Part shown: in pieces, positions 1 to 64,000 of the stretch | Layout: every line of letters begins with the position of its first letter | Numbering within the stretch: the first letter of the stretch is position 1 | IMG/VR virus record: IMGVR_UViG_3300043436_004623 | Span: 17,298-81,297 of that record | From: a virus | Taxonomy: Duplodnaviria > Caudoviricetes | Direction: 5' to 3' (one strand) | Length of the DNA stretch: 64,000 bases | Program-made: the position numbers and the translations under genes | The notes under the pieces: generated by a model | What the model saw: the letters and a program-made list of their open reading frames with translations, nothing else | Database searches by the model: none | What the model was told of the DNA's origin: nothing

Positions 1-458
1 ATATAATTTTTAATATTATTTTTTATAAACCTAGTATTTAGATCATTTTGATCAAATAATCCACATATTCTTAAATTATAAAATTGATCTTCATCTTTAA
101 TATATTTTGCTATAATATTTTTACTTAATCCATATAAACTTTCATATAAATTGCATTCTGCTATTGAACCAAAGTTTATAAATTTTTTATATTTATCTTT
201 TTGATTTAATAAATTAAAAAATATTTTTAAATTATCTAATAATATACTATCTACTTCTGGAATTAATCTATTGCCACCTGTAATTGCTGTATGTAATACA
301 ACATCAAAATATTTATTTTTGAACCAATTGTTTACAGTATCTCTATCTGTTAATTGCAAGTCCTCTCTTCCTATGCAAGTTATTTCATACTTTTTTGAAA
401 ATTCTTTGACAAGAGCTTTAGATAAATATCCAGTTTTGCCAGTTATTAGTATCTTCAT
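1..458 (-). CDS. NAD(P)-dependent sugar epimerase/reductase (extended SDR), truncated by window start; not in the ORF track
   Basis: Manual translation from ATG at 458: MKILITGKTGYLSKAL (GxxGxxS Rossmann motif)...FGSIAE...YGLSK (YxxxK); frame stays open to position 1. Confidence 0.8.
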   Translation of the reverse strand, partial: MKILITGKTGYLSKALVKEFSKKYEITCIGREDLQLTDRDTVNNWFKNKYFDVVLHTAITGGNRLIPEVDSILLDNLKIFFNLLNQKDKYKKFINFGSIAECNLYESLYGLSKNIIAKYIKDEDQFYNLRICGLFDQNDLNTRFIKNNIKNY

Positions 459-459
459 T

Positions 460-996
460 TTATTTTTCTTTACTAAAATCTGCAAATTCAACCAAAATAG
501 TACTTTTCCCATCAGTTCGATGCAGCGCTTTTTCATAAGCGGGTACAATATCTTCTGGCTCAATTAATTCTATTATATCAATTGTTTTGCACATTTCTCT
601 AAAAGCTTGCGAAAAGTTTCCTTTATGTTGATCTTGTGGATCTACTGGTCTTTCACTACCAACTGCCACCCGAATAATTACTTTAGGTAAGCATTTACTT
701 AAAGACATTAATGATATTTTATCAAGATGATTAACTATTTGATCTGTAGCCATTAATAAAAAATTCCATCTTGGATAAGTTGATATTGGTATCATACCTT
801 CTATAGCAATACCATTAGATATTCCCATTTGAAGATATTCTGCAACAGGAAATTCCATTTTTTTATTATCTGGTATATGTTTTAATGAGTCATATAAACC
901 TGTGCCTTCATATTCAACAGCTTGGCCAATAAAGATTGTATCTGGATGTTCAGCAAGCAATGACATTGCTTTTTTTATCTCTTCGCTATATTTCAT
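460..996 (-). CDS. ThDP-dependent E1-beta/transketolase pyrimidine-binding domain protein (short, lacks C-terminal domain)
   Basis: FIGQAV...EFPVAEYLQMGISNGIAIEG...PRWNFLLMATDQIVNH, typical of E1-beta N-terminal domain; paired with adjacent E1-alpha. Confidence 0.85.
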   Translation of the reverse strand: MKYSEEIKKAMSLLAEHPDTIFIGQAVEYEGTGLYDSLKHIPDNKKMEFPVAEYLQMGISNGIAIEGMIPISTYPRWNFLLMATDQIVNHLDKISLMSLSKCLPKVIIRVAVGSERPVDPQDQHKGNFSQAFREMCKTIDIIELIEPEDIVPAYEKALHRTDGKSTILVEFADFSKEK

Positions 997-1002
997 AAAA
1001 AT

Positions 1003-1632
1003 TTAAAATTGAACTCTTTTTCCTGCTCCAGCATGTGGGTATTTTTGATTATCATATTGATAATATATTAGATTTTTTTGTCTTAATATACCACCACGAT
1101 ATTCTTCTTTAAGAAAGTAAGGCGTATCTCTTCCCCATATAGAAGCTGTTGGTGTGCATACAGATTTTTTATTATCTTCGACAATAAATGTTATAGGTAA
1201 ATCATGATTTAAACTATATTTATAAGCTTCGTGAAAAGCCCCTGTTTCTGCGCTCATGTCTCCTACCCAACACCACACCTTATTTGATTTGCCTTTCAAC
1301 TTAATAGATAAAGCAATGCCTGTCGCAATAGATGGAATTCCGCCAACAATAGAACTGCATATAAATTTATATTCAGGTAGTGTCATTACCATTGATTTGC
1401 CTTTTATAATATTTTGTTTTAAAATTTCTTTAGGTATTCCTTTTAATAAAGCTTGGTAATGATTTCTCCATGTGCAACAGACCCAATCATTATTGCTATC
1501 GATATCTTTAAAAAGATCAATCATTATGTTTTCATTACCTGAATATAAATGAATAGGAGCTTTGATAAGTCCATTATCAAATGTATCCGCAATATCTTTT
1601 TCAAATTCTATTAATTCCTCTAAAGTTACCAT
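1003..1632 (-). CDS. ThDP-dependent E1-alpha-like subunit
   Basis: HLYSGNE, WRNHYQAL, SIVGGIP and the ThDP-binding motif variant GDMSAETG...FIVEDN. Confidence 0.85.
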   Translation of the reverse strand: MVTLEELIEFEKDIADTFDNGLIKAPIHLYSGNENIMIDLFKDIDSNNDWVCCTWRNHYQALLKGIPKEILKQNIIKGKSMVMTLPEYKFICSSIVGGIPSIATGIALSIKLKGKSNKVWCWVGDMSAETGAFHEAYKYSLNHDLPITFIVEDNKKSVCTPTASIWGRDTPYFLKEEYRGGILRQKNLIYYQYDNQKYPHAGAGKRVQF

Positions 1633-2573
1633 ATGTATTTTTGTTTATAATAATCAACAATATGTTGAATTTCTTCATTGAAATCTATTTCAGGTTTCCA
1701 TCCAAGAAGTTTTAATTTTTCATCGTTTAAAGCGTATCTTAAATCTTGCCCTTCCCTGTTATAGGATAAATCAATATTTTCATCAATAATTTTATTTGGA
1801 TATAAATTTATTATTTTTTGAAATGTATCATAATTGCTCTGTTCAAAGTTTCCGCATATATTATATATTTCATTTTTTGAATTGCTTTCTATAATTTTTA
1901 TAATTGCCGATGCGGTATCTTTTGCGTGTAGCCAATTCCTAACTGGAGTTCCATTATTATGAAGTGGTAGTTTTTTGCCAAGCATAATATACTTACATGC
2001 TTTAGGAATTAATTTTTCAACGTATTGACCAATTCCATAGTTATTAGTTGGCCTAACAATAACATATGGAATGTCATATGTTCTATTCCACGCAAGAATA
2101 AGCATATCAGCAGCAGCTTTAGTCGCTGAATATGGGTTGCTTGGTTTTAATAAATCTGTTTCAATATGTTTTCCTTTTTCAATATCTCCATATACTTCGT
2201 CTGTACTAAAATGTAATAATATTGGTTTTTTATTTGTTTCTTGTCTATAGTTTTTTATAAGTTCTAAGATATTATGAACTCCATTTATATTAGATTTAAT
2301 AAATTCATCACTATTTGCAATTGAGTTGCCCACGTGAGTTTCTGCTGCTGTATTAATTATATAATCGCATTCATAAAGAAATTTTAAATCATTAATGTCA
2401 CAATTAATAAATGAAAAATTATCATATTGTTCAAATTCTTTTAAAAGAGTTTTATTCGCCGCATAAGTTATTTTATCAACACCCTTAACGTACCAACCTT
2501 TATCTAAGCAGGATCTTGTTATGTATGAACCAATAAATCCAAGACATCCAGTTACATATACTACTTTTTTCAT
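1626..2573 (-). CDS. rmlB: NDP-glucose 4,6-dehydratase (RmlB-like)
   Basis: GCLGFIG, AAETHV, STDEVYG, YSATK, NNYG..Q..EKLIP, RNWLH motifs. Confidence 0.9.
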   Translation of the reverse strand: MKKVVYVTGCLGFIGSYITRSCLDKGWYVKGVDKITYAANKTLLKEFEQYDNFSFINCDINDLKFLYECDYIINTAAETHVGNSIANSDEFIKSNINGVHNILELIKNYRQETNKKPILLHFSTDEVYGDIEKGKHIETDLLKPSNPYSATKAAADMLILAWNRTYDIPYVIVRPTNNYGIGQYVEKLIPKACKYIMLGKKLPLHNNGTPVRNWLHAKDTASAIIKIIESNSKNEIYNICGNFEQSNYDTFQKIINLYPNKIIDENIDLSYNREGQDLRYALNDEKLKLLGWKPEIDFNEEIQHIVDYYKQKYIW

Positions 2574-3892
2574 TATAGATTTATAAAATTATTTAGAGTT
2601 TTTTCAATATAATCTAATTGTTCAGAAGTAATAATTGGGCTTGTACCAAGAAAAAATGTATCTGTAGTAACTTTTCTTGCATTCGGAAAATTATTAATAA
2701 TTTCATTTGAACTCATTAATCCTTCATAAGCTGGTTGTAACATAATATTTCCAGCAAAATAAGGTCTTGTTTGAATTTTATTATTTTCAAAAAAATCAAC
2801 TATATCCATTCTTTTAAATGGAGCATTATCTTTAATTGTAATAGCAAATGCAAACCAATTAGGATCGCTTTTTTCTGTAGCTTTTGGTATAATAAAATAC
2901 TCTTCATATTTAAAAAATATTTCACATAGTCTTTTATGATTAGCTTTTCTTTTTTCTGCAATTTCTGGAAGCTTTTTTAATTGTTCAAGACCCATTGCTG
3001 CTTGTAATTCAATCGGTTTCATATTATAACCAATTTCATCATATACATATTTATGATCAAAAATTTCATTTGGAAGAGATGGAAGCCAATTAGAGAAACG
3101 GTTGCCACAAGATCCATTCTTGTGGAGTCCAGCCTTCATACCAACACAATAACAACCTCTACCCCATTCTCTGAAGCTTCTAATTACTGTTTCTTGATTA
3201 TGAGTATTACATGCGACAAAGCCCCCTTCTCCCATTGTTATGTGATGGGCGGGATAAAATGAGCAACTAGAGAACTCTCCAAATGATCCTAAATATTTTC
3301 CATCATAAGTAGAACCTAGAGCATCACAGCAATCTTCCAATAGGATTAAATCATACTGTTTAACAATGCGCATTAATTCATCCATATTAGGAGGGTTTCC
3401 AAGTACATGTGCGAAAGTGATCACTTTTGCGCCTTCTTTTGCTTTTTCTTCTACTTGAGCTAAGTTTAAATTTAGAGTATCTAAATCAATATCGACAAAA
3501 ATAGGTTCAAATCCAACTTGAAAAATCGCATTAATAGTAGTAGGGAATCCAGCTATTGGTGTTATAACTTTTGTTCCTTTAGGTAAATTGTAAAGTCTTT
3601 TCGATGTTAATGCCGACATCATGATTAAATTAGAACTGCTTCCACTATTAGTTAATATTCCGAATTGCTTATTAAATAGTTTAGAAAACTTATTTTCAAA
3701 AGAAAGACCCTTGGAGCCTAAAACTAACCAACCATTTAATAGAGACTCAATAGATGCAGTGTATTCTAATTCATTAAAATATGGACCAGCATATTGAACC
3801 CAGTCTTTTCCAGCTTCCCATTTTTTATTATTATGTTTTTTTTGTATATAAATAGAAATTTTATCTAAAATGTCATTTAATTCAGAATCCAT
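2573..3892 (-). CDS. rfbH: NDP-4-keto-6-deoxyglucose 3-dehydratase (E1, DdhC/RfbH family; PMP and 2Fe-2S)
   Basis: NSGSSSN, HVLGNP, EDCCDALGS, SFYPAHHITMGEGG (His in place of the aminotransferase Lys), WGRGCYC and GSCGNRF cysteines. Confidence 0.92.
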   Translation of the reverse strand: MDSELNDILDKISIYIQKKHNNKKWEAGKDWVQYAGPYFNELEYTASIESLLNGWLVLGSKGLSFENKFSKLFNKQFGILTNSGSSSNLIMMSALTSKRLYNLPKGTKVITPIAGFPTTINAIFQVGFEPIFVDIDLDTLNLNLAQVEEKAKEGAKVITFAHVLGNPPNMDELMRIVKQYDLILLEDCCDALGSTYDGKYLGSFGEFSSCSFYPAHHITMGEGGFVACNTHNQETVIRSFREWGRGCYCVGMKAGLHKNGSCGNRFSNWLPSLPNEIFDHKYVYDEIGYNMKPIELQAAMGLEQLKKLPEIAEKRKANHKRLCEIFFKYEEYFIIPKATEKSDPNWFAFAITIKDNAPFKRMDIVDFFENNKIQTRPYFAGNIMLQPAYEGLMSSNEIINNFPNARKVTTDTFFLGTSPIITSEQLDYIEKTLNNFINL

Positions 3893-3901
3893 ACAAAATA
3901 G

Positions 3902-3930
3902 AATATAATATAAATAAAATCAAATGTCAA
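3902..3930 (-). promoter_or_regulatory. sigma70-type promoter ahead of the rfbH-rmlB-E1 block
   Basis: TTGACA (3930-3925), 17-nt spacer, TATATT, in the short gap before ATG 3892. Confidence 0.6.
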
Positions 3931-4767
3931 TTATTTTTTTAATTTATAATAATGTGAATGCTTATTCGAAAGATATATTTTATTTCTATACACAATATCA
4001 GCATATTTTAAATGGTATTCTTTACTGGGATCTTTTGGGCTTCTTGTTCCGCCCCAATCAAGCAAGCTTTTAAATTTAATTCCAAAAATAGCATTTTTAT
4101 AACCTTTTTGATTTAATCTGATTGATAAATCTAAATCATCATGTCCAAATGGAGCAAGATTTTCATCAAATAATCCAATTTCATCTAAAATTGATTTTTT
4201 AATACATGTTGGACTTTTAATTACAATTTCACAAAATGAAAATTGTTTATTCTTGAATTCTTGAAAATGATTTAAATTCAATTGGTTCCAATGACCACAT
4301 TCAGACTCTAAAAACGAATGTTCAAAAAGAATACCATTACTATCTAAATTAGTAGATAATCCACATCTAAAAGAAATATATCCAAGATTTTTTATATTTT
4401 TGTATAAATCATCTATATCTTCGTTTATATTTATGCCTTCTAAAACAACATCATCCTGTAAAAAGAAAACTAAATCTTCTTTTGACGTTTCAATTGTTTC
4501 CAAGTATTTTATTGCGGAATTCAAAGAAAGAAGTTCATGCACATCATTTTCATAAATTTTATGAAGTTTATATTTATTTGAAAAAGATAAAAAACAATCA
4601 TCTATATTTTTTTCAGAATTGTCGATGCATCCATCTAATACACATATAATATTTATATTAAATAAAGAATTTTCTGTAGCTTTTCGTATACCTTTTAAAA
4701 CATCAGATATCAAATCTTCTTTGTTATGAATTGTAATTATATAATGAGCTGTTTTTTTATTTTTCAT
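3931..4767 (-). CDS. Glycosyltransferase, GT2-like
   Basis: IITIHN...CVLDGCID, FFLQDD, FDENLAPFGHDDLDLSIR. Confidence 0.8.
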   Translation of the reverse strand: MKNKKTAHYIITIHNKEDLISDVLKGIRKATENSLFNINIICVLDGCIDNSEKNIDDCFLSFSNKYKLHKIYENDVHELLSLNSAIKYLETIETSKEDLVFFLQDDVVLEGININEDIDDLYKNIKNLGYISFRCGLSTNLDSNGILFEHSFLESECGHWNQLNLNHFQEFKNKQFSFCEIVIKSPTCIKKSILDEIGLFDENLAPFGHDDLDLSIRLNQKGYKNAIFGIKFKSLLDWGGTRSPKDPSKEYHLKYADIVYRNKIYLSNKHSHYYKLKK

Positions 4768-5728
4768 TTGTTTTGAGATCTTGTATCCAATTTTTTAAAT
4801 TTTTTAATTCTTCTATTTTTGTAATTTTTAATTTAAACAGTAAATCATATATAAACAATAAACAGTCTTCAATTGATTTGTTTTTTAAATTAATGTTATT
4901 AAATTCTTCCATAATTATTGGTAAATTTTTATACATTGAAATTTCTCCAATAAAATCTTTAAAATAATCATGAGCATTTCTTATTTGATAAGTATTAGGA
5001 GAATGAAAACCAAGTTTATAATCAAATTCCCACATTATTCTTTGAGCTACATAAGATCTTAAAATATCTGTAAATCTAAAATCAACTGTAATAGGAATAT
5101 AAAGTAAAGAATTTAATTCTTTATTCCATAATGTGCTTTGAGAATTAAATGGACTATAACAAAATTCATTAATTGATATATTAATATCATTATTAAATTT
5201 AATATGTTTATTATTTGTTAATCTATAAATTGCATCAAAATCTGAATCATCATCTATAATTCCTTGCCACACACCAATTTTCGAAATATTACTTTCTTTA
5301 GTGTATTGATTTTTTTTATTGATTAAAGATAATGGAGTTCCTCTAGGCCAACATTTTTCATTTGTAAAAAACTCAAATGGATTAATAAATGCAGATCCTT
5401 TGATATTGTTTTTGCAAATAAAATCATTCACTTCCCAGGATTCATAAGGAAATGTATCATCATCTGTATCATAAATTAAATTTGCATTATTTTTAATAGC
5501 ATATAAATATCCAAGATTTTTTCTTGAATAATGATTCATTGGAGTTGTATCAAAACTTAATAGATTTAAATTTTTTTGATCATTTATATCTAAAAATGTT
5601 ACATTATCATAGTCATAATGATTGCTTTTGCTATCTCCAACTATTACAACATGCCAATTTTTTATTTTAGAAAACTTTTTTACAGCTTCTGTGATTGGAT
5701 TTATGGAAGTAATTATTATATAATTCAT
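4757..5728 (-). CDS. STELLO/DUF288-like glycosyltransferase
   Basis: IIITSIN, VIVGDSKS, YSRKNLGYLYAI, IYDTDDD, WPRGTPL, FRFTDILRSY. Confidence 0.75.
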   Translation of the reverse strand: MNYIIITSINPITEAVKKFSKIKNWHVVIVGDSKSNHYDYDNVTFLDINDQKNLNLLSFDTTPMNHYSRKNLGYLYAIKNNANLIYDTDDDTFPYESWEVNDFICKNNIKGSAFINPFEFFTNEKCWPRGTPLSLINKKNQYTKESNISKIGVWQGIIDDDSDFDAIYRLTNNKHIKFNNDINISINEFCYSPFNSQSTLWNKELNSLLYIPITVDFRFTDILRSYVAQRIMWEFDYKLGFHSPNTYQIRNAHDYFKDFIGEISMYKNLPIIMEEFNNINLKNKSIEDCLLFIYDLLFKLKITKIEELKNLKNWIQDLKTNEK

Positions 5729-5736
5729 AATTTATT

Positions 5737-6489
5737 TTATTTTATTTTTTGCCAAACTCTATTATGACCACAAGCAAATAAATGTTTGTAATTTTCATCT
5801 TTACTTATAGAGTGTTCTATTGCTAATCCAACATCATGATGACCATTGAATCTATTTGGCATTTTGTACATATTTAAAAATGATGAAGCATCATCCATCA
5901 CTAAAAATCCATTAGTTTTTAGCAGTTTATCGCATAAATTAATATCACTTATCACTGTTTCATAATCATGTCCACCATCAATATAAATTATATCATATTG
6001 ACCATTTTTAATTGCTTGTATTTGTGCGTCAATATTAGTAGATAATCCTTTTATAATATTTACTTTTGAAAAATCTAATTTAAATTCTGAAAATAAAAAT
6101 TCTATACATTTTTTATAATCTTCTGGTGGGTATTCAGAATATTTATCGCTTGCATTATATAATGGTGTTAATCCGTATGTTTGAATATCTTTATTTAAAT
6201 AGTCTGAACATATTTGTGAGAGAGCCAAGATAGATCCTTTGTATACACCTATTTCTAAAAATTTACCATTTTGAGGTATTTGAGAAAATAATAATAGCCA
6301 TAAATATCTAAAAGCTTTTTCTCCATATCCATAGTTTAATATTGAAATAGTTTTATTATGATGATTTAAAACGTCATAATCATTGACTTTTGATTCAAAA
6401 TATTCATAAATTTCATTATTAAATACTTCTGTATTTTTCCAATTTTTAGAGAATTTTTTAAAATCTTCTTGTAATTCTTGTTTATTCAT
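5737..6489 (-). CDS. Class I SAM-dependent methyltransferase (Methyltransf_24-like)
   Basis: FLEIGVYKG and YIDGGHDYE...LVMDD motifs. Confidence 0.8.
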   Translation of the reverse strand: MNKQELQEDFKKFSKNWKNTEVFNNEIYEYFESKVNDYDVLNHHNKTISILNYGYGEKAFRYLWLLLFSQIPQNGKFLEIGVYKGSILALSQICSDYLNKDIQTYGLTPLYNASDKYSEYPPEDYKKCIEFLFSEFKLDFSKVNIIKGLSTNIDAQIQAIKNGQYDIIYIDGGHDYETVISDINLCDKLLKTNGFLVMDDASSFLNMYKMPNRFNGHHDVGLAIEHSISKDENYKHLFACGHNRVWQKIK

Positions 6490-6491
6490 AA

Positions 6492-7349
6492 TTATTTTTG
6501 TTTTATAAAAGATACATAATGATTATAATCTATATTTGATATATTCCATCTTGATCTATATATATCAGTTTCAAAATTTAAATTTTTGGATGAATGGATT
6601 ATTTTAAATGGTATTTTTTTCCCATCAACAAATAAATTACATTTATTTGCTTCATCATCATGATACTGTATATCTAAATTCAATTGTCTTACTAATATGC
6701 TATATAAAGTTTGATCATGCCTTCCCGTTCCCCAACCATTAGGACAAGTTCCATTATCTATAAAATTATTAATATCTTTGCATAATTCATACATTGGGTC
6801 AATTAGGGAATTTTTAATTTTTCTAGAAACCCCTTGAAATCCAGCATCAATTCCAAAAATATCATCATTTAAAATCCAAGAATTTTCTTTTGAATTTAAA
6901 TTGAATTTTTTTATGATATTATCTGTTGTCATCCATTTTATAGAATGTCCACAATCAAATAATAAATATCCATTTTGTTCTATATGTTTAAAAAGATTTT
7001 TTAAGCATTTTAGTATTGTTGTTCCAGAATCTAGATATAAAATATTTTCGTGAATATCAATAGATTGTTTAATTATAACAGGTTTCCATGAAAATAATCC
7101 TTTAACTTTTCTATTAATATCTGTTTGTAAATCTTCAATAATATATGGATTTATTTTTTCTACTTGATATACATTGGTATATTTAATTGAATTAATTTTA
7201 TTAATACTATCTTGTGAAAGACCTAAATCATAAACCATTATTTCGCCTATATCATTTTCATTATGTTTGAAAATGCTTCCTATTAAATTAAACAATAAAG
7301 GCAAGTGTTTATCATCACTAGCTATGCAGAAATTAATTTTATTTTTCAT
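6492..7349 (-). CDS. Putative glycosyltransferase (DUF1647-like)
   Basis: MVYDLGL, FSWKPVII, ILYLDSG, RHDQT motifs. Confidence 0.65.
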   Translation of the reverse strand: MKNKINFCIASDDKHLPLLFNLIGSIFKHNENDIGEIMVYDLGLSQDSINKINSIKYTNVYQVEKINPYIIEDLQTDINRKVKGLFSWKPVIIKQSIDIHENILYLDSGTTILKCLKNLFKHIEQNGYLLFDCGHSIKWMTTDNIIKKFNLNSKENSWILNDDIFGIDAGFQGVSRKIKNSLIDPMYELCKDINNFIDNGTCPNGWGTGRHDQTLYSILVRQLNLDIQYHDDEANKCNLFVDGKKIPFKIIHSSKNLNFETDIYRSRWNISNIDYNHYVSFIKQK

Positions 7350-8178
7350 ATATATTCATTCCCCAATCTCCTAAATTTGGAATATTATATTTTTGCGTTT
7401 GTTCTTTAATAAATTGCAATTTATAATTGTCTTTATCTAATAATTTAGAATAAATATTTGGATCTATCTTTAGATTGTATGAAAATTTAGAAAGTTTCCA
7501 ATCAAAGTCATTAACCGAACTGTCGTATGCTGAACGTGGAACAGTATTTATATTATGATTTAAATTATTAATATAATCTGTTATTTTCCAAAAATATTGT
7601 TTTATTGCGGCAGTTTTTTTATCTAGCCACTGTAAATGAGCAATAAATAATGAGTTCTTATCAAATATTAGATTATTATTTGTGCTTGGTAAATGAGTTG
7701 AATGCATTTGAGCATAATTAAATAATGCTCTATGTTCATAAGAGCCAATCCTATCCATTAAATTATTTTCCCAAGGGCCATCTATTCTTATAGTGTCAAT
7801 ATCTGTGTATTGAATCCAATTCAAATGAAATGTACAATCTCTATTATTTTCTAATATATATTCTAATTCTTTTTTATCAATGTTCCCATCTAAATATTCA
7901 TCAGAATCTAAACATATAATATTTTTAGAATATTTAAATGCCTCATCATATAGAGCTTGTCTTATATCGGTTTCTATAAATAATTCATGATCTTCTCTAT
8001 GAGAAGATAAGATGCTTAATATATTATATTTTTCTTTATTTTCTTGTAAAAACTCATATGTTTCATCATTAGAATTATCTACAAAAAATACAAAGGAGTC
8101 TGCATATTTTTGCCATATAGGAAGCATTTCTCTTAATAAGAAAAGCTCATTTCTAGTCATTGTTATTTGAGTGATCAT
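7339..8178 (-). CDS. Glycosyltransferase, GT2-like
   Basis: MTRNELFLL, FVDNSNDET, ICLDSDEYL (DxD). Confidence 0.7.
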   Translation of the reverse strand: MITQITMTRNELFLLREMLPIWQKYADSFVFFVDNSNDETYEFLQENKEKYNILSILSSHREDHELFIETDIRQALYDEAFKYSKNIICLDSDEYLDGNIDKKELEYILENNRDCTFHLNWIQYTDIDTIRIDGPWENNLMDRIGSYEHRALFNYAQMHSTHLPSTNNNLIFDKNSLFIAHLQWLDKKTAAIKQYFWKITDYINNLNHNINTVPRSAYDSSVNDFDWKLSKFSYNLKIDPNIYSKLLDKDNYKLQFIKEQTQKYNIPNLGDWGMNIYEK

Positions 8179-8864
8179 TTATAGTTATTTTGAATTTCTT
8201 TATCTTCTTCTTGTGCTAATTGCATATTCAATACAGAAACCGATTCTTCTCTATAAAAATATGAACCAATGAATTCTGGTATCTTTTTAAATTTATAGTT
8301 ATTTTTAGAAAGTTTTAGCCACATATCATAATCACTAGATGATTTATATTTTTCATTAAAATAATTACACTCCTCAATGGCTGATTTTTTTACAAGAGGA
8401 AATGGCCCACAAAAACAAAACTGTAATAATAATTCATGAGAATACTCAGGCCAAACTCTAACCCCTGTTAAGTCGTCAACATTTTGAGATTTTATTTGGA
8501 CGTGTGATCCATAAAATAAATCTATTTCTGAAAATTTATTAATGTATTTTGAGTAAATGCTTAATGCTGATGGGTATAAAATATCATCCGTATTCCAATT
8601 AACAATATAATTACCACTTGAGTTTTTAATTCCTATATTCCACGCTTCATAGACGCTGATTCTGGTGGAGCATTCTATAATTTTTATAGAAATGCCATCT
8701 CTAAAATTAAAGTTTTTAATCTTAGATATAGATTCATCTGTTGAATTAGCATCAATGAAAATTATTTCAAAAAAATCTTCTAGTTGATCATTTACATAAT
8801 TTAAAAATTTATCTAAAAAATTAGAAGAATTATATACAGAAGTTATTACTGAAATCTTATTCAT
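8175..8864 (-). CDS. Glycosyltransferase family 2
   Basis: ISVITSVYN, IDANSTDES, WNTDD, DYDMWLK; start placed at ATG 8864 because it forms an ATGA overlap with the upstream stop. Confidence 0.9.
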   Translation of the reverse strand: MNKISVITSVYNSSNFLDKFLNYVNDQLEDFFEIIFIDANSTDESISKIKNFNFRDGISIKIIECSTRISVYEAWNIGIKNSSGNYIVNWNTDDILYPSALSIYSKYINKFSEIDLFYGSHVQIKSQNVDDLTGVRVWPEYSHELLLQFCFCGPFPLVKKSAIEECNYFNEKYKSSSDYDMWLKLSKNNYKFKKIPEFIGSYFYREESVSVLNMQLAQEEDKEIQNNYK

Positions 8865-9712
8865 GCTTGTTCTATTTTTTGCCAAAATAGCTGAGAGGCA
8901 TTTTGACAGTTTTCTTTAAAAACTAATGATCCTTTATTTAAAAATTCTTTTAAACTTCCTATTTTAGATTGATCACCAATAAATTGGCATCCACATAATA
9001 AAGCTTCTGCGATCATCCTGCAAAATGGTTCATTTACAACTGGGGAATGGTAAACATATTTAGATTTTTTAAATATATTTGATATCTCAGAATGAGATAC
9101 TTTATCATGTATTTTTACATTTGTCAATGGAGATAATTGATTAAATATATTTTGATCTTGAGTCCAACCAAATATATCTATATTTCTATTTGGATTTTTT
9201 TTACAAAATTCAATTAAATTATCTGATCCTTTAAGCGGGTGAATAAACCCACAATAAACTATATCATATATTTTCTCAGAACCGTCTTCATAAAATAAAG
9301 ACGTATCTATTGGATCGTAAACTATTTCTATATTATTAAAATAATCCCCATAGTTGCTTTTAAAAAAAGATGCATGAAATTCAGATAAAAAGAAATTTAT
9401 TTTTGATGATGTAAATATTTTTTTACGCAATTCATCGTCTAAATAAGAACAAGAATCGTGCTCAAGGCGAACATGATTTTCATGATTTAAAATAAAATCA
9501 ATTAGATATTTAGAAGTTTGATTAATAGCCTCTAAATTAGAACTTATCACTAGATCATATCTAGAAATTAAATTTAATGGAGACGAGTCATAATTATGTA
9601 ATGTAATATTATGACCAAGTTCAATACCTTTTTTAATAATTAAATCATTACTAACTTGAGAACCACCAGAGTTATGGTTTAAGCTAAAGTCTGAAATAAA
9701 AAGAATATTCAT
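8861..9712 (-). CDS. Glycosyltransferase, GT4/GT-B-like
   Basis: ILFISDF...GGSQ, YCGFIHPLKG, EPFCRMIAEALLCGC (EX7E). Confidence 0.8.
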   Translation of the reverse strand: MNILFISDFSLNHNSGGSQVSNDLIIKKGIELGHNITLHNYDSSPLNLISRYDLVISSNLEAINQTSKYLIDFILNHENHVRLEHDSCSYLDDELRKKIFTSSKINFFLSEFHASFFKSNYGDYFNNIEIVYDPIDTSLFYEDGSEKIYDIVYCGFIHPLKGSDNLIEFCKKNPNRNIDIFGWTQDQNIFNQLSPLTNVKIHDKVSHSEISNIFKKSKYVYHSPVVNEPFCRMIAEALLCGCQFIGDQSKIGSLKEFLNKGSLVFKENCQNASQLFWQKIEQA

Positions 9713-9732
9713 GCGAATGCATGATTATACCA

Positions 9733-10716
9733 TTAAAGCTCTTCTTCTTCAAAAAAATCTTCAATATTTTCAAGATCTGGGTTTTCTGTAAAAATTTGAT
9801 CTTGATCAATGAATGTAGAATCATCCCATCCCCAATCCAATCCATCATCATCACTTAATAAAAGCTCTTCAGCAGATGCCATTGACGAAACAGGTTTAGC
9901 TGACCAGAATTTACAGCTCCAATAACGAGCTTTCCATTTTGGTCCGACATTAGTATCACATTGATGACGTGCTCTAAAACTTTTTCTACGTTCTGGATCG
10001 TCACGACGAATTTCCATATTTGGATCACCAAATTTAACCATTACGGTGTTGCCTTTATCATTTTTAACATAAACGCCAAATTTCTTATTTGATCCACTTG
10101 GTAATCTAAATGGTTTATTAAGAGTCTTTTTTTCAGCTTCAGAATAGTCGATATCATCTAATTCAATATCACCTTCTTCTTCAATATCCACACCAGCTTT
10201 AACTAAGTCAATACGAGCTAAATCAAAATCAATTGAATCGAATTCCCAAAAACAATCTTCTGGTTTTTGTTCATAGTAAAGTTCCTCACCTCTAGCAACA
10301 TCTTGATCTGCGGCACGATAAGAATCTTTAACTTTACCACCTTTCTGCATTTTTAAAAACATATTGACTCTGGCCATTGCCCAGCTATTTCTAGTCTGGC
10401 CAGGTCTATGAGAAACGGAAAATGCTCCAAGTCCACGACGATAGACTTTTTTAAGTTGATTTAAAGTAACTTTTTTATCATATTTTTCATTATGATCAGA
10501 GACTTTCTGCTTTAAAGAGTTAATTACTTTTTCAGTAAAAGTAATTTTTGAATCAGAATCTGAAGATGCTGAATCTGGTTTATTTTTTTCTGAACCCTTT
10601 CTACGCTCAGATGGTTTAGAAGGTGTTTGCGCTCCACTTTTTGGTCCAGGTCTTGATGCTGCATCAGACTCGACTCCAAAAAAACTTCTTAATTTAGATG
10701 AAAAATCAACTTCCAT
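9733..10716 (-). CDS. Hypothetical two-domain protein heading the glycosylation operon
   Basis: Basic domain YRRGLGAF...WAMARVNMFLK, then KKFGVYVK...VKFGDPNM...RRKSFRARH.C...ARYWSCK, acidic tail; GTGTAA motif 10 nt upstream. Confidence 0.7.
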   Translation of the reverse strand: MEVDFSSKLRSFFGVESDAASRPGPKSGAQTPSKPSERRKGSEKNKPDSASSDSDSKITFTEKVINSLKQKVSDHNEKYDKKVTLNQLKKVYRRGLGAFSVSHRPGQTRNSWAMARVNMFLKMQKGGKVKDSYRAADQDVARGEELYYEQKPEDCFWEFDSIDFDLARIDLVKAGVDIEEEGDIELDDIDYSEAEKKTLNKPFRLPSGSNKKFGVYVKNDKGNTVMVKFGDPNMEIRRDDPERRKSFRARHQCDTNVGPKWKARYWSCKFWSAKPVSSMASAEELLLSDDDGLDWGWDDSTFIDQDQIFTENPDLENIEDFFEEEEL

Positions 10717-10760
10717 TATATTAATGTTACACTTTTTTTAAAAAAAATATATCTTTTTTA

Positions 10761-12413
10761 TCAAGATTCACATGTAGAACATGATAAAATTGACCTACTA
10801 AGTTCTTGAGATGGATTACTAGAACGTTGATAGTATAGACCTTTAATACCTTGCTCCCAAGCAAATATCATAAGTTCATTAACTTCCTTTGGCTTAGTAT
10901 TCGGTGGTATCATTAAATTAAGTGATTGACCTTGATCAATAAATTTTTGTCTTTGAGCTGCTTGAATAATAATTTCTTTTTGAGAAATCTCTCCAAATGT
11001 TTTAAATGCATCTTTCTCTTCTTGAGTTAAGAAATCAAGATGCTGAACAGAGCCACCTTTAATCAAAATAGATTTCCATGTTTCTTGATCATTTTTATCT
11101 TTTTCTTTAAGAAGCTTTTCAAGATAAGGATTTTTATAAGTAAATTTACCCTTAGCGAGATCCTTAACAAAATAGTTACTATTAAGAGGTTCAATAGAAG
11201 GCGAAACTTGACCTAATATAAATGAACTGCTAGTTGTTGGAGCAACTGCAAGAGTAGTGGAATTGCGGCGACCATATCCTTCAAGCATTGGAGGTTCTCC
11301 AAATAAGTTTGAAAGTTCGGTTGTTGCCTTATCTGATTTTTCCCTAATGGTGCGCCAAATTTGACCATTGAGCAGTTTAGCATCCATAGATTCAAACGGA
11401 ATCATTTTTGATTGAAGTAGCGAATGCCAACCAAGAACACCAACACCAAGAGCGCGTTGATTAACAGCAAACTTACGTGGAGCCTCCATAAACTTGACAC
11501 CATCTGTCTTTTCAATAAACTCAGACATCACAGCATCAAGAAAATATACAAGAGTCTCTACCGCATCTGTTTCAGCAATCTCATCCCATTTCTCAAGATT
11601 AAGAGATGAGAGATCGCAAACAAATGATTCATCATCTGAATTAGAAAGCATAATTTCATTACAGAGATTGGAGTTATTAATTCTAAGCCCTTTATCTTTG
11701 TACATTTGAGGAGCTTGATTGTTAGCATTATCAGAAAAGAAAATATACGGATAACCAGATTCAAAACGCTTCTTGATCACAAGACCCCAAATCTTACGAG
11801 CTTCTTTGTCTCCTTCAATCATCTTTTTCATCCATTCGTCAGAAACACAAACGCCGATTGACATTTCTTGAATTTCGTGACCTTCACCACGAATTTTAAG
11901 AAATTCTTCGATATCTGGATGATCAATAGGCAGATAGGCAGCAAATGAACCCCTACGAACATTGCCTTGAGAAACAACATTCATAAGCTTATCGTAAAGC
12001 TCCATAAAATGCACTGAACCTGTAGATTTTCCGCCAGATGAGATTGAGGCTCCTCTACCACGCAACGCTCCAAAATATGCACTAGTCCCTCCACCAGCTT
12101 TGGTCATTTGACCGACTTCAGATATTTTTTCAAGAATTGAAGACATTTGATCGGAAATAAAACTGCCAAAACAGGAAATGGGCAAACCTCTCTCACGGCC
12201 AAAATTACTCCAAATTGGACTGGATAAGGAATAAAAACCCTTTGACATGTAATTGACAAATTTGTCTGAGAAACCATCAAGATTACCTAATAAAGATTCA
12301 GCTCTATCAGCAATGTCTTTAATCCTCTGCTCTGGTGTTTCACCTTCTGTCAAATACCCTCTTTCAAGAAATTTTCTTGAATCCTTGTTTAGCCAATATA
12401 CCTCGTTCTTCAT
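10761..12413 (-). CDS. nrdA: Class I ribonucleotide reductase alpha subunit without N-terminal ATP cone
   Basis: LPISCF, GGGT, NSNLCNEI, FVCDLSSLNL, APTTSSS, DQGQSLN, C-terminal CSTCES. Confidence 0.95.
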   Translation of the reverse strand: MKNEVYWLNKDSRKFLERGYLTEGETPEQRIKDIADRAESLLGNLDGFSDKFVNYMSKGFYSLSSPIWSNFGRERGLPISCFGSFISDQMSSILEKISEVGQMTKAGGGTSAYFGALRGRGASISSGGKSTGSVHFMELYDKLMNVVSQGNVRRGSFAAYLPIDHPDIEEFLKIRGEGHEIQEMSIGVCVSDEWMKKMIEGDKEARKIWGLVIKKRFESGYPYIFFSDNANNQAPQMYKDKGLRINNSNLCNEIMLSNSDDESFVCDLSSLNLEKWDEIAETDAVETLVYFLDAVMSEFIEKTDGVKFMEAPRKFAVNQRALGVGVLGWHSLLQSKMIPFESMDAKLLNGQIWRTIREKSDKATTELSNLFGEPPMLEGYGRRNSTTLAVAPTTSSSFILGQVSPSIEPLNSNYFVKDLAKGKFTYKNPYLEKLLKEKDKNDQETWKSILIKGGSVQHLDFLTQEEKDAFKTFGEISQKEIIIQAAQRQKFIDQGQSLNLMIPPNTKPKEVNELMIFAWEQGIKGLYYQRSSNPSQELSRSILSCSTCES

Positions 12414-12416
12414 AAA

Positions 12417-13388
12417 TTAAAACAAATCGTCTTCACTGAATGATTGATTTTTTTTGCTATACTCGACTGGTCTTGAGTGAAAGAAGTCAGTCATGTTGTT
12501 GCCCAAAAGTTCTTCATCAAACCATGTTGTACATGATATAAGATTTTCATCAATTTTAAATACTTTTGGAAAATTAATTTGAGATAGTGATTCATTGATT
12601 CTGTTTTTAATGAATTCCTTTAAAATATCTGCAGATAATCCATCTTCGTTGATTCCATTCACCATCCAATCAACGATTTTAGATTCTGATTTAAAAGCCT
12701 CTTCAGCCTCATGAAGAATTCTCTCTTGAAGATCTTCGTCGAAAAGTTCTGGATGCTCCTCACGAATTGTGTTAATTATTTTAATACCAACTAAAGCATG
12801 AATGTTTTCTTCATTACGAGTATATTTTACCTGTTGATCAGTATCTTTAAGAACATTCTTAAATCTTGCAAACCAATTGATAATATAAAATTGAGAAAAT
12901 AAAGACACATTCTCAACAAATAAAGTAAATAGAATTAAAGCATAAAGATATTGCTTCTTTGAATCTTTATAGAATTTATGCGTGTACTTTTTTAAGTACT
13001 TAACTCTTCCTTGAATCCACTCAAGTTTAAGATTTTCATCAAAAACATCTTCTAAATCAAGAACGCTAATAAGTCTTTCGTATGCGCTATTGTGAATAAC
13101 TTCGATATTAGCCATTACATAACCAAGATCTTGAAGCGATGGGTGTGGTAAGTTTTCACCAAGCTTGGCCCAAAATGTTTTAACAGCAACTTCAATTTGT
13201 CCAATTGCTGATAATGTGCGAACAATAATCTCTCTTTCTTGATCAGTCAATTCGGTTTTGAATTGTTGAACATCCGCTTTAAATGAAAATTCCTTGTCTG
13301 TCCAAAAGCCATTATGCATGGCTTCAATAAACTGTTCTGTCCAAGGGTACAAATTAGGTTTGCGGGAGATTTGTTCTTCAAAGATCAT
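12417..13388 (-). CDS. nrdB: Class I ribonucleotide reductase beta subunit
   Basis: GQIE, EVIHNSAY (radical Tyr), VENVSLFSQF, EENIH; start reassigned to ATG 13388 (MIFEEQ), 11 nt after GTGTAA. Confidence 0.95.
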   Translation of the reverse strand: MIFEEQISRKPNLYPWTEQFIEAMHNGFWTDKEFSFKADVQQFKTELTDQEREIIVRTLSAIGQIEVAVKTFWAKLGENLPHPSLQDLGYVMANIEVIHNSAYERLISVLDLEDVFDENLKLEWIQGRVKYLKKYTHKFYKDSKKQYLYALILFTLFVENVSLFSQFYIINWFARFKNVLKDTDQQVKYTRNEENIHALVGIKIINTIREEHPELFDEDLQERILHEAEEAFKSESKIVDWMVNGINEDGLSADILKEFIKNRINESLSQINFPKVFKIDENLISCTTWFDEELLGNNMTDFFHSRPVEYSKKNQSFSEDDLF

Positions 13389-13456
13389 AGTAATATGATT
13401 TACACTATACCCCAAAATTAATATTTTACAAGACGAAAATTTAGTAATTTTTTTTC

Positions 13457-13485
13457 TTGACATCATTTTTTATTTGGTGTATACG
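13457..13485 (+). promoter_or_regulatory. sigma70-type promoter firing into a ~200-nt non-coding gap
   Basis: TTGACA-17-TATACG. Confidence 0.45.
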
Positions 13486-13654
13486 ATAAACAAGAAGCTT
13501 TACTTCTAGCAGCAAAAAGAAAAAAACGTTTACTAAAAACCATAAGCTTTACGAATAAAATATATTTTAAAGTAAAGTAGAGAGTAAAAGTTGACGTAAT
13601 TTGTTAGAGATAAGAAATGTAAAATATATTTTATTACGAATATTTTTTTAAATA

Positions 13655-13683
13655 TTGACATTTTCAAACATTTCAATTATACT
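13655..13683 (+). promoter_or_regulatory. sigma70-type promoter of the dut-ssb operon
   Basis: TTGACA-17-TATACT, 8 nt before ATG 13692. Confidence 0.8.
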
Positions 13684-13691
13684 TTAAAAAA

Positions 13692-13988
13692 ATGCTTCTA
13701 AATAATGAGGATGATTGCAAGTTATTCTTGTGCGCAAGTGCTAATTGGCAGTGCGTAGTAGAGTCATTTAGTTATGAGCAAGCTGCATCTAAAGCGGTGC
13801 AGGAGGCCGTGGATAAAACTGGAGAAGAATTTTCAATAGGCGCTGCGATTTCAGTAACAGAACTTTCTTTAAGGAAAAAAAACTCTATCTTAGTTTTCTC
13901 ACCAAGAGTACTTGCGGATATTGGAATGCACACCTTATCATCAAATTTACTAAACATAATAGATAAAGATACCAATGACGACGATTAA
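13692..13988 (+). CDS. Hypothetical protein
   Basis: ORF directly behind a consensus promoter and overlapping dut. Confidence 0.6.
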   Translation: MLLNNEDDCKLFLCASANWQCVVESFSYEQAASKAVQEAVDKTGEEFSIGAAISVTELSLRKKNSILVFSPRVLADIGMHTLSSNLLNIIDKDTNDDD

Positions 13989-14478
13989 AGTAAATACATT
14001 AGAGACTATAAGGTATCCAGCAAACGAAGCTGATTCTGGCTATGACATTATAGCTGCATCAGATCCGTTTATTCAAGGGATATCTATAGATAAGACAGAC
14101 GATTATCTTTCAATTGATTATATTGAGTATGATACAAACTTAATTATTGAGCCTCAAAATGGTTATCATACTTGTGTTTTCCCAAGATCTTCAATATCAA
14201 AATACAATCTTACTTTAGCCAATTCTATTGGTTTGATTGATAATGGTTATAGAGGCACAATTAAGCTTAGATTTAAATATAATGCACAACCTCTTGATTA
14301 TAAAATTCATGACAACGCTAAACTCTCTATTAGCATAAACAAAAACAAGCTTTATAAAAAGGGAGATAAAATTGGACAACTCGTGTTTGCAAAAACTTTC
14401 AATCCAGCAATTGAACTTGTGGAATCGTTTGAATTAACAGATAGAAATAGTGGGGGCTTTGGGAGCACTGGACAATGA
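13975..14478 (+). CDS. dut: Trimeric dUTPase
   Basis: SGYDI, PRSS, GLIDNGYRG, IGQL, RNSGGFGSTG. Confidence 0.95.
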   Translation: MTTIKVNTLETIRYPANEADSGYDIIAASDPFIQGISIDKTDDYLSIDYIEYDTNLIIEPQNGYHTCVFPRSSISKYNLTLANSIGLIDNGYRGTIKLRFKYNAQPLDYKIHDNAKLSISINKNKLYKKGDKIGQLVFAKTFNPAIELVESFELTDRNSGGFGSTGQ

Positions 14479-15065
14479 CTACAATAATTGGAATTGCTGG
14501 ACCTGCAAGAAGCGGAAAGGATACCCTGTGCAATCAATTTCTTGAGATTTTTCAAGAAATGAACATAAAAGCTAAAAGATCTGCATTGGCTGATCAATTA
14601 AAACTAGAGTCTAAAGACTTTATTTTCAATACTTTGGGTATTGATGTCTTTACAGAAAAAACCGAAGAAAAGAATATTATTAGACCATTTTTAGTCACAT
14701 GGGGTACGCACGTCAGAAGAAAACTTGATCCAGATATTTGGATTAAAAAAATCCAAGACTCAATTGAAGAAAACTCAATCCTAATTGTACCTGATATAAG
14801 ATTTAAAAATGAATTTGATTGGGTTAAAAATAACAATGGCTATATGTTTTTTGTCGATAGGATTAATGAAAATGGAGAACTGGTCCCAGATGCAAATCAA
14901 GATGAGGCTGAAAATAATACGTTTTTAAGAGAAAGCTCTGATCATTCATTTGTATGGTCTACAACCGATGATAAAAAAATATTAATTTCTGTTGCTTTTG
15001 AAATTATATCTAATACAATAAGTGATCAACAACTTTCCATATGGAGACAGACTTATTCCTTATAA
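14475..15065 (+). CDS. Deoxynucleoside monophosphate kinase
   Basis: IIGIAGPARSGKDT, RPFL..WGT..RR, VPDIRFKNE. Confidence 0.85.
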   Translation: MTTIIGIAGPARSGKDTLCNQFLEIFQEMNIKAKRSALADQLKLESKDFIFNTLGIDVFTEKTEEKNIIRPFLVTWGTHVRRKLDPDIWIKKIQDSIEENSILIVPDIRFKNEFDWVKNNNGYMFFVDRINENGELVPDANQDEAENNTFLRESSDHSFVWSTTDDKKILISVAFEIISNTISDQQLSIWRQTYSL

Positions 15066-15610
15066 ATGAAATTAAAAATCACAATGACAACTGGTGTCTT
15101 AAAGAGTTAATTGATAGACACTCTGGTATTTATATGACTATTGTAAATAAGATTATATCTGATTCTTGTGATTTTGTTAATAAAACTGACGTTATAGCAG
15201 ATAAGGATTATACCATATATAATGCCGCATTAAAATATAATCCAGATTTAAATACTAAATTTCCTACGTATCTAGCGAATGAAACCCGTTGGAAATGTTT
15301 AAATTTATATAATAAGAATAAAAAAAGAAAAGAAGAACCTCTTGAGTATCATGAGAATGATAAAGAGGTTTCTGGTGATTTTGTTTCAGATTTACAAAAT
15401 TATGAAATACTTAATAAGATTTATAAATTAGCTGAAACACATGAAGACAAAAGAATCAAAAAAATCATTGACATGAGATATGGTTCGGACTATAATAAAC
15501 TCACACCTTGGAAAACTATTGCGAAAAAACTTAGGATGAGCATACAAGGATGCATCAATATTCATAATAAGTTTATAGAACAAACAAAGAAAGAATTAGA
15601 AAATGTTTAA
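15041..15610 (+). CDS. Phage RNA polymerase sigma-70-like factor
   Basis: LKELIDRHSGIY, AALKYNP...KFPTYLANETRW (region 2), MRYG...TPWKTIAKKL.MS.QG (region 4 HTH). Confidence 0.8.
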   Translation: METDLFLINEIKNHNDNWCLKELIDRHSGIYMTIVNKIISDSCDFVNKTDVIADKDYTIYNAALKYNPDLNTKFPTYLANETRWKCLNLYNKNKKRKEEPLEYHENDKEVSGDFVSDLQNYEILNKIYKLAETHEDKRIKKIIDMRYGSDYNKLTPWKTIAKKLRMSIQGCINIHNKFIEQTKKELENV

Positions 15611-16025
15611 CACAATTATTACACTAGCACACCTAGTAAAAGATCCAGAAATCAAACAAACCCAAAGTGGTAAGTCAGTATGCTCAATGCGAATCTGCGT
15701 TTCAGAAAATCAAGCAAAGACAAAGTGCTTTATTGATTGTGAGGCTTGGGATAAGACAGCAGAAGCTTGCGCTAAATTCATGAAGAAGGGTAGAGAGATT
15801 ATGGTTGAGGGGGAGCTTTGCATGTCTTCGTGGACTAATAAAGAAGGTGTAACACAAAGCCGACATTTTATCCGTGCCAATAAGGTTAAGTTTATGAATT
15901 CAGCCTTGAAGAAGGATGATGGTTCTGGACCCGCAGAAAGTGAAGCGACATATAGAACTAATAAAAATGCAAATACTCCAATCTCAGAAGGTGCTGGAGA
16001 CAACACTGAAGATATTCCATTTTGA
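15603..16025 (+). CDS. ssb: Single-stranded DNA-binding protein
   Basis: LVKDPE, FIDCEAW...AE, G.EIMVEGEL, acidic tail EDIPF. Confidence 0.92.
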   Translation: MFNTIITLAHLVKDPEIKQTQSGKSVCSMRICVSENQAKTKCFIDCEAWDKTAEACAKFMKKGREIMVEGELCMSSWTNKEGVTQSRHFIRANKVKFMNSALKKDDGSGPAESEATYRTNKNANTPISEGAGDNTEDIPF

Positions 16026-17101
16026 TGAAACTTTTAGTAGAAGCTCCACTTAATTCACTTAGCTTTGGGAATGTCTCATTGAACATTCTCAGAGAATTTT
16101 ATAAGAAAAATGTTGATGTTGGAATTTTCCCAATTGGGAATCTTGACATTTCTACTTTTGAAATTTCCCAAGATTTTGGGCAATGGTTGCAAAAATCTAT
16201 TGATACTCGATTTAATTACTTATCAAAAGATATTCCTGGTTTTAAATTATGGCATCTTAATGGAAGTGAAAATAGAAAAAACTCAACTCAAAATCTATTA
16301 ACGTTTTATGAATGCAGTGAACCAACAGAACTTGAAAAAACACTTTGCAAAGCTCAGGATAAAGTATTCTTTAGCTCAACCTACTCAAGAGATAAGTTTT
16401 TATCTAACGGTTGTGAAAATGCAACTTATATCCCTATGGGGTTTGATAAAGACTTTACCCGCACTAATAAGAAATATCTTGAAGGTGTGATCCATTTTGG
16501 TTTGATGGGTAAGTTTGAAAACAGAAAGCATACTGGCAAAATCATTAAGTCTTGGCTTAAGAAATATGGTAATGACAATAAATATCAGTTAACTTGTTGT
16601 GTTACTAATCCATTTTTTAAACCAGAGCAAATGCAGGGTATTATTGAAAATGTTTTAGAGGGAAAAAGATATACTAACATTAATTTTCTTCCGTATCTCA
16701 AGACAAACAAAGAAGTTAATGAATTCTTAAATGCAATTGATATTGACTTAACTGGTTTAAGTTTATCGGAGGGTTGGAATTTGCCAGCATTTAATGCTAC
16801 ATGCCTTGGTAAATGGTCTATAGTTCATAATGCTACAGCTCATAAAGATTGGGCAAATAATGAAAATAGTATTTTAGTTGAATCTGAATCTGAAATAGAA
16901 TGTTATGATCAAGTTTTCTTTCAAAAGGGTTCTGACTTTAATCAAGGAAAATGGCCAATTTACTCTGACGAATCAATGATTTCTGCTATGGAAATGGCAG
17001 AAAAAAAATCTGGACAATTAAATTTTGAAGGCATTAAATTATCTGAAAAATTTACCTACTCCAATACAGCTGATTTATTGCTTAAAAAAATATTTGAATA
17101 A
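16025..17101 (+). CDS. Glycosyltransferase, GT4-like
   Basis: GLMGKFENRKHT, GLSLSEGWNLPAFNATCLGK. Confidence 0.75.
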   Translation: MKLLVEAPLNSLSFGNVSLNILREFYKKNVDVGIFPIGNLDISTFEISQDFGQWLQKSIDTRFNYLSKDIPGFKLWHLNGSENRKNSTQNLLTFYECSEPTELEKTLCKAQDKVFFSSTYSRDKFLSNGCENATYIPMGFDKDFTRTNKKYLEGVIHFGLMGKFENRKHTGKIIKSWLKKYGNDNKYQLTCCVTNPFFKPEQMQGIIENVLEGKRYTNINFLPYLKTNKEVNEFLNAIDIDLTGLSLSEGWNLPAFNATCLGKWSIVHNATAHKDWANNENSILVESESEIECYDQVFFQKGSDFNQGKWPIYSDESMISAMEMAEKKSGQLNFEGIKLSEKFTYSNTADLLLKKIFE

Positions 17102-17141
17102 ATTCAGATTAATGGTGTAAATATATTACATCTTCCATAAT

Positions 17142-17963
17142 ATGAATTTAAAAATAAATGTAGAAAAATCAAATATTATATTAAATAATTTAAATTTATC
17201 TAATAAAAAAATATCTCAATTAATAAATGTATCAGAAACTACTGTAGAAAAATTTCTTAAAAAGAGTGGTATTAAAAAAGGAAGGAGAAAACTCTCTTTA
17301 AATGAGTCTTTTTTTGAAAACATAAATACTAATGATAAATGTTATATACTTGGATTAATATATGCAGATGGGTGGAATAACGTCTCTGGTAATAGATGGG
17401 GAATTCAATTAACTAAAGATGATGAATATATATTATATGAGATATCTAAAATTTTAGACTACGGTGGTTCTATTAAAACCCTTAAACCATCTTGTGAAAA
17501 CGGAAAGTTAAGATCAAGGTTAGAATTATGTAGCAAAAAAATGTGTAACGATTTATTAAATTTAGGAGTTGTTCAAAATAAAAGTTTAGTGTTAGATTTT
17601 TATGAAGAAAAGCTCCCGTTAAACTTTATAAATGATTTTTTTAGAGGCGTTTTTGATGGAGATGGTTCTTTATATATATCACCTAAATTTACTCATTTTT
17701 CAGTAAAAATTACATCTTCTACTATATTTTGCAAATCTTGTCAAAGATTTTTAGAAAAACATATTAATTACAAACCTTCTTTAAAAATTTATAAACAAAA
17801 CCCTAAATCATGTGATTTAATTATTTCTGGTAGAAATAACGTATTAAATTTTTTAAATTGGATTTATAATAGTGAAAGCGATTTAAAACTTTCTAGAAAA
17901 TATAATAAATTTTTATCTATACCTAATGGACCTAAAAAAAATCCACACAACTCATCAAAGTAG
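17142..17963 (+). mobile_element. Free-standing LAGLIDADG homing endonuclease
   Basis: ILGLIYADGW and FFRGVFDGDGSL motifs, N-terminal HTH-like segment. Confidence 0.9.
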
Positions 17964-18051
17964 GACAAAATAACGCAGAGGGACAAAAGTTGTCGGTCAA
18001 TATGACATATGAACATACTGCGAGCGCCATTTTGTCTAGTATTTTCGGGGG

Positions 18052-18080
18052 TTGACACTTGGCATAATATATGATATATA
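18052..18080 (+). promoter_or_regulatory. sigma70-type promoter of hsp20
   Basis: TTGACA-17-TATATA with TG extension. Confidence 0.6.
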
Positions 18081-18088
18081 AAAAGCCT

Positions 18089-18430
18089 ATGAGTACATTA
18101 TTTACTAATACACTATTCGACGAATTATTTTCAGCATCAGACTCTTGCTGCAAAAAAAACTCTCAAAAATCTTCTATTAAAGATATCGGAGATGTTTATA
18201 CGGCAGAAGTTGAACTTGCTGGATATGATAAATCTGAAATTAAAATCACAGCGACAGATGAAGTTCTTAAAATTAAAGCTAAAAATGAAGAGAGATCTAA
18301 AGATTTAGTTATTAATCTTAATAACGCTGTTTCAATTAATCATATTAAATCAGAATATAAAAACGGATTGCTTAAATTAACACTTCCAAAAAAATCGGTA
18401 ACCGACAAAGTGGAAATCAAAATAGCATAA
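18089..18430 (+). CDS. Small heat-shock protein (Hsp20)
   Basis: VELAGYDKSEIKI, IKSEYKNGLLKLTLPK; start placed at ATG 18089. Confidence 0.88.
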   Translation: MSTLFTNTLFDELFSASDSCCKKNSQKSSIKDIGDVYTAEVELAGYDKSEIKITATDEVLKIKAKNEERSKDLVINLNNAVSINHIKSEYKNGLLKLTLPKKSVTDKVEIKIA

Positions 18431-18448
18431 TATAGTTAAACCCAAATT

Positions 18449-18483
18449 AAACAGGTGGAATTGAATTTCCACCTGTTTTTTTT
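18449..18483 (+). terminator. Intrinsic terminator
   Basis: AAACAGGTGGAA/TTCCACCTGTTT stem followed by a T-tract. Confidence 0.85.
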
Positions 18484-18493
18484 ATAGTAATAT

Positions 18494-18883
18494 ATGCCAG
18501 TCTATACTTACAAAAGAAAATCAACCGATGAACATCGTGATGTTTTTCAATCAATGAATGATAAACATGAATACTTTGGTGAAAATGGAGATGAAGATGA
18601 TTGGATCAGAGTGTTTTATTCTCCATGCGCCTCTATTGATTCTCAAATAGATCCATTTAGCTCAAAACAATTTGCGGAAAAGACTGGAACTAAAAAGGGG
18701 ACGTATGGTGATTTATTGGACAGAAGCGCCGAAATGAGTAATAAACGTGCAGAACTAGCTGGCGGCAAAGATCCTGTTAAAGAAAAGTACTTTGAAAATT
18801 ACTCAAAAGAACGTAAGGGTGCTAAACACCCAGAACAGATGAAATCTTTTGAAAGTAAAACTGTCAAGGTTGATTATAATTAA
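18494..18883 (+). CDS. FmdB-like small protein (no cysteine ribbon)
   Basis: MPVYTYK start typical of the FmdB-like family; converges on the tail fibre gene. Confidence 0.5.
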   Translation: MPVYTYKRKSTDEHRDVFQSMNDKHEYFGENGDEDDWIRVFYSPCASIDSQIDPFSSKQFAEKTGTKKGTYGDLLDRSAEMSNKRAELAGGKDPVKEKYFENYSKERKGAKHPEQMKSFESKTVKVDYN

Positions 18884-21060
18884 AAAGAACTTAATTGAAT
18901 TCTTCCCCATCCAGAAACGCTTCCAGTACATACATATAAAAAGTCTCCACTGACTGCCATTTCACCACGATTTCCTGTTTGAGATGATAATCCAGTAAAT
19001 TGCGGTAATCTTAAATAAACACCATTAAAGAAGTCTAAGCTTAAAGTATGCGCTCCTCTTGAGTAGTGATCTCTTTCTTGTCCATCGGAAATAACTGTTG
19101 CACCTAAATCTCCTGTGCGAGTTATAGCTCTTCTTCCAATGACTGTTGAATAACCTGCTAAAGCTTGATTACCATCTCCTGCTAATACGGTGGAATATTG
19201 CCCAGATGCTACATTAAACCTTCCTCCTAAAATTGCTGCATATGTATTAAATGTTTTATTATTTTCACCACCAACAATTACAGAATTAATTGATTTGACT
19301 TCATTCCGCGCCCCTCCACCAACAAAACCTGCATTTCCACTGCATATATTACTATCTCCACCAACTATAACTGAAAACATCCCATAAAGCTTGTTATCTC
19401 TTCCTGCTCCACAAAATGAATTGAAAGTAATAATATCATTATTACTTTCAATTCTATTACGTACACCACCAAATATTGAATTACCTCCTCCTCCACTTAT
19501 AAAATTGTTAGTACCACCACCAACACTACTATAGTCTGTACTTATAATTTCATTTTTCTCACCAGCTCCAATAAAACAAGACTGCGAGTAACCACTTATT
19601 ATATTACTCAATCCACCAGCAATTGCACAAATAGCTGAGTTATGAATCCTATGAAGCGCTCCACCATTAATTGAATTAACAGCAGAGAAATCAGCACCAG
19701 TAGTTAGTATAATTCCATTGTCATAACCACCGCCAATATTGTTCCAAAGAGATCCTATGCCAGAAGAAAAAGAATAATCAAAAGGATAATCAGATTTCAC
19801 ATAATTACCGATACCACCTAAAATTGCACAGCCTGAACTATTACCAATTATATTATTTGCTCCATTTACAATAGTAGATGCAGCACTAGAACCAGTTATT
19901 TTATTTTCAACACCAGCTCCTATAAAATTATGATCCCCAAATAATTCATTTAAACTTCCACCACCCAGAAAAGAATAAACTCCTGATACTTTATTTTGTG
20001 TTCCCACTCCAATAAACGAACCATCTCCGCTTAAACGATTATTGACTCCACCTAAAATTACTGAAGCATCTCCACTTAAACTATTTCCAGAACCACCAAT
20101 TATAGTATCTACATCTGAATATATAATAGTATTACCATGTCCTAAAATTAAATCTCCCTCAACCACCAAATCATTTGAAAATGTTTTTAAACCACCTATT
20201 ATTTCTACGCCAGTATTCATTACTGGTTTACCACCACCAACTATAATATTATTTTCAAAAATGGTTTGTCCAGTAAATATCCCAGAGTAAAAAGTATTGA
20301 TACCGCCTTCTCCAAATTTATTAACAGAAAGTTTTCCAAATTCGTTTGTTGGTGTATTTGCCCCAAATGAATTCAATGTAGAAAAACCTCCAAAACTATT
20401 TGTATTACCAGAAACTCCAAAACTATTTAAAATAGCTGAAGTACCAAAAAAGTTTCCACTTCCAGTTCCACCTATATTCAACGAACCAGATTGAATAAAT
20501 TCATTATTAATAATAAGTTTTCCACTTAATGTTTGTTCACCAGTGTTTAATATAACAGTTCCACTACCAACTTTTGGCGTAAGTGTAAATGTTTTTTGCC
20601 CACTAATTTCTTCTACTCCAGTAATAGATACAATTTCATTTGAATTGATTGCTATTGTTTTAGCAGCACTTCCATTAAAAAAATCTCCGCTTGATTCAAT
20701 GCCAAATCCAAAAGTCAAATCATTTGGTGTTGCTATACCAGCAGCATCACCACTTAAAACAACTCCAATACCATTAACAAAAGGACGATCTGTAAATGTT
20801 TTTATACCAGCGACTGTTTGATCTCCAGTCGTTAAGACTGGTTCTGCAGTGCCTATAATTGGATTCAGCGCAAATGTTTTTTGGCCATCTATTATTTGCT
20901 CGCCACTTAATGAAAGAAATAAAGATGTATCAACATCAAAATATCTTTCTACAGAACCGTCATAAGCTCCTCCGCTTGATGTTAATCCAATACCTGGGAA
21001 AAGCGCAAAGCGGTTTTCTGCGTTTAAAACATATACTACATTTTGATCTCCGTCTGCCAT
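18880..21060 (-). CDS. Tail fibre/adhesin with Gly-Asn beta-helical (YadA-head-like) repeats
   Basis: QxxxGxKTF shaft repeats, xNxFG repeats, many xIGGGxxNx repeats, C-terminal GWGRIQLSSF. Confidence 0.8.
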   Translation of the reverse strand: MADGDQNVVYVLNAENRFALFPGIGLTSSGGAYDGSVERYFDVDTSLFLSLSGEQIIDGQKTFALNPIIGTAEPVLTTGDQTVAGIKTFTDRPFVNGIGVVLSGDAAGIATPNDLTFGFGIESSGDFFNGSAAKTIAINSNEIVSITGVEEISGQKTFTLTPKVGSGTVILNTGEQTLSGKLIINNEFIQSGSLNIGGTGSGNFFGTSAILNSFGVSGNTNSFGGFSTLNSFGANTPTNEFGKLSVNKFGEGGINTFYSGIFTGQTIFENNIIVGGGKPVMNTGVEIIGGLKTFSNDLVVEGDLILGHGNTIIYSDVDTIIGGSGNSLSGDASVILGGVNNRLSGDGSFIGVGTQNKVSGVYSFLGGGSLNELFGDHNFIGAGVENKITGSSAASTIVNGANNIIGNSSGCAILGGIGNYVKSDYPFDYSFSSGIGSLWNNIGGGYDNGIILTTGADFSAVNSINGGALHRIHNSAICAIAGGLSNIISGYSQSCFIGAGEKNEIISTDYSSVGGGTNNFISGGGGNSIFGGVRNRIESNNDIITFNSFCGAGRDNKLYGMFSVIVGGDSNICSGNAGFVGGGARNEVKSINSVIVGGENNKTFNTYAAILGGRFNVASGQYSTVLAGDGNQALAGYSTVIGRRAITRTGDLGATVISDGQERDHYSRGAHTLSLDFFNGVYLRLPQFTGLSSQTGNRGEMAVSGDFLYVCTGSVSGWGRIQLSSF

Positions 21061-21062
21061 AA

Positions 21063-24000
21063 TTAATATCTATATATTCCTGTTAATTTACTATCTTGAA
21101 ACTGAAGCGGCCAATAAGAAAATCTTTGAAGATACATGTTACTAAATTGCGGCCCAGCAGTTTCTCCATTTGCCCCAAAAACGAGCTTATTCATCGGCAA
21201 TGATCCAAGTCTTCCGCTCGTATCTGTTCGTGTTGTTTCATTATAAAATGATGTCTTAAAGCTGTTTTCTTTATAAGATGCCATAACTAATACACCACGC
21301 GAACCAGTTGTTTTTGAAAAATTAGCTTGTGATTGATGACTTGGTGGACCTGAAGAAAAATTTGTTGCAAAATTAGCACCAACTCTAGTCAAAGCATATG
21401 ATCCAGATTGCCTATCACTACCTTCTATACCCATCATTCCCATTGTTTGCCATGTATTATATTGCAATAACTCTGCTTCAATAAAATACGTTCCTTGATT
21501 TTGATTATAAAAACCACTAAAATCATTTCCACCAATTGCGAATACGTCTCGCGTAAGTGTTCCAACTGAACCAGTTGTTGGCTTATAACTTGTAGCCCCA
21601 TCTCCACTAAATGCAGTTTCAAGTTGGTGGCCAAATATTTGAAAACCTGGTCCATTAAGACCAGAGTATGAATTAGCGTTAACGCCAAATCCAGTTGTTG
21701 ACCAAAATTCACAATTAGCACCAACAAGAGCCGCACCAGTTGCTGTTTGACCTATTACGAGCCTATACCAATTATTAGGATATTTTATTCCTGTAAAAAA
21801 TGTTGGATTTGTAAAACCAGGAACTGATACCGTTCTTCCACCGCTAATTCCACTATGTAAATCGATAACAACTCTTGTATCAGGAATAGACCCAGCAGTT
21901 ACTAACCTTCCAAGAACATATCTTCTACCAGTATATTGTCCATAATATGGCTGTTTTAAGAAAATTGATGATACATAATTTATTCCAGATTGAATATTAT
22001 CTATTGGCCGTCTATACACATAATGTTGACTTGTTGTACCGTCTTCAACATAAACAGATCCAGATGTACTAGTATCTGGCCAAACTCCACCAGTTAATTG
22101 TATTGATCCATTAACTGGTTCACCAGCATTAGATCCAGTAAAAGTATTTGAATTTAAAATATAATTATTAGAAGCTTGTTCTAATAACAAGCCTTTTGGC
22201 GTTCTAAATGATTTATAACCTTCTAGAAACGTTCCATATGCTTGTTCATACGGTGTGGGTATTGCGCTTTCCTCTAATTGTGGACCCCACAAATAAAATG
22301 AATCGCTTTGTGTTGTAACTAGTCTGCTTGTAGCTCCAGCTGCATTTGACGGATAAATAGCATTAACCTGCCAAGATGTTGCTGAGTTATAAAGAGTTGA
22401 TAACCACAAACGTGACCATCCATTTCCATATGACGAGTCTAAACCAGATGAAGTTATTGTTCCAGCCATTCCAGATATAGAACCATTGGATAAATTATAC
22501 AAAGCCCTCGCACCACCTATCTGTAAAGAAATAAAATTATTATTTATTGGTTTAGCGAAAACCGACATGGTATAATTTAATCCAGAATATAAAACATCAT
22601 CTCTTCTAATTTGATAAGTCGTAGCCACACCAGATCCAGTCACATCAATAAATTTATCCGCATCTTTTGCCGACTTAAATGGATTTATCTCACTACGTGG
22701 TGCTATTACATCTTGGACATATGGAGGACCGCTAGTAAAAGGATATCTCCAGAAATTTAAAAAGCTGTTGCTTCCATAAAATAAATTTTTACTTACTGCA
22801 TGATCAAATCTTGGTTGATTTGCCGCTACATATTTAATAAAACCATCGCTTGCCAAATAACTACCGCTTGTATTTGTTTGAGTTCTTGATAAAGATGGAG
22901 TTGGCCCTATTCTTGGCGTTAATGTTGTCGCGCCAGTTTCGTATACCATATCTAATGTCGGAATTTCAATTGCTGATCTAGTATTACCATCATTTGTAAA
23001 ATAGACTTCTCTAGAAGATAGCAATCCATTAAAATCAGCATCAATATCATTTTCAAATGGACCATATGGAACAACAGACGCATTTCTAAATCTTTTTCTT
23101 CCAGAAATTATTTGATCGCCCGTATTGTAAACAAGGTTTGTAGCCTCAACTCTAGTAAAAGCAGTGGTATCACCGCTTAATAACACATTAACTCCATTAA
23201 TAGTTGGTCTTATAGTAAAGTTTTTTGAACCGCCAATATCTTGAGTGCCAGTTGTCATCACAAAGGATGAATTGCCACTTACATCTGGTATCGTATAAGT
23301 TCTATCTCCAGAAATAGTTGGTGCAGAAATTGTAAAACTATTACTACCAGCGCTTCCAGTACGTAAAACTAACTGATTTGAACTCGTGGCTACTATTAGT
23401 TGACTAGCAAAAGTTTTAGTTCCAGTAATATTCTGAGAACCACTCGTCATTACAAAATCTGCATTTCCACCAACATCTGGAATTGTATAAACCCTATTTG
23501 CAGAAATGTTTGGTGCTGTAATATCAATTTTATTGCCAGCAGAACCAGTTCTTAAAGTTAATTGATTGCCAGTTACTTGTATAACAATACCAGTATTAAA
23601 GGTTTTTATTCCATTTAATGTTTGACTTCCAGTTAATGATGCAATTGCAGCTGTATCGACTTCAACTATTTTTGATTGATTTCCATTCCATGTAAATGGA
23701 GCGCCTCCATTAGTTAATCTTAATCCATTTTGAAATTCTAATGAATACGCTGTATAAGCACCAGGAACAGCTTCTCCACTTAAAAATACTCCCGATCCAT
23801 TAACGGTTGGTCTAGTTGTGAAAGTTTTTAAACCATCAATTGTTTGAGTACCAGTAGTCATTACAAATGAAGCGTTACCACTTACATCTGGTATTGTATA
23901 TGTTCTGTTTCCAGATATGTTTGGCGCTGTAAATGTAATTGTATTAGTCCCAGCTGAACCAGTTCTAAAAGCTAACTGGTTAGATACATTTTGTAAAACA

Positions 24001-25142
24001 ACTCCAGTTGTGAACGTTTTAGTTCCACCGATTGTTTGATTGACTTCGTTCATTACAAATGAAGCATTAGTTCCAGCATCTGGAATTGTATAAGTTCTTG
24101 CAGAAGCTGGGGTCGGGGCGGTAATTGTTGTTTTTTGAGTTGAACCTAAAACTAATTGATCTGTTGTTTTAAGAATATTTATTCCACTTGCAAATGTTTT
24201 TTCTCCAGCAAAGGTTTGTTGTCCTTCTAATGCTGCTATATTAATATTTCCAGTTGGAAATGTGCCTGTTGTGTTAGCTGTTGTAGTTAAGCCTAATGTA
24301 TGATTACCAGCTTTAACTATTTGTCCAGCACTAGTGTATGAGACTGTTGCTGGCAAAGTAAGTGGTCCAGCAAATGATCCAGAGTAAAAGTAATTTTCAC
24401 CATTTTCTCCAAAAAAGTTTTTAGAATTTTTACCAAAATTATTTATAGCACCAGATCTCAAATCAATTCCAAATCCATTAGATGCAGTAGATCCACTAAC
24501 TCCTGAACCAAATTGATTACTACCAGTTACAAGAAGGCCAAATCGATTTATATTTCCAGTTTCACCAAAAGTATTATATCTAGACGAATTTCCAAAACTA
24601 TTAGTTGCACTAAGTCCAATTACATTATTTCCAAATGAATTTGAAGTTATAACATTATCTCCAAATCTATTTGTACTAGCTCCCGTTCCAAATAAATTAG
24701 TTGCTGTTCCAGTTAATCCTATTTCAGTATCTCCAAATATTTTTATTTCTCCATTAAATGTTTTTGTTCCATTTATTGTTTGAGTTCCTTCTGTCATTAC
24801 AAAAGAAGCGTTTGCTCCTGGATTTGGAACTGTATAAGTAAAAGCTGTAGCACTTGAAAATGTTATATTAGAATTTGAAGAAGTTGTTAATGTAACAGCA
24901 TGATTCCCAGCTTTAACAATTGAACCATTTGAAGCGAAATTAAGAGTGGATGGAATAGTCAATATACCATTAAAAGTTTTACTTCCACCTATTGTTTGGT
25001 TGGCGCTATTACTAGTAGTAACAACACCATTAGCCTCCCAAGGAACAACAGATCCATCTCCTAATGTTATTGATGTGGAACTTGGTCCAGTTGATAACAA
25101 ATAAATATAAGTGCTGCTTAACTTTTGACCAACTAAATTCAT
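21063..25142 (-). CDS. Long tail fibre with shaft repeats and two carbohydrate-binding-like modules
   Basis: About eight QTIxGxKTF and several RTYTIPDxxGNASFVMT repeats; modules ending LWGPQLE and IFGHQLE. Confidence 0.8.
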   Translation of the reverse strand: MNLVGQKLSSTYIYLLSTGPSSTSITLGDGSVVPWEANGVVTTSNSANQTIGGSKTFNGILTIPSTLNFASNGSIVKAGNHAVTLTTSSNSNITFSSATAFTYTVPNPGANASFVMTEGTQTINGTKTFNGEIKIFGDTEIGLTGTATNLFGTGASTNRFGDNVITSNSFGNNVIGLSATNSFGNSSRYNTFGETGNINRFGLLVTGSNQFGSGVSGSTASNGFGIDLRSGAINNFGKNSKNFFGENGENYFYSGSFAGPLTLPATVSYTSAGQIVKAGNHTLGLTTTANTTGTFPTGNINIAALEGQQTFAGEKTFASGINILKTTDQLVLGSTQKTTITAPTPASARTYTIPDAGTNASFVMNEVNQTIGGTKTFTTGVVLQNVSNQLAFRTGSAGTNTITFTAPNISGNRTYTIPDVSGNASFVMTTGTQTIDGLKTFTTRPTVNGSGVFLSGEAVPGAYTAYSLEFQNGLRLTNGGAPFTWNGNQSKIVEVDTAAIASLTGSQTLNGIKTFNTGIVIQVTGNQLTLRTGSAGNKIDITAPNISANRVYTIPDVGGNADFVMTSGSQNITGTKTFASQLIVATSSNQLVLRTGSAGSNSFTISAPTISGDRTYTIPDVSGNSSFVMTTGTQDIGGSKNFTIRPTINGVNVLLSGDTTAFTRVEATNLVYNTGDQIISGRKRFRNASVVPYGPFENDIDADFNGLLSSREVYFTNDGNTRSAIEIPTLDMVYETGATTLTPRIGPTPSLSRTQTNTSGSYLASDGFIKYVAANQPRFDHAVSKNLFYGSNSFLNFWRYPFTSGPPYVQDVIAPRSEINPFKSAKDADKFIDVTGSGVATTYQIRRDDVLYSGLNYTMSVFAKPINNNFISLQIGGARALYNLSNGSISGMAGTITSSGLDSSYGNGWSRLWLSTLYNSATSWQVNAIYPSNAAGATSRLVTTQSDSFYLWGPQLEESAIPTPYEQAYGTFLEGYKSFRTPKGLLLEQASNNYILNSNTFTGSNAGEPVNGSIQLTGGVWPDTSTSGSVYVEDGTTSQHYVYRRPIDNIQSGINYVSSIFLKQPYYGQYTGRRYVLGRLVTAGSIPDTRVVIDLHSGISGGRTVSVPGFTNPTFFTGIKYPNNWYRLVIGQTATGAALVGANCEFWSTTGFGVNANSYSGLNGPGFQIFGHQLETAFSGDGATSYKPTTGSVGTLTRDVFAIGGNDFSGFYNQNQGTYFIEAELLQYNTWQTMGMMGIEGSDRQSGSYALTRVGANFATNFSSGPPSHQSQANFSKTTGSRGVLVMASYKENSFKTSFYNETTRTDTSGRLGSLPMNKLVFGANGETAGPQFSNMYLQRFSYWPLQFQDSKLTGIYRY

Positions 25143-25168
25143 ATTTTCATTATTTTTTACACTTTATT

Positions 25169-27205
25169 TTAATTTGATTCCCAATTTATGGATAAGTTAT
25201 TCCAAATAGTATCGAAATCTTGATAATAATTACCCAATGTATTAATTACCCGCCTCATTAAAAATCCAGCATCGCTTCTAATTGTACAATCAAACGAAGC
25301 ATTAAAAGTCATCACATCATTCAATGGCATTGAATAATTAAAATTACTTAATCTACAATTGTTAAATTTATATGAACCTGTTATATAATTTTTAGTATTT
25401 ATACAATTTATTGTAAAAGCGTAAATTTGTTGATTAGATAAAATTCCACTGATAAATCCATCATCTACCCCAGAAACTAATACAGACATATCGATTTTTG
25501 CATTAATTGGATAATTTAATTTTCGATCATATACATAATCACTGCCTAATCCATATAAATCGTTTCTAGATAAATCTATGTCTATTGATAGAGATTGTAA
25601 TAGTGGTTTATTATAAGGCTCTAATTTAATGCCGCCAACCTGTAAATCATCAAGAATAAATTCACTATGCATCGGGGAAGTTACTGGAACATTGAATTCA
25701 GTTTTTCCCTCTGAATTATCTGTAACAAACCCAGATGCAAGAGTAAAATAAGTATCAGCTAAATTTAAAATTCCTGGATTTCTTATTGATGGAGTGTCGA
25801 TTTGATTTTTAGTTTCTAATATTCCATATTCAATTATATAACCATTAGTTGAAGATGCATTTGCTAAATCGTTCCATTTATAAGAATTAGCGCCGTGTAT
25901 ATTTCCAAGTCTAGATGCATAATTTTCTGCTCCGCCAGCATTATTTGGTTCTCCTGCATTCCAATTAGTATATCCATCGTTAAGAAGTGTGCCATCTATC
26001 CACCTCCAAGTTCCCTCTACTCCAGTATCTGTTGCTCCAATCCATAATGATGATTGAGTTTGAGTTGGTACTTTATTATTTTTTTCTTCTGTATTTAATA
26101 TTGCCAATCTTCCACCCCTTGACTCTGCGTCTGTTTTAGCCCCGCTCCATGTAAAACTCCCAGCGACTATTTCAAATTTTTCAGAATCAACGATAGTATC
26201 TATTTTCATATTAGAACAAGCAAAAGTTGTGCTAACTGATGGGATTTGACCTATTTGAAAATTAAGCGAATAATTTGTTAGATAAGAATCTCCAAAAGAA
26301 AAAATACTAAAACCACTAAAATCAATATTTAATGGATCAATTCTTTTTACTTCATCAAAACCTTCTTTTAAATCTCTATTATCAACCACTAAATAAAAAT
26401 TATTTCTTTTTAAGTTAAAATTAGAAAGAGCATTTTCATAAATATCACCACTTCCATTAAAACCCAACAATAGTTCATTATTCAAATATGGAGAATGTAA
26501 ATAATCTAAAGTTAAATTAACTTTTGGCGCTTGAAAAACCTCATTTACAGCATAATCATCAGACCCAATTTGTTTTAATTTTAAATGATCATTTGCTACT
26601 CCAAAATTACAATTTTGAGTGAGTGAAAATAATCTTAATTCATCAATATTTTCAGTTACCGTAACTGCGGCAGTTGTTGTTTTTATATAGTTTGTTGAGT
26701 AAGAACCTGCTTCTAGTTGTGCTCCATATACATAAAGAGACTCTGGTGTGGCAAATGTCGCATTTGCACCAATATACACTCTTGTTTGAGATACACTCGA
26801 TGGATATGTTGCAGTAACAGAAACTCTTTGCCATGTATTTGTTGTTGTAAAAGTAGTATGACCAATTGAATTAGAGCCGCCGTTATTATATAAATTAATT
26901 GTTAATGTTGCTGGGGATGCTGCTGCTTTAACCCATACGCTAAATGTATAAGTAGTATTTGCAAGACCAGCAAATTGTTGAGAAATATTTGAATTTGAGG
27001 TTGTTGCTGAAAGCAAAGTGGCGTTAGATTTGCCATCTGGAGACAACCCGCCAGGAGTTGGCGTGACTGAACCTTTTGACCAAATTGATTGAGTAAAATC
27101 TTCACTATAAGTTAAAATATTAGTTCTCTGTCTAGTTTTTGATGTTGATAATGGATTTCCAATACCAACAAATGCGGAATTACTTTTTAATATTTGTTTT
27201 GGCAT
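25169..27205 (-). CDS. Tail-tube-fold paralog with inserted carbohydrate-binding-like module and C-type lectin domain
   Basis: Shares YLTNYS...IGQIPSVS and QSLSI...R..L..LGS..RKL.YPINA with the major tail protein; lectin WIGATD...EGTWRW...WNAGEPNN...WND at about 25825-26165. Confidence 0.8.
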   Translation of the reverse strand: MPKQILKSNSAFVGIGNPLSTSKTRQRTNILTYSEDFTQSIWSKGSVTPTPGGLSPDGKSNATLLSATTSNSNISQQFAGLANTTYTFSVWVKAAASPATLTINLYNNGGSNSIGHTTFTTTNTWQRVSVTATYPSSVSQTRVYIGANATFATPESLYVYGAQLEAGSYSTNYIKTTTAAVTVTENIDELRLFSLTQNCNFGVANDHLKLKQIGSDDYAVNEVFQAPKVNLTLDYLHSPYLNNELLLGFNGSGDIYENALSNFNLKRNNFYLVVDNRDLKEGFDEVKRIDPLNIDFSGFSIFSFGDSYLTNYSLNFQIGQIPSVSTTFACSNMKIDTIVDSEKFEIVAGSFTWSGAKTDAESRGGRLAILNTEEKNNKVPTQTQSSLWIGATDTGVEGTWRWIDGTLLNDGYTNWNAGEPNNAGGAENYASRLGNIHGANSYKWNDLANASSTNGYIIEYGILETKNQIDTPSIRNPGILNLADTYFTLASGFVTDNSEGKTEFNVPVTSPMHSEFILDDLQVGGIKLEPYNKPLLQSLSIDIDLSRNDLYGLGSDYVYDRKLNYPINAKIDMSVLVSGVDDGFISGILSNQQIYAFTINCINTKNYITGSYKFNNCRLSNFNYSMPLNDVMTFNASFDCTIRSDAGFLMRRVINTLGNYYQDFDTIWNNLSINWESN

Positions 27206-27209
27206 GGTA

Positions 27210-29348
27210 TCAATCTTTAGGTATTACACCCAATGGGTCTTCAATTAATTGCACTTCAATATCATGTGAATCCTCAAACTTCCAAGTGTGATTCCAAGAC
27301 GGTGCGTAAAAAACTTTCGGTTTATTGTAAACAGAATCCATATTTACTCTAAATCTTCTATAACCACCTTTATTTTCTAAAAAATGCAAGATCGCCCTTG
27401 CTTTTTGTGTTGTTATGTTAGAAAATTTATATGTGAAATCAGTTGTTGCTATATTTTTTTTAGTTTTTATTCTTTGGCTAAATGAATTTTTAAAATTAAT
27501 TTTTTCAACTTTTAAATCGACAGAATTCTGCATTGCTAGATCAGGCTCAAAAAAGAAATCTTGTCTCCATGGTGATATAGAATCTCCTGGCTCTGTATCA
27601 ATACCTTCTTTTGAATTATGATTGTAACCACAATAATAAAAACTATTTAATCTATTTTGCCTCTTTGGAGATCCTTCTGTTTTGACATAATCTAATAAAT
27701 CCCCATTTTGTACTTGCGCACCCCAAATATACATAAAACCATCATTAGGTGGAATATTATAGTCCCAATTCCCCGAATAATCTGGAGCATTATCTAATAA
27801 TACAAAAACTGGAACATAATGATCGTTTTTAATTAGAACTGTTATAGAACATCTAAACCACCCGTTTGCATATGGAGTTATTTGACCCACAACACCCTCC
27901 CCCTGACGAGACATTGTTTGATTTTGTAAATTAAACGAACAATAATGAAAAGATCTTGGATTAATTGTTTGGTCTGTTGTTGCTGTTTTCATGAACTCCA
28001 AACCTATCATAAATTTATATTTTGGAGAAGCGGCATCAGCGCGAACAAAAATTGAAAAAGTCATTTTTTCTGAAAATTTTGAAGTTCTTTCAAAAAAATT
28101 ACTATAGTTAAACCCCGCACCCAAACCTTTGCCTGGATAAAACCCGTGCCAACGATTTGATGCAGCGTTTATTCTGTAGCACGAATCTTGACCAAATGGA
28201 TTTAATACCAATCTCGTGTGTATTAAATTTATATTTGCCAACTCCCAATATTTTCGTTCTGAAAAATTTTCACTATATCTTAAGAGATTGGATTTATTAC
28301 TTCGACTTTCGGAATACAATATATCATATTTATTATAATTTACATTTTTTCTCCAATATTTTTCATCATAATTTACAAAACAAGAATTATACCAATTTAA
28401 AATTGATGACGCTTGATCAACATCTAAAGACAACGCAACCTCATAATGATTTTTATTAATAAAATTAATTGCATATTGCGTACAAAAACCATCTATTGAT
28501 CTATAAATATTAGATGGATCTTTAAAAGAAAAATCATAAACACCTTTTTTATTTTCTATAAAATTTACAAGCTGTTGAGCTTCTAATTCATTTAAATCAA
28601 ATTTTAAATCAAATTTTGCTATTAAACTATTAATAGATAAGGGAATCATATTGATATAATTATCATGAGTGTCATATTTATTAACATTAGAAGAAAAAAA
28701 TACTTTAGATCCATATGTTGGTTTATATATTAAACTTGATATTGGATTTGTAACAATAACATTACTATCTCTATTATAAAAAATTAACGAATCTCCTCCA
28801 GTTTGCTCATATTCACCTGGTTCACTAGATAAATTAGTAACTTCTTCAACTTGAGCGCCCCAAACCCACATTGATCCATTATTACCATCACCATATCCCC
28901 CCATATGGTAATTATTTAAAACTAAAGTATTTGTTGGTGTTTTTTTAGTATTCCACCAAACCCTCATCCAACCATTATCGTATTCTTTATAATTAGCTTG
29001 AAATATAGTTCCAACTTCACCAGCTTGAGCATATTGCCACGTAAAAATTTTTGTTTTAAGATTAAAAATCCCCAATCTATGTTGAGTATTCTCGCCACCA
29101 ATTATAAATGGAAGTAATCTAGGCTCTGGGTTATCGCTTACTGGTTTTACAAAAATAGATCTACAGTATATTTTATCTGTAACAAAAGTAATTGGATTTA
29201 ATGGGGTATCAAATGTAGTACTCTTAACACTAGCTGGAGAAAAGAATCTGGTTGCTTCTTTAACTCCATTTGGTGCAATTGCATCATTTTCTGTTTTTAC
29301 AGATTTACCCCCCAAATTAAAATTTATACTATTTTTTACAAAATTCAT
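27210..29348 (-). CDS. Minor (distal) tail protein with duplicated lambda gpM-like segments and two inserted carbohydrate-binding-like modules
   Basis: Repeats EAQQLVNFIENKKGVYDF and KARAILHFLENKGGYRRF; modules ending WVWGAQVE and YIWGAQVQ. Confidence 0.65.
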   Translation of the reverse strand: MNFVKNSINFNLGGKSVKTENDAIAPNGVKEATRFFSPASVKSTTFDTPLNPITFVTDKIYCRSIFVKPVSDNPEPRLLPFIIGGENTQHRLGIFNLKTKIFTWQYAQAGEVGTIFQANYKEYDNGWMRVWWNTKKTPTNTLVLNNYHMGGYGDGNNGSMWVWGAQVEEVTNLSSEPGEYEQTGGDSLIFYNRDSNVIVTNPISSLIYKPTYGSKVFFSSNVNKYDTHDNYINMIPLSINSLIAKFDLKFDLNELEAQQLVNFIENKKGVYDFSFKDPSNIYRSIDGFCTQYAINFINKNHYEVALSLDVDQASSILNWYNSCFVNYDEKYWRKNVNYNKYDILYSESRSNKSNLLRYSENFSERKYWELANINLIHTRLVLNPFGQDSCYRINAASNRWHGFYPGKGLGAGFNYSNFFERTSKFSEKMTFSIFVRADAASPKYKFMIGLEFMKTATTDQTINPRSFHYCSFNLQNQTMSRQGEGVVGQITPYANGWFRCSITVLIKNDHYVPVFVLLDNAPDYSGNWDYNIPPNDGFMYIWGAQVQNGDLLDYVKTEGSPKRQNRLNSFYYCGYNHNSKEGIDTEPGDSISPWRQDFFFEPDLAMQNSVDLKVEKINFKNSFSQRIKTKKNIATTDFTYKFSNITTQKARAILHFLENKGGYRRFRVNMDSVYNKPKVFYAPSWNHTWKFEDSHDIEVQLIEDPLGVIPKD

Positions 29349-30136
29349 AAGTGTCCAATATAGTTAAGTGTTAATTTTATATTTCCATCTGCAGAACTTG
29401 ATAACGACTCCCCAACTAAAGAAGCATTAGGTATGGTTAAAGATTGTAAAGTAGCTAAACTATCTCTAGATGTTATAGAAAAAGAAAGAGTTTTATTTTG
29501 TCTATTTGATAAAAATGCAAATCCACTTTGTAAAAATGCATCATCAACATCAATTTGAACAGTTGCTGCATATTCAATTATCGGCATTGATAATATTTCA
29601 CTTGGCATTTTAGATCCAATTGTATATATAGGTTTTCTATAAGTTTTTAATGCATAATCAAAACCAACAATTCTATTAGTTGTAGAGCCATCACAGGTTA
29701 TGCTTATATTTCCCTGTCTTGGTATATATATTAATGGCGCGGACGCTGTACCATATGCATTTTTACCAGTTGTCATTTCATCGTAAACAGTTATATTTGT
29801 TGTTACTTTAGGTATATTGCCTACAGCACAATTAACCATATACTCATCTAAATAACCGCTATTAAATCCATAAAACCTTCCATCATAATTTAAACTTCCT
29901 TTTATAGCAGAATTACCAGTATATGATAATAAGTTATCATTATAAATTAAATATCTAGATAATGATATTTTTTGCTGTGGACTTGCGCTAACTGTTGTTA
30001 CCCCTTTGCTTGATCCCAAAATTTTATTTACATTATATGAATTTGAATAATTTATATCAATCGACTCAATCCCCAAAATCTCTTGATTTTGAATATAAAA
30101 CTTATTCTCATTATTATTTATTGAATTAAATGACAT
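29345..30136 (-). CDS. Tail-tube-fold paralog (baseplate/tube initiator-like)
   Basis: GYLDEYMVNCAVGNIPKVT resembles major tail AYLTDYTVDLSVGNIPTVS. Confidence 0.65.
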   Translation of the reverse strand: MSFNSINNNENKFYIQNQEILGIESIDINYSNSYNVNKILGSSKGVTTVSASPQQKISLSRYLIYNDNLLSYTGNSAIKGSLNYDGRFYGFNSGYLDEYMVNCAVGNIPKVTTNITVYDEMTTGKNAYGTASAPLIYIPRQGNISITCDGSTTNRIVGFDYALKTYRKPIYTIGSKMPSEILSMPIIEYAATVQIDVDDAFLQSGFAFLSNRQNKTLSFSITSRDSLATLQSLTIPNASLVGESLSSSADGNIKLTLNYIGHL

Positions 30137-30138
30137 AT

Positions 30139-33100
30139 TTAATATAACAACCCTCCAACTCTTTGCTCTTGTTGAATAACTTTAACTACTTGTTCTTTAA
30201 TTTGCTGTGCAAATTTTGTTAATGCCTCATTAGCACTTGTTGATGTATCTGATTCTTTTGTAGAATTACCAGCACTGTCAACATTAATTGTAATCGAAGC
30301 TAATGAACCAGAAGTAATTTTATCAATTAACTCATCAAGTTTTGAAATAATTCTATCATTAAGTTCTTCTGTTTTTTCTTCGGTGGGAAGAGAACCTGCA
30401 CCAGCATTTAATGACTGTAAATTACCAGCACCAATATTTTGAGATGCAGCGCGATTCATTATAAATTCACCGCCAGAAAGCATTGTTGGAACAGTATCTA
30501 TTCCACTTGTTTGTGGGATTGATCCACCAGTAGCTCTTTTAAAGAAATTATCGAACCAGCTTGTCTTTTGTGAAACTTCTGGTATATTAGATGTAACATT
30601 ATTAACAGAACCCGATGGTTTGTATGAATAATTTGAACTTAAATATTTAGCAAACTCTTTATTTTCTGATCCTGAACTTTGTTTAAAAGCCTCTGCTAAA
30701 GCTTCTCCGCTTCCAATTTGAGAAAGCTTATAAGTTGATGATGCACCTTTAAAATCGCCAGTTAAAAATTGCCCAGCAGATGAAAAATAATTTTTTAATC
30801 CACCAACATTTACAGCTGACCCATCTGCTCCAGTGATTGTTCCACCACTCCATATGCCACTTAATTTATTTCCTGCAGCTTTGTAACCACTTGCAGCTGA
30901 TTTAGCAACACCAGACGCTACAGACGTAACAGCTGCTGTTGCCATGCCAGTCCAGAAACTTTTCCACATAGCTTTCTTTTCTTCTTCTGCAGCTTTTTCT
31001 ATTGCTTCTATTTGTTCTAATCTATCTTGTTCTTGTTGGTATTGAGAAGAGTATAAATCAAATGCTTGAGATTTGACACCCTTTTCAGCACCAAGAAGAC
31101 CGTCTGTTCTTGATCTTCCGTAATTTGTTAATCTATAACTTTCAGATTCTAAATCTACTGAAGCGAAATTATTGCCAGAAACCATTCTATCATATAAACC
31201 GCTGCTATAAGCTTGTGTGGCGTAAGATAATAAATTTTCTTTTCCTTTAATTGTTGCATATGTTTGTGTACCTGGCGCATAAAAACTTCCACCAGCTCCT
31301 ACCTGAGATTTAAAATCTTGGAAGTCTTTATTATCATCTATTGTTTTTTGATAAAAATTTGGATCGTAAGATCTTTCATCCACTAAATTTTGCGCTCTTA
31401 AATAATCATCATCTGATCTATTTGATCCATATCTTCCTCCCGAAACAGTTACCGCTCCTCCTGATGCATATTTTTGTATAGATCCATTGTTAAGAGCATT
31501 TAAAAATTCTTGTCCATATTTTTGAACAGCTTTTTTCTTAACAACATATTCCCCACCCATTAGCATAGCTGGGACATCATCTTTATTCCCAGAACCACCA
31601 TTAATCATTCCACCAGATGCATATTTTTTAACCTCTCCGCCTTGAGAAAATCCTGAGAAAATACTTGATGTAAATGTATTTGCAAGATTTTTTATAGCCA
31701 TGCTTTGAATTTCTTGAACAAAGCTTGATGCGGCTGAAAGCAACGCATCCTCTAAACTCTTAGCCCCAGTAACAGCATCTTGTATACCTTGTGATAAATT
31801 ATTGGAAAATGAAGTTGGTATTGCTTGCCCTAATTCATATTGAAAATTAGAAATATCCTTATTTATATTTGTTACAGCATCAGCCCAACCCTTTGAGAAA
31901 GTTTGAGGTTGCATTGCTTTTAAAGCTGCTATATCCTCTAATCTTTTTGCTTCTTTTTTTGCAGCCTCATCTACACCTAATTTTTTAAATCCTTCAGCTG
32001 CTTGTCTAATTGATGTTGCAAACTTTGTAATTTCTTGCGCTGGAGCATCTGCACCTAAAAATTCTTTCGCGGCTTTTTCAGCAGCTTCTCCTATTTTACT
32101 TATATCTAAAGCTGCAATTTTTACTGCTTCTGAATATGCTTTTTCTGATAAATCAAATTGTTTAGCAGCTCCCTGTTTAGTTTGCTGAGTCATTGTCGCT
32201 GGTATTGGTAAACCAGCACCTCGAAAAGCATAATTATAATAATCTCCTAGTTGTGTTCCAGATTCTCTTTTACTTCTGGCGGCAGCTAATGAAGCTTTAT
32301 CCACATTTGATGATTCAATATGCCACGGTTCATACTTACCTCCTCCTTGCCCCATCATTGGTCTATAAAATCCATGTTTTTGCAACAAGCCTAATCTTGC
32401 TGCTTTATCCATTTGATCAGAGCTTGCATCTATAGCTAAACCAAAACCATGCATTGATGTTCCTGGTGTAGCCGCTAAATTTGGTTTTCTTCTTTTAACA
32501 TCTACTTGTGATGCAAATGATCTATAACCATCTGTGACCTGAATTTTCTCACCAGTCTGTAATTCATAATCAGCCGCCATTGCTTCAAAATCTTTTCTAA
32601 ATCTTGAATTAAGACGAGCCATATCAGCACCCATATTAACTATACTAGAATTGGCTGCTTTTGAAATGCTAGAAATATTAGGTAATGGAGTAAATGTAAA
32701 AGGATTTTGTTGTGAACCAGATGGTTGCCCAGGAATTCCAGGCGTTAGAGCTGCAGATGGTTGTAATTGTTGCATTTTCTGCGCTATATTTTCTGGTAAT
32801 TTTTGCAATTCTTGTATAGCTATTTCTGTAGTGCTTTTTAAGTTATCTAAAGCTGTTGTCGCACTAGCCAACTTAAGAGAATTTTCATCTACTTTTAAAC
32901 TTCTTGTTAATTCGGATTTAATTTCAAGAGCTGTTTTTTCACGTTCAGCAGCCATCTCTAAATCAAAATATTTTTGATTGATTTGATCAAGACCTTTCTT
33001 GAAGTCTTCTGCCGTAGTGCTTAATGATGTTCTTTCATAAACAGATGTTTCAAGTTCTTTTCTAGCTTGATTGACTGATTGTCCACTTGAAATTGTACCA

Positions 33101-36100
33101 GCTCTAAAGTCTAACGCCGAAGCTTTACTTTCTAATTTGTAATTTATTCCTTCAACTATTGCAGCTCTATCTTCTTCATTTTGTTTTGTTTTTACAGATA
33201 TATCATAGAGCTTATTTCTTCTTGATTCTTCTTGATCTAAAAGATTTAAAATATTCTTTTCTCCCTGGGTAAACTGAAGAATAGCTGTAGTCATTAATTT
33301 AATATATTCTTCATTATTTTTATACTCTTCCCCTAATTCAGTAGATCTTGTTATTAAATTTGATAATTCTGTATTATTACCTTTTAATGCTTGTGATATT
33401 GCTGCTGCTGCCCCTGGTGTTTTGTATATGTTATTTACAAATTCTTTAGACTTATTTACAGCTTCTTCTATTTGCTTCTTATCTGTAATAGCTCCAAATT
33501 GAAGACCTCCTTTGCTAATTTCAGAGAGTGATTCATCTAACTTATCAGCAATTTGTGATTGAGCTTCTAATTCTGCAGTAATTCTTGCTTGTGTATTTTC
33601 TTGTTCTGCTAATTTTTTAGCTCTTTGTGTTTGTGAAAGTGTTAAATCAGAAGAAATTGCTAAAATTCTTTCTTGATTATTTACTTCGGCTTGATTTAAT
33701 GCGCCTTTTTCTTGAAATTTTCTTACATTTAAGAGTTCTTGCGCTCTAATTAATTTTAAAGTTTCTTGGACCTGTGAGGAGATTGATTCTTTAGCTGTTT
33801 GAGCAGCATCTTTTTCAGCTTTATCTTTTTGATTTATTAAATCAACAATTAACTCTAGTGCCTTTACTTGAGGTTCTTCTTCTGTTATCCCAACGGCAGA
33901 TAGACCATCAGTAAGTTTTTTACGATATTGTAATAAATAATCTGTATTACCCTTTGTTGATTCATCACCAGTACCAGTAAGAAAAGTTTTTAAGAGTTCG
34001 TCACTCAAACCAATAAGGGTTTGACCCATGCCTTCTCCTGGTTTTAAATCAAATTTATTAAGAAAATCTTCTGGTTTGAATTTTGCAGCAATTTTAATCA
34101 ACCCTTCAATTTCTTGACTAATTTTATTTACTTCGTCCGCAGTAACTTTACTTCCAGATTTTGATGCCTCTCGCACCATATTCCACATTTTACCATATGA
34201 AACTCCAACAGCCAGCGCTTGATCAATTGTTTGGTTGAAAGATTCTTCTAATACATCGCTTACTCCTTCAAATTCAGCTAATTTTTCTACCTCTTGACCA
34301 CGGTAAATTTGTCCAGTTTTTATTTTTCTAGACCCAGAAAGAAGAGCTTCCCTACGTTGTTCTATTCTTTCTTTTTGTGCTGGATTGAAATTACTTAAAT
34401 TGATAGCCGCTTTAGAAGCTGCTTCAGAAACTCTATACATTGCTTCTGAAGCTTTATTAATAGCTGGATTAGTTGAATCCATATAAGAAGCAAATTGTTT
34501 AAATGCTTCAAATGCACCAGCAGCTATAGCACCATAAATACCTACCTGACCTAACACTTTAGATGCCATACTCCCTTCTTTAGCTAAACCTGATAGACCT
34601 TGACCAACTAATGCGACTGTTGAAGCTGCTGATGCAATAGAACCAACAGCATTAGCAAATTTACCAACTCCACTTGTAGCATCACTAGTCGCGCCAGTGA
34701 GTAAAGTTAATCCAGTTTGAACAAGAAAAATAACACCTAATAAATCTCTTTTTGGTTTTTCTATATCGGCGCTACTAGTAGTTGTTGTAGGCGTATTTCT
34801 TGGTACTCCAGATGAAGTTCCAGATGCGCCAATCATTGTTCCTGGTCCAGAGTTTACATAATTAGGAACAAACCCTCCAGCTGCACCATACAACATTGGA
34901 TTAGCGCCTTCTTTTCTGGCACGACTAATTCCCTGCATACCGCCAGCTGGTTCATCACGGCGATTAGCAACCATTAATCCCATTGGATTCATGGAGTTCT
35001 TTAATGATGAATTTTGATCTACATAAATTTGCGAAGCTGGAACACCAGCGGACATTTCGCGGCCAATAGCCTCTTTAAGTGGATCTGCAAAGTTAGGAAT
35101 AAAGCCTTTAGCGCCATTAACCAAATTAAAATTACGAGATTTTGATTTAACATAACCCATAAAATCAAACTGATTTAATGGCGCATAAGTTGTTCCTTTT
35201 AATTGTTTTTTACTTCTTAAATCCCCTTCTTCTGCGACCGTTCTTCCAGCTCTTCTAGATAAGATATCAAGATTTTTTGCATAAAGATAAGATACTTTAC
35301 CGCCAGAAGCATTTACTGCTGAAATTATAGCTTCTAAATTTTTAGATATGCCGCCTCCTTTTGCACGAGCAGCTCCAGAAAGAATATCAATTTCTGATGC
35401 ACTAGCTACATCGCTAACACCAGAAAGAAATTTACCCATTTTTCCAGCTAATGTCGATTTGCCTGATCCTGCTGGACCAATAATAAGATTCTTTTTAACT
35501 TGAGAAGCAAGAACTGCTTTTAAGGTAGCCCCTTTGTCTGGAGCAATCCTATCGGAATCATAAATGTATTTTGCAAAGTTAGGAATATAACCTCTACTTG
35601 CTTTTATAGTAGCTTTATTAATCGCTTCAGCTACACCTATACTTTTTGATAATTTATTAGCAAAAAGTGGAGAATTTAAAATTTTCTCAGACATGCTTTT
35701 AACAGCATATTTACCTTTATTAATTTTAAAATCTGCTAATCCATTATTTGGAATCGAATTTGGACCAAATAATTTAATAATATTATCTCGCGCATCCCCC
35801 CTAGCGTTAACATCAAAATCCCCACCAATATTTTCAATATTTTTATCATTATCTATTGATGCGGCTCTTATGCCAGTAGTAACAGCTGCGTCAAAAATAC
35901 CACCAAAAGCACCCATCACAGAACCAATAAAACCTTTAACTTTATCAACCTCTTCTAATGTTTCTGGCTCTATAGGATTTTTACTATCTAAAGAAGAAAC
36001 TATTTTTCTTGCATAAGATAAGGCTGTTTTATTGGCGAGATTTTTAATTGTATCTTCATTAAATTTTCTTTCAAAATCATTTCTAATCGACTGTTTTCCA

Positions 36101-38325
36101 TTAGCTTGTAATCCAAATGATTCAAATTTAAATTCAGCATTTTTTCCGCTGCCAAATATATTCTTTTTAGTATATATTGCACTTAAACCGCTTTGATTTG
36201 GTGTTAAAATAGTTGGTAAATCATCGCCTAATATAGAAGCAACATCAATAACTTTTTTTTGTTTGTCAGTAACTACTAAAGCACGATCAAATTGAGATTT
36301 ACTAATTCTATATTGTGCATTATTGTAAGTAACAAATCCATCTTTCGCCGCTTTTGACGCTTCTTCAAAACTGCCCCAGTTAAAATCTCTATACCCTTGT
36401 TGCGGCAATTCTTTTAATTTTGCAAAATTAGGAATAAATCCTCCAGCAGCACCAATCTTTTTAGCACCAGCTGGAAGACCCATTGATCTAACCATATCTC
36501 TATTAAAGATAGCTGAACCACCTCCTGCAAAATTAGGAATAATATATTCACCAGTATGAGCGACCATCGTTCCTTTTTTGCCACCACCAAATGCAAAATT
36601 TGGTATAACTACTGGTTTATCTCCAGCTTTTGCTCCACCAACGCCACGGTTAATATCACGAGATTCTTGAGAAACTGCTGGCATATAACCACCAGCCGCC
36701 TGAGGAACCCTCAATCCTTGACCACCAGTTGATCTGACTCCTTGTTGATATAACGATCCAGCTAATGATCCAGCTGTAGCAGACATTCTACGCATTACAG
36801 CTTCTTGCTGGACAATAGCGTCAGTCATTAACTTGAGTTGGGCGGCGCGATTTCCTTCTAAAGCGAAAAGTTGTCTTTGTAAAGTTAAATTACTACCTAA
36901 AGCAGCAGCAATTGCTTTTTCAACACTTGCAATTTCTTTTGCAGATTGACCAATTTTAAAGAAACTTTTTAAACTCTCAATACCAAAACCAATTAAATCT
37001 TTGGAAAGTTTTGCAATAATTGCTCCAAATAATGCTAAACCAGGACCAGCTAGAACATTTCCAATTCCTTTTGCTAACCCTTGAACAAAAGTACCTAACG
37101 CGCTTTCCTCTCCAAGAATTTTTTGTATATCCTCTAAAACATTATTAAAGAAACTTAATAAACCTTTTAAACTATCTGTAATACCAATAGCCCCAAGAGT
37201 TGCCCCAAGTTGTTGTGCGCTTAAATTGACTTTATTAATTAAAGAAGCTAGTGTTTCATTTAATGCTGCATTTTTTTGATATGCCTCATTTGTTGCGTCA
37301 GCTGATAATTTAACTATATCATTATATTTAGATTGTTCACTTGATAAATCTTTAACAGCGGCTAATAAATTTGATAATTGATAAACGCCACCAAGTTTTT
37401 TAGCGATATCTGCTTGTTCTAGTTGACTTAAATTATTAAACTCTGCACCTAAGTTTTGTAAAATTCTTGTAGCGGGTAAAACCTTACCTTCTAAATCGGT
37501 AACTTGAATACCTAAATTTGATAAATCTTGTAAAGCTCCAGTATCTTGTATACGAGCGAAAATTGTTTTAAATGCGTTACCAATAACAGCACCACCGCGA
37601 GCAGTTCTTTCTTGAACTGTTGTAATAATACCAACTAACTCATCAAATGAAACACCAGCCTGATCAGCGACAGATGCAGATCTTTTAAGACCTTCAATTA
37701 AGTCTCTTTCTGAAACTGAATATTGTTGAGAAACGACAACTAGCTTATTTAAAATTTGAGATGTGGTAATTCCTGTTTCTTTAAACGAGTTGAATGCCGC
37801 CGTTAAACCTTCAACAGATTGTTGAGCATCTAAACCAGAAAGTCTTGAAAGAATAAGTGCGTCATTAATTCTTTTTAAAGTGTCTTCTGTGTTTAAACCT
37901 TGTCTAGCAAGTTCTAACGCACCTTTAGCAACAGTATCAAAAGTTTGACCAGTAGTTTTAGCTACATCAAAAAGTTTATTACCAAAGTCTTGTAACGCAT
38001 CTCCGCTTCTATTTAAAACTGTATTAATTTCTACAAGAGATTTCTCAACCTCAATTGTATTTCTGACTAAAGCGCCAAAAGCTTTACTTACGCCATTAAT
38101 AATACCAACTGAAGCGCCGAAAGCAAACACGCGAGCATTTGCAGCTTCCATTGATTTTGTAAATTCATCAGCTTGACCAGTAATTCTACCAAGAGGTTGA
38201 GATAAAGCATTAATTTGGCGACTATTCGTTCCAAGATTAATCTGAGTATTACGCCCAGCATTTCTCATGGCCTGTTGAATACTCGCTTCTAATCCTGTTT
38301 GGGTTACTGGTATCTGTAGTGGCAT
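30139..38325 (-). CDS. Tape measure protein (TP901-like N-terminus) with inserted domains, including an M15 peptidase
   Basis: 2728 aa; ELARQGL..EDTLKRI, A.QAGVSFDELVGIIT, GNAFKTIFARI; YRSF...SMHGFGLAID...EPWHIE at about 32300-32620; two GG..D.VP.ML.GGE motifs near the C-terminus. Confidence 0.92.
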   Translation of the reverse strand: MPLQIPVTQTGLEASIQQAMRNAGRNTQINLGTNSRQINALSQPLGRITGQADEFTKSMEAANARVFAFGASVGIINGVSKAFGALVRNTIEVEKSLVEINTVLNRSGDALQDFGNKLFDVAKTTGQTFDTVAKGALELARQGLNTEDTLKRINDALILSRLSGLDAQQSVEGLTAAFNSFKETGITTSQILNKLVVVSQQYSVSERDLIEGLKRSASVADQAGVSFDELVGIITTVQERTARGGAVIGNAFKTIFARIQDTGALQDLSNLGIQVTDLEGKVLPATRILQNLGAEFNNLSQLEQADIAKKLGGVYQLSNLLAAVKDLSSEQSKYNDIVKLSADATNEAYQKNAALNETLASLINKVNLSAQQLGATLGAIGITDSLKGLLSFFNNVLEDIQKILGEESALGTFVQGLAKGIGNVLAGPGLALFGAIIAKLSKDLIGFGIESLKSFFKIGQSAKEIASVEKAIAAALGSNLTLQRQLFALEGNRAAQLKLMTDAIVQQEAVMRRMSATAGSLAGSLYQQGVRSTGGQGLRVPQAAGGYMPAVSQESRDINRGVGGAKAGDKPVVIPNFAFGGGKKGTMVAHTGEYIIPNFAGGGSAIFNRDMVRSMGLPAGAKKIGAAGGFIPNFAKLKELPQQGYRDFNWGSFEEASKAAKDGFVTYNNAQYRISKSQFDRALVVTDKQKKVIDVASILGDDLPTILTPNQSGLSAIYTKKNIFGSGKNAEFKFESFGLQANGKQSIRNDFERKFNEDTIKNLANKTALSYARKIVSSLDSKNPIEPETLEEVDKVKGFIGSVMGAFGGIFDAAVTTGIRAASIDNDKNIENIGGDFDVNARGDARDNIIKLFGPNSIPNNGLADFKINKGKYAVKSMSEKILNSPLFANKLSKSIGVAEAINKATIKASRGYIPNFAKYIYDSDRIAPDKGATLKAVLASQVKKNLIIGPAGSGKSTLAGKMGKFLSGVSDVASASEIDILSGAARAKGGGISKNLEAIISAVNASGGKVSYLYAKNLDILSRRAGRTVAEEGDLRSKKQLKGTTYAPLNQFDFMGYVKSKSRNFNLVNGAKGFIPNFADPLKEAIGREMSAGVPASQIYVDQNSSLKNSMNPMGLMVANRRDEPAGGMQGISRARKEGANPMLYGAAGGFVPNYVNSGPGTMIGASGTSSGVPRNTPTTTTSSADIEKPKRDLLGVIFLVQTGLTLLTGATSDATSGVGKFANAVGSIASAASTVALVGQGLSGLAKEGSMASKVLGQVGIYGAIAAGAFEAFKQFASYMDSTNPAINKASEAMYRVSEAASKAAINLSNFNPAQKERIEQRREALLSGSRKIKTGQIYRGQEVEKLAEFEGVSDVLEESFNQTIDQALAVGVSYGKMWNMVREASKSGSKVTADEVNKISQEIEGLIKIAAKFKPEDFLNKFDLKPGEGMGQTLIGLSDELLKTFLTGTGDESTKGNTDYLLQYRKKLTDGLSAVGITEEEPQVKALELIVDLINQKDKAEKDAAQTAKESISSQVQETLKLIRAQELLNVRKFQEKGALNQAEVNNQERILAISSDLTLSQTQRAKKLAEQENTQARITAELEAQSQIADKLDESLSEISKGGLQFGAITDKKQIEEAVNKSKEFVNNIYKTPGAAAAISQALKGNNTELSNLITRSTELGEEYKNNEEYIKLMTTAILQFTQGEKNILNLLDQEESRRNKLYDISVKTKQNEEDRAAIVEGINYKLESKASALDFRAGTISSGQSVNQARKELETSVYERTSLSTTAEDFKKGLDQINQKYFDLEMAAEREKTALEIKSELTRSLKVDENSLKLASATTALDNLKSTTEIAIQELQKLPENIAQKMQQLQPSAALTPGIPGQPSGSQQNPFTFTPLPNISSISKAANSSIVNMGADMARLNSRFRKDFEAMAADYELQTGEKIQVTDGYRSFASQVDVKRRKPNLAATPGTSMHGFGLAIDASSDQMDKAARLGLLQKHGFYRPMMGQGGGKYEPWHIESSNVDKASLAAARSKRESGTQLGDYYNYAFRGAGLPIPATMTQQTKQGAAKQFDLSEKAYSEAVKIAALDISKIGEAAEKAAKEFLGADAPAQEITKFATSIRQAAEGFKKLGVDEAAKKEAKRLEDIAALKAMQPQTFSKGWADAVTNINKDISNFQYELGQAIPTSFSNNLSQGIQDAVTGAKSLEDALLSAASSFVQEIQSMAIKNLANTFTSSIFSGFSQGGEVKKYASGGMINGGSGNKDDVPAMLMGGEYVVKKKAVQKYGQEFLNALNNGSIQKYASGGAVTVSGGRYGSNRSDDDYLRAQNLVDERSYDPNFYQKTIDDNKDFQDFKSQVGAGGSFYAPGTQTYATIKGKENLLSYATQAYSSGLYDRMVSGNNFASVDLESESYRLTNYGRSRTDGLLGAEKGVKSQAFDLYSSQYQQEQDRLEQIEAIEKAAEEEKKAMWKSFWTGMATAAVTSVASGVAKSAASGYKAAGNKLSGIWSGGTITGADGSAVNVGGLKNYFSSAGQFLTGDFKGASSTYKLSQIGSGEALAEAFKQSSGSENKEFAKYLSSNYSYKPSGSVNNVTSNIPEVSQKTSWFDNFFKRATGGSIPQTSGIDTVPTMLSGGEFIMNRAASQNIGAGNLQSLNAGAGSLPTEEKTEELNDRIISKLDELIDKITSGSLASITINVDSAGNSTKESDTSTSANEALTKFAQQIKEQVVKVIQQEQRVGGLLY

Positions 38326-38362
38326 TCCTTAATCCTTTAGGAATATTTACACATAAAAAATA

Positions 38363-39349
38363 CTATTCTCCCATTAATTTAATCATATCATCCATGTTTA
38401 AAGTGCCGCCACTATTTTTAATATGATCAGACAATGAAATAGTTGGTGTGTCTGGTATTACTTCTTGCAAGTCTTCTTTTGTTGCACCAAAAAGAGTTGT
38501 TGCTCCAGAGTCTTTATCTTTTATTTTTGATAAAACTTTATTGTTTCCACCGCTGCGTTTACTTTCTGCAAATCTTAATAAAGCAGATGGGTCTTTTTTA
38601 ATTCCATTTGGAATGTCATCATTGTATTGGAATATGTTATAAAATACTCTAGCATATAAAGCTAGTTTTAGTTGATAAACAGAAAGGTGGATAATTGGTT
38701 TGCCATAAAATGATGAAACATCTTCTGTTTGAGATAAATACATGTTAAAGAAATCCCTCAAAACACTTTCTTGAATAAGTTCTTCACTAAGTCTACTAGA
38801 ACAATTTGAATTTTGTTTTACTAAAGATGTAATATCTTTATCATCTAATTCACCAAATTCTTCTTCAGTAAATAAGTGTTTTTTTAAATCTTGATCTTTA
38901 AATAAAATATATCTAATAAACTCTTCATTAGATCTAGAACTTGCAAAATCTTCAGCAGTTGTGCCAACAACTTCTTTTCTTTTAATTTTAAAAATATTTA
39001 ATTCTTTATGTCTTTCGGCAATTGTTTCTTGTAAAGCTTTTTTTTGTGATGGTAAAATTGTATTCAATAAAGAATCTTTTAAATTATCCAACTCCACTTC
39101 AAGAGATGAAATTTTAAAATCATCATCTTTAGACCAAAGACCATCTTTTTTTAAATTATTTAAAGCTTCTTCTTCAGTAGGTATACCTTTATTAATTGCA
39201 AGATTTTTATATTTATTATAATACTTATGTATATACCTTTGATCTCTAATAGAAAAATGTTTTAGGTATACTGGTTCACCTTTAAAGTAAAACTCAGTAT
39301 ACCCATCAAATATTTCACCAACAATGGCTATATATTCTTCTTCACTCAC
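38363..39349 (-). CDS. Probable tail assembly chaperone
   Basis: Immediately upstream of the tape measure gene; helical, charged sequence. Confidence 0.5.
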   Translation of the reverse strand: MSEEEYIAIVGEIFDGYTEFYFKGEPVYLKHFSIRDQRYIHKYYNKYKNLAINKGIPTEEEALNNLKKDGLWSKDDDFKISSLEVELDNLKDSLLNTILPSQKKALQETIAERHKELNIFKIKRKEVVGTTAEDFASSRSNEEFIRYILFKDQDLKKHLFTEEEFGELDDKDITSLVKQNSNCSSRLSEELIQESVLRDFFNMYLSQTEDVSSFYGKPIIHLSVYQLKLALYARVFYNIFQYNDDIPNGIKKDPSALLRFAESKRSGGNNKVLSKIKDKDSGATTLFGATKEDLQEVIPDTPTISLSDHIKNSGGTLNMDDMIKLMGE

Positions 39350-40101
39350 ACTTCATTTTTCTCAATTCTTTCCATTAAGCCGTCAAAGGATTCTTTGTCA
39401 GAAGCTTGGTTAAAGAACCAGAAAGCTAAAATAGTTGCAGCCTTTTTAGTAATTAAAAAGTAAAGACTATCATCAGATTCTTCTCTTTTATAATATTCTT
39501 CAATTCTTTGATCAAAATCTCCAGTTCCAAAAAATGGTTTTGGATTCTCATCTTCTTCTTCTTGAATATAAGTAAGCATAATTACATACCATAAAATCAA
39601 ACGATTTTGAGCCTTTACATCAGCGGTATGATCAAAAAGTGATTGATAGTTAGATTCAAATTCAACAATCTGACGGCGGGTTGAAGCAAGCTCCTTAGTA
39701 ATTTCTTCTACTCTTTCTTTTTGTTTATCAGACTTTTCTTGAATAATCTCAAGACGAGAATATTCATTTTGAAGATCAAAAATCTTTTTATAAGAATCAA
39801 CTAATGAACCAGCGTCATCTTCACTCATCAAACCACCAGTATCACTATACTTCTTAGCAAGCATGGCTTTTGTTAAAATTCCCTTCTTAACGCAGCGACT
39901 CATTTCAACACTGAATTCTAACTCAGCTTCTTCTAATTCTCTGCGAGATGGCCTTTTTAAACGAATTGAAACAGGTGTTTTTTCTTTTACTTTTTTCTTA
40001 GTAATGATTTCTTCACCTGTTTTTTTATCCTTTTTAGTAGATTCAATTGTTTTCTCTACTTCCTTATCGACTGTGAAACTATATAATTCTTTGAATTCCA
40101 T
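39346..40101 (-). CDS. Probable tail assembly chaperone
   Basis: Synteny; LKRPSRRELEEAE motif; GTGA overlap with the next gene. Confidence 0.5.
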   Translation of the reverse strand: MEFKELYSFTVDKEVEKTIESTKKDKKTGEEIITKKKVKEKTPVSIRLKRPSRRELEEAELEFSVEMSRCVKKGILTKAMLAKKYSDTGGLMSEDDAGSLVDSYKKIFDLQNEYSRLEIIQEKSDKQKERVEEITKELASTRRQIVEFESNYQSLFDHTADVKAQNRLILWYVIMLTYIQEEEDENPKPFFGTGDFDQRIEEYYKREESDDSLYFLITKKAATILAFWFFNQASDKESFDGLMERIEKNEV

Positions 40102-40118
40102 ATTATTTTTCTATTATA

Positions 40119-40406
40119 TTATTTAAAAACAAAACTTACAGTATAATTATTAATTTCATCAGAAAAAGTTCTTAAACACTCATTTCCCTGATCTAATATT
40201 CTTTTGCGAATATAAGCTAATTTCGATTCATCAAAATGATTTGCAGTTGAAATTACAGAGTGATATTCTTCTGGAATATTATCATATAATTTTTTATAAT
40301 GATAATCGTGGTCCTGTTTCATATCTTCAACCATCATTAACATTTGTTTAAAAATGGCTGTAATTGACTGTTTTGACTTTTTTTCTAAAGAATTTTTAGC
40401 ATTCAT
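40119..40406 (-). CDS. Hypothetical protein
   Basis: ORF with AAGGA upstream, in line with the chaperone genes. Confidence 0.6.
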   Translation of the reverse strand: MNAKNSLEKKSKQSITAIFKQMLMMVEDMKQDHDYHYKKLYDNIPEEYHSVISTANHFDESKLAYIRKRILDQGNECLRTFSDEINNYTVSFVFK

Positions 40407-40451
40407 CCTTATACCTTAATAAATAATAAATAAAAAAGTGTAAATTTCAAT

Positions 40452-40910
40452 ATGCCAAGCTTAATTAATTTATCTAGACAAAATAAAGTGATCTCAGCCC
40501 TTGCTGATTTACATGATACATTTTCTAGAGAAATAACAGTATATAAGAATGCTAAAAAAATAGCTATATCCAGTTCTCCACAATATAATTCAATTTATGG
40601 AAATGCTGGAGCCGCCACAAGTATAGACTATGAAACAGTATCCTCTACATTTATGGCAAGAATTTATTATTTAAAATCAGAAGAAGAATATTTTGCAGAC
40701 AGTAGTAGCAACAAAGGCTCTCAAAATAAAATTATAATGCCACAAGGTTCTGTTAAAATTGTTGTAGATCCAGAAGGCTACCAGTACATTAAAGAAGCTA
40801 GAAAAGTAGAATTTGATGGCATAACTTTTTCAATTAGAAGCGATGGTAATCCAATGGGATTGTTTTCAAACCAATATTATGAATTCTTTTTAACACCAAT
40901 TGATGAATAA
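40452..40910 (+). CDS. Probable head-closure/stopper protein
   Basis: First gene of the plus-strand neck/tube operon; beta-rich C-terminus (ARKVEFDGITFSI). Confidence 0.5.
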   Translation: MPSLINLSRQNKVISALADLHDTFSREITVYKNAKKIAISSSPQYNSIYGNAGAATSIDYETVSSTFMARIYYLKSEEEYFADSSSNKGSQNKIIMPQGSVKIVVDPEGYQYIKEARKVEFDGITFSIRSDGNPMGLFSNQYYEFFLTPIDE

Positions 40911-41494
40911 TGGCTAGGCGACTTCCAGCAGATGTCCAAAAAATAATTGATTCTCAATCTCCAAAATTATTGAGAAAAGATTTTAATGATATAGTTCAAG
41001 ATAGATTTAATAAAATTAAAAACGAATTAATTCAAGAATTTTTAAACCATCCAGTTACGCAAGAGATTAAAGCTGGACCAAATGCAACCAACATTAGTGG
41101 TGCTTTAAATGGAAAAGGTAACTTATTTTCATTTATTGGTTTTTATGAAGGAGACGATCCAATACAAGATATTTTAAATATATTAGAATCTATAGAAGTA
41201 AGATTTATCAAAGATATTCAATCTGGAAATCAATTTTCTATTAATTTCCCCGAACCAAAAGACATATTTTCTGTTACACCGATGCCTTGGGCATCTGGAA
41301 GAAGTTGGGCTAGAGGGATAGAATCTGGAATATCTGGCCTTGGCTTTTATATGTTTAAAAAAAGTTCTCAAAGTAGATCGGGCGAAGCTATCCAAACAAG
41401 TGTAAGTATCAATAGCGTTAGATTTAAAAATACCGCTTATATATCTTCATTACTAGCAAAATATAAAAAACAATTTCTACTTTTAAATGATTGA
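40910..41494 (+). CDS. Probable neck/tail-completion protein
   Basis: Synteny; basic C-terminus (PWASGRSWARGIESG...SRSG). Confidence 0.45.
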   Translation: MARRLPADVQKIIDSQSPKLLRKDFNDIVQDRFNKIKNELIQEFLNHPVTQEIKAGPNATNISGALNGKGNLFSFIGFYEGDDPIQDILNILESIEVRFIKDIQSGNQFSINFPEPKDIFSVTPMPWASGRSWARGIESGISGLGFYMFKKSSQSRSGEAIQTSVSINSVRFKNTAYISSLLAKYKKQFLLLND

Positions 41495-42335
41495 ACAATT
41501 CCAACATAGGGCAACTACTTCATTTTTTCTTTGGTTTGATAACTACTTACTAAAGAAAGGGCAAGCATATTCCAATCAAACTGGCAAATTCTATTATTAT
41601 TCGGATGATCGCCTTGATAGCAGATATAAAGCTTTTGGAAGCCCATATAAACAATGGGTTACTGATAGTTCAATTGTTGGCGCTAATGTTCCAAGTGGAG
41701 TTTGGATTAATAATACATTCACTTCTCGTAGTAATAACTTGATGCTTGATTTTGAAAATGGTAGAGCTTTAGTTAGTGGAGTAGCTAATACCGCCAATAT
41801 AACTGGTAGTTTTGCAGTAAAAGATTTTAACATATACTTTACCAATGAAGGCGAAGAGGATCTTTTGGTTGACAAAAAATATAACTCAAATCCAAGAATC
41901 TTTAGTTCTGCTCAAAATTATGTTCAGCCTTATGATCAAGTAGTTCCAGCTATATTCTTATCTAGCGAATCTATAAACAATCAGCCATTTGCTTTTGGCG
42001 GGGAAGATACTACTAAAATATCTATGAAGGCCGTTGTTATGGCTGAAAATGCATATCAATTAGATGGAGCATTATCAATTTTTGCAGATTCACAAAATGA
42101 AGTAATCACAAACATTCCCTTTACTGGACATCCATTAAATGAATATGGAGATCTTAAAAATGGATCATATTCATATGAAACATTAAAAGTTCAAAATCAA
42201 AATAATCAACTATTCTTTATTGATGAAGTTATTACATCTAAACTTACAGATAAAGCTCGCAAAAGTTTAGCTAATGATTTATATGTTGGATTTATTGATT
42301 TTGAAATACATCAGCAAAGATATCCAAGAGCTTAA
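41487..42335 (+). CDS. Probable tail terminator/completion protein
   Basis: Directly precedes the major tail protein; PAIFLS...FAFGG motif. Confidence 0.45.
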   Translation: MIEQFQHRATTSFFLWFDNYLLKKGQAYSNQTGKFYYYSDDRLDSRYKAFGSPYKQWVTDSSIVGANVPSGVWINNTFTSRSNNLMLDFENGRALVSGVANTANITGSFAVKDFNIYFTNEGEEDLLVDKKYNSNPRIFSSAQNYVQPYDQVVPAIFLSSESINNQPFAFGGEDTTKISMKAVVMAENAYQLDGALSIFADSQNEVITNIPFTGHPLNEYGDLKNGSYSYETLKVQNQNNQLFFIDEVITSKLTDKARKSLANDLYVGFIDFEIHQQRYPRA

Positions 42336-42387
42336 AAATAATTTCTCATTTTAAAGATTAAAATGTAAAACTAATAAACTAAATATT

Positions 42388-43551
42388 ATGCCTAGAAACA
42401 GAGTAATTTATCAATCGGAAGCGCTTTATGTTAGTAGTGGAGCCAACTCAACAACAAGTGGTCATCACTATCAATTAGATAGAGTGCAAAGTGCAAACTA
42501 CAACTTCAATATCGCTCGTCAAGATATTAATCAATTCGGAGAATTAGCTCGTATTGACTCAATCGCTCTTGAATCACCAACAGTTTCACTTGATTTTTCA
42601 TACTATTTAACAGATGGAGCTAATGAAGCAGCTCTTGGATTTTATGTTCCAACTGGAGCTTCACAAACTCAAAGTCAGTTTCCATCTGGTCAATTAGTTG
42701 ATGGAAACAGCGGTCAAAACTTTTATATCGTAACAACTTCAGAAGGTTTTGATTTAAATGCTGAAACTGGACTTGCTGGAAGTGTTGCTAATGCTCTTTC
42801 TGGTAAGTCTGCAATTGGTATTGGTAATGCTTATCTTACTGACTATACTGTTGATTTGTCAGTTGGAAACATTCCTACTGTTTCAGTTTCATTTGAAGGT
42901 AGTAATATGAATGCATTCACCTTTACTTCTGGAAATAGCGGTCAATCTGCAGGAATCAATCTAGCTAGTGGAACAAAACTCGATAATCGAATTCAACTTG
43001 CACAACCAAATAGTCAAACTGGTTCTACAATTGTCAGCGCATTACGCCCAGGAGATGTAACTATATCATTTGGTAATTTTACTGGAGCAACTGGTATTGG
43101 TGGTTTTGCAGAATTAAGTCAGGCGAATGCCAGTGGTATTCATATACAAAGTGCAAGCCTTTCACTTCCTCTTGGACGTACTCCAATTGAAAGACTTGGT
43201 TCTAGATATGCATTTGCTCGTACTGTTGATTTCCCAATTAACGCTACTCTTAGTGTTAATGGTGTTCAAAATGACCTTAGTAGTGGAAGTCTTATTGATT
43301 TAATCAATAATAATCCTAAAGGCGACATTACAATCACTATTAATAAACCTACTACAATAGGATCAACAAGTGTACCTGCTGTAAGATATATAATGAAAAA
43401 TTCTCAACTTGATTCAGTTGGTTATTCAAGTTCGATTGGAGCAAATAAAACAATTGATTTAACATTCACCACTCAAATTGGTGGCGCTAATGATACAGTT
43501 AATGGTATTCAAATGAGTGGTAGCTATAGTGGAACGACAGTCTATAGTTAA
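42388..43551 (+). CDS. Major tail tube protein
   Basis: Ser/Gly/Thr-rich beta protein with an internally duplicated tube-like pattern (RVQSANYNFNIARQDINQFG / IQSASLSLPLGRTPIERLG); strong terminator follows. Confidence 0.8.
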   Translation: MPRNRVIYQSEALYVSSGANSTTSGHHYQLDRVQSANYNFNIARQDINQFGELARIDSIALESPTVSLDFSYYLTDGANEAALGFYVPTGASQTQSQFPSGQLVDGNSGQNFYIVTTSEGFDLNAETGLAGSVANALSGKSAIGIGNAYLTDYTVDLSVGNIPTVSVSFEGSNMNAFTFTSGNSGQSAGINLASGTKLDNRIQLAQPNSQTGSTIVSALRPGDVTISFGNFTGATGIGGFAELSQANASGIHIQSASLSLPLGRTPIERLGSRYAFARTVDFPINATLSVNGVQNDLSSGSLIDLINNNPKGDITITINKPTTIGSTSVPAVRYIMKNSQLDSVGYSSSIGANKTIDLTFTTQIGGANDTVNGIQMSGSYSGTTVYS

Positions 43552-43580
43552 TATTAACTTAAACCAAAAACCAAATAAAT

Positions 43581-43612
43581 AAAAAGAGGCTGAGAAATCA
43601 GCCTCTTTTTTT
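43581..43612. terminator. Bidirectional intrinsic terminator between convergent operons
   Basis: AAAAAGAGGCTGA-GAAA-TCAGCCTCTTTTT. Confidence 0.9.
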
Positions 43613-43635
43613 ATATATAAATTTAAATAAAAAAA

Positions 43636-44097
43636 TCAATAATAAATATCTAAGTTAGTTTCAATACCGCCCAACTGTAAAGGCTGCGATTGATATATAT
43701 TATATTTAGCCACAAGTTGGTTTAAACGCAACTCTGAATCGTCAGCCATACTCTTGTAGACCTTCGCCACTTCATTCTTATTAGTGAATGTCACGGCGCT
43801 ATTGCCATCTCTAAGGCTTAATATATCACCTCCACCGCCGTTAGACTCGACTAACCCTCTTAATGCATTTCTAGACTGCTTTCTGTAGTAACTAGCCAAA
43901 TATAACTCCTTATAGATAGCTTGCGACTCTAGATCAAGTTCAGCATTTGAACCATTATAAGAAGTATTTAATAAAGTATTTAACTGTCCAAGGTTAGCAT
44001 CTAACCATCCTGAAATATGAGAGCGTGGCATGATGCCAGTATCACTATCAAATTCTGTCTGAAATATTTTTAAAGATAAATCCGCAATTACACTCAT
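43636..44097 (-). CDS. Probable head-tail connector
   Basis: Small helical protein downstream of the capsid gene; GTGTAA 8 nt upstream. Confidence 0.5.
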   Translation of the reverse strand: MSVIADLSLKIFQTEFDSDTGIMPRSHISGWLDANLGQLNTLLNTSYNGSNAELDLESQAIYKELYLASYYRKQSRNALRGLVESNGGGGDILSLRDGNSAVTFTNKNEVAKVYKSMADDSELRLNQLVAKYNIYQSQPLQLGGIETNLDIYY

Positions 44098-44111
44098 ACT
44101 ATATATTACAC

Positions 44112-44564
44112 TTAAATATCATTAAGTATTTTAAGTAATTGTTTATGTTTTGGATTATTTGGATCAATTTTAAAGCTCTCCATCATAGTGGGCATAATAT
44201 TTCTACGACTATTGCGCGTCGAGGCTTTAAATTCTTTTATAAGAATATTCTTTAATGTCACTTGGTCATGAAATGGATTAAGACCAACTTTCTGAGCAAC
44301 TTTTTGCATCTCAGATAGAGACATTTGCTTTAAATTCTCTTCAAAAACCTCTAATTCATTTGTTCCAAATGGACTGATTTCAGATACGCCAAGTAAAACT
44401 TCAAGTTCTCTCATTTTAGTAACAAATTCTGGAGTTCCTACTTGACCAGAAGCTCTCATTTCATCAATTTCCTGCACTAAGGTTTTCTTTTGTGTTGAAC
44501 CAATAGCAACATTATTAACTTGCTCTAAACCATTAGTAATTTCAATTTTCTTTTTTCTAGCCAT
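44112..44564 (-). CDS. Hypothetical head-associated protein
   Basis: ORF between capsid terminator and connector. Confidence 0.6.
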   Translation of the reverse strand: MARKKKIEITNGLEQVNNVAIGSTQKKTLVQEIDEMRASGQVGTPEFVTKMRELEVLLGVSEISPFGTNELEVFEENLKQMSLSEMQKVAQKVGLNPFHDQVTLKNILIKEFKASTRNSRRNIMPTMMESFKIDPNNPKHKQLLKILNDI

Positions 44565-44598
44565 ATTATATTATACTTATAATAACTGAAATTTAAAC

Positions 44599-44633
44599 AA
44601 AAAAAAAGAGCCACCCCTTTCGGGGTGACTCTT
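44599..44633 (-). terminator. Intrinsic terminator after the major capsid gene
   Basis: Minus strand AAGAGTCACCCC-GAAA-GGGGTGGCTCTT followed by a long T-tract. Confidence 0.9.
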
Positions 44634-44649
44634 AAATTTATAGATCGAA

Positions 44650-45771
44650 TTAGGCGAGGCCAGAAACAATCTTACCAACGAGGGCGCGATTGTCAAGAAC
44701 CATACGTCCTTCTTCAAGTGAACCAAAGTAACCGATCTTGTTCTGACGGATGCTGTACTGATCATCAGCTGTGAGGCTGAATTCAGAACCATTCTCAGAA
44801 TCAACGGCAACTGCACGGATAAGTGACTCGCGTCCACGATCAAGACCAATGATGATTTCTTCATTAGCGCCATTGAATGCGCCAGGATTACCACCAGCGG
44901 CGGTTGTATAGCTTTGTGAAGAAACGTTATCAAAGATTGTGTTGAAACGCTGACCACGGCCAAGCTCATTGATTTCCATGATAGCAACTCCATAAAACTC
45001 AGGGATACCTGCGTTGTTATAAACAGCTGTTCTCATTTCGTCGGTAGCTGGGATATCAGTCTTTGTTCCAACGGTGTTGATTGGGTTATAAGCCATTGCA
45101 CGAAGCTCTTGAACAACTTCTGGAGAAACAATGAGGTCAGTGATACCACGTCCACCACGTGCTTCTGGAGTTCCTTTGAGCCATGAGGTGTTGATTCTCT
45201 TGGAAAGGGTGAAGAGTTCGTTAAGGTCAGCAAGAAGGAAACGGCCATTTGTATTGGCGCGTTGTACGTGTTGCTTACCATTTGTTTGAGCAGCGGCAAG
45301 TGCGCTGAGGATAAGGTTAGCAGAAGTCTTCTCTTGCTTAAGAAGGATTTCTTGAGCCATACGAGTAAAGGTCTTGCTAACTACATCCATGCGGCTCTTA
45401 GCAGCATAACGCTTATCAAAGCTAAGTGCTGAGTCAAGGCTATATGTAGCAATCTTCATTTCAGAAACAGTTGGAAGAACTTGGTTCTGTGGAAGACCAC
45501 CAGCTACGCTTTGGCTGTAAACGGTGATATAATCTTCAGCTGTGATGTCATAATAGAGATCAAGCGGAATACTTGGATTGTCATCAGCATTAAACTGAAG
45601 ACTCGTGAATAAGTTACTAAGGGTTGGAGCGTTGTTGATGACTTCAGCCAATACTGGTCCGATGAATTCAGCAAGCGCAACCTGAGCTTCAACTGCAACC
45701 GCACGGTTCTTTGAAGCCATAGCCTTAATTAACTCAACTTGTTCTGGAGTTCTTTTTAAAGTAATTTTCAT
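44650..45771 (-). CDS. Major capsid protein (HK97 fold inferred)
   Basis: 373 aa after protease/scaffold and decoration genes; ITDLIVSPE motif; codon usage of a highly expressed gene; strong terminator. Confidence 0.8.
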   Translation of the reverse strand: MKITLKRTPEQVELIKAMASKNRAVAVEAQVALAEFIGPVLAEVINNAPTLSNLFTSLQFNADDNPSIPLDLYYDITAEDYITVYSQSVAGGLPQNQVLPTVSEMKIATYSLDSALSFDKRYAAKSRMDVVSKTFTRMAQEILLKQEKTSANLILSALAAAQTNGKQHVQRANTNGRFLLADLNELFTLSKRINTSWLKGTPEARGGRGITDLIVSPEVVQELRAMAYNPINTVGTKTDIPATDEMRTAVYNNAGIPEFYGVAIMEINELGRGQRFNTIFDNVSSQSYTTAAGGNPGAFNGANEEIIIGLDRGRESLIRAVAVDSENGSEFSLTADDQYSIRQNKIGYFGSLEEGRMVLDNRALVGKIVSGLA

Positions 45772-45798
45772 ATTTTTTTCTGTTATTAAGGGGTTAAA

Positions 45799-46434
45799 TT
45801 ATAAGCCAAGACCAATGATTGCATAGCTTCCTGTTGATCCAGCAGCACCTGCGAATTGATCGATTGCTGTAGATGCAACACGTGAGCCAGTAGCGATAAC
45901 GAGTCCAACTCTTGATGCGTCTACAACTGAACAACCTGTGAGTTTACCACTTGTTGTGGAAAGTCTTACGCCACTGCCAACTGCGAGTGCGCCATCATAA
46001 GCTGTACTTGTTAAAGTGAATACTCCGCGAGTAGCAACTGGAACGGCTTGCCCTGGAAGTACGCACATAAGCTCTTCAGCTTTTTGTGGGTAATAGAGAA
46101 GCTTTTCTCCGTTTTCATCGAATCTTGCGGTTTGACGAAGTGTCATGCCAAAGCAAGCTGTGCCTGAAACGGCTGGCCTGACTGTAAGGCTGACTCTTGG
46201 ATATTGATTAACTCCAACGAATGGATAATTGGTGTTACCAAGATAGGAACTGTATGTGCTATCATAAGTAATTGCATCAAGATTAAGATTGCCAACGTCT
46301 GTTGTTACAAAAACGCCAGCATCTCCGAAACTTGAACCAGTTACGTTTTCATTAACAAAAGTATCGCTAAGAGCGAACATGTTAATGACATCGTTTTCGT
46401 CGTATTGTCTGAATGGTAATGTTCTAAGTGCCAT
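45799..46434 (-). CDS. Capsid decoration/cement protein
   Basis: Between scaffold and capsid; GQAVPVATRGVF...GKL beta-tulip-like pattern. Confidence 0.65.
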   Translation of the reverse strand: MALRTLPFRQYDENDVINMFALSDTFVNENVTGSSFGDAGVFVTTDVGNLNLDAITYDSTYSSYLGNTNYPFVGVNQYPRVSLTVRPAVSGTACFGMTLRQTARFDENGEKLLYYPQKAEELMCVLPGQAVPVATRGVFTLTSTAYDGALAVGSGVRLSTTSGKLTGCSVVDASRVGLVIATGSRVASTAIDQFAGAAGSTGSYAIIGLGL

Positions 46435-46465
46435 ATATTTTTTTCTTTGTTAGATTGTTTTTTTA

Positions 46466-48040
46466 TTAGGAAATGATGATATTTTCACGATTGAAAGCTG
46501 CTGCAAACTTATCACGCAAAGAAGCAGGTTGGCGCGAAGACTCTTCATTTGAACTGGAAATACCAGCTTCTGAAACTTCTGAGTTTTCGATAGCCTCTTT
46601 GATTACTTCTTCTTCTGATTCAGGTTCTACAGAAGCTTTTGATTCTTGCATTTTAGCAAGCTTCTTAGCAACTTCTTCATCAATCTTATCTTGGATTGAT
46701 TTTTCGATAGCTGCTTTAGCTTCTTTATTCTTGTGTTTCCACATGATGGAAAGTTTGTTTTGGAATGAAGCAAATGCTTCTTCTGTTTCACTAAGCTCTT
46801 TTAGCTCTTGAGCTAAAAGTTGACGATCTTCATCATCAAGATCGTATGATTGGTCAACAGATTCCATGCGAGCGTTGAAACGAGCAAGTGCTTCATCAGC
46901 TTTTTTGGAAGCTTCAAACTCAGTAAGCTTTTCACTTGCGTCAGCAAGTTGCTTACGAATTTCTTCCATGGAAGCCTTGAGTTCTTCTCTTTCTTTTGCT
47001 AAAGCTTCTTTTTCTTCATCAGCCTTAGTAAGAGATTCGCGGTATTCTGTATCTTTTTGCTTAATAGCGTCAGCAAATGTGCTGGTCATATTAGCAACAG
47101 CTTCTTCAGAAAATTTCTTTTCAACGAGAAGATCCTTCAATTCGGAAAGTACTTGTTCAATATCCATAATGATTTCTTTTTTGTTTTTTACATTAATATT
47201 TTTATATTGTGAAATTTTTGACTCAACTTTTTCAGTTAATTCAGGTTTTTTGATCTGAAAATATGTTTTTTTATCTCTTTTATCTTTTATTTCTACATTT
47301 GAAGATTCATCTTGTGAAGAATAAAGCCCTTTAACATCTGCAGCTGGAGTGGTTGTAAATCCAATTCCAAGGGGATATATATCACCTCTTAATAATCTAT
47401 AAACTTTAGAACCATCATCTAATTTTCCAGAACCACCATAAGCTCTAAGTTTAGCTCTCATTTCTTCAAAGTGTTTTGGATTTTTTATAATCTCAGTGTC
47501 TTTAAGATCATTACCACCAACAGCGATAACATAATCACTAAATCCAACTTCCCAACTTGTAGATATATGTTGATATAATGAGTCGTTAGAATCAACAGAT
47601 CTTTCTATTAATTTTGCAAAATCTTTATTAGCGTACTTATAAACAACCGCTCCAAGTGAAATATTAAATGGATCTACGCGATCTTTAATTTCTTCTACTG
47701 AAAGCATTTTGTTATCATTTCCATATTCGCTAAAACCAGCAGATACAATATGACCCACGATTTTACTTTTTTCGTGTTCAATATTTGTTGGTTTATGGAT
47801 AAAGTTTTTAACAACTCTAGCGGCTGTTTCAGAATCCATGCCGTCATCATTTTTATTAAATTTATTCACTACGGCTGCATTAAAAGCAACTCCAAGTAAA
47901 TCAATGTTTTCTGAAAAATCTATATCTTGTGGAATTAATGGTTTTAAATTCTCTAAAGACGCTTTAGAAATAAATGTTTCATCACCAATTACGCAAGAAT
48001 ATATTGGGGCTTCAAATTTTGTGGTGTACTTATATTTCAT
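46466..48040 (-). CDS. Prohead protease fused to scaffolding coiled coil
   Basis: NKNDDG...KPTNIEH...STSWEVGF N-terminal protease-like domain; long E/K/A coiled-coil C-terminus. Confidence 0.75.
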   Translation of the reverse strand: MKYKYTTKFEAPIYSCVIGDETFISKASLENLKPLIPQDIDFSENIDLLGVAFNAAVVNKFNKNDDGMDSETAARVVKNFIHKPTNIEHEKSKIVGHIVSAGFSEYGNDNKMLSVEEIKDRVDPFNISLGAVVYKYANKDFAKLIERSVDSNDSLYQHISTSWEVGFSDYVIAVGGNDLKDTEIIKNPKHFEEMRAKLRAYGGSGKLDDGSKVYRLLRGDIYPLGIGFTTTPAADVKGLYSSQDESSNVEIKDKRDKKTYFQIKKPELTEKVESKISQYKNINVKNKKEIIMDIEQVLSELKDLLVEKKFSEEAVANMTSTFADAIKQKDTEYRESLTKADEEKEALAKEREELKASMEEIRKQLADASEKLTEFEASKKADEALARFNARMESVDQSYDLDDEDRQLLAQELKELSETEEAFASFQNKLSIMWKHKNKEAKAAIEKSIQDKIDEEVAKKLAKMQESKASVEPESEEEVIKEAIENSEVSEAGISSSNEESSRQPASLRDKFAAAFNRENIIIS

Positions 48041-48049
48041 ATTTAAAAA

Positions 48050-48445
48050 TTAATCTTCTCCTTCTTCCATTTCCTCCTCTTCTTCAGTTTCTTCATTTTC
48101 ATGAGAAGCTGGATCTGAAGATTTATCCATTTTTTCAAGGATTTTTTTCTGAAGCGCTGGTGGAAGTTTCTTTTGCTCTGGTGTTAATTCTCCAGAATCA
48201 CTTTCTTCCATGAGCATAGCTTGCATTTTATCAAATTGAACCATACAAGCTTTCATTGTTGATTCATCGTCCATATCGGTTGTATCAACAAGAGCCTTAT
48301 CATCCGAAGCGCAAGCACTCATAAATGATTTATACATAACAGCTTTTTTATCTGCCATTTTTGAAAGAGAGATTTGCATTTCTCCGTTTTTAACTTCCAC
48401 TGTTTTTTCAAGTGGCACTTTAATGTCTTCTGGATTAATTTTCAT
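48050..48445 (-). CDS. Acidic, Met-rich hypothetical protein
   Basis: ORF between portal and protease. Confidence 0.6.
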   Translation of the reverse strand: MKINPEDIKVPLEKTVEVKNGEMQISLSKMADKKAVMYKSFMSACASDDKALVDTTDMDDESTMKACMVQFDKMQAMLMEESDSGELTPEQKKLPPALQKKILEKMDKSSDPASHENEETEEEEEMEEGED

Positions 48446-50441
48446 TTATTTTTTTAGAGTGATATAAAATTGCTGCTGAATAATCATCTTCTAATTGATG
48501 CTCTGCCAATATAGATAAAATATCTGGCATAGTATTTAACGAAGCTATATTATCAAAATTATTTACACAAGAATTCGCTACCGATTCCCAAGTTTCTATT
48601 TCATTGGAAACAACTACAGCTTCACATAATTTATTAAGCATAGCCTCTTGCTGCTCATTAAACTTTTTAATATTAAGTTTTTTCTTTAAAGAATTTGATA
48701 TTGAAGCGCGAGTTTTTTCTATTCTTTTAACGGTGGATTGAATTCCTTTAACTGAATAGTTTCCTTTAACAAGTGGAATTCCTGTAGTTCCTTCTGGTCT
48801 ACCAGCAACTTTATTAGTGGTATTTTTTTGAACTTGTTCTTGTCCATCTCCACCTGGCGCAATCAAAGGAACTCCCCCAACCAGTGGATTATAATAACCT
48901 TCTTTTCTTTCTTCATTGAAAGTATTTTGCGCTGGAGATATTTCTTTTGCTTGTGGAAATTGACCTGTGTGGAACATATCCATACCTTGCTGTGGAGTAA
49001 GAACTCCAAGTTCCATAAGTCTTGTTGTTATGCGCATGAGTTGAGTTTGGTCTCTCATATCAACATCACGGAATTTTGCAGTAGGGAAAGATCTAAATCC
49101 TAATTCCTTAGCAATTCTATTAATCTCAACTTGAAGAAAATCATTTAAAAATGCGTTTCTCGATTCTTTTAATCTGTCAACAAATATTTGAGCTTTAACT
49201 TCTGTTGCGCTATATTTCTCTTCACCAATAACTATATTTTGAAGACCTTGTTTAATATCTTCATTTAAAACTTGATATTTTTCAGACCCTAAAACCTTTC
49301 CTAAATCTGGAATAACAAATTCTGCTTTTGTTGTATAATCAGAAACTAAAACTCTACCAACACTTTCGTTTTTAAACAAACTTTGCATGGCAGATAAATT
49401 TTGAGCATTAATACCGCCTTTTTCTGGTTCAGCTCCCATTGTTATCAATAAAATAACATTTTCTACTGTACGGGTAATGGCTTGATCCATTTTCTTCAAT
49501 TCCATTTTAGCATTGATATCCTCAAGAACTGGATATCCAAAAGGAACAGCAAATGGTTCGTAGTCTTGTTTTTTATAAAATGAGTAAGTTAACTTTTTAG
49601 GATCAAGCTCTATTTTTAATCCATCTGTATAGTACGCACCCTTTTTAATATCTTTTTTGACGGCAGATGGCATCGCATCTAAAATTTCTTTATCCTCTTC
49701 TGTGATTGGATTTTGAAGTCTTGCTAACTCATATTCAGATAAAATTTTCTCATATGCTCCTGTAGCAAAAGTAGAACTTCTTTTTGCCACAATATCAAAT
49801 GGATTAAGAACAATATACTTAAGAGGTATTTTATTATCTCCCAAAACTCCTATTTGGCTAACTAATTTAGCAAAATCATCTGCTTTAAACTTGCCATCTA
49901 CTCTATATAAAAATACATTACCACTTCTATAATATTCTCTAAAATATTGATCTCTAAGATTCCATAATTTAATCTTTTTAAACCATTCTGTAAAAAAATC
50001 TCTACTTTTTTGAGTACCACCTTCAAGATAAATTTCTGTATTGGCAAATTCAGACATAATGTCTATAGCATTCCTGAATACTGAAACATTAGCATAGGCT
50101 TTTTGGCAAAGCTCAATAGCTTCACGAACGTTAACACCATCCATGGCGTAGTTATATGGAAGCAACCCATTTCTAATGCTTCCAAACCTATCTGTGGTTG
50201 AAGTCATCGCGGCTACATTTTTCCTAGACCCAGTAGGACTTTCTCCATTCCTGCGAGAATATGAAGCTTTGCTGAAAATTAATTCTTTAGTGCTTGATGT
50301 GGCATTAGATACATAAAATGGCTCTCCACATAATTGCGGCTCATAACCTTCTATTTGTTGTTGACTTATTGGATCTTGTACTTTATTAAATTTTGTCCAA
50401 TAATCTGACTTTTTATTATAATGTCTTTTTGAGCCGCTCAT
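48435..50441 (-). CDS. Portal protein
   Basis: 668 aa immediately after the terminase; VFRNAIDIMSEF, FREYYRSGNVFLY. Confidence 0.8.
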   Translation of the reverse strand: MSGSKRHYNKKSDYWTKFNKVQDPISQQQIEGYEPQLCGEPFYVSNATSSTKELIFSKASYSRRNGESPTGSRKNVAAMTSTTDRFGSIRNGLLPYNYAMDGVNVREAIELCQKAYANVSVFRNAIDIMSEFANTEIYLEGGTQKSRDFFTEWFKKIKLWNLRDQYFREYYRSGNVFLYRVDGKFKADDFAKLVSQIGVLGDNKIPLKYIVLNPFDIVAKRSSTFATGAYEKILSEYELARLQNPITEEDKEILDAMPSAVKKDIKKGAYYTDGLKIELDPKKLTYSFYKKQDYEPFAVPFGYPVLEDINAKMELKKMDQAITRTVENVILLITMGAEPEKGGINAQNLSAMQSLFKNESVGRVLVSDYTTKAEFVIPDLGKVLGSEKYQVLNEDIKQGLQNIVIGEEKYSATEVKAQIFVDRLKESRNAFLNDFLQVEINRIAKELGFRSFPTAKFRDVDMRDQTQLMRITTRLMELGVLTPQQGMDMFHTGQFPQAKEISPAQNTFNEERKEGYYNPLVGGVPLIAPGGDGQEQVQKNTTNKVAGRPEGTTGIPLVKGNYSVKGIQSTVKRIEKTRASISNSLKKKLNIKKFNEQQEAMLNKLCEAVVVSNEIETWESVANSCVNNFDNIASLNTMPDILSILAEHQLEDDYSAAILYHSKKINEN

Positions 50442-50487
50442 ACTTTTACTATTTTACACAGAAATGTTAAAAAGTTAACTTTAAAAG

Positions 50488-53400
50488 TCAATTAATAAAC
50501 ATTGGTGTGAATGTGGCTTGGACATTTTGCTCTTGAAGATTAATCATGTCAAAATATGTTTGCATCATCCAATTTCCTAAAACTAATGTGGAATACGAGT
50601 CTTTTCGAGCTTTATCTGCCCCTCTTTGTTTTTTCAAATTTAATGGGAGATCGAAACTCTGAGTTCCTTGAGCTGACGTGTTCACTTGAATAAGTGCGCA
50701 TTGTACTTTAATAAGTTCAACATTGTCTTTTAATTGTTCAATAAAATCAATTTGTCTAGCGCCAGATTCTTTTTCATCATCATGTCTAGAAAATTTTAAT
50801 GTTTGAATTGGGATATTAGCTAACCTTTGTTTATTATAAGCTTCATCCATTGCTGCGCCAGCGAACCATATTCTTTTATGGTCGAATGCGGCCTGTAATG
50901 ACTCGTTAGCATATCTAATCCAAGCTGAACTTGGTTTCCTCAAGTGAACTATTTTTCTTGTGGATATATTGTATTGATTTCTTGCGTCTCTAAGAGCTTT
51001 ATCGTATTCTTGTGGATTATCAAAATCCGCATCAAACATATCTAATTTAATACCAGCCTTTTTAAATATTTCACTTTCATTGCATGAATTAATGAATTGA
51101 ACACCTCCGTTATAGTCTCCAACAATTGAAACAATATTAAAATGAGCAATTAAGTAATGAATATATTCTATATGCTTTTTTAAATTTGTTCCAGAAAGTG
51201 CATAGCTGTGGACAACTACACCATTTCTTTTTTCTGGATTAATTTTAATTAGTTGCATAGAGAAGTCGTCGGAACCATCACTCTCTGACCAAGAAGGGTC
51301 AAATGCTAATATATATTGCGCTGTAGGATCTCCTATAACCTCAACAGCTTGCCCTTCTCCATCTGGTATAGTACAAAGCGCCATCTTACTTACCTTGAAG
51401 TATCCAGAGCTATCGTCAGTAAATACAGCACCAAACTCACGATCAAATTGAGATTGACTCATTGTAGCTTTTGCTTGATTAATTAAGTTCTGGTCATAAA
51501 GCTGATCTGGAGCGCAGTCATAACTAAAATGCATAATTACTCTATGAGCATTATCTTTTTCGGCGTTGTTTAAAATCAATGACTCATATTGTTGATATAA
51601 TTTATAAAGATATTCAAATTTATAACTTGCTGAAGACAGGCCAATAATTTTATTATTTGGCCAACGATAACGATCTTCTTCAGACATTTTACCTTGTTTA
51701 ATTAATGTACTTTCCAAATCATATAATTTTTGTCTTTCAGTTGGATTTTCTACAACAGAAAGGAATGGCAGAATAACTTCATTTAAAATTTTCTCTGGCA
51801 TCAAAAGAAGCTCATCGATAATCATCCTTTGGAAACGGAAACCGCGAAGTTTTTCACCATCACCAAGTGGTAATGCTGTAATCTTACTTCTTCCGATCTC
51901 AATAACCCACTCATCGTTTGTCTTAGATATTCTATTAATACATTGTGATAAAAATCCAGCCTTTGGACTGCGAGATATTTCCTCAATCTTACGGAAAATC
52001 ATTTTAGACTGCCTGAATGATTTACTAATAATTCCAATATGAACTCCTTGATTTAAAATTGCGTCTAAAATAGCAAAAATTGCAGTAGAGAAAGATTTAC
52101 TCATACCGCGAGAATTATGATGAACAAAACCACTACCAACATAACACTCCTCATTTTCTACAGTAATATCTATAGATTTAACAAGACAATTATCTATTGA
52201 TTTAATTGGCGAAAATACAACGTTTTCATTTTTAATACTATCAATAATTTGACGAGTATTATCAGAAATATTTATAAGTGAATCAAAATTATTTTGAGAA
52301 AAACCCTTACCCCAAGATCCTCTTTTACCAGTTACTTTTTCTTTTGAGCCGTCTTTTTTAATAATTTCGCAAAAATTTGGTATTAAGTTGTTTTGATAAT
52401 TTTTATTTTTTGATCTATTAATAATTTTTTCCAAATTGCTTTTCTTGTGAAAAACTTGAAAGTCTATTGAATTTTGAAACTCTCTCAAAGAATTAACATC
52501 ATTTGATATAACTAAATCATAATATGAGACTCCTTTATGCTCACCCGATTTTCTTAAATTAGATATTATTCCAAGATTATTTAAAATCATTTTAATCTGT
52601 CTAAGAAGTTGTAATGAAGTATTTTTTAAACCAACTTTACTGCTAGTAGATAAATATGAAGCATAGCCATCAGCATCAAACAATCCCCCAATTAGTGCGC
52701 ATAATTCATTTCTAGAACATTGTAAAATGGAATCACAGATAACTTTATCTTTTGATTTTAAAGATCTATCCCAACCTATACTTTCTAACCAAGAAACAAT
52801 CTCTCTATTAAATATTGAATATTCATAAAAACTTAAATTTTTTGTTCTTTGTCTTGCGTAACTTTTTAAATCATTATCTCTTAAAAACTTTAAGCAAGTC
52901 TCTTGTACTTCAAAATGTTCAGAACAATAATGAATTCCATCTTGATTAACCCATCCATCTCCTAAAACATAGCCAAGTAAATAAAATAAATATGGAGAGC
53001 GGTTTACTTTAGATCCTTCAGTTATATCTTTATCGCCCCATATTTCAGTAGCTATTTTAATTGGAATAGAATCTCCAATTTTTAAATTTTCAATTTCTTT
53101 AAAAACAAACTTGCCATCATCATAAACTAAAACTTTATGACCGATTTTTGCTTTAAAACTATCGCCAGATTGTAGTTTTATATCTAAACCTTGTTCTTCT
53201 GGATTTTCTTTTTTATCTGAAACAAGATTAATTTCATTTCTTGATCTGACATAATCTCCAATTTGGATCTCTTTAATTTTTTTAAATCCATTTTTTGATA
53301 AGACATATTCATTTTCTTCTAAACACCATATCCCCAAAAAGTAATCAGTTTCCATCATTGCTTTAATTGCCATGTGCTGGAATGGAAATAGCGAAACGCC

Positions 53401-53559
53401 AGTAATTAATTCAGAAGAGAAAGATGGGTTTTCTTTTAAAAATTTATATAATAAAATTTTAGCTTTTCTTTCATCAATAAAACCGTTTGTATCAAGAATT
53501 TCTTGATTAATATTTTTAAATTTTTTATTTAATTTTTGATTGCCAGTTTCCCAACTCAT
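50488..53559 (-). CDS. terL: Terminase large subunit with intein
   Basis: LFPFQ, Walker A SRGMSKS, LRGFRF, Walker B IIDE, nuclease LAFDPS...DDFS...RKDSYS. Confidence 0.93.
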   Translation of the reverse strand: MSWETGNQKLNKKFKNINQEILDTNGFIDERKAKILLYKFLKENPSFSSELITGVSLFPFQHMAIKAMMETDYFLGIWCLEENEYVLSKNGFKKIKEIQIGDYVRSRNEINLVSDKKENPEEQGLDIKLQSGDSFKAKIGHKVLVYDDGKFVFKEIENLKIGDSIPIKIATEIWGDKDITEGSKVNRSPYLFYLLGYVLGDGWVNQDGIHYCSEHFEVQETCLKFLRDNDLKSYARQRTKNLSFYEYSIFNREIVSWLESIGWDRSLKSKDKVICDSILQCSRNELCALIGGLFDADGYASYLSTSSKVGLKNTSLQLLRQIKMILNNLGIISNLRKSGEHKGVSYYDLVISNDVNSLREFQNSIDFQVFHKKSNLEKIINRSKNKNYQNNLIPNFCEIIKKDGSKEKVTGKRGSWGKGFSQNNFDSLINISDNTRQIIDSIKNENVVFSPIKSIDNCLVKSIDITVENEECYVGSGFVHHNSRGMSKSFSTAIFAILDAILNQGVHIGIISKSFRQSKMIFRKIEEISRSPKAGFLSQCINRISKTNDEWVIEIGRSKITALPLGDGEKLRGFRFQRMIIDELLLMPEKILNEVILPFLSVVENPTERQKLYDLESTLIKQGKMSEEDRYRWPNNKIIGLSSASYKFEYLYKLYQQYESLILNNAEKDNAHRVIMHFSYDCAPDQLYDQNLINQAKATMSQSQFDREFGAVFTDDSSGYFKVSKMALCTIPDGEGQAVEVIGDPTAQYILAFDPSWSESDGSDDFSMQLIKINPEKRNGVVVHSYALSGTNLKKHIEYIHYLIAHFNIVSIVGDYNGGVQFINSCNESEIFKKAGIKLDMFDADFDNPQEYDKALRDARNQYNISTRKIVHLRKPSSAWIRYANESLQAAFDHKRIWFAGAAMDEAYNKQRLANIPIQTLKFSRHDDEKESGARQIDFIEQLKDNVELIKVQCALIQVNTSAQGTQSFDLPLNLKKQRGADKARKDSYSTLVLGNWMMQTYFDMINLQEQNVQATFTPMFIN
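52114..53325 (-). mobile_element. 404-aa intein with LAGLIDADG endonuclease in terL
   Basis: Begins CLEENEYVLS after W78 and ends FVHHN followed by Ser; internal LLGYVLGDG and LIGGLFDADG. Confidence 0.95.
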
Positions 53560-54494
53560 GACTGCTTCCTTTCAAAATAATTCATTACTCCAGAATCTAG
53601 AAAATACTGGATATCTGTATTCCAAACTTTCTTGCCTAAAACCAAAAGCTTTGGAATAAGGAGTGTGCTATTACCTCTATTTCCGCTAAATACAAACTGA
53701 CAACAATCTCTAAAGTCATGTTGTATTGTTCTCATATTATGAAAAACATATTTTAAATTTACTTTTTGTGGAGAAAAGATATTCTTTTTTTCCATTTTAT
53801 ATAAATCTGTTTCTACGACAATAAATAAATAAGAACCAAGACTTCTACATCTTTCAAGTTCCCTACGAAATCTTTCATATCCGCTACCCATTGTGTTACA
53901 AAAGTCATCATAAGATTTTCTATCAACATAAGTATAGCTATAGTGTTCACCACCAACAGCATAGTCACCGACATCTAATTTTAATTTTTCAAAATTCTTA
54001 AAGGGAAGAGGTTTTTGCTCTCTTGTATCTACAAAAATTTTAATTTTTGAATAATCGTTATGAAATTCTTTTGGAAATTTGCCACCAAACATTGGCTCTA
54101 CTAAACATTTTTTACAAGCATCAGTATAACTGCCATAGAATTTTTTATAAACATCTATTGATGGTAATTGATTAGTGTATAATTCAATCGAATTTGGAGC
54201 ATATTTTAATTCTTTTTTTTGTATGCGATCTTTTAAAACTTTAATCACATAATCAGAAGCTTCTGAAAATGAAGCAGAATCACACCATTTTAATAATTGA
54301 TCACGATTGCTAAAATCTTTTTCAAAGTATTCGTCGTAGTTTTTAAACTGCATTAAATCGCCAGTTAATTTATTTCTACGCTGATAATTTTTTACATAAT
54401 ACTCACCCAACAACATATCGTGCTTTTTGATATGCGTATGAAGGCTTTTTAGGGCAGGAAACTCCTGTCCGCACTCTTTACACTTAAATGACAT
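53556..54494 (-). CDS. C2H2 zinc finger plus ERCC4-like nuclease
   Basis: CKECG...LHTHIKKH; VDTREQKP, GDYA, VDRKS..DF. Confidence 0.8.
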   Translation of the reverse strand: MSFKCKECGQEFPALKSLHTHIKKHDMLLGEYYVKNYQRRNKLTGDLMQFKNYDEYFEKDFSNRDQLLKWCDSASFSEASDYVIKVLKDRIQKKELKYAPNSIELYTNQLPSIDVYKKFYGSYTDACKKCLVEPMFGGKFPKEFHNDYSKIKIFVDTREQKPLPFKNFEKLKLDVGDYAVGGEHYSYTYVDRKSYDDFCNTMGSGYERFRRELERCRSLGSYLFIVVETDLYKMEKKNIFSPQKVNLKYVFHNMRTIQHDFRDCCQFVFSGNRGNSTLLIPKLLVLGKKVWNTDIQYFLDSGVMNYFERKQS

Positions 54495-55533
54495 CTTCTT
54501 GAGAAATACCTAAAACTCTTGCCTTCCATTCGGCCATACCTTCAAGTCTGTGAGCTTCTTGTTGAATGACTTCTTTTTGCATCTCAGCCATTCTTACCAT
54601 ATTTTTTCGTTCTTCTTCATCTTGGAAGAATTGAACCAAAGAAAGAATAGATGCATTTTCCTTATGTTTATTCTTCATTCGTTCAGAACGATCTCCTTGC
54701 AGTTTTTTTGTAAGATTTTCTATTCTACCTTCGCATTGATGATATTCAGAACTTTTAGCTTTAATAATTTCCGCAAGTCTTATACTCATTTCTTCTTGGT
54801 CATTAGCAATATCAAATAAATCATTAAGCTTATTTAAATGTTTACTAACAACTTCTAAATTAATGACTTCTTTACAAACGTTCATGTATAAGTTGAGTTC
54901 ATCTGCAGTTAAATCTGGCTTGTCCCAAGTTAAACGAATAAACTCTTGTTCAAATAACTCACGATCATCTTTAGATGTGTAATTATTAACAATTTTAACA
55001 AATCTAGAATTATTGAGATTTACCCCCAATTTATCAACACAGTTTTTATGTTGCCTATTTAATTTCTCTTCCTCCAAAGACAATCCAGTAGCATCGTTGA
55101 TCTTTTTTACGATGCGCCCAGTAGACTTAGGTGCTACATAACTGCTTAAAGAGGCATCAACATCTTGGGATGGAGTATAGTCTGGGTTAGCTTCTCTGAG
55201 AATTTCAAGAACGGCTCGTTGCTCAAGAGAAAGAGGCTTCACCTCTTTCTTTGGAAAGACGATTTCAGCAATCTTTAAAGAAGATAATCCATCATTACCT
55301 TGTTTAATAATAAAATCAATTTGTTCTTGAGTAAATTCAATTCCTTCTTTCTTCTCTCTTCTAGCTGTTTTGAATTTAAGTTGATTCTCAATCATGAATT
55401 GTCTGATCAAGCGTCCTTCTTTACTTCTACCATCAATGTCTGGGTTATCGAAAACGCGACGAGTGATCTCATTCAAATCAGAAGTAGATCTATATGTATC
55501 AATAACTTGTTGTTTTTGTAATTCAGTTAACAT
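54484..55533 (-). CDS. HTH/coiled-coil protein, candidate terminase small subunit
   Basis: N-terminal helix-turn-helix-like segments, C-terminal coiled coil, located just upstream of terL. Confidence 0.4.
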   Translation of the reverse strand: MLTELQKQQVIDTYRSTSDLNEITRRVFDNPDIDGRSKEGRLIRQFMIENQLKFKTARREKKEGIEFTQEQIDFIIKQGNDGLSSLKIAEIVFPKKEVKPLSLEQRAVLEILREANPDYTPSQDVDASLSSYVAPKSTGRIVKKINDATGLSLEEEKLNRQHKNCVDKLGVNLNNSRFVKIVNNYTSKDDRELFEQEFIRLTWDKPDLTADELNLYMNVCKEVINLEVVSKHLNKLNDLFDIANDQEEMSIRLAEIIKAKSSEYHQCEGRIENLTKKLQGDRSERMKNKHKENASILSLVQFFQDEEERKNMVRMAEMQKEVIQQEAHRLEGMAEWKARVLGISQEDVI

Positions 55534-55535
55534 TG

Positions 55536-56252
55536 TTAGTCTAATATAATATCGTTATCTCTAATTATTTCTTCAGCTTTTTCTCTGAGCATTTTTTTAA
55601 GATTTTTTATTTGTTTATATCCAGCTTTTCTGTTTTTTTCATTTGTTTTATAACCCATGAATTTAGCGACTTCTTCTTCAGGCTTTTCTTCGAAAAATAA
55701 CATTATATAAACAGTATAATGTTCTTCGCTTAATTTTGTCTTTAATAATTCATTTAATTTTTCTATTGCCGAATCAAAATGAATAGTTGTGTCTGGTCTT
55801 GAATCTATTTCTTTTATATGATTCTCCAAAGCAAGGGGTAACTTAATTCCATACCCCGCTTTCTTTTGCTTTGACCATTTAGCATACATGCCGCAAGTTA
55901 AATTTTGACTACCACTTCTAGTCCAAGAACAAAGATTGTCACCCATATTGAACTTGCATTGCATACAAGGCTTGACATAATTAGTATAATTGTTTCTAAT
56001 TATATTTTTAATTTGATTGGAAGCTATGCGAGCTATCCAAGGTTCAAGTGGAAGAGATTGATCCCACATATCCCACTTTTTGTGGATGTGAATTTTAATA
56101 ACCTGCTCTACATCAGAAAAGTCAAACCAATTGATTGCATTTAACTGCCACTTAGATCTAAACTTTCTTATAGTAGCATCAATGATATCGGAATAATCTT
56201 CATATTTATGTTTTTTATTCCCCACTGGTAGATTTCTCGCTAATAAAATCAT
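55536..56252 (-). CDS. Second phage sigma-70-like factor
   Basis: DVEQVIKIHI.KKW..WD...LEPWIARIASNQIKN (region 2), Cys cluster, EEEVAKFMGY HTH; start codon uncertain. Confidence 0.75.
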   Translation of the reverse strand: MILLARNLPVGNKKHKYEDYSDIIDATIRKFRSKWQLNAINWFDFSDVEQVIKIHIHKKWDMWDQSLPLEPWIARIASNQIKNIIRNNYTNYVKPCMQCKFNMGDNLCSWTRSGSQNLTCGMYAKWSKQKKAGYGIKLPLALENHIKEIDSRPDTTIHFDSAIEKLNELLKTKLSEEHYTVYIMLFFEEKPEEEVAKFMGYKTNEKNRKAGYKQIKNLKKMLREKAEEIIRDNDIILD

Positions 56253-56574
56253 CTACCGTTTTAGAACGGCGACTCCTCCTTGAAACACCCGAATTACCTT
56301 GCCCAAATAATGAACCAAGAGTAAATTGATTGACACCATCTTCACGTTCAATATCTACTTGTAGATTTCGAATATTAGGAACATGTTGAACGTTGGTGTT
56401 TTCACCATCGTCTTCTTCATCCTCTTCATCAATATCATACTTAGCGCTTGTTACTTGCTTTTTTGGGGGCAAGAAAGAAGAACCAAAAGACTGACCACAG
56501 TTGGAGCAGAATTTTGGTTGAGAGTATGTATATTGATGTTTGGTTCCGCAGCTTGAACAGAATATTTGACTCAT
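56215..56574 (-). CDS. Zinc-ribbon protein
   Basis: FCSSCG...PKFCSNCG followed by an acidic region. Confidence 0.75.
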   Translation of the reverse strand: MSQIFCSSCGTKHQYTYSQPKFCSNCGQSFGSSFLPPKKQVTSAKYDIDEEDEEDDGENTNVQHVPNIRNLQVDIEREDGVNQFTLGSLFGQGNSGVSRRSRRSKTVDDFISEKSTSGE

Positions 56575-56837
56575 TTTACTTTTGCTTTGATTTCTTTAAC
56601 GTCCGTTAATATATATTCAAGCTTAGTATTAATTATTTCTATTTTTTTATTTAAATCGGCCTCATTTTCTTTATTTGAGACTTCCAATGTTAATACTTTG
56701 TTTTCTAAACCATCAAAAGCATCAACTGTTGCGTATCTACTATTAAGCCACAAAATAGCAACGCCAAAAATAATTGGTAAAATCCATTTTAATACGGATG
56801 CTGTCTCTGCAATTGTTTCTTTGGTTTTTTGAGTCAT
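56571..56837 (-). CDS. Small single-pass membrane protein with coiled coil (holin-like?)
   Basis: Hydrophobic VLKWILPIIFGVAILWL followed by a heptad-rich tail. Confidence 0.4.
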   Translation of the reverse strand: MTQKTKETIAETASVLKWILPIIFGVAILWLNSRYATVDAFDGLENKVLTLEVSNKENEADLNKKIEIINTKLEYILTDVKEIKAKVK

Positions 56838-56937
56838 GGCTTAGGCTTCTAGGGACAAAAAGTAGACAAGATACAACCGCCCTTATTTTTGCAATTACAT
56901 TTAGCTGTGCGCTTTGGCAGGTCTTGTCTAATTTTAT

Positions 56938-57666
56938 TTACACATTTTTTTCTGCTTTTTGTAATCTTGAGATTAAAAATTTCAAAATTTCACTACGTAC
57001 AATATCTGACTCATTAAAGCAGAAGGTGCATACGCCGCGAGACTTACTTTCATCATCATCAAAGAGTCTAAACATTGGTGAAAAACCAGAACGACCATTA
57101 ATATCGCTTTGCATAAAATCGCCGCAAATAATAAGTTTAGTTCCTTCTCCAACGCGAGTGATTAAAGTTGTAAGCTCTTTAAAGGTGAAGTTTTGCGCTT
57201 CATCTGCGATAACTACCTTATCTGTCCAGTTTGCGCCACGAAGAAAGTTAATTGGTATAGCGCCAATTTTACCTTGACCTTTTAACCATACTACATCTTG
57301 TGGTACGATGATTTCATCAAGCTTATCGTAAAGAGGAATCAAAAATGGGTCAAATTTTTCCGCAACATCTCCAGGTAGACTACCTAATCCTTGATCAGCA
57401 CTTTCGATAATACTGCGAACATAAAGTAATTCGCGCTCTTTATCTTTAATCATCATTTGAATGGCCGCATATAATGACATATATGTTTTAGAACTTCCCG
57501 CTGGCCCCGATACAAAAATAATTGGGTTTTGGGGGTCTAAGACCATCTCCAAAAACATGTGCTGTTTTGGAGTAAACTTGAATTTGCGCTGTTTAAGCTT
57601 GATACTATGTTCTAATTGAGGGCGAATCTCAAAAGAACCCGACAGGTCGGCTTTTTTCTTTGGCAT
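56938..57666 (-). CDS. phoH: PhoH-family ATPase
   Basis: GPAGSSKT, GSLPGD, FLRGANW, DEAQN, TRVG, GDFMQSD. Confidence 0.95.
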   Translation of the reverse strand: MPKKKADLSGSFEIRPQLEHSIKLKQRKFKFTPKQHMFLEMVLDPQNPIIFVSGPAGSSKTYMSLYAAIQMMIKDKERELLYVRSIIESADQGLGSLPGDVAEKFDPFLIPLYDKLDEIIVPQDVVWLKGQGKIGAIPINFLRGANWTDKVVIADEAQNFTFKELTTLITRVGEGTKLIICGDFMQSDINGRSGFSPMFRLFDDDESKSRGVCTFCFNESDIVRSEILKFLISRLQKAEKNV

Positions 57667-57700
57667 TCAAATGTATTTACACTAAATGAAGTATTTTTAA

Positions 57701-58534
57701 TTATAAAACAACTTCTTTTGCTTTAATTTCTGCAACTAAAGTGTCACCTTCTGAAGCGCTTAGTGATTGCCCCAATATTCTCGCGGCAGAGAATTGAATA
57801 TCAGAAGACAATGCATTTTTTCCTGTTTCATCATTTAAACGAATAGATATGGCATCATCATAACCAGTATAGTTTATGAATTTAGTTATGTTTGTTGATT
57901 TTATTGATATTTCTTTTTCTAATGTATCTAAAAATACTCTATCTGTATTTATACTTCCAATAGTATATCTAGGAGTTCTTCCACATGAAACAGAATAACT
58001 AATTGAATCTCTTGATGATTCTGAAAGATTAGTTCCATTTGTAATAGAAACAGAATGGCCATATACTATTTTTTGAGTATAATTTGAGACATTGGGTATT
58101 TCTGTTATAGTTCTATCTATACCGTCAATAGTTTTTGCCCAAGTACTTCCTGTGGTTGGATCATGACAAATAAAATCGGCGTTAATGATGACTGGCGTAA
58201 AGGGTTGTATGTTAACTGTAGCGCTGTTTAAATAACAAGCATTAAATGGAACGCCACCGATTAGTAAATTACCCGAAGTATTCCCAGTTAGTGTTTCTAA
58301 ACAATACTTTGCCCCAGAACCAGAAGTCTCTGCATAAAATGCTAATGATATAGATGCATCCATTGAGCCATCAATGCCATATCTATCAAATTGAGTTGAT
58401 TGAGATGAATTTAATATTCTGTTTGGTCTTAGTTTATTTTGATATTGGATTGAAACATTCTGCGCGAGTATTGGAGTGAAACCGCCACCAGTGGACAAAT
58501 AAACAGGAACATTTTGATGCGAAATCGCTGGCAT
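57701..58534 (-). CDS. Tail-tube-fold paralog, isolated from the tail module
   Basis: Start reassigned to ATG 58534 (MPAISH), 10 nt after GTGTAA; CYLNSATVNI and ISYSVSCGRTPRYTIGS resemble tube repeats. Confidence 0.55.
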   Translation of the reverse strand: MPAISHQNVPVYLSTGGGFTPILAQNVSIQYQNKLRPNRILNSSQSTQFDRYGIDGSMDASISLAFYAETSGSGAKYCLETLTGNTSGNLLIGGVPFNACYLNSATVNIQPFTPVIINADFICHDPTTGSTWAKTIDGIDRTITEIPNVSNYTQKIVYGHSVSITNGTNLSESSRDSISYSVSCGRTPRYTIGSINTDRVFLDTLEKEISIKSTNITKFINYTGYDDAISIRLNDETGKNALSSDIQFSAARILGQSLSASEGDTLVAEIKAKEVVL

Positions 58535-58820
58535 ACAAAAGTACTTACACTTTTTCAGTCTGGGATTTTTTTTTATGTTTGGTATTGGTGAATTTAGATA
58601 GACCGATAACGTTTTCGACAAATGGGGGAGGGGTACGTTGGTTTGGAGAGGGGAGATTGAGGAAAGTGTCCCCCCGCCCTTTCCCACGCAAACGACTCGC
58701 AGTTTTTTTGAGAAATGGGGGGAGGGTGTCAAGTGTTTTCTTTAGAATCTCGCAAAATTCTTTTCGAAAAAAAACGATTTTTTTTCTTGTGATATGGGGG
58801 GTATCTGGTAATGTTCTTAC

Positions 58821-58991
58821 ATGTCAAACGAACTCCAACTCCTCCGCATCGGTGATGTAATCGAATCCAAGCAAGGCAAATTCAAGGTTGCCGACATTGT
58901 AGAAGAACAATGGTATGAGCCTTGGGTTGTGCTGGTAAAGTGGAACGGAAACGCTTGGGAAGATACGAGAATCCAATTCAAAGACCTCTGA
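58821..58991 (+). CDS. 56-aa early protein (MSNELQLLRIGDVIESK...)
   Basis: Manual translation; own promoter; below ORF-track cutoff. Confidence 0.75.
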   Translation: MSNELQLLRIGDVIESKQGKFKVADIVEEQWYEPWVVLVKWNGNAWEDTRIQFKDL

Positions 58992-59044
58992 AAATAAAAA
59001 ATCTTTTTCCTTGCTCTAACCTCAAAATCTGCTAACTTTCTCTC

Positions 59045-59203
59045 ATGTCAAACGAACTCGCCAACCTCTACAGCGCCGAAACTCTTGCCGCTCTTGCCGA
59101 ACTCGAAGCAGTCGCGCAACGCTTTGAGCAACTGGCAATCCGCACGGGTGAAAACGCCCAAGCATTCATCGAAGAATGCCGCGAAATAAAATGGGAAAAG
59201 TGA
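59045..59203 (+). CDS. 52-aa helical early protein (MSNELANLYSAETL...)
   Basis: Manual translation; own promoter; shares MSNEL start with the previous gene. Confidence 0.75.
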   Translation: MSNELANLYSAETLAALAELEAVAQRFEQLAIRTGENAQAFIEECREIKWEK

Positions 59204-59246
59204 AAATTTTCCTTGCGTTCCCTCTCTCATCTGCTAACTTTCTCCC

Positions 59247-59441
59247 ATGTCCAACACGACCACCACCACCCGCCCACGCATTAACTCCACCGTAGACTTT
59301 CGCTATGAAGGTCGCCGCTTCTGCGGTAGCGTCACCGATAGGAACACGCTCGACGGCGGCTTTGTCATCATCTATCGTGACCTTGCAGGAGATCGCGCAT
59401 TCATTGGCTCAAATCAAATTGAAATCATCAAAGTCTGGTAA
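59247..59441 (+). CDS. 64-aa early protein, paralog of 63233..63439
   Basis: Own promoter; MSNTTTTTRPRIN...GSVTDR.TLDG.F.IIYRD shared with the paralog. Confidence 0.85.
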   Translation: MSNTTTTTRPRINSTVDFRYEGRRFCGSVTDRNTLDGGFVIIYRDLAGDRAFIGSNQIEIIKVW

Positions 59442-59461
59442 ACATAACACATAGAAAAAAA

Positions 59462-59641
59462 ATGAAACACACACTAGCAATCCTTGGCTCTGCCATTGTC
59501 ACCATGTCGCCTGTCTTTAGCCTTTGCGCCTTCTGTATCTACGGAGGACGAAGCGAAGTGTTCGACGCTGTATGCTTCTTAACCTTTGGCGCGACCTGCT
59601 ACTGCCTCGCACATCTTCAATCATACATCAAACATAACTAA
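59462..59641 (+). CDS. 59-aa Cys-rich hydrophobic (membrane) protein
   Basis: Manual translation MKHTLAILGSAIVTMSPVFSLCAF...; A/C-rich leader. Confidence 0.6.
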   Translation: MKHTLAILGSAIVTMSPVFSLCAFCIYGGRSEVFDAVCFLTFGATCYCLAHLQSYIKHN

Positions 59642-59644
59642 CAC

Positions 59645-59869
59645 ATGAGCGCACGAAACAAAGCACGAAAGATGATCAACGCACAAGTCTACGCCATCAC
59701 AGGCTTGTCACTCGATGATCTACCCGACACCGCTCTTCTATGTGACCACATGGATACATTGGAAGAGATGATAGAAGAAGCGGACAGCATGACTCCCATG
59801 AGTGAGCTTCTCGACTACGCACAAGAAGCCGCAATGGAATTTCTAGAAGAAGAAGGAATGTCGGCATGA
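59645..59869 (+). CDS. 74-aa acidic early protein
   Basis: ORF track; ITGLSLDDLPD...acidic helical C-terminus. Confidence 0.75.
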   Translation: MSARNKARKMINAQVYAITGLSLDDLPDTALLCDHMDTLEEMIEEADSMTPMSELLDYAQEAAMEFLEEEGMSA

Positions 59870-59976
59870 GTGAAGAACTGCATGACATAGTTGCAAGCGC
59901 CGTGTGCTTTACTACTACGCTTGTAGTAGTATGGCACATTGTGCATAGCATAACTACATTGCCACTGCCTCTGTAA
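59866..59976 (+). CDS. 36-aa hydrophobic peptide
   Basis: ATGA overlap with the previous stop; its stop codon lies in the first bases of repeat element 1. Confidence 0.4.
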   Translation: MSEELHDIVASAVCFTTTLVVVWHIVHSITTLPLPL

Positions 59977-60049
59977 CTCGTTGAGAATGAGTGAGTTACG
60001 GGCGGGGGCGGGGCCGCGCCCCGTAACTCGTTGAAAATCAATGAGTTAT
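59973..60049. repeat. Palindromic repeat element 1 (27-bp palindrome, 23-bp GC core, 27-bp palindrome); core inverted relative to elements 2-4
   Basis: GTAACTC-N13-GAGTTAC, GGGCGGGGGCGGGGCCGCGCCCC, GTAACTC-N13-GAGTTAT. Confidence 0.95.
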
Positions 60050-60165
60050 GTTTTTCGCTTCTTTATCATAAATAATCAATCTGTCAAGAAAAAAGTGCGA
60101 AAAATAAAAAATAAAAAATGAAAAAAGATGTTGCATTTTATCGGTTCCGAGGTTATTCTTTGCGC

Positions 60166-60228
60166 ACGAGCTTCGGGTACTCGCTAAATCACTCTAGAGA
60201 GTTGAGCATCTCTTAAAACTGCTCACCA
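60166..60228 (+). ncRNA. Candidate small structured RNA with H-type pseudoknot
   Basis: Promoter TTGCAT-17-TATTCT (60131-60159) with no ATG downstream; hairpin CGAG/CTCG; pseudoknot AGAGA/TCTCT plus TGAGCA/TGCTCA with loop TAAAAC. Confidence 0.6.
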
Positions 60229-60294
60229 CTTTCCAAGCTGAAAAAAAACGAAAATTTTTCTTGCTACACTCCGAAAATCTGCTAACTTTCTCTC

Positions 60295-60522
60295 ATGACC
60301 AACACCACTACCACCGCCGCCTTGTTCCGCGCCACTAAAAACTTTACTGTTGCTTACTGGCACAGCAAGCACACCACCAAAATCACCAAGGGCGAAACGA
60401 TCATGCCAAACGAAAATTTCCGCATCTTGAATGGCTTCTTCTTCTGGGTTGAGCGCGTGAGCAATGAGCAAACCACGCAAATGACAAAACCCTTGCCAGT
60501 CGAATTGATCGAAGAAATCTGA
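60295..60522 (+). CDS. 75-aa early protein
   Basis: ORF track; own leaderless promoter. Confidence 0.8.
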   Translation: MTNTTTTAALFRATKNFTVAYWHSKHTTKITKGETIMPNENFRILNGFFFWVERVSNEQTTQMTKPLPVELIEEI

Positions 60523-60565
60523 AAATTTTTCTTGCCATTCTCTCAAAATAAACTAACTTTCTCTC

Positions 60566-60700
60566 ATGTCCATTGACCAACTCACCCACACCGATTCAGT
60601 CGAACTGCTCGCCGCATTTCACGAAGCCGCAACGCAAGCCATGTATGAGTGGCAAGCCGAACAAGCCGCCGAATACTTTTCTTCACTTCTTGAAAAATAA
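60566..60700 (+). CDS. 44-aa helical acidic early protein (MSIDQLTHTDSVELL...)
   Basis: Manual translation; own promoter. Confidence 0.7.
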   Translation: MSIDQLTHTDSVELLAAFHEAATQAMYEWQAEQAAEYFSSLLEK

Positions 60701-60741
60701 AAGTTGACGCAACACAAAAAAAATCTTACTCTTTCCCCGAC

Positions 60742-60891
60742 ATGAACACCACCGAATATAAAGAAATGTTTGCCAAGGTTCAAGCTGGCCAAATCACTCA
60801 ACAAGTCTGGTTTGACTACTGCTTCCAACAATTGAGCCAAATCATGGAAGACAACAAGGATGTTTTCATCCGCTTAAAAAATCGCGGATAA
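60742..60891 (+). CDS. 49-aa early protein (MNTTEYKEMFAKVQAGQIT...)
   Basis: Manual translation; own promoter. Confidence 0.7.
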   Translation: MNTTEYKEMFAKVQAGQITQQVWFDYCFQQLSQIMEDNKDVFIRLKNRG

Positions 60892-60965
60892 TAAAAAAAT
60901 AAATTGACACAATCCGAAAAATCTGCCATACTTCTCCCGCAACAATAAACAAAACAAAGCACACC

Positions 60966-61220
60966 ATGAACATAAACTACCAAGCATCCGCACTTGAAAT
61001 CGCAAACGCACTCGTCGGCAAAACCGTTCGCTACTTTGCGAATGATTCCAAAATCAAAAATGATGGCGTTCGCGTCTTCAAAGTTGAAGCAGTCGATCAT
61101 GTTTCGATTGGCAAAAAATCGGGTCGTCGTTATGTCACTATCCTTGCCAAGGATGTTGACGATGGCGGCGAAAGCAAGCATCGCAACCTTCACCTCGCGG
61201 GAATCGATCTCGTGGTGTGA
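60966..61220 (+). CDS. 84-aa beta-rich early protein
   Basis: ORF track; promoter TTGACA-17-CATACT at 60904-60932 and A/C-rich leader. Confidence 0.8.
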   Translation: MNINYQASALEIANALVGKTVRYFANDSKIKNDGVRVFKVEAVDHVSIGKKSGRRYVTILAKDVDDGGESKHRNLHLAGIDLVV

Positions 61221-61258
61221 GTGGTGAAGGGTGCTGGGCATCACACTAAAAGGCCCAC
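61213..61258 (+). ncRNA. Second H-type pseudoknot related to the 60196-60226 one, overlapping a stop codon
   Basis: GTGTGA/TCACAC plus TGGGC/GCCCA with loop TAAAA. Confidence 0.5.
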
Positions 61259-61283
61259 TTTGTCAACCCTAAAAAATAAAAAA

Positions 61284-61448
61284 ATGAAATCCGCCGTTCT
61301 TTGTCTTTTCTTTTCTTCTTTACACATTGCAATTTTTTCGATTGTGCAAGCGTATGACATCATACCACACGATCTAAACTTTATTGTTTTTTGGCTTTGC
61401 CTCGCGTTGACTTGGGCAGGGTGCTTCAAAAGCGCATTGCAAGAATAA
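61284..61448 (+). CDS. 54-aa two-helix membrane protein
   Basis: In frame with ORF 61221..61448; start at ATG after an A-tract; two hydrophobic stretches. Confidence 0.6.
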   Translation: MKSAVLCLFFSSLHIAIFSIVQAYDIIPHDLNFIVFWLCLALTWAGCFKSALQE

Positions 61449-61459
61449 TTTTTCGGGCA

Positions 61460-61505
61460 TGGGTGAAAAGTCGCGCCTCTGTGGTAGGGGGCGCGACTAC
61501 ACCCA
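61460..61505. terminator. Strong GC hairpin ending an early transcription unit (no U-tract)
   Basis: TGGGTG-AAA-AGTCGCGCCTCT/AGGGGGCGCGACT-A-CACCCA. Confidence 0.5.
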
Positions 61506-61511
61506 AAAGTC

Positions 61512-61572
61512 ATAACCGCTTGAAAATGAGCGAGTTACGGGGCGCGGCCCCGCCGCCGCCCGTAACTGTCAA
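61512..61572. repeat. Palindromic repeat element 2 (right palindrome truncated to GTAACTGTCAA)
   Basis: ATAACCGCTTGAAAATGAGCGAGTTAC, GGGGCGCGGCCCCGCCGCCGCCC, GTAACT. Confidence 0.95.
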
Positions 61573-61661
61573 GAAAAAAATGCAATTTTCTGAAAGTTTT
61601 TTTTTCTGCAAAAAGTGAAAATTTTTCTTGCGATATCGCGGGGATGTGATAACTTTCTTGC

Positions 61662-61799
61662 ATGACTGACAGCAACACCACCCCCGACACAGAAAACCAC
61701 AACGGAACTTTCGGCTTGAATGATCGCCCATCTTTCAGCGACAGCGAAGACTTTGGCTTGTTCGGTTGGTTGGGCGAAGAAGAGCAGGAAGAAAAATAA
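61662..61799 (+). CDS. 45-aa acidic early peptide (MTDSNTTPDTENH...)
   Basis: Manual translation; own promoter. Confidence 0.65.
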   Translation: MTDSNTTPDTENHNGTFGLNDRPSFSDSEDFGLFGWLGEEEQEEK

Positions 61800-61846
61800 G
61801 TAAACTTTTTTCTTGCTTAAATCATCCAATCAACTATCTTTCTCTC

Positions 61847-62002
61847 ATGTCTACCACATCACTCATCATCGCCATCGACAACCTCCGCAAGCAACTTGAA
61901 CTTTGCGAAGACTTCTCCGATTGGGAAGGTTGCGAAAGAATCGAAGAAGAAATTTCTTCTCTTGAAGCAATACTGGAAGAAAAGAATTTGACAGAAGCAT
62001 GA
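61847..62002 (+). CDS. 51-aa acidic helical-hairpin early protein (MSTTSLIIAIDNLRKQL...)
   Basis: In frame with ORF 61766..62002; start fixed by promoter geometry. Confidence 0.75.
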   Translation: MSTTSLIIAIDNLRKQLELCEDFSDWEGCERIEEEISSLEAILEEKNLTEA

Positions 62003-62121
62003 AAACCATCACCATCACCATCCAACCCGCAAAGCCTCGCATCCGCTTTGCCCCTGCAACGATTCGCTTTGTAGACAAAAAGAAAAAACAAAAAAAAGAA
62101 TCTTGCAGAAATAAAAATTGA
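61999..62121 (+). CDS. 40-aa highly basic peptide (MKTITITIQPAKPRIRFAPATIRFVDKKKKQKKESCRNKN)
   Basis: Manual translation; ATGA overlap with the previous stop. Confidence 0.55.
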   Translation: MKTITITIQPAKPRIRFAPATIRFVDKKKKQKKESCRNKN

Positions 62122-62155
62122 CAACCCGCCCCAAAAACTTTATCTTTCTCCCGCC

Positions 62156-62329
62156 ATGAAAAACGCAATACTCGAAAGCCTCTTCCTTCTTTCCTGCTCC
62201 ATCCTTTGCGGCTCTGGACTTTTCCTCATTGAATGCCCTGCTTGGTTGCAAAATAGTTTCCTTGCAATGATGGTTGCCCCAAGTCTCTGGTTTATTCCTA
62301 AAAGAATTTTCATCGAAATGAAAAAATAA
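62156..62329 (+). CDS. 57-aa membrane protein (MKNAILESLFLLSCSILCG...)
   Basis: Manual translation; own promoter TTGACA-17-TATCTT. Confidence 0.65.
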   Translation: MKNAILESLFLLSCSILCGSGLFLIECPAWLQNSFLAMMVAPSLWFIPKRIFIEMKK

Positions 62330-62368
62330 GTTGATAATCTCGAAAAAAAATCTTACTCTTTCCCCGCC

Positions 62369-62578
62369 ATGAAATACACCATAACACGCAACGCATTCGC
62401 CACCACCTACCGCACACCCTTGTTTGATCTTAAGATCCACAAGTTCATGAAGCATCCTCGCCCACTTTTGGTTTTCAGCGATGGACGCGAGGCCGCTAGC
62501 GTTTTTGTTGACAGAAAACAAAGCGCCGATCTTCTGCGAAATAAGTTTAAAAACCACATTGACAGACGCAACGCATAA
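62369..62578 (+). CDS. 69-aa basic early protein
   Basis: ORF track; own promoter TTGATA-17-TACTCT. Confidence 0.8.
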   Translation: MKYTITRNAFATTYRTPLFDLKIHKFMKHPRPLLVFSDGREAASVFVDRKQSADLLRNKFKNHIDRRNA

Positions 62579-62594
62579 CTAAAAACTCTTTCTG

Positions 62595-62696
62595 TCACCC
62601 GATAGATCGGTACGCCAGCACTAACGCTTGACGAGGTACAAGTACTTGAGCGAATAGGCTGGGTGGACGAGGTTCGACTCCTCGCGGGTGAGACCA
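62595..62696 (+). ncRNA. tRNA-like / tmRNA-TLD-like RNA lacking an anticodon loop
   Basis: Acceptor TCACCCG/CGGGTGA, T arm CGAGG-TTCGACT-CCTCG, encoded 3' CCA, stemless 13-nt D region, long irregular helix in place of the anticodon arm. Confidence 0.75.
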
Positions 62697-62717
62697 CTCA
62701 AACACAAAACAAAAAAA

Positions 62718-63071
62718 ATGAAATCATATATCATCATCCTTGCTGAAATTCTTTTAGTTATCATCTTTGCATCTGCTATGCCGATTGCTCTTTATGCTGG
62801 AGGACAAAACGAACTTGCTCTTTACTCTACTTATATCTTCGGAGCAATCATTCTTTGGTTTTCTATTGTTATGATACATTTAGAATACATTTCCCGAAAA
62901 GTTGGAAAAGAAGATAAACTGGAAAGGGCGAGACATCTTGGATACATACATGGACTAAAAGAAGGTGTTGACAATAACCCTTTTAAGGATGACACGGAAA
63001 GGCATGTGTATCGTTTGGGATACGATGCTGGCGTTTCCGAGTACTGCAGAGTGGCGCATCCAGAAGATTAA
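62718..63071 (+). CDS. 117-aa membrane protein with two N-terminal helices and a soluble C-terminal domain
   Basis: In frame with ORF 62688..63071; ATG after an A/C-rich leader; C-terminal ARHLGYIHG...NNPF...YRLGYDAG. Confidence 0.75.
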   Translation: MKSYIIILAEILLVIIFASAMPIALYAGGQNELALYSTYIFGAIILWFSIVMIHLEYISRKVGKEDKLERARHLGYIHGLKEGVDNNPFKDDTERHVYRLGYDAGVSEYCRVAHPED

Positions 63072-63083
63072 GCTTGACAAGTC

Positions 63084-63144
63084 GTAACTCGTTGAAACCC
63101 AGCGAGTTACGGGGCGCGGCCCCGCCGCCAGCCGTAACTGTCAA
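63084..63144. repeat. Palindromic repeat element 3 (right palindrome truncated)
   Basis: GTAACTCGTTGAAACCCAGCGAGTTAC, GGGGCGCGGCCCCGCCGCCAGCC, GTAACTGTCAA. Confidence 0.95.
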
Positions 63145-63232
63145 GAAAAAAATGCGGTTTTGTGAAACTTTTTTTCTCATAAAAAATGATTTTTTTTGTT
63201 GCGTTTCGAGCGAATTGTGATAACTTTCTTAC

Positions 63233-63439
63233 ATGTCCAACACGACCACCACCACCCGCCCTCGCATCAACACTCTTGTTCAATTCACCTATTGCGGAAT
63301 GAATCTGACTGGAAGCGTCACCGACCGCGACACTCTCGACGGCGCGTTCATTATCATTTACCGCGACCCATACTGCGGCGACCGCTGCACGGTTGCATCG
63401 AGCCGAGTTGAAAATCTGAAAATTTTTCACGGAAAATAA
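63233..63439 (+). CDS. 68-aa early protein, paralog of 59247..59441
   Basis: ORF track; own promoter; clear sequence similarity to the paralog. Confidence 0.85.
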   Translation: MSNTTTTTRPRINTLVQFTYCGMNLTGSVTDRDTLDGAFIIIYRDPYCGDRCTVASSRVENLKIFHGK

Positions 63440-63483
63440 AAAGTTTTTCTTGCGTTTCTCTTAAAATCCATTAATCTACTCCC

Positions 63484-63687
63484 ATGTCCAACACCTACCA
63501 CGCCACCGAAGTTTCCCCCGAAGAATACACCGCCACTCTTGCGGAAGCCGCCGAGCTTGCGCTCGCGGACTACCACGCGCACCTCGACCAGCTTGAGGCC
63601 CAGCGCCAGCCCGACGATTCGGATTGGAACTACCACCCCGAAGACGACTACAACGAATACACGATGGGCTACGATGGCGGCTTCTGA
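63484..63687 (+). CDS. 67-aa very acidic early protein
   Basis: ORF track; own promoter; D/E-rich with spaced Tyr/Trp. Confidence 0.8.
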   Translation: MSNTYHATEVSPEEYTATLAEAAELALADYHAHLDQLEAQRQPDDSDWNYHPEDDYNEYTMGYDGGF

Positions 63688-63704
63688 GTCGCCCCATCGC
63701 CTTT

Positions 63705-63781
63705 CTAACTCATTGAAAACAAGCGAGTTACGGGGCGCGGCCCCGCCCCCGCCCGTAACTCATTCAAAACCAATGACTTAC
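63705..63781. repeat. Palindromic repeat element 4 (complete)
   Basis: CTAACTCATTGAAAACAAGCGAGTTAC, GGGGCGCGGCCCCGCCCCCGCCC, GTAACTCATTCAAAACCAATGACTTAC. Confidence 0.95.
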
Positions 63782-63801
63782 AGCGGCCCATGTAGTCTAT
63801 T

Positions 63802-63902
63802 AGCTATTAACTGATTTGCTATTTGCTATTTTGCTATTTGCTACTGTTGATTTGTCAATAACAAAATTGCAGTTTGATTTGTCAAGAAGAAAATTGCAGT
63901 TT
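63802..63902. repeat. GCTATT micro-repeats followed by a tandem 27-bp-period direct repeat
   Basis: About five GCTA(T/C)T units; TGATTTGTCAA-N5-AAATTGCAGTTT at 63848-63875 and 63875-63902. Confidence 0.8.
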
Positions 63903-63952
63903 ATTCTGAAAATAAAATTTGACACCTCGCGTCTTTGTGTTAAGTTTCCCCC

Positions 63953-64000
63953 ATGCAAATCATTAACCACATCCTGTCACTATTCACACGCGACCGCAAA
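63953..64000 (+). CDS. Early protein, truncated by window end (MQIINHILSLFTRDRK...)
   Basis: TTGACA-16-TAAGTT-6 nt-ATG. Confidence 0.65.
   Translation, partial: MQIINHILSLFTRDRK

What the first reader, a model, noticed from the sequence alone, without database searches (positions are those of the whole stretch)
34858..36700. Repeat-delimited 'cargo bay' in the tape measure protein carrying nuclease-like and P-loop kinase-like domains
Seen: the motif IPNFA occurs five times (36592, 36526, 36421, 35572, 35086), usually as G(G/Y/F)xIPNFA, plus GGFVPNY (34858) and GGYMPA. Between copies 3 and 4 lies a ~280-aa globular insert with GGIFD...GGDFDV...LADFK followed by a helix, the spacing of a PD-(D/E)xK restriction-endonuclease-like core. 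Between copies 4 and 5 lies a ~155-aa insert with Walker A GPAGSGKST and an RRxGR lid-like motif (NMP/polynucleotide-kinase-like). Established: tape measure proteins are ejected into the host at infection and usually carry only cell-wall hydrolases. Inference: the repeats are swap points or proteolytic release sites for polymorphic effectors injected with the genome, a possibly undescribed anti-defence or host-takeover delivery system.
Basis: partly seen in the sequence, partly recalled or inferred. Interest (0 to 1): 0.82.

Follow-up and report, generated by a model that had tools for sequence, protein, structure and literature searches.

The report
Tape measure protein with swappable modules
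The tail-length "ruler" protein of an uncultured aquatic phage carries two self-contained protein modules fenced by one short conserved peptide, and related phages exchange such modules exactly at that peptide; so the tail probably carries ready-made proteins into the host, though neither delivery nor cutting has been shown.

Summary
All seven motif sites lie in one 2,728-aa tape measure protein (TMP, window 30139-38325, minus strand). Residues 545-1156 form a cassette array:
- an opening element with three motif copies;
- a 278-aa orphan module (K3);
- a 157-aa P-loop module (K2);
- a 72-aa closing element (K1).

Every joint is the peptide AAxG[FY][IV]PNFA.

Among 121 related TMPs I found 60 architectures and at least 53 module families. 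DNA similarity starts and stops at the motif: 46% of 1,610 HSP ends against 6% by chance. K2 was exchanged recently (dS 0.047, against 1.03 in the N-terminal domain). Both modules are under purifying selection.

New here: K2 also exists as free-standing ~150-aa genes that lack the motif and sit in arrays of small ORFs on other metagenomic contigs. The modules are therefore autonomous proteins.

- **Swap points:** strongly supported.
- **P-loop module:** supported. "Kinase" is only the leading guess.
- **PD-(D/E)xK nuclease:** the sequence pattern is conserved, but no fold match was found.
- **Proteolytic release and injection:** untested.

I found no published description. This scan has noted the same architecture on other genomes.

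The parts
30139..38325 (-). Tape measure protein ORF, 2728 aa (P0001)
   Evidence: Pfam PhageMin_Tail scores 103.7 bits against a cut-off of 33.2. Eleven of the 14 PHROG hits are tape-measure families. Synteny in relatives is conserved: 95-, 251- and 323-aa genes upstream, and a ~267-aa gene plus a Phage_min_tail gene downstream.
37387..37968 (-). TP901-type TMP core domain (aa 120-313)
   Evidence: Pfam PF10145, E 1.6e-29. It is the only part with relatives in cultured phages (~27% identity over aa 31-485).
36979..37068 (-). Hydrophobic segment upstream of the array (aa 420-449)
   Evidence: Kyte-Doolittle 19-aa window above 1.4. Its spacing to the first motif is fixed at about 143 aa in 115 relatives.
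36421..36693 (-). Opening element of the array (aa 545-635): GGYMPA plus motif copies 1-3, spaced 22 and 35 aa (36592-36606, 36526-36540, 36421-36435)
   Evidence: It is conserved at 62-100% identity in most relatives with the same 22/35 spacing. It is 92% identical in DNA to L013, whereas the N-terminal domain is 70%.
35587..36420 (-). Module K3 (aa 636-913), an orphan domain. Conserved residues: G808, F811, D812 (E in most relatives), D838, K867
   Evidence: Alignment A3: 25 sequences at 19-39% identity; the invariant columns are G182, F185, D212 and K241, and E186 is nearly invariant. AF2 model pLDDT 74 with mixed alpha/beta content. No fold or family match. Median dN/dS 0.22.
35572..35586 (-). 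Motif copy 4 (IPNFA, aa 914-918): the K3/K2 joint
   Evidence: DNA similarity to L013, L014 and L015 begins within a few codons of it.
35101..35571 (-). Module K2 (aa 919-1075), a compact P-loop NTPase. Walker A GPAGSGKST lies at 35452-35478. Invariant residues: D923, D925, K989, R1024, R1028, D1035, R1037
   Evidence: Alignments A2 and A5. AF2 model pLDDT 78. All the best structural neighbours are P-loop NTPases, Z up to 6.7. Median dN/dS 0.085. Free-standing ~150-aa homologues are 49% identical.
35086..35100 (-). Motif copy 5 (IPNFA, aa 1076-1080): the K2/K1 joint
   Evidence: In L014 and L015 the K2 and K1 HSPs overlap only in this motif, although the two modules are not adjacent there.
34870..35085 (-). 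Closing element K1 (aa 1081-1152). It is not predicted to be globular and is almost always the last unit of the array
   Evidence: K1 occurs in 117 of 121 relatives and is last in nearly all architectures. Alignment A4 has 21 invariant columns.
34858..34869 (-). Motif copy 6 (VPNY, aa 1153-1156): the end of the array
   Evidence: DNA similarity to L013, L014, L015 and L016 ends here, at gene nt 3469.
34603..34746 (-). Hydrophobic, glycine-rich segments downstream of the array (aa 1194-1241)
   Evidence: In 96 of 115 relatives a hydrophobic window follows the array, and only 7 have one inside it.
32317..32616 (-). VanY-type peptidoglycan peptidase domain (aa 1904-2003). It lies outside the array and is not fenced by the motif
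   Evidence: Pfam PF02557, 25.9 bits against a cut-off of 25. Relatives carry lysozyme, chitinase-like, SLT or NlpC/P60 domains instead.

Best explanation
Residues 545-1156 of this tape measure protein form a cassette array. An opening element and a closing element bracket autonomous protein modules that are strung in frame. Every joint is the peptide AAxG[FY][IV]PNFA.

Shown:
- The modules fold on their own and are under purifying selection.
- Related phages add, drop, reorder and replace them exactly at the peptide.
- At least K2 moved recently between diverged phages.
- K2 also exists as a free-standing ~150-aa gene without the peptide.

Inferred:
- The array lies between two hydrophobic stretches of a protein that is expelled from the tail ahead of the DNA. 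The modules are therefore pre-made proteins carried into the cell to act at the very start of infection.
- Other phages obtain the same K2 activity from a gene in a small-ORF array that looks like an early region.
- The peptide is selected at the protein level and is predicted to be flexible. It most likely serves as a processing or docking site. Its shared coding sequence also gives in-frame joints for recombination.
- K2 binds a nucleotide and is most likely a small kinase-like enzyme.
- K3 has a three-residue acidic/lysine signature compatible with a metal-dependent nuclease, but its fold is unassigned.

My odds, step by step: array and swapping 0.95; modules are autonomous functional proteins 0.85; they are delivered as cargo 0.55; they are cut at the peptide 0.35.
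For: Architecture:
- 121 TMPs give 60 architectures and at least 53 module families. K1 is almost always last.
- Array length ranges from 239 to 2012 aa and is not compensated by the rest of the protein.

Breakpoints:
- Against L013, DNA identity is 70% in the N-terminal domain, 92% in the opening element, undetectable in K3 and 95.6% in K2+K1. HSP ends fall at aa 635, 907 and 1156.
- Of 1,610 HSP ends in the array among 25 loci, 46% lie inside the 21-nt motif-coding interval, against 6% at random. The median distance to a motif is 1 nt against 101 nt.

Recent transfer:
- K2 dS is 0.047, against 1.03 for the N-terminal domain in the same pair.
- K2 and K3 of the same locus pairs have discordant dS.

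Function is retained:
- Median dN/dS is 0.085 for K2 and 0.22 for K3.
- Walker A, D-x-D, K989, R1024, R1028 and D1035-x-R1037 are invariant across embedded and free-standing forms.

Autonomy:
- Free-standing proteins of 147-159 aa start one or two residues before the first strand of the module, end just after its last strand, and lack the motif.
- One of them is 49% identical to the window's K2, E 2e-40.
- It sits among about 35 small ORFs, almost all on the same strand, on an 84-kb contig.

The peptide as a linker:
- pLDDT is below 50-57 at both ends of both models.
- The copies differ at synonymous sites.

Topology:
- Hydrophobic stretches flank the array, and only 7 of 115 relatives have one inside it.

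Precedent:
- A virion RNA polymerase fused to the TMP of phage P23-45 acts on the entering DNA (PMC10770324).
Against: - There is no direct evidence that the modules leave the virion, enter the cytoplasm or are cut free.
- No protease was recognised in the TMP or in ten neighbouring ORFs.
- No module matches a known effector, toxin or anti-defence family. Pfam found nothing in P0027 and P0023, which together carry about 20 modules, or in ten further module families.
- K3 has no fold match, so its function is open.
- Three copies of a folded 17- to 30-kDa domain would not fit a tail-tube lumen of about 4 nm (general knowledge), so the packed state is unexplained.
- K2 is a narrow family: only 92 representatives in 1.84 billion proteins. 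This is unlike the widely shared domains of polymorphic toxins.
- The 'early gene' status of the free-standing copies is inferred from gene layout only.
Confidence: 0.6

Rival explanations
1. Structural or assembly role. The modules and the peptide serve tail building rather than the host. The peptide would dock the tail assembly chaperone, the tube or the terminator. The modules would act as spacers, plugs or cis-acting assembly factors, for example an NTP-dependent folding aid. Swapping would simply track co-evolving tail parts.
For: - The opening and closing elements and the peptide are far more conserved than the modules, as expected for contacts with conserved virion parts.
- No module belongs to a known effector family.
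- The genes at the chaperone position (251 and 328 aa) are unusually large and also conserved.
- Most modules are confined to this TMP lineage.
Against: - The order and number of modules vary freely, with duplications and inversions of order. That is hard to reconcile with a fixed structural contact map.
- Array length varies eight-fold without compensation.
- K2 exists as a free-standing gene far from any tail gene on the fetched stretch.
- The nucleotide-binding site of K2 is invariant.
Confidence: 0.2
2. K3 is a PD-(D/E)xK nuclease and K2 an NMP or polynucleotide kinase. Both are released by proteolysis at IPNFA and act as polymorphic anti-defence or takeover effectors.
For: - The conserved columns of K3 are exactly G..F(E/D), a D and a (D/E)xK lysine.
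- The best structural neighbours of K2 are archaeal adenylate kinases (Z 6.7, 114 residues aligned) and Clostridium thermocellum polynucleotide kinase (Z 6.3, 115 aligned).
- Language-model neighbours of K2 are AAA_33 and Zeta_toxin clusters at 0.87, a lead only.
- The RR..R helix is invariant.
- TMPs of T5 and lambda are cleaved during assembly (PMC10038345).
Against: - The K3 model matches no nuclease fold. Foldseek against PDB and BFVD gave nothing at E <= 0.001, and VIA gave a maximum Z of 4.5 on helices only. A predicted helix separates the D and DxK strands.
- For K2, GTPases tie with kinases within 1 Z unit, and Pfam/NCBIfam hits cover only the Walker A stretch.
- The T5 cut site SFVPR|AEGG shares only F-V-P..A with the motif. 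A profile of the opening element does not find pb2 (score 0.8, E 5 among 151 ORFs).
Confidence: 0.25
3. Selfish or neutral passengers. The modules are mobile inserts tolerated in a permissive loop of the TMP, as inteins or homing-endonuclease domains are elsewhere. They spread by recombination at the repeated motif and give the phage no benefit.
For: - Modules move horizontally between diverged phages.
- The same genome hosts an intein with a LAGLIDADG endonuclease in its terminase gene.
- One K3 pair has dN/dS 1.07.
Against: - Purifying selection is strong on K2 and moderate on K3.
- There are no intein splicing residues at the joints: modules begin with K/D and end with ...PNFA, and Pfam finds no Hint domain.
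- The peptide itself is conserved at the protein level with differing codons.
- K2 is kept as an ordinary gene elsewhere.
Confidence: 0.08

Closest known systems
Thermus phage P23-45 gp96, a TMP fused to a virion RNA polymerase (PMC10770324)
   Same: A very long TMP whose N-terminal part carries a folded enzyme unrelated to cell-wall digestion. That enzyme is thought to enter with the DNA and act first. Here too the non-ruler part lies N-terminal to the hydrophobic, channel-forming part.
   Different: P23-45 has one fixed enzyme at the extreme N-terminus. It has no repeated junction peptide, no array and no exchange of modules among relatives. No sequence relation to K2 or K3 was found here.
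Polyvalent proteins of phages and conjugative elements (Iyer et al. 2017, PMC5512222)
   Same: Many unrelated domains lie in one polypeptide in variable architectures. They are proposed to be delivered with the DNA and separated after synthesis.
   Different: That paper does not mention tape measure proteins. Its signature domains (MuF, zincin-like processing peptidases, ART, methylases) were not detected here. Here a single conserved peptide marks every joint.
Polymorphic toxin systems with a demarcating motif (CdiA VENN, Rhs PxxxxDPxGL; my own knowledge)
   Same: A short conserved peptide marks the point at which variable cargo is exchanged by recombination.
   Different: Those systems have one C-terminal toxin with an adjacent immunity gene. 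Here several internal modules lie in series, no immunity gene was looked for or seen, and no toxin family was recognised.
TMPs with embedded peptidoglycan hydrolases (mycobacteriophage TM4, PMC1796659; T5 pb2, PMC10038345)
   Same: These are enzyme domains inside a TMP. T5 pb2 is cut between its hydrophobic stretch and its enzyme domain.
   Different: Those enzymes act on the cell wall and lie C-terminal. This TMP has such a domain too (VanY, aa 1904-2003), but outside the array and without the motif. The T5 cut site is not significantly similar to the motif.
TMP-related reconfigurable effectors of actinobacterial contractile injection systems (Sle1; PMC13277306)
   Same: A TMP-like scaffold carries an exchangeable functional domain and is packed inside a tail-like particle.
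   Different: Sle1 has a single C-terminal functional domain, in a contractile non-phage particle of Actinobacteria, with no junction peptide array. I read only the abstract.

Membership tests
Phage tail tape measure protein, TP901 type (Pfam PF10145 PhageMin_Tail) | Match to the family profile above its curated cut-off | tested here: met
   103.7 bits against a cut-off of 33.2, aa 120-313. Eleven of the 14 PHROG hits are TMP families, down to E 4.6e-48.
Phage tail tape measure protein, TP901 type (Pfam PF10145 PhageMin_Tail) | Gene position between chaperone-position genes and distal or minor tail genes | tested here: met
   The downstream ORFs hit minor tail and tail PHROGs. Relatives have a Phage_min_tail gene two genes downstream and the same three upstream genes.
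Phage tail tape measure protein, TP901 type (Pfam PF10145 PhageMin_Tail) | Sets tail length and is expelled at infection | not testable with these tools
   No cultured member exists. The nearest cultured phages share only aa 31-485 at about 27% identity.
P-loop NTPases | Walker A GxxxxGK[ST] on a strand-loop-helix within a parallel sheet | tested here: met
   GPAGSGKST lies at aa 950-958. P, G, G and K are invariant in 24 embedded and 7 free-standing homologues. In the model it follows strand 35-41. All the best VIA neighbours are P-loop proteins.
P-loop kinases (adenylate kinase, polynucleotide kinase, AAA_33, Zeta toxin) | Profile membership beyond the Walker A stretch | tested here: not met
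   Pfam and NCBIfam hits are all below the cut-offs and cover only about 15-35 residues around Walker A. A PDB profile search finds only P-loop stretches.
P-loop kinases (adenylate kinase, polynucleotide kinase, AAA_33, Zeta toxin) | Kinase-type fold with an Arg-bearing lid | tested here: inconclusive
   Neighbours: 1nks Z 6.7 (114 aligned, rmsd 4.9), 4gp7 Z 6.3, 6epi Z 5.5. GTPases score Z 5.7-6.6, a tie. R1024 and R1028 are invariant and R1025 nearly so, on a helix.
PD-(D/E)xK nuclease superfamily | Conserved acidic...D...(D/E)xK residues | tested here: met
   Columns G182, F185, D212 and K241 are invariant and E186 is nearly invariant in 25 homologues of 19-39% identity. In the window these are D812, D838 and D865-F-K867.
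PD-(D/E)xK nuclease superfamily | Alpha-beta-beta-beta-alpha-beta core fold | tested here: inconclusive
   The AF2 model has pLDDT 74. Foldseek against PDB and BFVD finds nothing at E <= 0.001, and VIA gives at most Z 4.5 on a helical hairpin. A helix is predicted between the D and DxK strands.
PD-(D/E)xK nuclease superfamily | Profile match to any nuclease family | tested here: not met
   No Pfam family is shared by more than 1 of the 25 members. PHROGs, NCBIfam and the PDB profile search give nothing relevant.
Polyvalent proteins (Iyer et al. 2017) | Several unrelated domains in one phage polypeptide with variable architectures | tested here: met
   60 architectures and at least 53 module families in 121 proteins.
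Polyvalent proteins (Iyer et al. 2017) | Signature domains (MuF, processing metallopeptidase, ART and others) | tested here: not met
   Pfam finds none in P0001, P0027 or P0023, or in ten other module families.
Inteins | Splicing residues (N-terminal C/S, C-terminal HN followed by C/S/T) and a Hint domain | tested here: not met
   The joints read ...G[FY][IV]PNFA followed by K, D or G. No Hint or Intein_splicing hit occurs in the TMP, although that model does fire on the terminase ORF of the same window.

The most novel reading that the evidence does not exclude
A large, uncultured lineage of aquatic long-tailed phages uses its tape measure protein as a programmable carrier. Any small autonomous protein can be spliced in frame between copies of a universal junction peptide. 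It is then packed in the tail, expelled ahead of the DNA and released at the peptide. Phages would thus trade ready-made first-minute proteins as cassettes. The same proteins (K2 at least) serve in other phages as ordinary genes in small-ORF arrays that look like early regions.
Probability: 0.4. Interest if true: 0.85.

Novelty: new variant of a known kind. Interest (0 to 1): 0.72.

Why it matters
Phage proteins that enter the cell with the DNA decide the first minute of infection, but few are known. Most of those few are head-packed proteins.

This array suggests a general and evolvable route through the tail. A ruler protein takes exchangeable passengers at a fixed junction, and more than a thousand natural variants are available to compare.

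It also provides a clear case of recent domain exchange inside tape measure proteins. A systematic survey could not confirm such a case (PMC10684548).

The junction peptide could serve as a handle for loading chosen proteins into phage tails in laboratory phage-host systems. The orphan modules, beginning with a compact P-loop protein that is also kept as a free-standing gene, are candidates for new host-takeover or counter-defence activities.

Tried and rejected
- **Family searches on the inserts.** Pfam, PHROGs and NCBIfam gave only sub-threshold Walker A hits for K2 and nothing for K3 or K1.
- **Other modules.** Pfam found nothing on ten other module families or on two long, module-rich TMPs.
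- **PDB sequence profiles.** Only P-loop stretches matched.
- **Fold searches.** Foldseek against PDB for both models and against BFVD for K3 gave nothing at E <= 0.001. VIA-align gave generic P-loop matches for K2 and none for K3.
- **ESM Atlas.** K3 scored 0.76, which is uninformative. K2 scored 0.87 to AAA_33/Zeta_toxin clusters, a lead only.
- **Word-indexed search for free-standing K2 or K3.** It found only gene fragments on ~1-kb contigs. The full HMM scan later found true free-standing K2 proteins.
- **K1 as a homotrimer (complex prediction).** No verdict, score 0.00, and the fold itself was uncertain. This counts neither for nor against.
- **T5 cleavage-site likeness**, a lead from an earlier scan note. 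T5 pb2 is cut after R1127. That site, SFVPR|AEGG, shares only F-V-P..A with the motif, and a profile of the opening element does not detect pb2. I dropped it as evidence for cleavage.
- **Intein reading.** Rejected, because the splicing residues and a Hint domain are absent.
- **Cultured phages.** No match to aa 540-1170.
- **Prokaryote species genomes.** No K2 was found. K1 occurred on a single MAG contig.
- **Metagenome contig scan.** It added only six close loci.
- **Records not held.** The window's own assembly and the record behind L054 are not held. I therefore could not check whether the phage with free-standing K2 also has a motif-bearing TMP.
- **An early misreading, corrected.** I first read K3 as 'replaced by unrelated sequence' in P0006-P0012. 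jackhmmer shows those segments are divergent K3 members.
Full report
**1. What is there**

The finding lies inside a single ORF, window 30139-38325 on the minus strand, encoding 2,728 aa. It is a tape measure protein (TMP). Pfam PhageMin_Tail scores 103.7 bits against a cut-off of 33.2 at aa 120-313. A VanY-type peptidase lies at aa 1904-2003. Eleven of the 14 PHROG hits are tape-measure families.

The downstream ORFs hit tail and minor-tail PHROGs. Relatives keep the same gene order: 95-, 251- and 323-aa genes upstream, and a ~267-aa gene plus a Phage_min_tail gene downstream.

The phage is uncultured and very divergent. Cultured phages share only aa 31-485 at about 27% identity and nothing beyond. 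Most head genes have no Pfam or PHROG hit.

**2.

- IPNFA occurs at aa 574, 596, 631, 914 and 1076, VPNY at 1153 and GGYMPA at 545.
- In all six frames of the window, [IV]PN[FY] occurs only twice elsewhere: once in another long ORF and once in a 12-codon frame.
- Over 785 instances in 121 related proteins the consensus is A-A-x-G-[FY]-[IV]-P-N-F-A.
- The copies in this gene use different synonymous codons. The peptide is therefore selected as a peptide, not only as DNA.

**3. Anatomy of the array (aa 545-1156)**

| Unit | Residues | Description |
|---|---|---|
| Opening element | 545-635 | Three motif copies, spaced 22 and 35 aa |
| K3 | 636-913 | Orphan module |
| K2 | 919-1075 | P-loop module |
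| K1 (closing element) | 1081-1152 | Ends in the sixth motif copy |

K1 and the opening element look related by eye. K1 is not predicted to be globular.

Hydrophobic stretches flank the array, at aa 420-449 and 1194-1241. In 115 relatives the upstream stretch sits a fixed ~143 aa before the first motif. Only 7 relatives have a hydrophobic window inside the array.

**4. Relatives swap modules at the motif**

A search with aa 540-1170 found 1,161 proteins at E <= 0.001 among the 8,000 candidates scored; almost all of the 120 best listed carry PhageMin_Tail or are annotated as TMPs.

I split 121 of them at the motif and clustered the pieces. This gave 60 architectures and at least 53 module families. 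K1 is almost always last. K2 and K3 occur in either order, modules are dropped or duplicated, and arrays reach 13 motifs. Array length ranges from 239 to 2012 aa.

The mosaic is sharp at the DNA level. Window against L013:

| Segment | DNA identity |
|---|---|
| N-terminal domain | 70% |
| Opening element | 92% |
| K3 | no detectable similarity |
| K2 + K1 | 95.6% |

The HSPs end at aa 635, 907 and 1156, which are the motifs. In L014 and L015, K2 is 93% identical in DNA but sits before K3, and the K2 and K1 matches overlap only in the motif.

Among 25 loci, 46% of 1,610 HSP ends inside the array fall in the 21-nt motif-coding interval, against 6% for random positions. The median distance to a motif is 1 nt against 101 nt. 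The pairs are not independent, but the effect is large.

Synonymous divergence shows that this reflects transfer and not only constraint. For window against L013, dS is 1.03 in the N-terminal domain and 0.047 in K2. K2 and K3 of the same locus pairs give discordant dS.

A published survey of phage protein mosaicism could not confirm any genuine recent case in TMPs (PMC10684548).

**5. What the modules are**

*K2*

- In 24 embedded homologues the invariant features are the Walker A motif, an RR..R helix, DLRS and NQ..F.
- The AF2 model (pLDDT 78) is a compact alpha/beta P-loop fold.
- Foldseek finds nothing at E <= 0.001.
- VIA-align gives only P-loop proteins. The best are an archaeal adenylate kinase (Z 6.7, 114 aligned), polynucleotide kinase (Z 6.3) and zeta toxin (Z 5.5), tied with GTPases at Z 5.7-6.6.
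- Sequence profiles match only around Walker A.
- 'P-loop NTPase' is therefore secure. 'Kinase' is the leading guess.

*K3*

- The family is divergent (19-39% identity). Its invariant columns are G, F, D and K, and the acidic residue after the F is nearly invariant; together they form the pattern G..F(E/D) ... D ... (D/E)xK.
- That pattern fits a PD-(D/E)xK site.
- The model (pLDDT 74) matches no known fold in PDB or BFVD. No family profile matches either.

*Selection*

Both modules are under purifying selection. Median dN/dS is 0.085 for K2 and 0.22 for K3, with one K3 pair at 1.07. The motif residues at both ends of both models have low confidence. This fits a flexible linker rather than part of either fold.

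**6. New here: K2 is an autonomous protein**

A full HMM scan of 1.84 billion representatives with the K2 profile found only 92 proteins at E <= 0.001. Most are TMPs, but several are 147-159 aa long and match profile positions ~10-163, that is, the module without its motif flanks.

Their sequences start with Met one or two residues before the first strand (Y-I-Y-D-S-D), end just after the last strand and lack the motif. Residues invariant across embedded and free-standing forms are D923, D925, Walker A, K989, R1024, R1028, D1035 and R1037.

One free-standing protein, P0130, is 49% identical to the window's K2 (E 2e-40). It sits on an 84-kb Tara Oceans scaffold among about 35 small ORFs, almost all on the same strand and none with a Pfam hit. 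Two other free-standing proteins lie in similar settings on short contigs.

That layout is typical of phage early or accessory regions. This is an inference from layout, not a measurement. I could not check whether those phages also have a motif-bearing TMP, because the record is not held.

**7. How it most likely works**

Shown:
- The array is motif-fenced.
- The modules are autonomous and under selection.
- Exchange happens at the motif and at least one exchange was recent.

Inferred from established TMP biology (TMPs leave the tail ahead of the DNA and their hydrophobic parts enter the envelope; PMC10038345, PMC10770324):
- The modules lie in a soluble stretch between two hydrophobic segments.
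- They lie N-terminal to the cell-wall enzyme.
- They are therefore placed to reach the cell interior just before the DNA, as proposed for the TMP-fused RNA polymerase of P23-45.

K2 is a free-standing gene in some phages and a TMP passenger in others. That fits a function wanted at the very start of infection.

The role of the peptide is open. I favour a processing or docking site. It also provides in-frame recombination joints. I found no protease. The likeness to the T5 pb2 cut site is too weak to count. How folded domains would be stowed in a narrow tube is unexplained.

**8. Comparison with what is known**

- **TMP-embedded enzymes** are the nearest kin: P23-45 vRNAP, and the peptidoglycan hydrolases of TM4 and T5.
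- **Polyvalent proteins** are also close, but that paper does not mention TMPs and its signature domains are absent here.
- **Polymorphic toxins with demarcating motifs** work in a similar way but differ in layout.
- **TMP-like CIS effectors** such as Sle1 carry a single exchangeable domain.

Five full-text searches found no description of a junction-peptide array in a TMP.

This scan has noted the same architecture on other genomes. I used those notes as leads to papers and re-tested the claims here.

**9. Verdict**

The feature is real and widespread. It is not described in the literature I could search, and it is a new variant of a known kind. The enzyme labels are half-supported. Release and injection remain hypotheses.

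Noticed in passing
window 50488-53559 (-): The 1023-aa ORF is a terminase large subunit interrupted by an intein with a LAGLIDADG homing endonuclease. Hits: Intein_splicing 43 bits, LAGLIDADG_3 63.7 bits, Terminase_6N 24.5 bits.
   Followed up: no
window 58800-64000: This stretch has 43-45% G+C and holds only small ORFs, whereas most of the rest of the window has 23-36% (one 2-kb bin reaches 40%). The small-ORF arrays that carry the free-standing K2 gene on other contigs have a similar G+C of 44-45%. No other ORF is shared.
   Followed up: partly
window 21063-29348 (-): Three consecutive large ORFs (712, 678 and 1359 aa) all hit the same tail-protein family, phrog_5939. They look like paralogous tail fibre or tip proteins.
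   Followed up: no
window 31411-31647 and 30376-30528 (-), aa 2227-2305 and about 2600-2650 of the TMP: The TMP carries two copies of a C-terminal motif, D.VP.ML.GGE[YF][VI]...N.G. The first copy (aa 2227-2305) is matched by the function-unknown families phrog_35029 and phrog_13338. By eye the motif resembles the 'TGEYIIPNFA' unit of the opening element.
   Followed up: no
window 32317-32616 (-) and relatives P0003-P0100: The cell-wall enzyme in the C-terminal half is also exchangeable among relatives: VanY here; phage lysozyme PF00959, PF00182, SLT PF01464 or NlpC/P60 elsewhere. It is not fenced by the motif.
   Followed up: no
L052:6516-16252: A 64-kb contig binned into a Candidatus Neomarinimicrobiota MAG carries a distant TMP with at least 14 copies of G.[IV]PNF spread over more than 2,800 aa. 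It was the only hit to K1 among 185,579 prokaryote species genomes.
   Followed up: partly
L014:4987-5802 against L015:4987-5844: This K3 pair (84% aa identity) has dN/dS 1.07, while K2 of the same two loci has 0.15. The cause could be local relaxation or diversifying selection on K3.
   Followed up: no
window 38363-40101 (-): The two genes at the tail-chaperone position are large (251 and 328 aa), overlap by 4 nt and have no Pfam or PHROG hit. They are conserved in size and order in distant relatives.
   Followed up: no

Follow-up and report, generated by a model that had tools for sequence, protein, structure and literature searches.

Our data indicate that the gene array at 58.8-64 kb of the window (the whole stretch of viral DNA analyzed here, 64,000 nucleotides) is probably built from sigma-70-type promoters that are fused to the ATG of their genes, would produce leaderless early mRNAs, and would recombine as units between phages. 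The array lies in the predicted early region of a large AT-rich uncultured aquatic phage, which is siphovirus-like with a very long tail. Judged by its 2728-aa tape measure protein and by TerL, whose nearest matches are Bacillus siphoviruses with less than 30% identity, this phage is not T4-like. The early-gene region is estimated from a close relative to span approximately 12 kb, with the window holding its beginning; in the relative G001 the array runs on for approximately 6-8 kb beyond the counterpart of the window end.

We found by direct reading and by a regular-expression scan that ten genes are headed by the same arrangement, TTGnnn-N16-TAnn[TC]T-N6-ATG, referred to here as a main head (Table 1). 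A/T tracts lie upstream of the promoters, in which 16-17 nt separate a -35 TTGnnn from a -10 TAnnnT, the latter frequently TG-extended (TGn stands ahead of the -10 box in 7 of 10 main heads). Three class-2 heads have an N17 spacer and N9 before the ATG, and one leadered promoter brings the total to 14, all rightward. The preliminary description had noted the ten-gene geometry, the seven TG extensions, three further genes with a longer gap between -10 box and ATG, and a tendency for codon 2 to be Ser or Thr (9 of 10 main heads) with A/C-rich codons behind it, all of which our analysis reproduced. Its rule of one promoter to one gene is too strong, as 6 of the 20 ORFs in the array have no promoter of their own; these begin behind an A-rich leader or overlap the stop codon of the preceding gene.

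Table 1. Predicted parts of the array, with positions in the window.
Feature	Position	Strand	Description
Head 1	58787-58823	+	TTGTGA, 16 nt, TG-extended TAATGT, 6 nt, ATG 58821; 56-aa ORF to 58991
Head 2	59011-59047	+	TTGCTC, 16 nt, TGcTAACTT, 6 nt, ATG 59045; 52-aa ORF to 59203
Head 3	59213-59249	+	ATG 59247; 64-aa small beta-barrel protein (AlphaFold model) to 59441
Promoterless ORFs after the Head 3 gene	59462-59641, 59645-59869, 59866-59976
GC-rich element 1	59962-60048	.	Roughly palindromic, terminator-like, T-run behind; -46 kcal/mol, z -5.2
Non-coding stretch after element 1	60050-60260
Head 4	60261-60297	+	ATG 60295; 75-aa ORF to 60522
Head 5	60532-60568	+	No TG extension; ATG 60566; 44-aa ORF to 60700
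Class-2 head	60704-60744	+	TTGACG, 17 nt, TACTCT, TTCCCCGAC, ATG 60742; 49-aa ORF; predicted leader 2-3 nt
Leadered promoter	60904-60968	+	Promoter 60904-60932: TTGACA, 17 nt, TG-extended CATACT; 33-nt CA-rich leader without SD to ATG 60966 (84 aa)
ORF downstream of the 84-aa gene	61284-61448		No promoter of its own
GC-rich structured element 2	61507-61614	.	Forms a composite terminator-promoter unit with the A/T tract of the head that follows
Head 6	61628-61664	+	ATG 61662; 45-aa acidic ORF; cassette at another place in relative G001
Head 7	61813-61849	+	ATG 61847 (51 aa); then ORF 61999-62121, overlapping the stop codon
Class-2 head	62118-62158	+	TTGACA, 17 nt, TATCTT, 9 nt, ATG 62156; 57-aa membrane ORF
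Class-2 head	62331-62371	+	TTGATA, 17 nt, TACTCT, TTCCCCGCC, ATG 62369 (69 aa)
tRNA-like stretch and ORF after the 62369 gene	62595-62696, 62718-63071		No promoter of their own
GC-rich structured element 3	63079-63186	.	Joined to the next head
Head 8	63199-63235	+	ATG 63233; 68 aa, paralogue of the 59247 gene
Head 9	63450-63486	+	ATG 63484; 67-aa very acidic ORF
GC-rich structured element 4	63694-63807	.
Head 10	63919-63955	+	TTGACA, 16 nt, TGtTAAGTT, 6 nt, ATG 63953; ORF runs off the window

The heads are restricted to the array. All six copies of exact TTG-N19-TAACTT in the 64-kb window lie at 59-64 kb on the + strand, and a repeat search grouped the heads into a 77-nt family with eight copies. 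A weight matrix made only from head positions -38 to -5, which is the promoter part without the ATG, gave 10 strong + strand matches in the array, one weak match elsewhere in the window and no - strand matches. Within heads the spacer is variable, and conservation falls mainly on the -35 TTG, TGn, -10 TAnnnT and C-1/A+1; an invariant C at -5, within CTTTCT, is found in all ten main heads, and the flank GAAAATTTTTCTTGC is also unusually conserved. Upstream of the late genes a different motif, GTGTAA, is found.

The arrangement is conserved in related phages. In related IMG/VR contigs, 84 of 84 matrix matches have an ATG exactly 4 nt past the end of the matrix, a count in which only the other heads of each contig are independent evidence, as the contigs were found by a pattern requiring one head with CATG. 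Together, the relatives and the window hold 93 head-driven ORFs, which comprise 45 distinct heads and 50 distinct proteins from approximately 13 protein families. The ORFs are under purifying selection, since their pooled pN/pS is 0.26. In a complete but distant 146.9-kb relative (G002, TerL 54% identical), the first ATG lies exactly 6 nt past the -10 box at 23 of 57 TTGAC[AT]-N16-18-TAnnnT sites. The head sequences of this relative differ from those of the window, yet TTGACA-17-TAnnnT-6-ATG is retained, and the -10/6 nt/ATG layout occurs genome-wide, serving large ordinary genes over approximately 60 kb. This suggests that the layout is a general mode of gene expression rather than a special module.

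The consensus points to a host sigma-70-type promoter. A Bacteroidota sigma-A promoter (TTTG/TAnnTTTG) was rejected: the published consensus has a nearly invariant G at -5 and a -33 TTTG instead of TTGACA (PMC6847099), while all ten main heads carry C at -5, not G, and canonical TTGACA occurs in class-2 heads, in a promoter at 13655 and in the complete relative.

We propose that host RNA polymerase would initiate at the first base of the ATG at the ten main heads and so produce leaderless mRNAs, since the -10 hexamer ends exactly 6 nt before the ATG and the bases at -1 (C) and +1 (A) are invariant. A distance of 6-8 nt from -10 box to start is a published mark of bacterial leaderless genes (PMC6028130, PMC12340547). 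By the numbering in PMC6847099, too, +1 falls four to five nt beyond position -5. The class-2 heads would give leaders of 2-3 nt. At the level of sequence, these data are consistent with the earlier suggestion that the mRNAs begin at or next to the AUG.

The 5' coding ends have a composition of their own. C makes up 48% and G 10% of nt +4 to +33 in the window, compared to 26% and 24%, respectively, in the remainder of the same ORFs, and G stays at 8-12% in the 5' coding ends across protein families. The first 40 nt have a mean folding energy of -1.4 kcal/mol, compared to -6.8 for windows inside the ORFs, and in 20,000 resamplings of nine inner windows the mean of the first 40 nt was never reached. 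ATG is the start codon in all heads. Known determinants of leaderless translation are an accessible start codon, zero leader, AUG and downstream CA repeats (PMC9031893; 10.1101/2020.05.06.081141), so strict ATG and CA-rich, unstructured 5' coding ends appear as expected for leaderless mRNAs. The first approximately 10 codons, typically Met-Ser/Thr-Asn-Thr-Thr, are C/A-rich, G-poor and predicted to be unfolded, which would leave a 5'-terminal AUG open to the ribosome, and their CA-richness matches downstream sequences known to boost leaderless translation.

Shine-Dalgarno (SD) sequences were described as missing from the array, and indeed no SD core precedes 18 of its 19 small ORFs (one has it). 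This is not specific to the array, however: among the large ORFs of the phage only 3 of 42 have an SD core, compared to a 4% background, and SD is likewise missing in the complete relative. Since the absence is phage-wide, it says nothing special about the cassettes, and it suggests that SD probably plays no part in initiation in the host. With a host that is apparently SD-free, the premise that translation continues through a shutdown of canonical initiation falls away. We therefore do not retain the earlier proposal that the cassettes stay translatable when host initiation is shut down, as the late genes of the phage have no SD either.

That proposal belongs to a wider one, in which the array acts in host takeover: its promoters would sequester host RNA polymerase, and its leaderless mRNAs would outlast a block of canonical initiation. 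The array resembles the host-takeover module of the Bacillus phage SPO1 (Stewart et al. 1998; PMC6873191), where approximately 12 kb carry about two dozen small early genes, preceded by many strong promoters of host type. Furthermore, the 19 small proteins include 8 that are strongly acidic and 5 that are hydrophobic, as is typical of early host-interaction ORFans. SPO1 genes, in contrast to those of the array, are preceded by strong ribosome-binding sites and include demonstrated shut-off functions, whereas the array genes match no known function. Pfam and PHROGs searches of the 19 small ORFs gave no match, and no ORF of the array matches a known shut-off protein in either database. ORF 62718-63071 has a weak Pfam match to ribosome modulation factor (RMF; E = 0.01, below cut-off), which was not reproduced against solved structures. 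The AlphaFold model of the 64-aa family shows disordered residues 1-10 followed by a small beta-barrel, a generic fold. A block of SD initiation would not tell host from phage when late genes are without SD too, and the complete relative applies the same layout to large ordinary genes. A takeover role is compatible with promoter-ATG units that give leaderless mRNAs, but none of our observations speaks for polymerase titration or for escape from a translation shut-off, and we consider it unlikely.

The proposed fusion of promoter and start codon also bears on how genes move. Promoter, ATG and first codons would form one repeated unit of approximately 75 nt, and recombination between its copies and at the four GC-rich elements would add, lose, move and replace genes. 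We found that homology breakpoint clusters between relatives fall in heads in 16 of 29 cases, compared to 24% expected (p = 3e-4), and in heads or GC-rich elements in 20 of 29 (p = 7e-5), although these statistics are inflated in that BLAST alignments extend into shared heads and breakpoints are not independent events. An allelic replacement is seen where an identical head stands in front of the 64-aa gene and of an unrelated 102-aa gene, with homology stopping approximately 18 nt past the ATG. These data agree with the preliminary description that the cassettes are swappable. Its view that they are self-contained fails, as the array is broken up by just four terminator-like elements: of the 14 promoters, only 4 have a strong GC-rich structure ahead of them, and the other heads have an A-tract/T-tract only, with no stable hairpin. 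Since there are only four such elements, most genes would also lie in read-through transcripts, and leaderless messages may account for only part of their expression.

Heads that clearly act as recombination sites could be recombination or boundary repeats, or translation signals, and nothing else, with few upstream promoters giving polycistronic RNAs in which the ATGs are internal and initiate independently of SD, e.g., through S1 on the pyrimidine tract TTTCTCTC. The 20 ORFs share only the four terminator-like elements, the six headless ORFs must be translated internally without SD, and S1-dependent, SD-independent initiation on pyrimidine-rich leaders has been proposed for picocyanobacteria (PMC5607370). 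This reading, to which we give a lower probability still, is opposed by conservation at -35, TGn, -10 and C-1/A+1 around a variable spacer, which is the footprint of a promoter, by the retention of the same layout in the complete relative despite its different head sequences, and by strict ATG and unstructured 5' ends, which suit a 5'-terminal start codon. Least probable is that the heads are middle promoters read by a phage-modified polymerase (a phage sigma or sigma-appropriation, cf. T4 middle promoters), as the unusual conservation of the head flanks and of C at -5 might suggest, since a normal -35 TTGnnn at 16-17 nt with an extended -10 suffices for host holoenzyme, the candidate sigma-like gene (15041-15610) has no Pfam match and only a marginal PHROG match, and GTGTAA before late genes is a better candidate for a phage factor.

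Viewed as promoters fused to ATG, the heads make the array, by its sequence features, a leaderless variant of a known phage gene cassette type. PeSL (promoter-early stem-loop) cassettes occur in hyperplastic regions of T4-type phages, and recombination between their repeats yields packaged mini-circles (Arbiol et al. 2010, PMC2839356; Comeau et al. 2014, PMC4122927). Both systems have repeated strong sigma-70-like early promoters, here predicted from sequence, amid small genes of unknown function, repeats that are junctions where related phages gain, lose or replace genes, and composite terminator-plus-promoter units (four in this array). Unlike in PeSL cassettes, the promoter here adjoins the ATG without leader or ribosome-binding site, the repeat reaches approximately 20-30 nt into the coding sequence, and most heads have no stem-loop; PeSL genomes are T4-type myoviruses, whereas tape measure and TerL set this phage apart from T4.

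Leaderless transcripts are reportedly made by the Thermus phage phiYS40 too. In bacteria, leaderless architecture has been described as GeneMarkS-2 'group C' (PMC6028130) and in Deinococcus-Thermus (PMC12340547, PMC4007540). Like these bacterial genes, the main heads have TAnnnT 6 nt before the ATG, an AUG start and no SD; against the bacterial range of 6-8 nt, the -10 box lies 6 nt from the ATG in the ten main heads and 9 nt from it in the three class-2 heads. The heads differ in also carrying an A/T tract, a TG extension and a strong -35, and in that a single stereotyped head recurs as a putative mobile unit. Moreover, Actinobacteria and Deinococcus use SD on leadered genes, whereas this AT-rich phage genome is without SD even there.

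It is possible, though somewhat short of probable, that the promoter, the ATG and approximately 10 CA-rich codons constitute a mobile expression element, and that leaderless SD-free initiation is the default across an entire group of phages abundant in aquatic habitats, this long-tailed family among them. If so, a single mobile element would bear a transcription signal and a leaderless translation signal together, and would put a disordered Met-Ser/Thr-Asn-Thr-Thr tag on unrelated proteins. Furthermore, there would be an abundant host lineage with leaderless SD-free initiation, whose translation initiation has not yet been described.

Both direct reading of the sequence and a regex scan placed TTGnnn, 16 nt, TAnn[TC]T, 6 nt and ATG at ten gene starts of the small-gene array, with TGn before the -10 box in 7 of these 10 heads, and bore out the count of ten such heads plus three with a wider gap between -10 box and ATG in the preliminary description. 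A repeat search recovered the heads as a 77-nt family with eight copies. The exact string TTG-N19-TAACTT was found six times in the 64 kb, each time within the array and on the + strand. Allowing one mismatch gave no more matches than shuffled sequence did, so the exact heads alone stand out. A weight matrix built from positions -38 to -5 only, and hence carrying no ATG information, matched the ten heads and one weak site elsewhere in the window, with zero matches on the - strand. A generic promoter scan of the window did not call the heads, since their TAACTT and TTGCnn agree with the consensus at only 8 of 12 bases. Our data indicate that the array of promoter-ATG heads is a real, well-conserved feature.

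Positions of features in the window
Feature	Position	Strand	Description
Head 1, ATG	58821	+	16-nt spacer, 6 nt to ATG
Head 2, ATG	59045	+	as head 1
Head 3, ATG	59247	+	as head 1
Head 4, ATG	60295	+	as head 1
Head 5, ATG	60566	+	as head 1
Head 6, ATG	61662	+	as head 1
Head 7, ATG	61847	+	as head 1
Head 8, ATG	63233	+	as head 1
Head 9, ATG	63484	+	as head 1
Head 10, ATG	63953	+	as head 1
Class-2 head, ATG	60742	+	17-nt spacer, 9 nt to ATG
Class-2 head, ATG	62156	+	17-nt spacer, 9 nt to ATG
Class-2 head, ATG	62369	+	17-nt spacer, 9 nt to ATG
Leadered promoter	60904-60932		TTGACA-17-CATACT, 33-nt CA-rich leader
GC-rich element	59962-60048
GC-rich element	61507-61614
GC-rich element	63079-63186
GC-rich element	63694-63807
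Direct repeat, copy 1	58612-58634		AAATGGGGGAGGGGT
Direct repeat, copy 2	58705-58727		AAATGGGGGAGGGGT
Repeat block	63816-63900		TTTGCTAT and TTGATTTGTCAA
Non-coding stretch	60050-60260		own promoter-like site upstream
Non-coding stretch	62595-62696		tRNA-like, CCA end
ORF with weak RMF match	62718-63071	+	117 aa
Consensus promoter	13655-13694	+	TTGACA-17-TATACT
TerL with intein	50488-53559	-	1023 aa
Gene starts with GTGTAA(A/T)	10716, 25142, 38325, 40452, 42388, 44097, 50441, 57666		examples

A close IMG/VR relative (G001) is 95-98% identical across the array region, and its array runs 6-8 kb further, with GP88-family and Api92-like proteins that both lie behind the -10/6 nt/ATG layout and DUF932, SprT-like and L5-gp82-like genes also present farther along. 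An IMG/VR pattern scan yielded approximately 12 more multi-head contigs, each recruited via one CATG head, so that the independent evidence from each is its remaining heads only. In the related loci, the promoter-only matrix found 84 sites, and ATG lay exactly 4 nt past the matrix end in 84/84. Together with the window's own, there are 93 head-driven ORFs, which represent 45 distinct heads, 50 distinct proteins and approximately 13 families. A second head class, TTGAyA-17-TACTCT-TTCCCCGCC-ATG, precedes five different genes. In a complete 146.9-kb distant relative (G002; TerL 54% identical), the promoter sequences differ from those of the window while the layout is identical: the first ATG is exactly 6 nt past the -10 box in 23 of 57 TTGAC[AT]-N16-18-TAnnnT sites and 5-7 nt past it in 29; 200-400-aa genes are among these. 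On unrelated aquatic contigs (MAG contigs L058, L059, L061 and L062), GP88-family genes likewise carry a -10 box 6-8 nt upstream of ATG. Many TTGACA-17-TAnnnT-6/7-ATG units occur on a 100-kb contig binned to a Neomarinimicrobiota MAG (L075-L077, G007:C6), which looks like another phage of this expression style.

We found that leaderless mRNAs are the best reading of the heads, with transcription starts predicted from the promoter geometry. Counting the -10 hexamer as positions -12 to -7 makes +1 the A of ATG, and an invariant C directly precedes this A; a pyrimidine-purine step is the preferred transcription start. The published mark of bacterial leaderless genes is a -10 box 6-8 nt upstream of the ORF (PMC6028130), and -10-adjacent leaderless genes have been demonstrated experimentally in Deinococcus (PMC12340547). 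Reported determinants of leaderless translation efficiency are an accessible start codon, a leader length of zero, AUG as start codon and CA repeats downstream of it (PMC9031893; 10.1101/2020.05.06.081141). The start codon is ATG at every head, and the first 30 coding nt contain 48% C and 10% G compared to 26% C and 24% G in the remainder of the same ORFs, a C-rich, G-poor bias that was also found across protein families. Over their first 40 nt, the predicted mRNAs have a mean folding energy of -1.4 kcal/mol compared to -6.8 for windows within ORFs, a mean that was reached by 0 of 20,000 resampled sets of nine such inner windows. Pooled pN/pS between the ORFs and their most divergent orthologues is 0.26, indicating that the ORFs are real genes.

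The absence of Shine-Dalgarno (SD) sequences at the cassettes stood, yet it is not cassette-specific: among the 42 large ORFs of the window, 3 have a 4-nt SD core between -16 and -5 (4% background), and the frequency of such cores in G002 is 8% (6.6% background). The host, judging from these genomes, evidently does not rely on SD. Since SD is missing genome-wide, the proposal that the cassettes are favoured when canonical initiation is impaired has no basis here. One promoter per gene likewise does not extend to 6 of the 20 ORFs, whose starts follow A-rich leaders or overlap with the stop codon before them. Furthermore, putative terminators in the array are limited to four GC-rich structured elements of roughly palindromic form (z-scores -3.1 to -5.2), so transcripts of most heads would read through the following cassettes, contrary to the idea that each cassette is self-contained. 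In read-through RNAs the same ATGs would be internal, and initiation there might follow an S1-type, SD-independent route that uses the upstream pyrimidine tract, by analogy with PMC5607370.

That the cassettes are swappable was supported by breakpoints concentrated in heads and by gene replacement behind an identical head. Breakpoints were defined from alignments with 12 related loci, as clustered ends of homologous blocks. Of 29 breakpoint clusters, 16 lay between -60 and +30 relative to a head ATG (24% expected, p = 3e-4) and 20 fell within heads and GC-rich elements together (p = 7e-5). In this statistic, BLAST alignments run on into shared heads, and individual breakpoints do not count as independent events. 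The cassette at 61662 occupies a different position in G001, while that at 60742 is absent from several relatives, with both junctions within heads. One head, identical including its spacer, precedes a 64-aa gene in the window and an unrelated 102-aa gene in five relatives; homology stops approximately 18 nt past ATG. The recombining unit thus includes the first codons, which is why unrelated proteins share Met-Ser/Thr-Asn-Thr-Thr.

Promoter-early stem-loop (PeSL) cassettes of T4-type phages carry strong early promoters that are also recombination points among small genes of unknown function (PMC2839356, PMC4122927). The window heads behave alike, combining promoter and recombination point in a small-gene region; however, most have no stem-loop and the phage is not T4-like, so two defining features fail. 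The expression geometry is that of leaderless genes in Actinobacteria and Deinococcus-Thermus, to which the window heads add a strong -35 and a genome that is SD-free throughout. [quoted passage not shown] On present sequence comparisons, we regard the array as a leaderless variant of a known phage regulatory cassette.

A host-takeover function was unsupported. The small ORFs of the array had zero Pfam or PHROGs matches, and the sole translation-factor hint was a ribosome modulation factor (RMF) match in the C-terminal part of one ORF with two predicted membrane helices. We rejected this reading: the Pfam match (E = 0.01, 16 bits) lies below the cut-off of 27.9 and was not reproduced by phmmer against PDB. 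This ORF is absent from G001. The 64-aa family, the only one modelled, is predicted by AlphaFold (pLDDT 82) to have disordered residues 1-10 followed by a five-stranded small beta-barrel, for which Foldseek returned weak, generic Sm/KOW/Tudor-like matches.

Other elements lie in and near the array. Both copies of the G-rich direct repeat sit in the divergent intergenic region between a tail-fibre-like gene and the first cassette. Directly upstream of head 10, four copies of TTTGCTAT are followed by two copies of a 27-nt tandem repeat holding the near-palindrome TTGATTTGTCAA; this block looks like an operator or iteron. ARAGORN and Rfam made no calls in the window, including the two non-coding stretches within the array.

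The window belongs to a large, AT-rich phage genome (approximately 30% G+C) whose products here include a tape measure protein of 2728 aa, tail proteins, the large terminase, ribonucleotide reductase and dUTPase, with genes for sugar-modifying enzymes grouped in a block. At approximately 58.5 kb, G+C steps up from approximately 30%, the level of the structural and metabolic genes, to 43-45% across the early region (early ORF bodies approximately 50%), and all genes from there lie on the + strand; G002 is uniform at approximately 40% G+C. Genes from a higher-G+C pool and different selection on mRNAs are both possibilities. Many late and structural genes carry GTGTAA(A/T) approximately 5-20 nt upstream of ATG; this motif is a candidate late promoter that would leave very short leaders. 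A consensus promoter is also present 8 nt upstream of the ATG that starts a 94-aa ORF heading the dUTPase/kinase operon, so the near-leaderless layout reaches beyond the small-gene array.

We asked which host this phage might use. Megablast of the region against cultured phages gave zero matches, and TerL matches were all distant (<30% identity; Bacillus, Lactococcus and Clostridium phages), partly due to its intein (Pfam Intein_splicing, residues 98-482; LAGLIDADG_3, 287-354). The TerL proteins of G002 and a further relative (G003) are 635-640 aa and lack residues ~78-482; 'helicase' and 'RecA' matches in cultured phages are probably intein-to-intein matches. The sugar dehydratase and a GP88-family early protein have close homologues on MAG contigs binned to many phyla (Maricaulis, Verrucomicrobiales, Neomarinimicrobiota, Porticoccaceae, Flavobacteriaceae, Bacteroides), most of which are probably mis-binned phage. 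Among five such genomes, TTGAC-N-TAnnnT-N6-ATG showed no excess in the Pelagibacteraceae and Flavobacterium genomes and a small excess in the other three; in the one of these three examined, the Neomarinimicrobiota bin, it came mainly from one phage-like contig. WhiB, an actinophage marker, was not found in three related records. We considered a Bacteroidota host given the SD-free genome, which it would explain, and the TTG-N19-TAnnTTT spacing. Since G at -5 is nearly invariant in Bacteroidota promoters (PMC6847099), whereas all ten heads have C there and the -35 is canonical TTGACA, this host is unlikely.

If the predicted starts hold, the early genes and many larger G002 genes are expressed without a 5' leader, in genomes without SD sites. 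The host would then pair canonical promoters of the sigma-70 type with translation that is routinely leaderless and SD-independent, a combination that to our knowledge is undocumented among cultured aquatic model organisms. Gene callers guided by ribosome-binding sites would misplace these starts, making the geometry useful for virome annotation, and the compact 75-nt head could act as a promoter-plus-start part in SD-independent bacteria. The promoter-as-recombination-handle idea of PeSL would likewise extend beyond T4-type phages, to a unit that fixes the first codons.

Follow-up and report, generated by a model that had tools for sequence, protein, structure and literature searches.

Organization of the early region and its repeated elements

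The window, i.e., the whole 64,000-nt stretch of viral DNA that was analyzed, belongs to a siphophage of 125–150 kb that is known from lake metagenomes only and has a 2728-aa tape measure protein. Its early region (58740-63954, plus strand) contains about 19 small ORFan genes, each encoded on the plus strand, and has a GC content of 43–45% vs. about 32% for the rest of the genome. None of the 10 largest ORFs scanned among these 19 small ORFs has a Pfam match above the family threshold, and Rfam and ARAGORN scans of the region gave no matches. Repeat family D1, a 77-nt repeat, is present in eight copies. A predicted promoter of its own (TTG-N19-TAnnTTTC) precedes each of 12 or 13 of the early genes and ends 4 or 7 nt 5′ of the ATG; therefore, leaderless or near-leaderless mRNAs are predicted. 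One metatranscriptome run yielded three low-depth contigs (58700-59020 and 60369-60958). The promoter geometry, TTG-N19-TAnnTTTC-N4-ATG, fits Bacteroidota (PMC9723704, PMC6847099) and weakens the idea of an actinobacterial host, which had come from the L5 gp82, GP88, and DUF932 families. Scanning bacterial genomes with the GC core of the elements described below returned single chance matches in high-GC genomes and no clue to the host. A cultured-phage collection gave no match for the 5-kb region or for one structural protein, and only chance matches (18–33 nt) for a 91-bp element query; the match to a Nodularia phage falls within a coding sequence.

Four elements are present in the window (59973-60049, 61512-61567, 63084-63139, and 63705-63781); the phage's early region has about nine, of which these come first. 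Each is 55–77 bp long and consists of one or two 27-bp symmetric sites and a 23-bp all-GC spacer. Four palindrome-GC core-palindrome units had been noted in a preliminary description of this DNA and were confirmed: the 23-mer GAGTTACGGGGCGCGGCCCCGCC has four copies in the window (60007-60029 on the minus strand; 61532, 63104, and 63725 on the plus strand) and was absent from 100 of 100 dinucleotide shuffles, the chance expectation being none. Element 1 (59973-60049, unstranded) is a full form, with a left palindrome at 59973-59999, an inverted 23-bp GC core at 60000-60022 whose C-rich strand is on minus, and a right palindrome at 60023-60049, directly 3′ of which lies GTTTTTC. Elements 2 (61512-61567) and 3 (63084-63139), both on the plus strand, are truncated. 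The left palindrome of element 2 (61512-61538) is imperfect (ATAACCGC...GCGAGTTAC) and is followed by a core at 61539-61561, while that of element 3 (63084-63110) is followed by a core at 63111-63133; in both, the right palindrome is reduced to GTAACT (61562-61567 and 63134-63139, respectively). Element 4 (63705-63781, plus strand) is again a full form, with its left palindrome at 63705-63731, core at 63732-63754, and right palindrome at 63755-63781. The sequence bears out the earlier account that all four cores are exactly 23 bp of G and C only, that the second palindrome is complete in elements 1 and 4, and that the core of element 4, when reverse-complemented, is exactly that of element 1. 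Since the loops of the palindromes flanking the cores keep TTGAAAA on the plus strand, the core flips independently of the arms. The core-to-core distances are 1529, 1572, and 621 bp, and no palindrome copy was found outside the four elements in the 64-kb window. Placement at the ends of transcription units, also part of the earlier account, holds as well: the elements start 13–64 nt past a stop codon, except for element 1, which instead overlaps the stop by 3 nt.

The leader behind element 2 (61568-61661, plus strand) carries GTCAAGAAAAAAATGC, phased A/T tracts, and a predicted promoter, TTGC-N-TAACTTTC, that ends 4 nt before the ATG at 61662. It contains repeat families D2, D3, and D9, and is 81–95% identical to the leaders of relatives and to the leader behind element 3 (63140-63232, plus strand), which likewise has A/T tracts and a predicted promoter and ends at the ATG at 63233. 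Sequence reading and folding also identified a separate GC-rich hairpin, AGTCGCGCC-N11-GGCGCGACT (61469-61498, unstranded), just upstream of element 2; TTTT follows this hairpin only on the minus strand.

The element is present in more than 120 stretches of viral contigs. A genome-wide count, as the preliminary description had advised, gave 8–16 copies of the module (55–170 bp) per genome, located in one or two regions: in four fragmentary relatives' records the elements are restricted to the early region, and in a complete 147.7-kb relative they form two clusters. The median distance from a stop codon to the start of an element is about 18 nt; in a relative, elements also start 13–17 nt past tRNA genes. 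The next promoter follows at a distance of 35 to more than 200 nt. The conserved sites are many and occupy short intergenic gaps between co-oriented genes.

Conservation and folding of the palindromes

The site consensus is GTAAsTCGTTGA-N3-TCAACGAsTTAC. Among 674 distinct 27-mers, T10 and A18 are 99% conserved. Compensatory change between the arms was found at none of the arm pairs of these palindromes. For instance, Watson-Crick combinations at arm pairs 5/23, 9/19, and 11/17 were observed 345, 447, and 435 times, vs. 343, 473, and 433 expected for independent arms; the double change C-G at 9/19 was seen in 8 cases, vs. 114 and 109 single changes; and the arms are complementary at 4.96 of 7 positions within a copy vs. 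4.91 of 7 between copies. As judged from these sequences, the palindromes are conserved as sequence and not as a stem, since the arms lack compensatory change, and this conservation is position-specific, unlike random decay. The absence of covariation argues against hairpin, cruciform, or attC-like sites, and the cruciform role suggested in the preliminary description is not borne out. The spacing from palindrome to palindrome has a sharp peak at 50 bp (n = 247, vs. 40 at 51 bp and 15 at 48 bp). The segments between them comprise more than 250 different sequences with a mean of 86% GC in loci of 42% GC, one 23-bp spacer without GC richness being the exception.

A role at the RNA level only, in which a cluster of hairpins in the nascent transcript terminates, attenuates, or protects 3′ ends with no dedicated protein, as in the PeSL stem-loop, REP elements, or T7 RNase III sites, has several features in its favor but seems unlikely. 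All four window elements fold far better than shuffles (z −4.3 to −5.2), elements are found where genes and tRNAs end, and the truncated form retains the GTAACT that closes the core against AGTTAC. On the transcribed strand, G.U pairs slightly exceed A.C mismatches (79 vs. 54), and the C-rich core strand is the coding strand at about 2:1. The right palindrome of element 1, together with T5, scores as an intrinsic terminator and is the sole canonical plus-strand terminator-like site in 58600-64000. However, elements 2, 3, and 4, three of the four in the window, have no U tract, and a GC-rich hairpin directly followed by a U tract, by which intrinsic terminators are recognized, is found only at this site of element 1. 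The lack of compensatory change also speaks against an RNA structure, as do the approximately 2 of 11 arm positions that are unpaired on average, the occurrence of the core in either orientation, and spacers that, folding only marginally better than their shuffled versions (z = −0.41), can be regarded as no more structured than shuffled GC-rich sequence. Furthermore, a hairpin needs neither strictly invariant bases nor a strict 50-bp spacing. On average, about 9 of 12 positions of a palindrome remain able to pair, so the palindromes may nonetheless have some role as RNA hairpins. A hairpin promoter of the N4 type (GGGGC-GCG-GCCCC, with a 5-bp stem and a 3-nt loop) was dropped, because the 2728-aa protein is a tape measure rather than a virion RNA polymerase and because the core orientation varies.

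Operator pairs, which the preliminary description had listed among its alternatives, are the best fit to the sequence evidence. On the other hand, the 50-bp spacing is not a whole number of helical turns, which was counted against paired operators. So was an inverted element of one relative that has a canonical terminator directly 5′ of it and so is not required as the terminator at that place. The spacing and the conservation of the arms, as evidence for a duplex DNA-binding site, apply equally to protein-bound sites of a non-transcriptional kind, such as a pause or stop in genome entry, a gyrase or supercoil-domain site, a replication-fork barrier, or a partition or condensation site. The elements are symmetric, the orientation of their spacers is only weakly biased, and they are restricted to the region that is likely the first to enter and be transcribed, all of which would suit such roles. 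None of these roles has specific support here, however, and the association with 3′ ends and the intergenic placement every few genes are most simply explained by transcription. A non-transcriptional function is judged slightly less likely than one confined to RNA.

Exchange of gene blocks among relatives

Gene content varies between relatives of 95–98% identity, and whole gene blocks bounded by elements differ among close relatives, as seen in gene maps and in contig joints from other lake samples. Four events were mapped, and in each of them the element-block-element arrangement of one genome is matched in another by just one hybrid element; the blocks concerned measure 664–1746 bp. The cross-overs lie in the left part of the right palindrome, in the core, in the right palindrome again, and in the left palindrome; because they fall in different parts of the element, homologous exchange is indicated, and not a fixed site-specific cut. 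Among 28 synteny breakpoints, 5 lie in elements, 5 in the leaders behind elements, and 14 at ordinary gene promoters or ATGs, so that the shuffling unit is often a single gene, and the repeats of the early-gene promoters constitute a second class of recombination breakpoints. Comparison of these genomes shows that relatives gain and lose gene blocks through ordinary homologous recombination between elements, not through an integron-like system. The excision or exchange of blocks and the coincidence of synteny breakpoints with elements, both raised in the preliminary description, are therefore partly upheld: the element-bounded differences and the breakpoints in elements and their leaders agree with them, whereas the variable cross-overs and the breakpoints at ordinary promoters or ATGs do not.

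The spread of selfish miniature mobile elements (MITE- or REP/BIME-like) through the early region is very unlikely. The many copies, the truncated derivatives, and the independent inversion of the core would be in keeping with it, and, as in the REP/BIME mosaics of enterobacteria, imperfect palindromes alternate in orientation at the 3′ ends of transcription units. However, no empty site was found in about 950 flank comparisons, copies occupy only one or two regions of the 57–148-kb records, and conservation is position-specific rather than randomly decayed; neither dispersal nor a RAYT transposase was found, and a Y1/HUH transposase (PF01797) is absent from five relatives' records. The tyrosine recombinase (PF00589) and serine recombinase/resolvase (PF00239) families are also absent from these five records, which together with the window probably represent most of the genome, so the search for a co-occurring recombinase, as the preliminary description had advised, came back empty; its statement that the window has no recombinase gene agrees with a scan of about 40 window proteins, in which no recombinase of the tyrosine, serine, or HUH type was found. 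A dedicated site-specific system of integron-like or resolvase-like kind, with the elements as attC- or res-type sites and the blocks as mobile cassettes, as the preliminary description had envisaged, is largely refuted: although repeated imperfect palindromes do lie between small genes of varied content, blocks come and go with one element left behind, the core is flipped between elements 1 and 4, and the 27-23-27 layout is loosely reminiscent of resolvase res subsites, the cross-over point differs in four of four events, half of the breakpoints are at plain promoters, the genes have their own predicted promoters, and there is neither the covariation of a single-strand fold nor an integrase or other recombinase among the proteins searched.

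A candidate transcription-unit boundary module

We put at about even (0.5) the probability that the elements are paired operators for a dimeric DNA-binding protein, acting as transcription-unit boundaries and as homology patches for cassette shuffling. The fuller proposal, that they form a protein-dependent, direction-independent terminator or insulator (a symmetric stoperator) made of paired 27-bp operators, which also serve as cassette-exchange linkers in a large clade of uncultured 100–150-kb aquatic siphophages, is more tentative. We infer protein binding and, as its consequence, termination or insulation. In the proposed mechanism, each module would offer sites to one two-fold-symmetric, presumably dimeric, sequence-specific protein, the full form presenting two 27-bp sites exactly 23 bp apart (50 bp center to center) across the GC-rich spacer. 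Located close behind the stop codon or tRNA that closes an early transcription unit, with the A/T-rich upstream region of the following unit and its first promoter further downstream, the module would most likely stop or stall the host RNA polymerase. In this view the protein, once bound, forms a roadblock, the symmetric counterpart of mycobacteriophage stoperators, and the GC spacer or a spacer hairpin may assist the stalling. Densely promoted blocks would thereby be insulated, and early shut-off would be possible. Because the module is repeated 8–16 times per genome, it and the repeated gene promoters are also substrates for general homologous recombination, through which the phage deletes, inserts, and permutes gene blocks, leaving hybrid elements as in T4-type PeSL cassettes.

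The conserved neighbors of the elements are PhoH, DUF932, GP88, a sigma factor, a zinc-ribbon protein, and an L5 gp82-like protein. These look enzyme-like or are of unknown fold and do not resemble repressors, which was likewise counted against paired operators. The GP88-family and DUF932-family proteins, whose genes in relatives have elements on both sides, were considered as binding or recombination proteins and rejected, because they are rich in invariant C, H, D, and R residues and look like enzymes rather than repressors or recombinases. Their predicted structures (pLDDT 88 and 78, respectively) have no significant match among solved structures, and PDB sequence searches were empty as well.

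By analogy, the closest known systems appear to be the stoperators of mycobacteriophages and the PeSL cassettes of T4-type phages. In cluster A mycobacteriophages, the protein bound to stoperators (L5 gp71) stops the elongating polymerase (PMC9283540, PMC6550527); an equivalent role would explain the position of the elements at transcription-unit ends. Stoperators and the present elements both occur as many copies of a conserved (here putative) protein-recognition sequence in short intergenic gaps between co-oriented genes. Stoperators, however, are 13-bp, asymmetric, orientation-dependent, monomer-bound, and distributed genome-wide in a temperate phage, whereas the elements are 27-bp, symmetric, paired across a GC spacer, and limited to the early region. 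The conserved inverted repeats of Streptomyces phage phiC31 are a further analog. Between the GTAACTGTCAAG tail and the L5 stoperator GGTGGMTGTCAAG, only TTGACA, in reverse complement, is common, which was judged a coincidence.

PeSL (promoter-early stem-loop) cassettes were described in T4-type phages by Arbiol et al., 2010 (PMC2839356) and Comeau et al., 2014 (PMC4122927) as intergenic modules in which a stem-loop with polyG-polyC is accompanied by an AT-rich region and a sigma-70 promoter, and whose recombination shuffles ORFans. Like them, the elements are composite and intergenic, and they lie in a hyperplastic region where the early genes are small ORFans; in both, a stem-loop region of G and C runs precedes an A/T-rich stretch and a sigma-70-type promoter (stem-loop and promoter being predicted here). 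Both also show indels or replacements between close relatives, with apparently homologous cross-overs inside the repeated module. The present phage, in contrast, is of an unrelated lineage, a siphovirus with a 2728-aa tape measure protein, and on either side of its GC segment lie two-fold-symmetric 27-bp sites that have invariant bases and a fixed 50-bp spacing, which PeSLs lack.

One lesson of this analysis is that a covariation test of palindromes should precede a hairpin, cruciform, or attC-like reading. If the boundary-module interpretation is true, phages without a known regulator would possess a transcription-boundary module that is compact and portable and whose 27-bp recognition sequence is defined, and the 27-mer would provide a pull-down handle on the early-gene regulator. 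The PeSL principle, by which regulatory repeats double as recombination linkers that shuffle host-takeover genes, would then extend to an unrelated siphophage lineage.

Elements of the early region

The four elements of the early region, element 1 (59973-60049), element 2 (61512-61567), element 3 (63084-63139), and element 4 (63705-63781), are built as the preliminary description stated. Elements 1 and 4 have the full form, in which two 27-bp palindromes flank a 23-bp all-GC core. In elements 2 and 3, the second palindrome is reduced to GTAACT, which runs directly into a conserved A/T-rich leader with its promoter. Elements 1 and 4 have cores that are exact reverse complements of each other, also as described, and since the palindrome loops are unchanged in orientation, the core is flipped independently. 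Elements begin a median of ~18 nt past a stop codon (13-17 nt past tRNA genes in one relative), and their distance to the next promoter varies. The only canonical plus-strand terminator-like site in the early region is the right palindrome of element 1 followed by T5. Directly past element 4 lies an iteron-like stretch (63790-63925) with four TTGCTAT-type repeats, followed by two tandem 27-bp copies of TTGATTTGTCAAGAAGAAAATTGCAGT (63847-63900).

The window stops within the early region. Relatives carry about nine elements across 9-10 kb, and a second clade carries 14 or more. In the fragmentary records of four relatives, elements are restricted to the early region, and the seven full elements of a complete relative (147.7 kb) fall into two clusters. 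In the other clade (e.g., locus L038 at ~1139), GGGGCGCGGCC is reused as the stem of a second hairpin type.

The window encodes a 2728-aa tape measure protein and tail and baseplate proteins of a tailed phage, as well as a ribonucleotide reductase, PhoH, and a sigma-like factor. No cultured phage matches it, and ~19 lake-water metagenome runs carry near-identical sequence. The large terminase gene (50488-53559) is interrupted by an intein that carries a LAGLIDADG endonuclease domain, another LAGLIDADG gene (17142-17963) is free-standing, and a ten-gene sugar-modification cluster (460-9712) includes split transketolase/E1-like pieces, a GDP-mannose-dehydratase-type epimerase, a DegT aminotransferase, a methyltransferase, and several glycosyltransferases. 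The final 5.3 kb (58.7-64 kb) is 43-45% GC, compared with ~32% for the genome, and its ~19 genes are small plus-strand ORFans. One early gene (62718-63071) encodes a 117-aa membrane protein with a C-terminus that has weak similarity to ribosome modulation factor (Pfam RMF, E = 0.01, under the family cut-off).

Among the 19 early genes, 12-13 have their own promoter, TTG-N19-TAnnTTTC, which ends 4 or, in some cases, 7 nt ahead of the ATG (TTG-N19-TAACTTTC-TCTC-ATG across 58740-63954); internal early genes have A-rich upstream runs in its place. The Bacteroidota sigma-A box, TAnnTTTG, occupies -12 to -5 (PMC9723704). With this geometry, transcription would start at the A of the ATG, and the early mRNAs are thus predicted to be leaderless. 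Because the 39 larger late/middle genes (460-57666) also have no Shine-Dalgarno sequence (0/39), we infer a Bacteroidota host (PMC6847099). An actinophage, the initial idea from the L5 gp82, GP88, and DUF932 families in relatives, gave way to this reading. Many late/middle genes have AGTGTAA ~8-14 nt before the ATG, a possible late promoter recognized by the phage sigma-like factor (55536-56252).

Palindrome arms and GC spacer

The preliminary description had considered hairpins, cruciforms, or attC-like folds, and all four elements do fold well as RNA. Sequence evolution, however, indicates that pairing is not the conserved feature. Viral contigs (up to 148 kb) were scanned with the palindrome alone, at least 120 stretches matched, and 674 distinct 27-mers were gathered from the matches listed, the sole selection being the outer TAAsT-N15-AsTTA pattern. 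Among these, the inner positions vary little (T10 and A18, 99% conserved; A12 and T16, 92%), and the Watson-Crick frequency equals the independent-arm expectation at every arm pair. At pair 5/23, C or G is chosen independently in each arm (345 paired, 343 expected), and at pair 9/19 only 8 changes are compensated, against 114 and 109 single changes. An arm is complementary to its own partner at 4.96 of 7 positions and to another copy's arm at 4.91. Conserved inner bases together with independent arms are what inverted half-sites would show if a DNA-binding protein of two-fold symmetry recognized them, and do not fit selection for a hairpin, cruciform, or attC-like fold. On this evidence the elements are likely protein-binding sites.

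The spacers between paired palindromes point the same way, to a protein site rather than a hairpin. In the matches listed, palindromes are spaced by 50 bp in 247 cases, 51 bp in 40, and 48 bp in 15, and the more than 250 different spacers, with a mean of 86% GC, have no common sequence. They fold hardly better than shuffled sequence (z = -0.41), and their orientation bias is weak (C-rich strand coding ~2:1). The core GGGGCGCGGCCCC, taken earlier as invariant, is thus specific to the window's clade, and the family-wide constants are spacer length and GC-richness. In one relative (locus L022, genome G005; 12687-12814), an array of three palindromes includes a 23-bp spacer that is not GC-rich (GACAACAGAAAAATCATGCAGTC), so spacing can be kept without GC content.

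Exchange of early gene blocks

Gene blocks between elements differ among relatives, as the preliminary description had proposed to check, and the gene maps of five relatives are mosaic. The window's gene behind element 2 stands behind an additional element in another genome, two elements adjoin without an intervening gene in one relative, and joints as in this mosaic recur on contigs from other lakes. Comparison of the window with relatives gave 28 breakpoints: 5 in elements (7% of the region), 5 in the leaders behind them (9%), 14 at ordinary gene promoters or ATGs (33%), and only 4 in the other 50%. Turnover of cassettes at elements is real, but it is homologous and also occurs at plain promoters.

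The integron-like mechanism first suggested for this turnover is not supported. In four element-block-element events, the switch of parent within the hybrid element falls at different positions (in the right palindrome, towards its left; within the core; in the right palindrome again; and in the left palindrome), and no tyrosine, serine, or HUH recombinase was found in five relatives' records. When the sequences flanking 203 full elements were compared with other loci, none of these showed an empty site; the alternative state is element-block-element. Homologous recombination is quite likely the route of exchange.

One breakpoint (59265) falls directly past the shared start of two paralogous early genes (59247-59441 and 63233-63439), which have a common N-terminus, MSNTTTTTRPRIN, and are 76% identical over a 58-nt stretch. 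A 131-bp tRNA-like piece (62570-62700) has a 7-bp acceptor stem (TCACCCG/CGGGTGA), an unusually long middle of ~55 nt, and a T-arm GAGGTTCGACTCCTC followed by GACCA; neither ARAGORN nor Rfam calls it. It is an indel polymorphism, skipped (62569>62701) in contigs from two other lakes.

A proposed boundary module

We propose that the elements are transcription-unit boundary modules, in which paired putative operators flank a GC spacer and would be bound by a postulated dimeric protein. The bound protein would most likely act as a roadblock or terminator, insulating early blocks and permitting early shut-off, and the elements, as repeats, would serve as linkers for homologous cassette exchange. 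A transcription-boundary function is an evenly balanced prospect, and we give the full statement, protein-bound boundary modules doubling as homologous-exchange linkers, a probability of about 0.5. Two observations count against the mechanism. No binding protein was found: the GP88 and DUF932 proteins, both bracketed by elements in relatives, have confident model folds without a match among solved structures, and they look like enzymes. Other candidate binders among the clade's conserved proteins are a zinc-ribbon protein (56215-56574), the sigma-like protein (55536-56252), and the gp82-like protein. Moreover, in one relative the DUF932 gene is followed by a canonical intrinsic terminator, CCCTCGCCCGAAAGGGCGGGGGTTTTTT, immediately upstream of an inverted truncated element (locus L019, genome G001; ~4560-4600 in locus coordinates, oriented 10400-10440).

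PeSL (promoter-early stem-loop) cassettes of T4-type phages are intergenic modules that combine a polyG-polyC stem-loop with an A/T-rich tract and a sigma-70 promoter, and through which homologous recombination shuffles ORFans (PMC2839356, PMC4122927). The exchange pattern here is the one reported there, and in function the elements would correspond, in symmetric form, to mycobacteriophage stoperators, the repressor sites that halt polymerase (PMC9283540). We class the elements as akin to PeSL cassettes and operator arrays. The architecture of paired putative operators and a GC spacer appears to be undescribed so far, and it is widespread in an uncultured phage clade.
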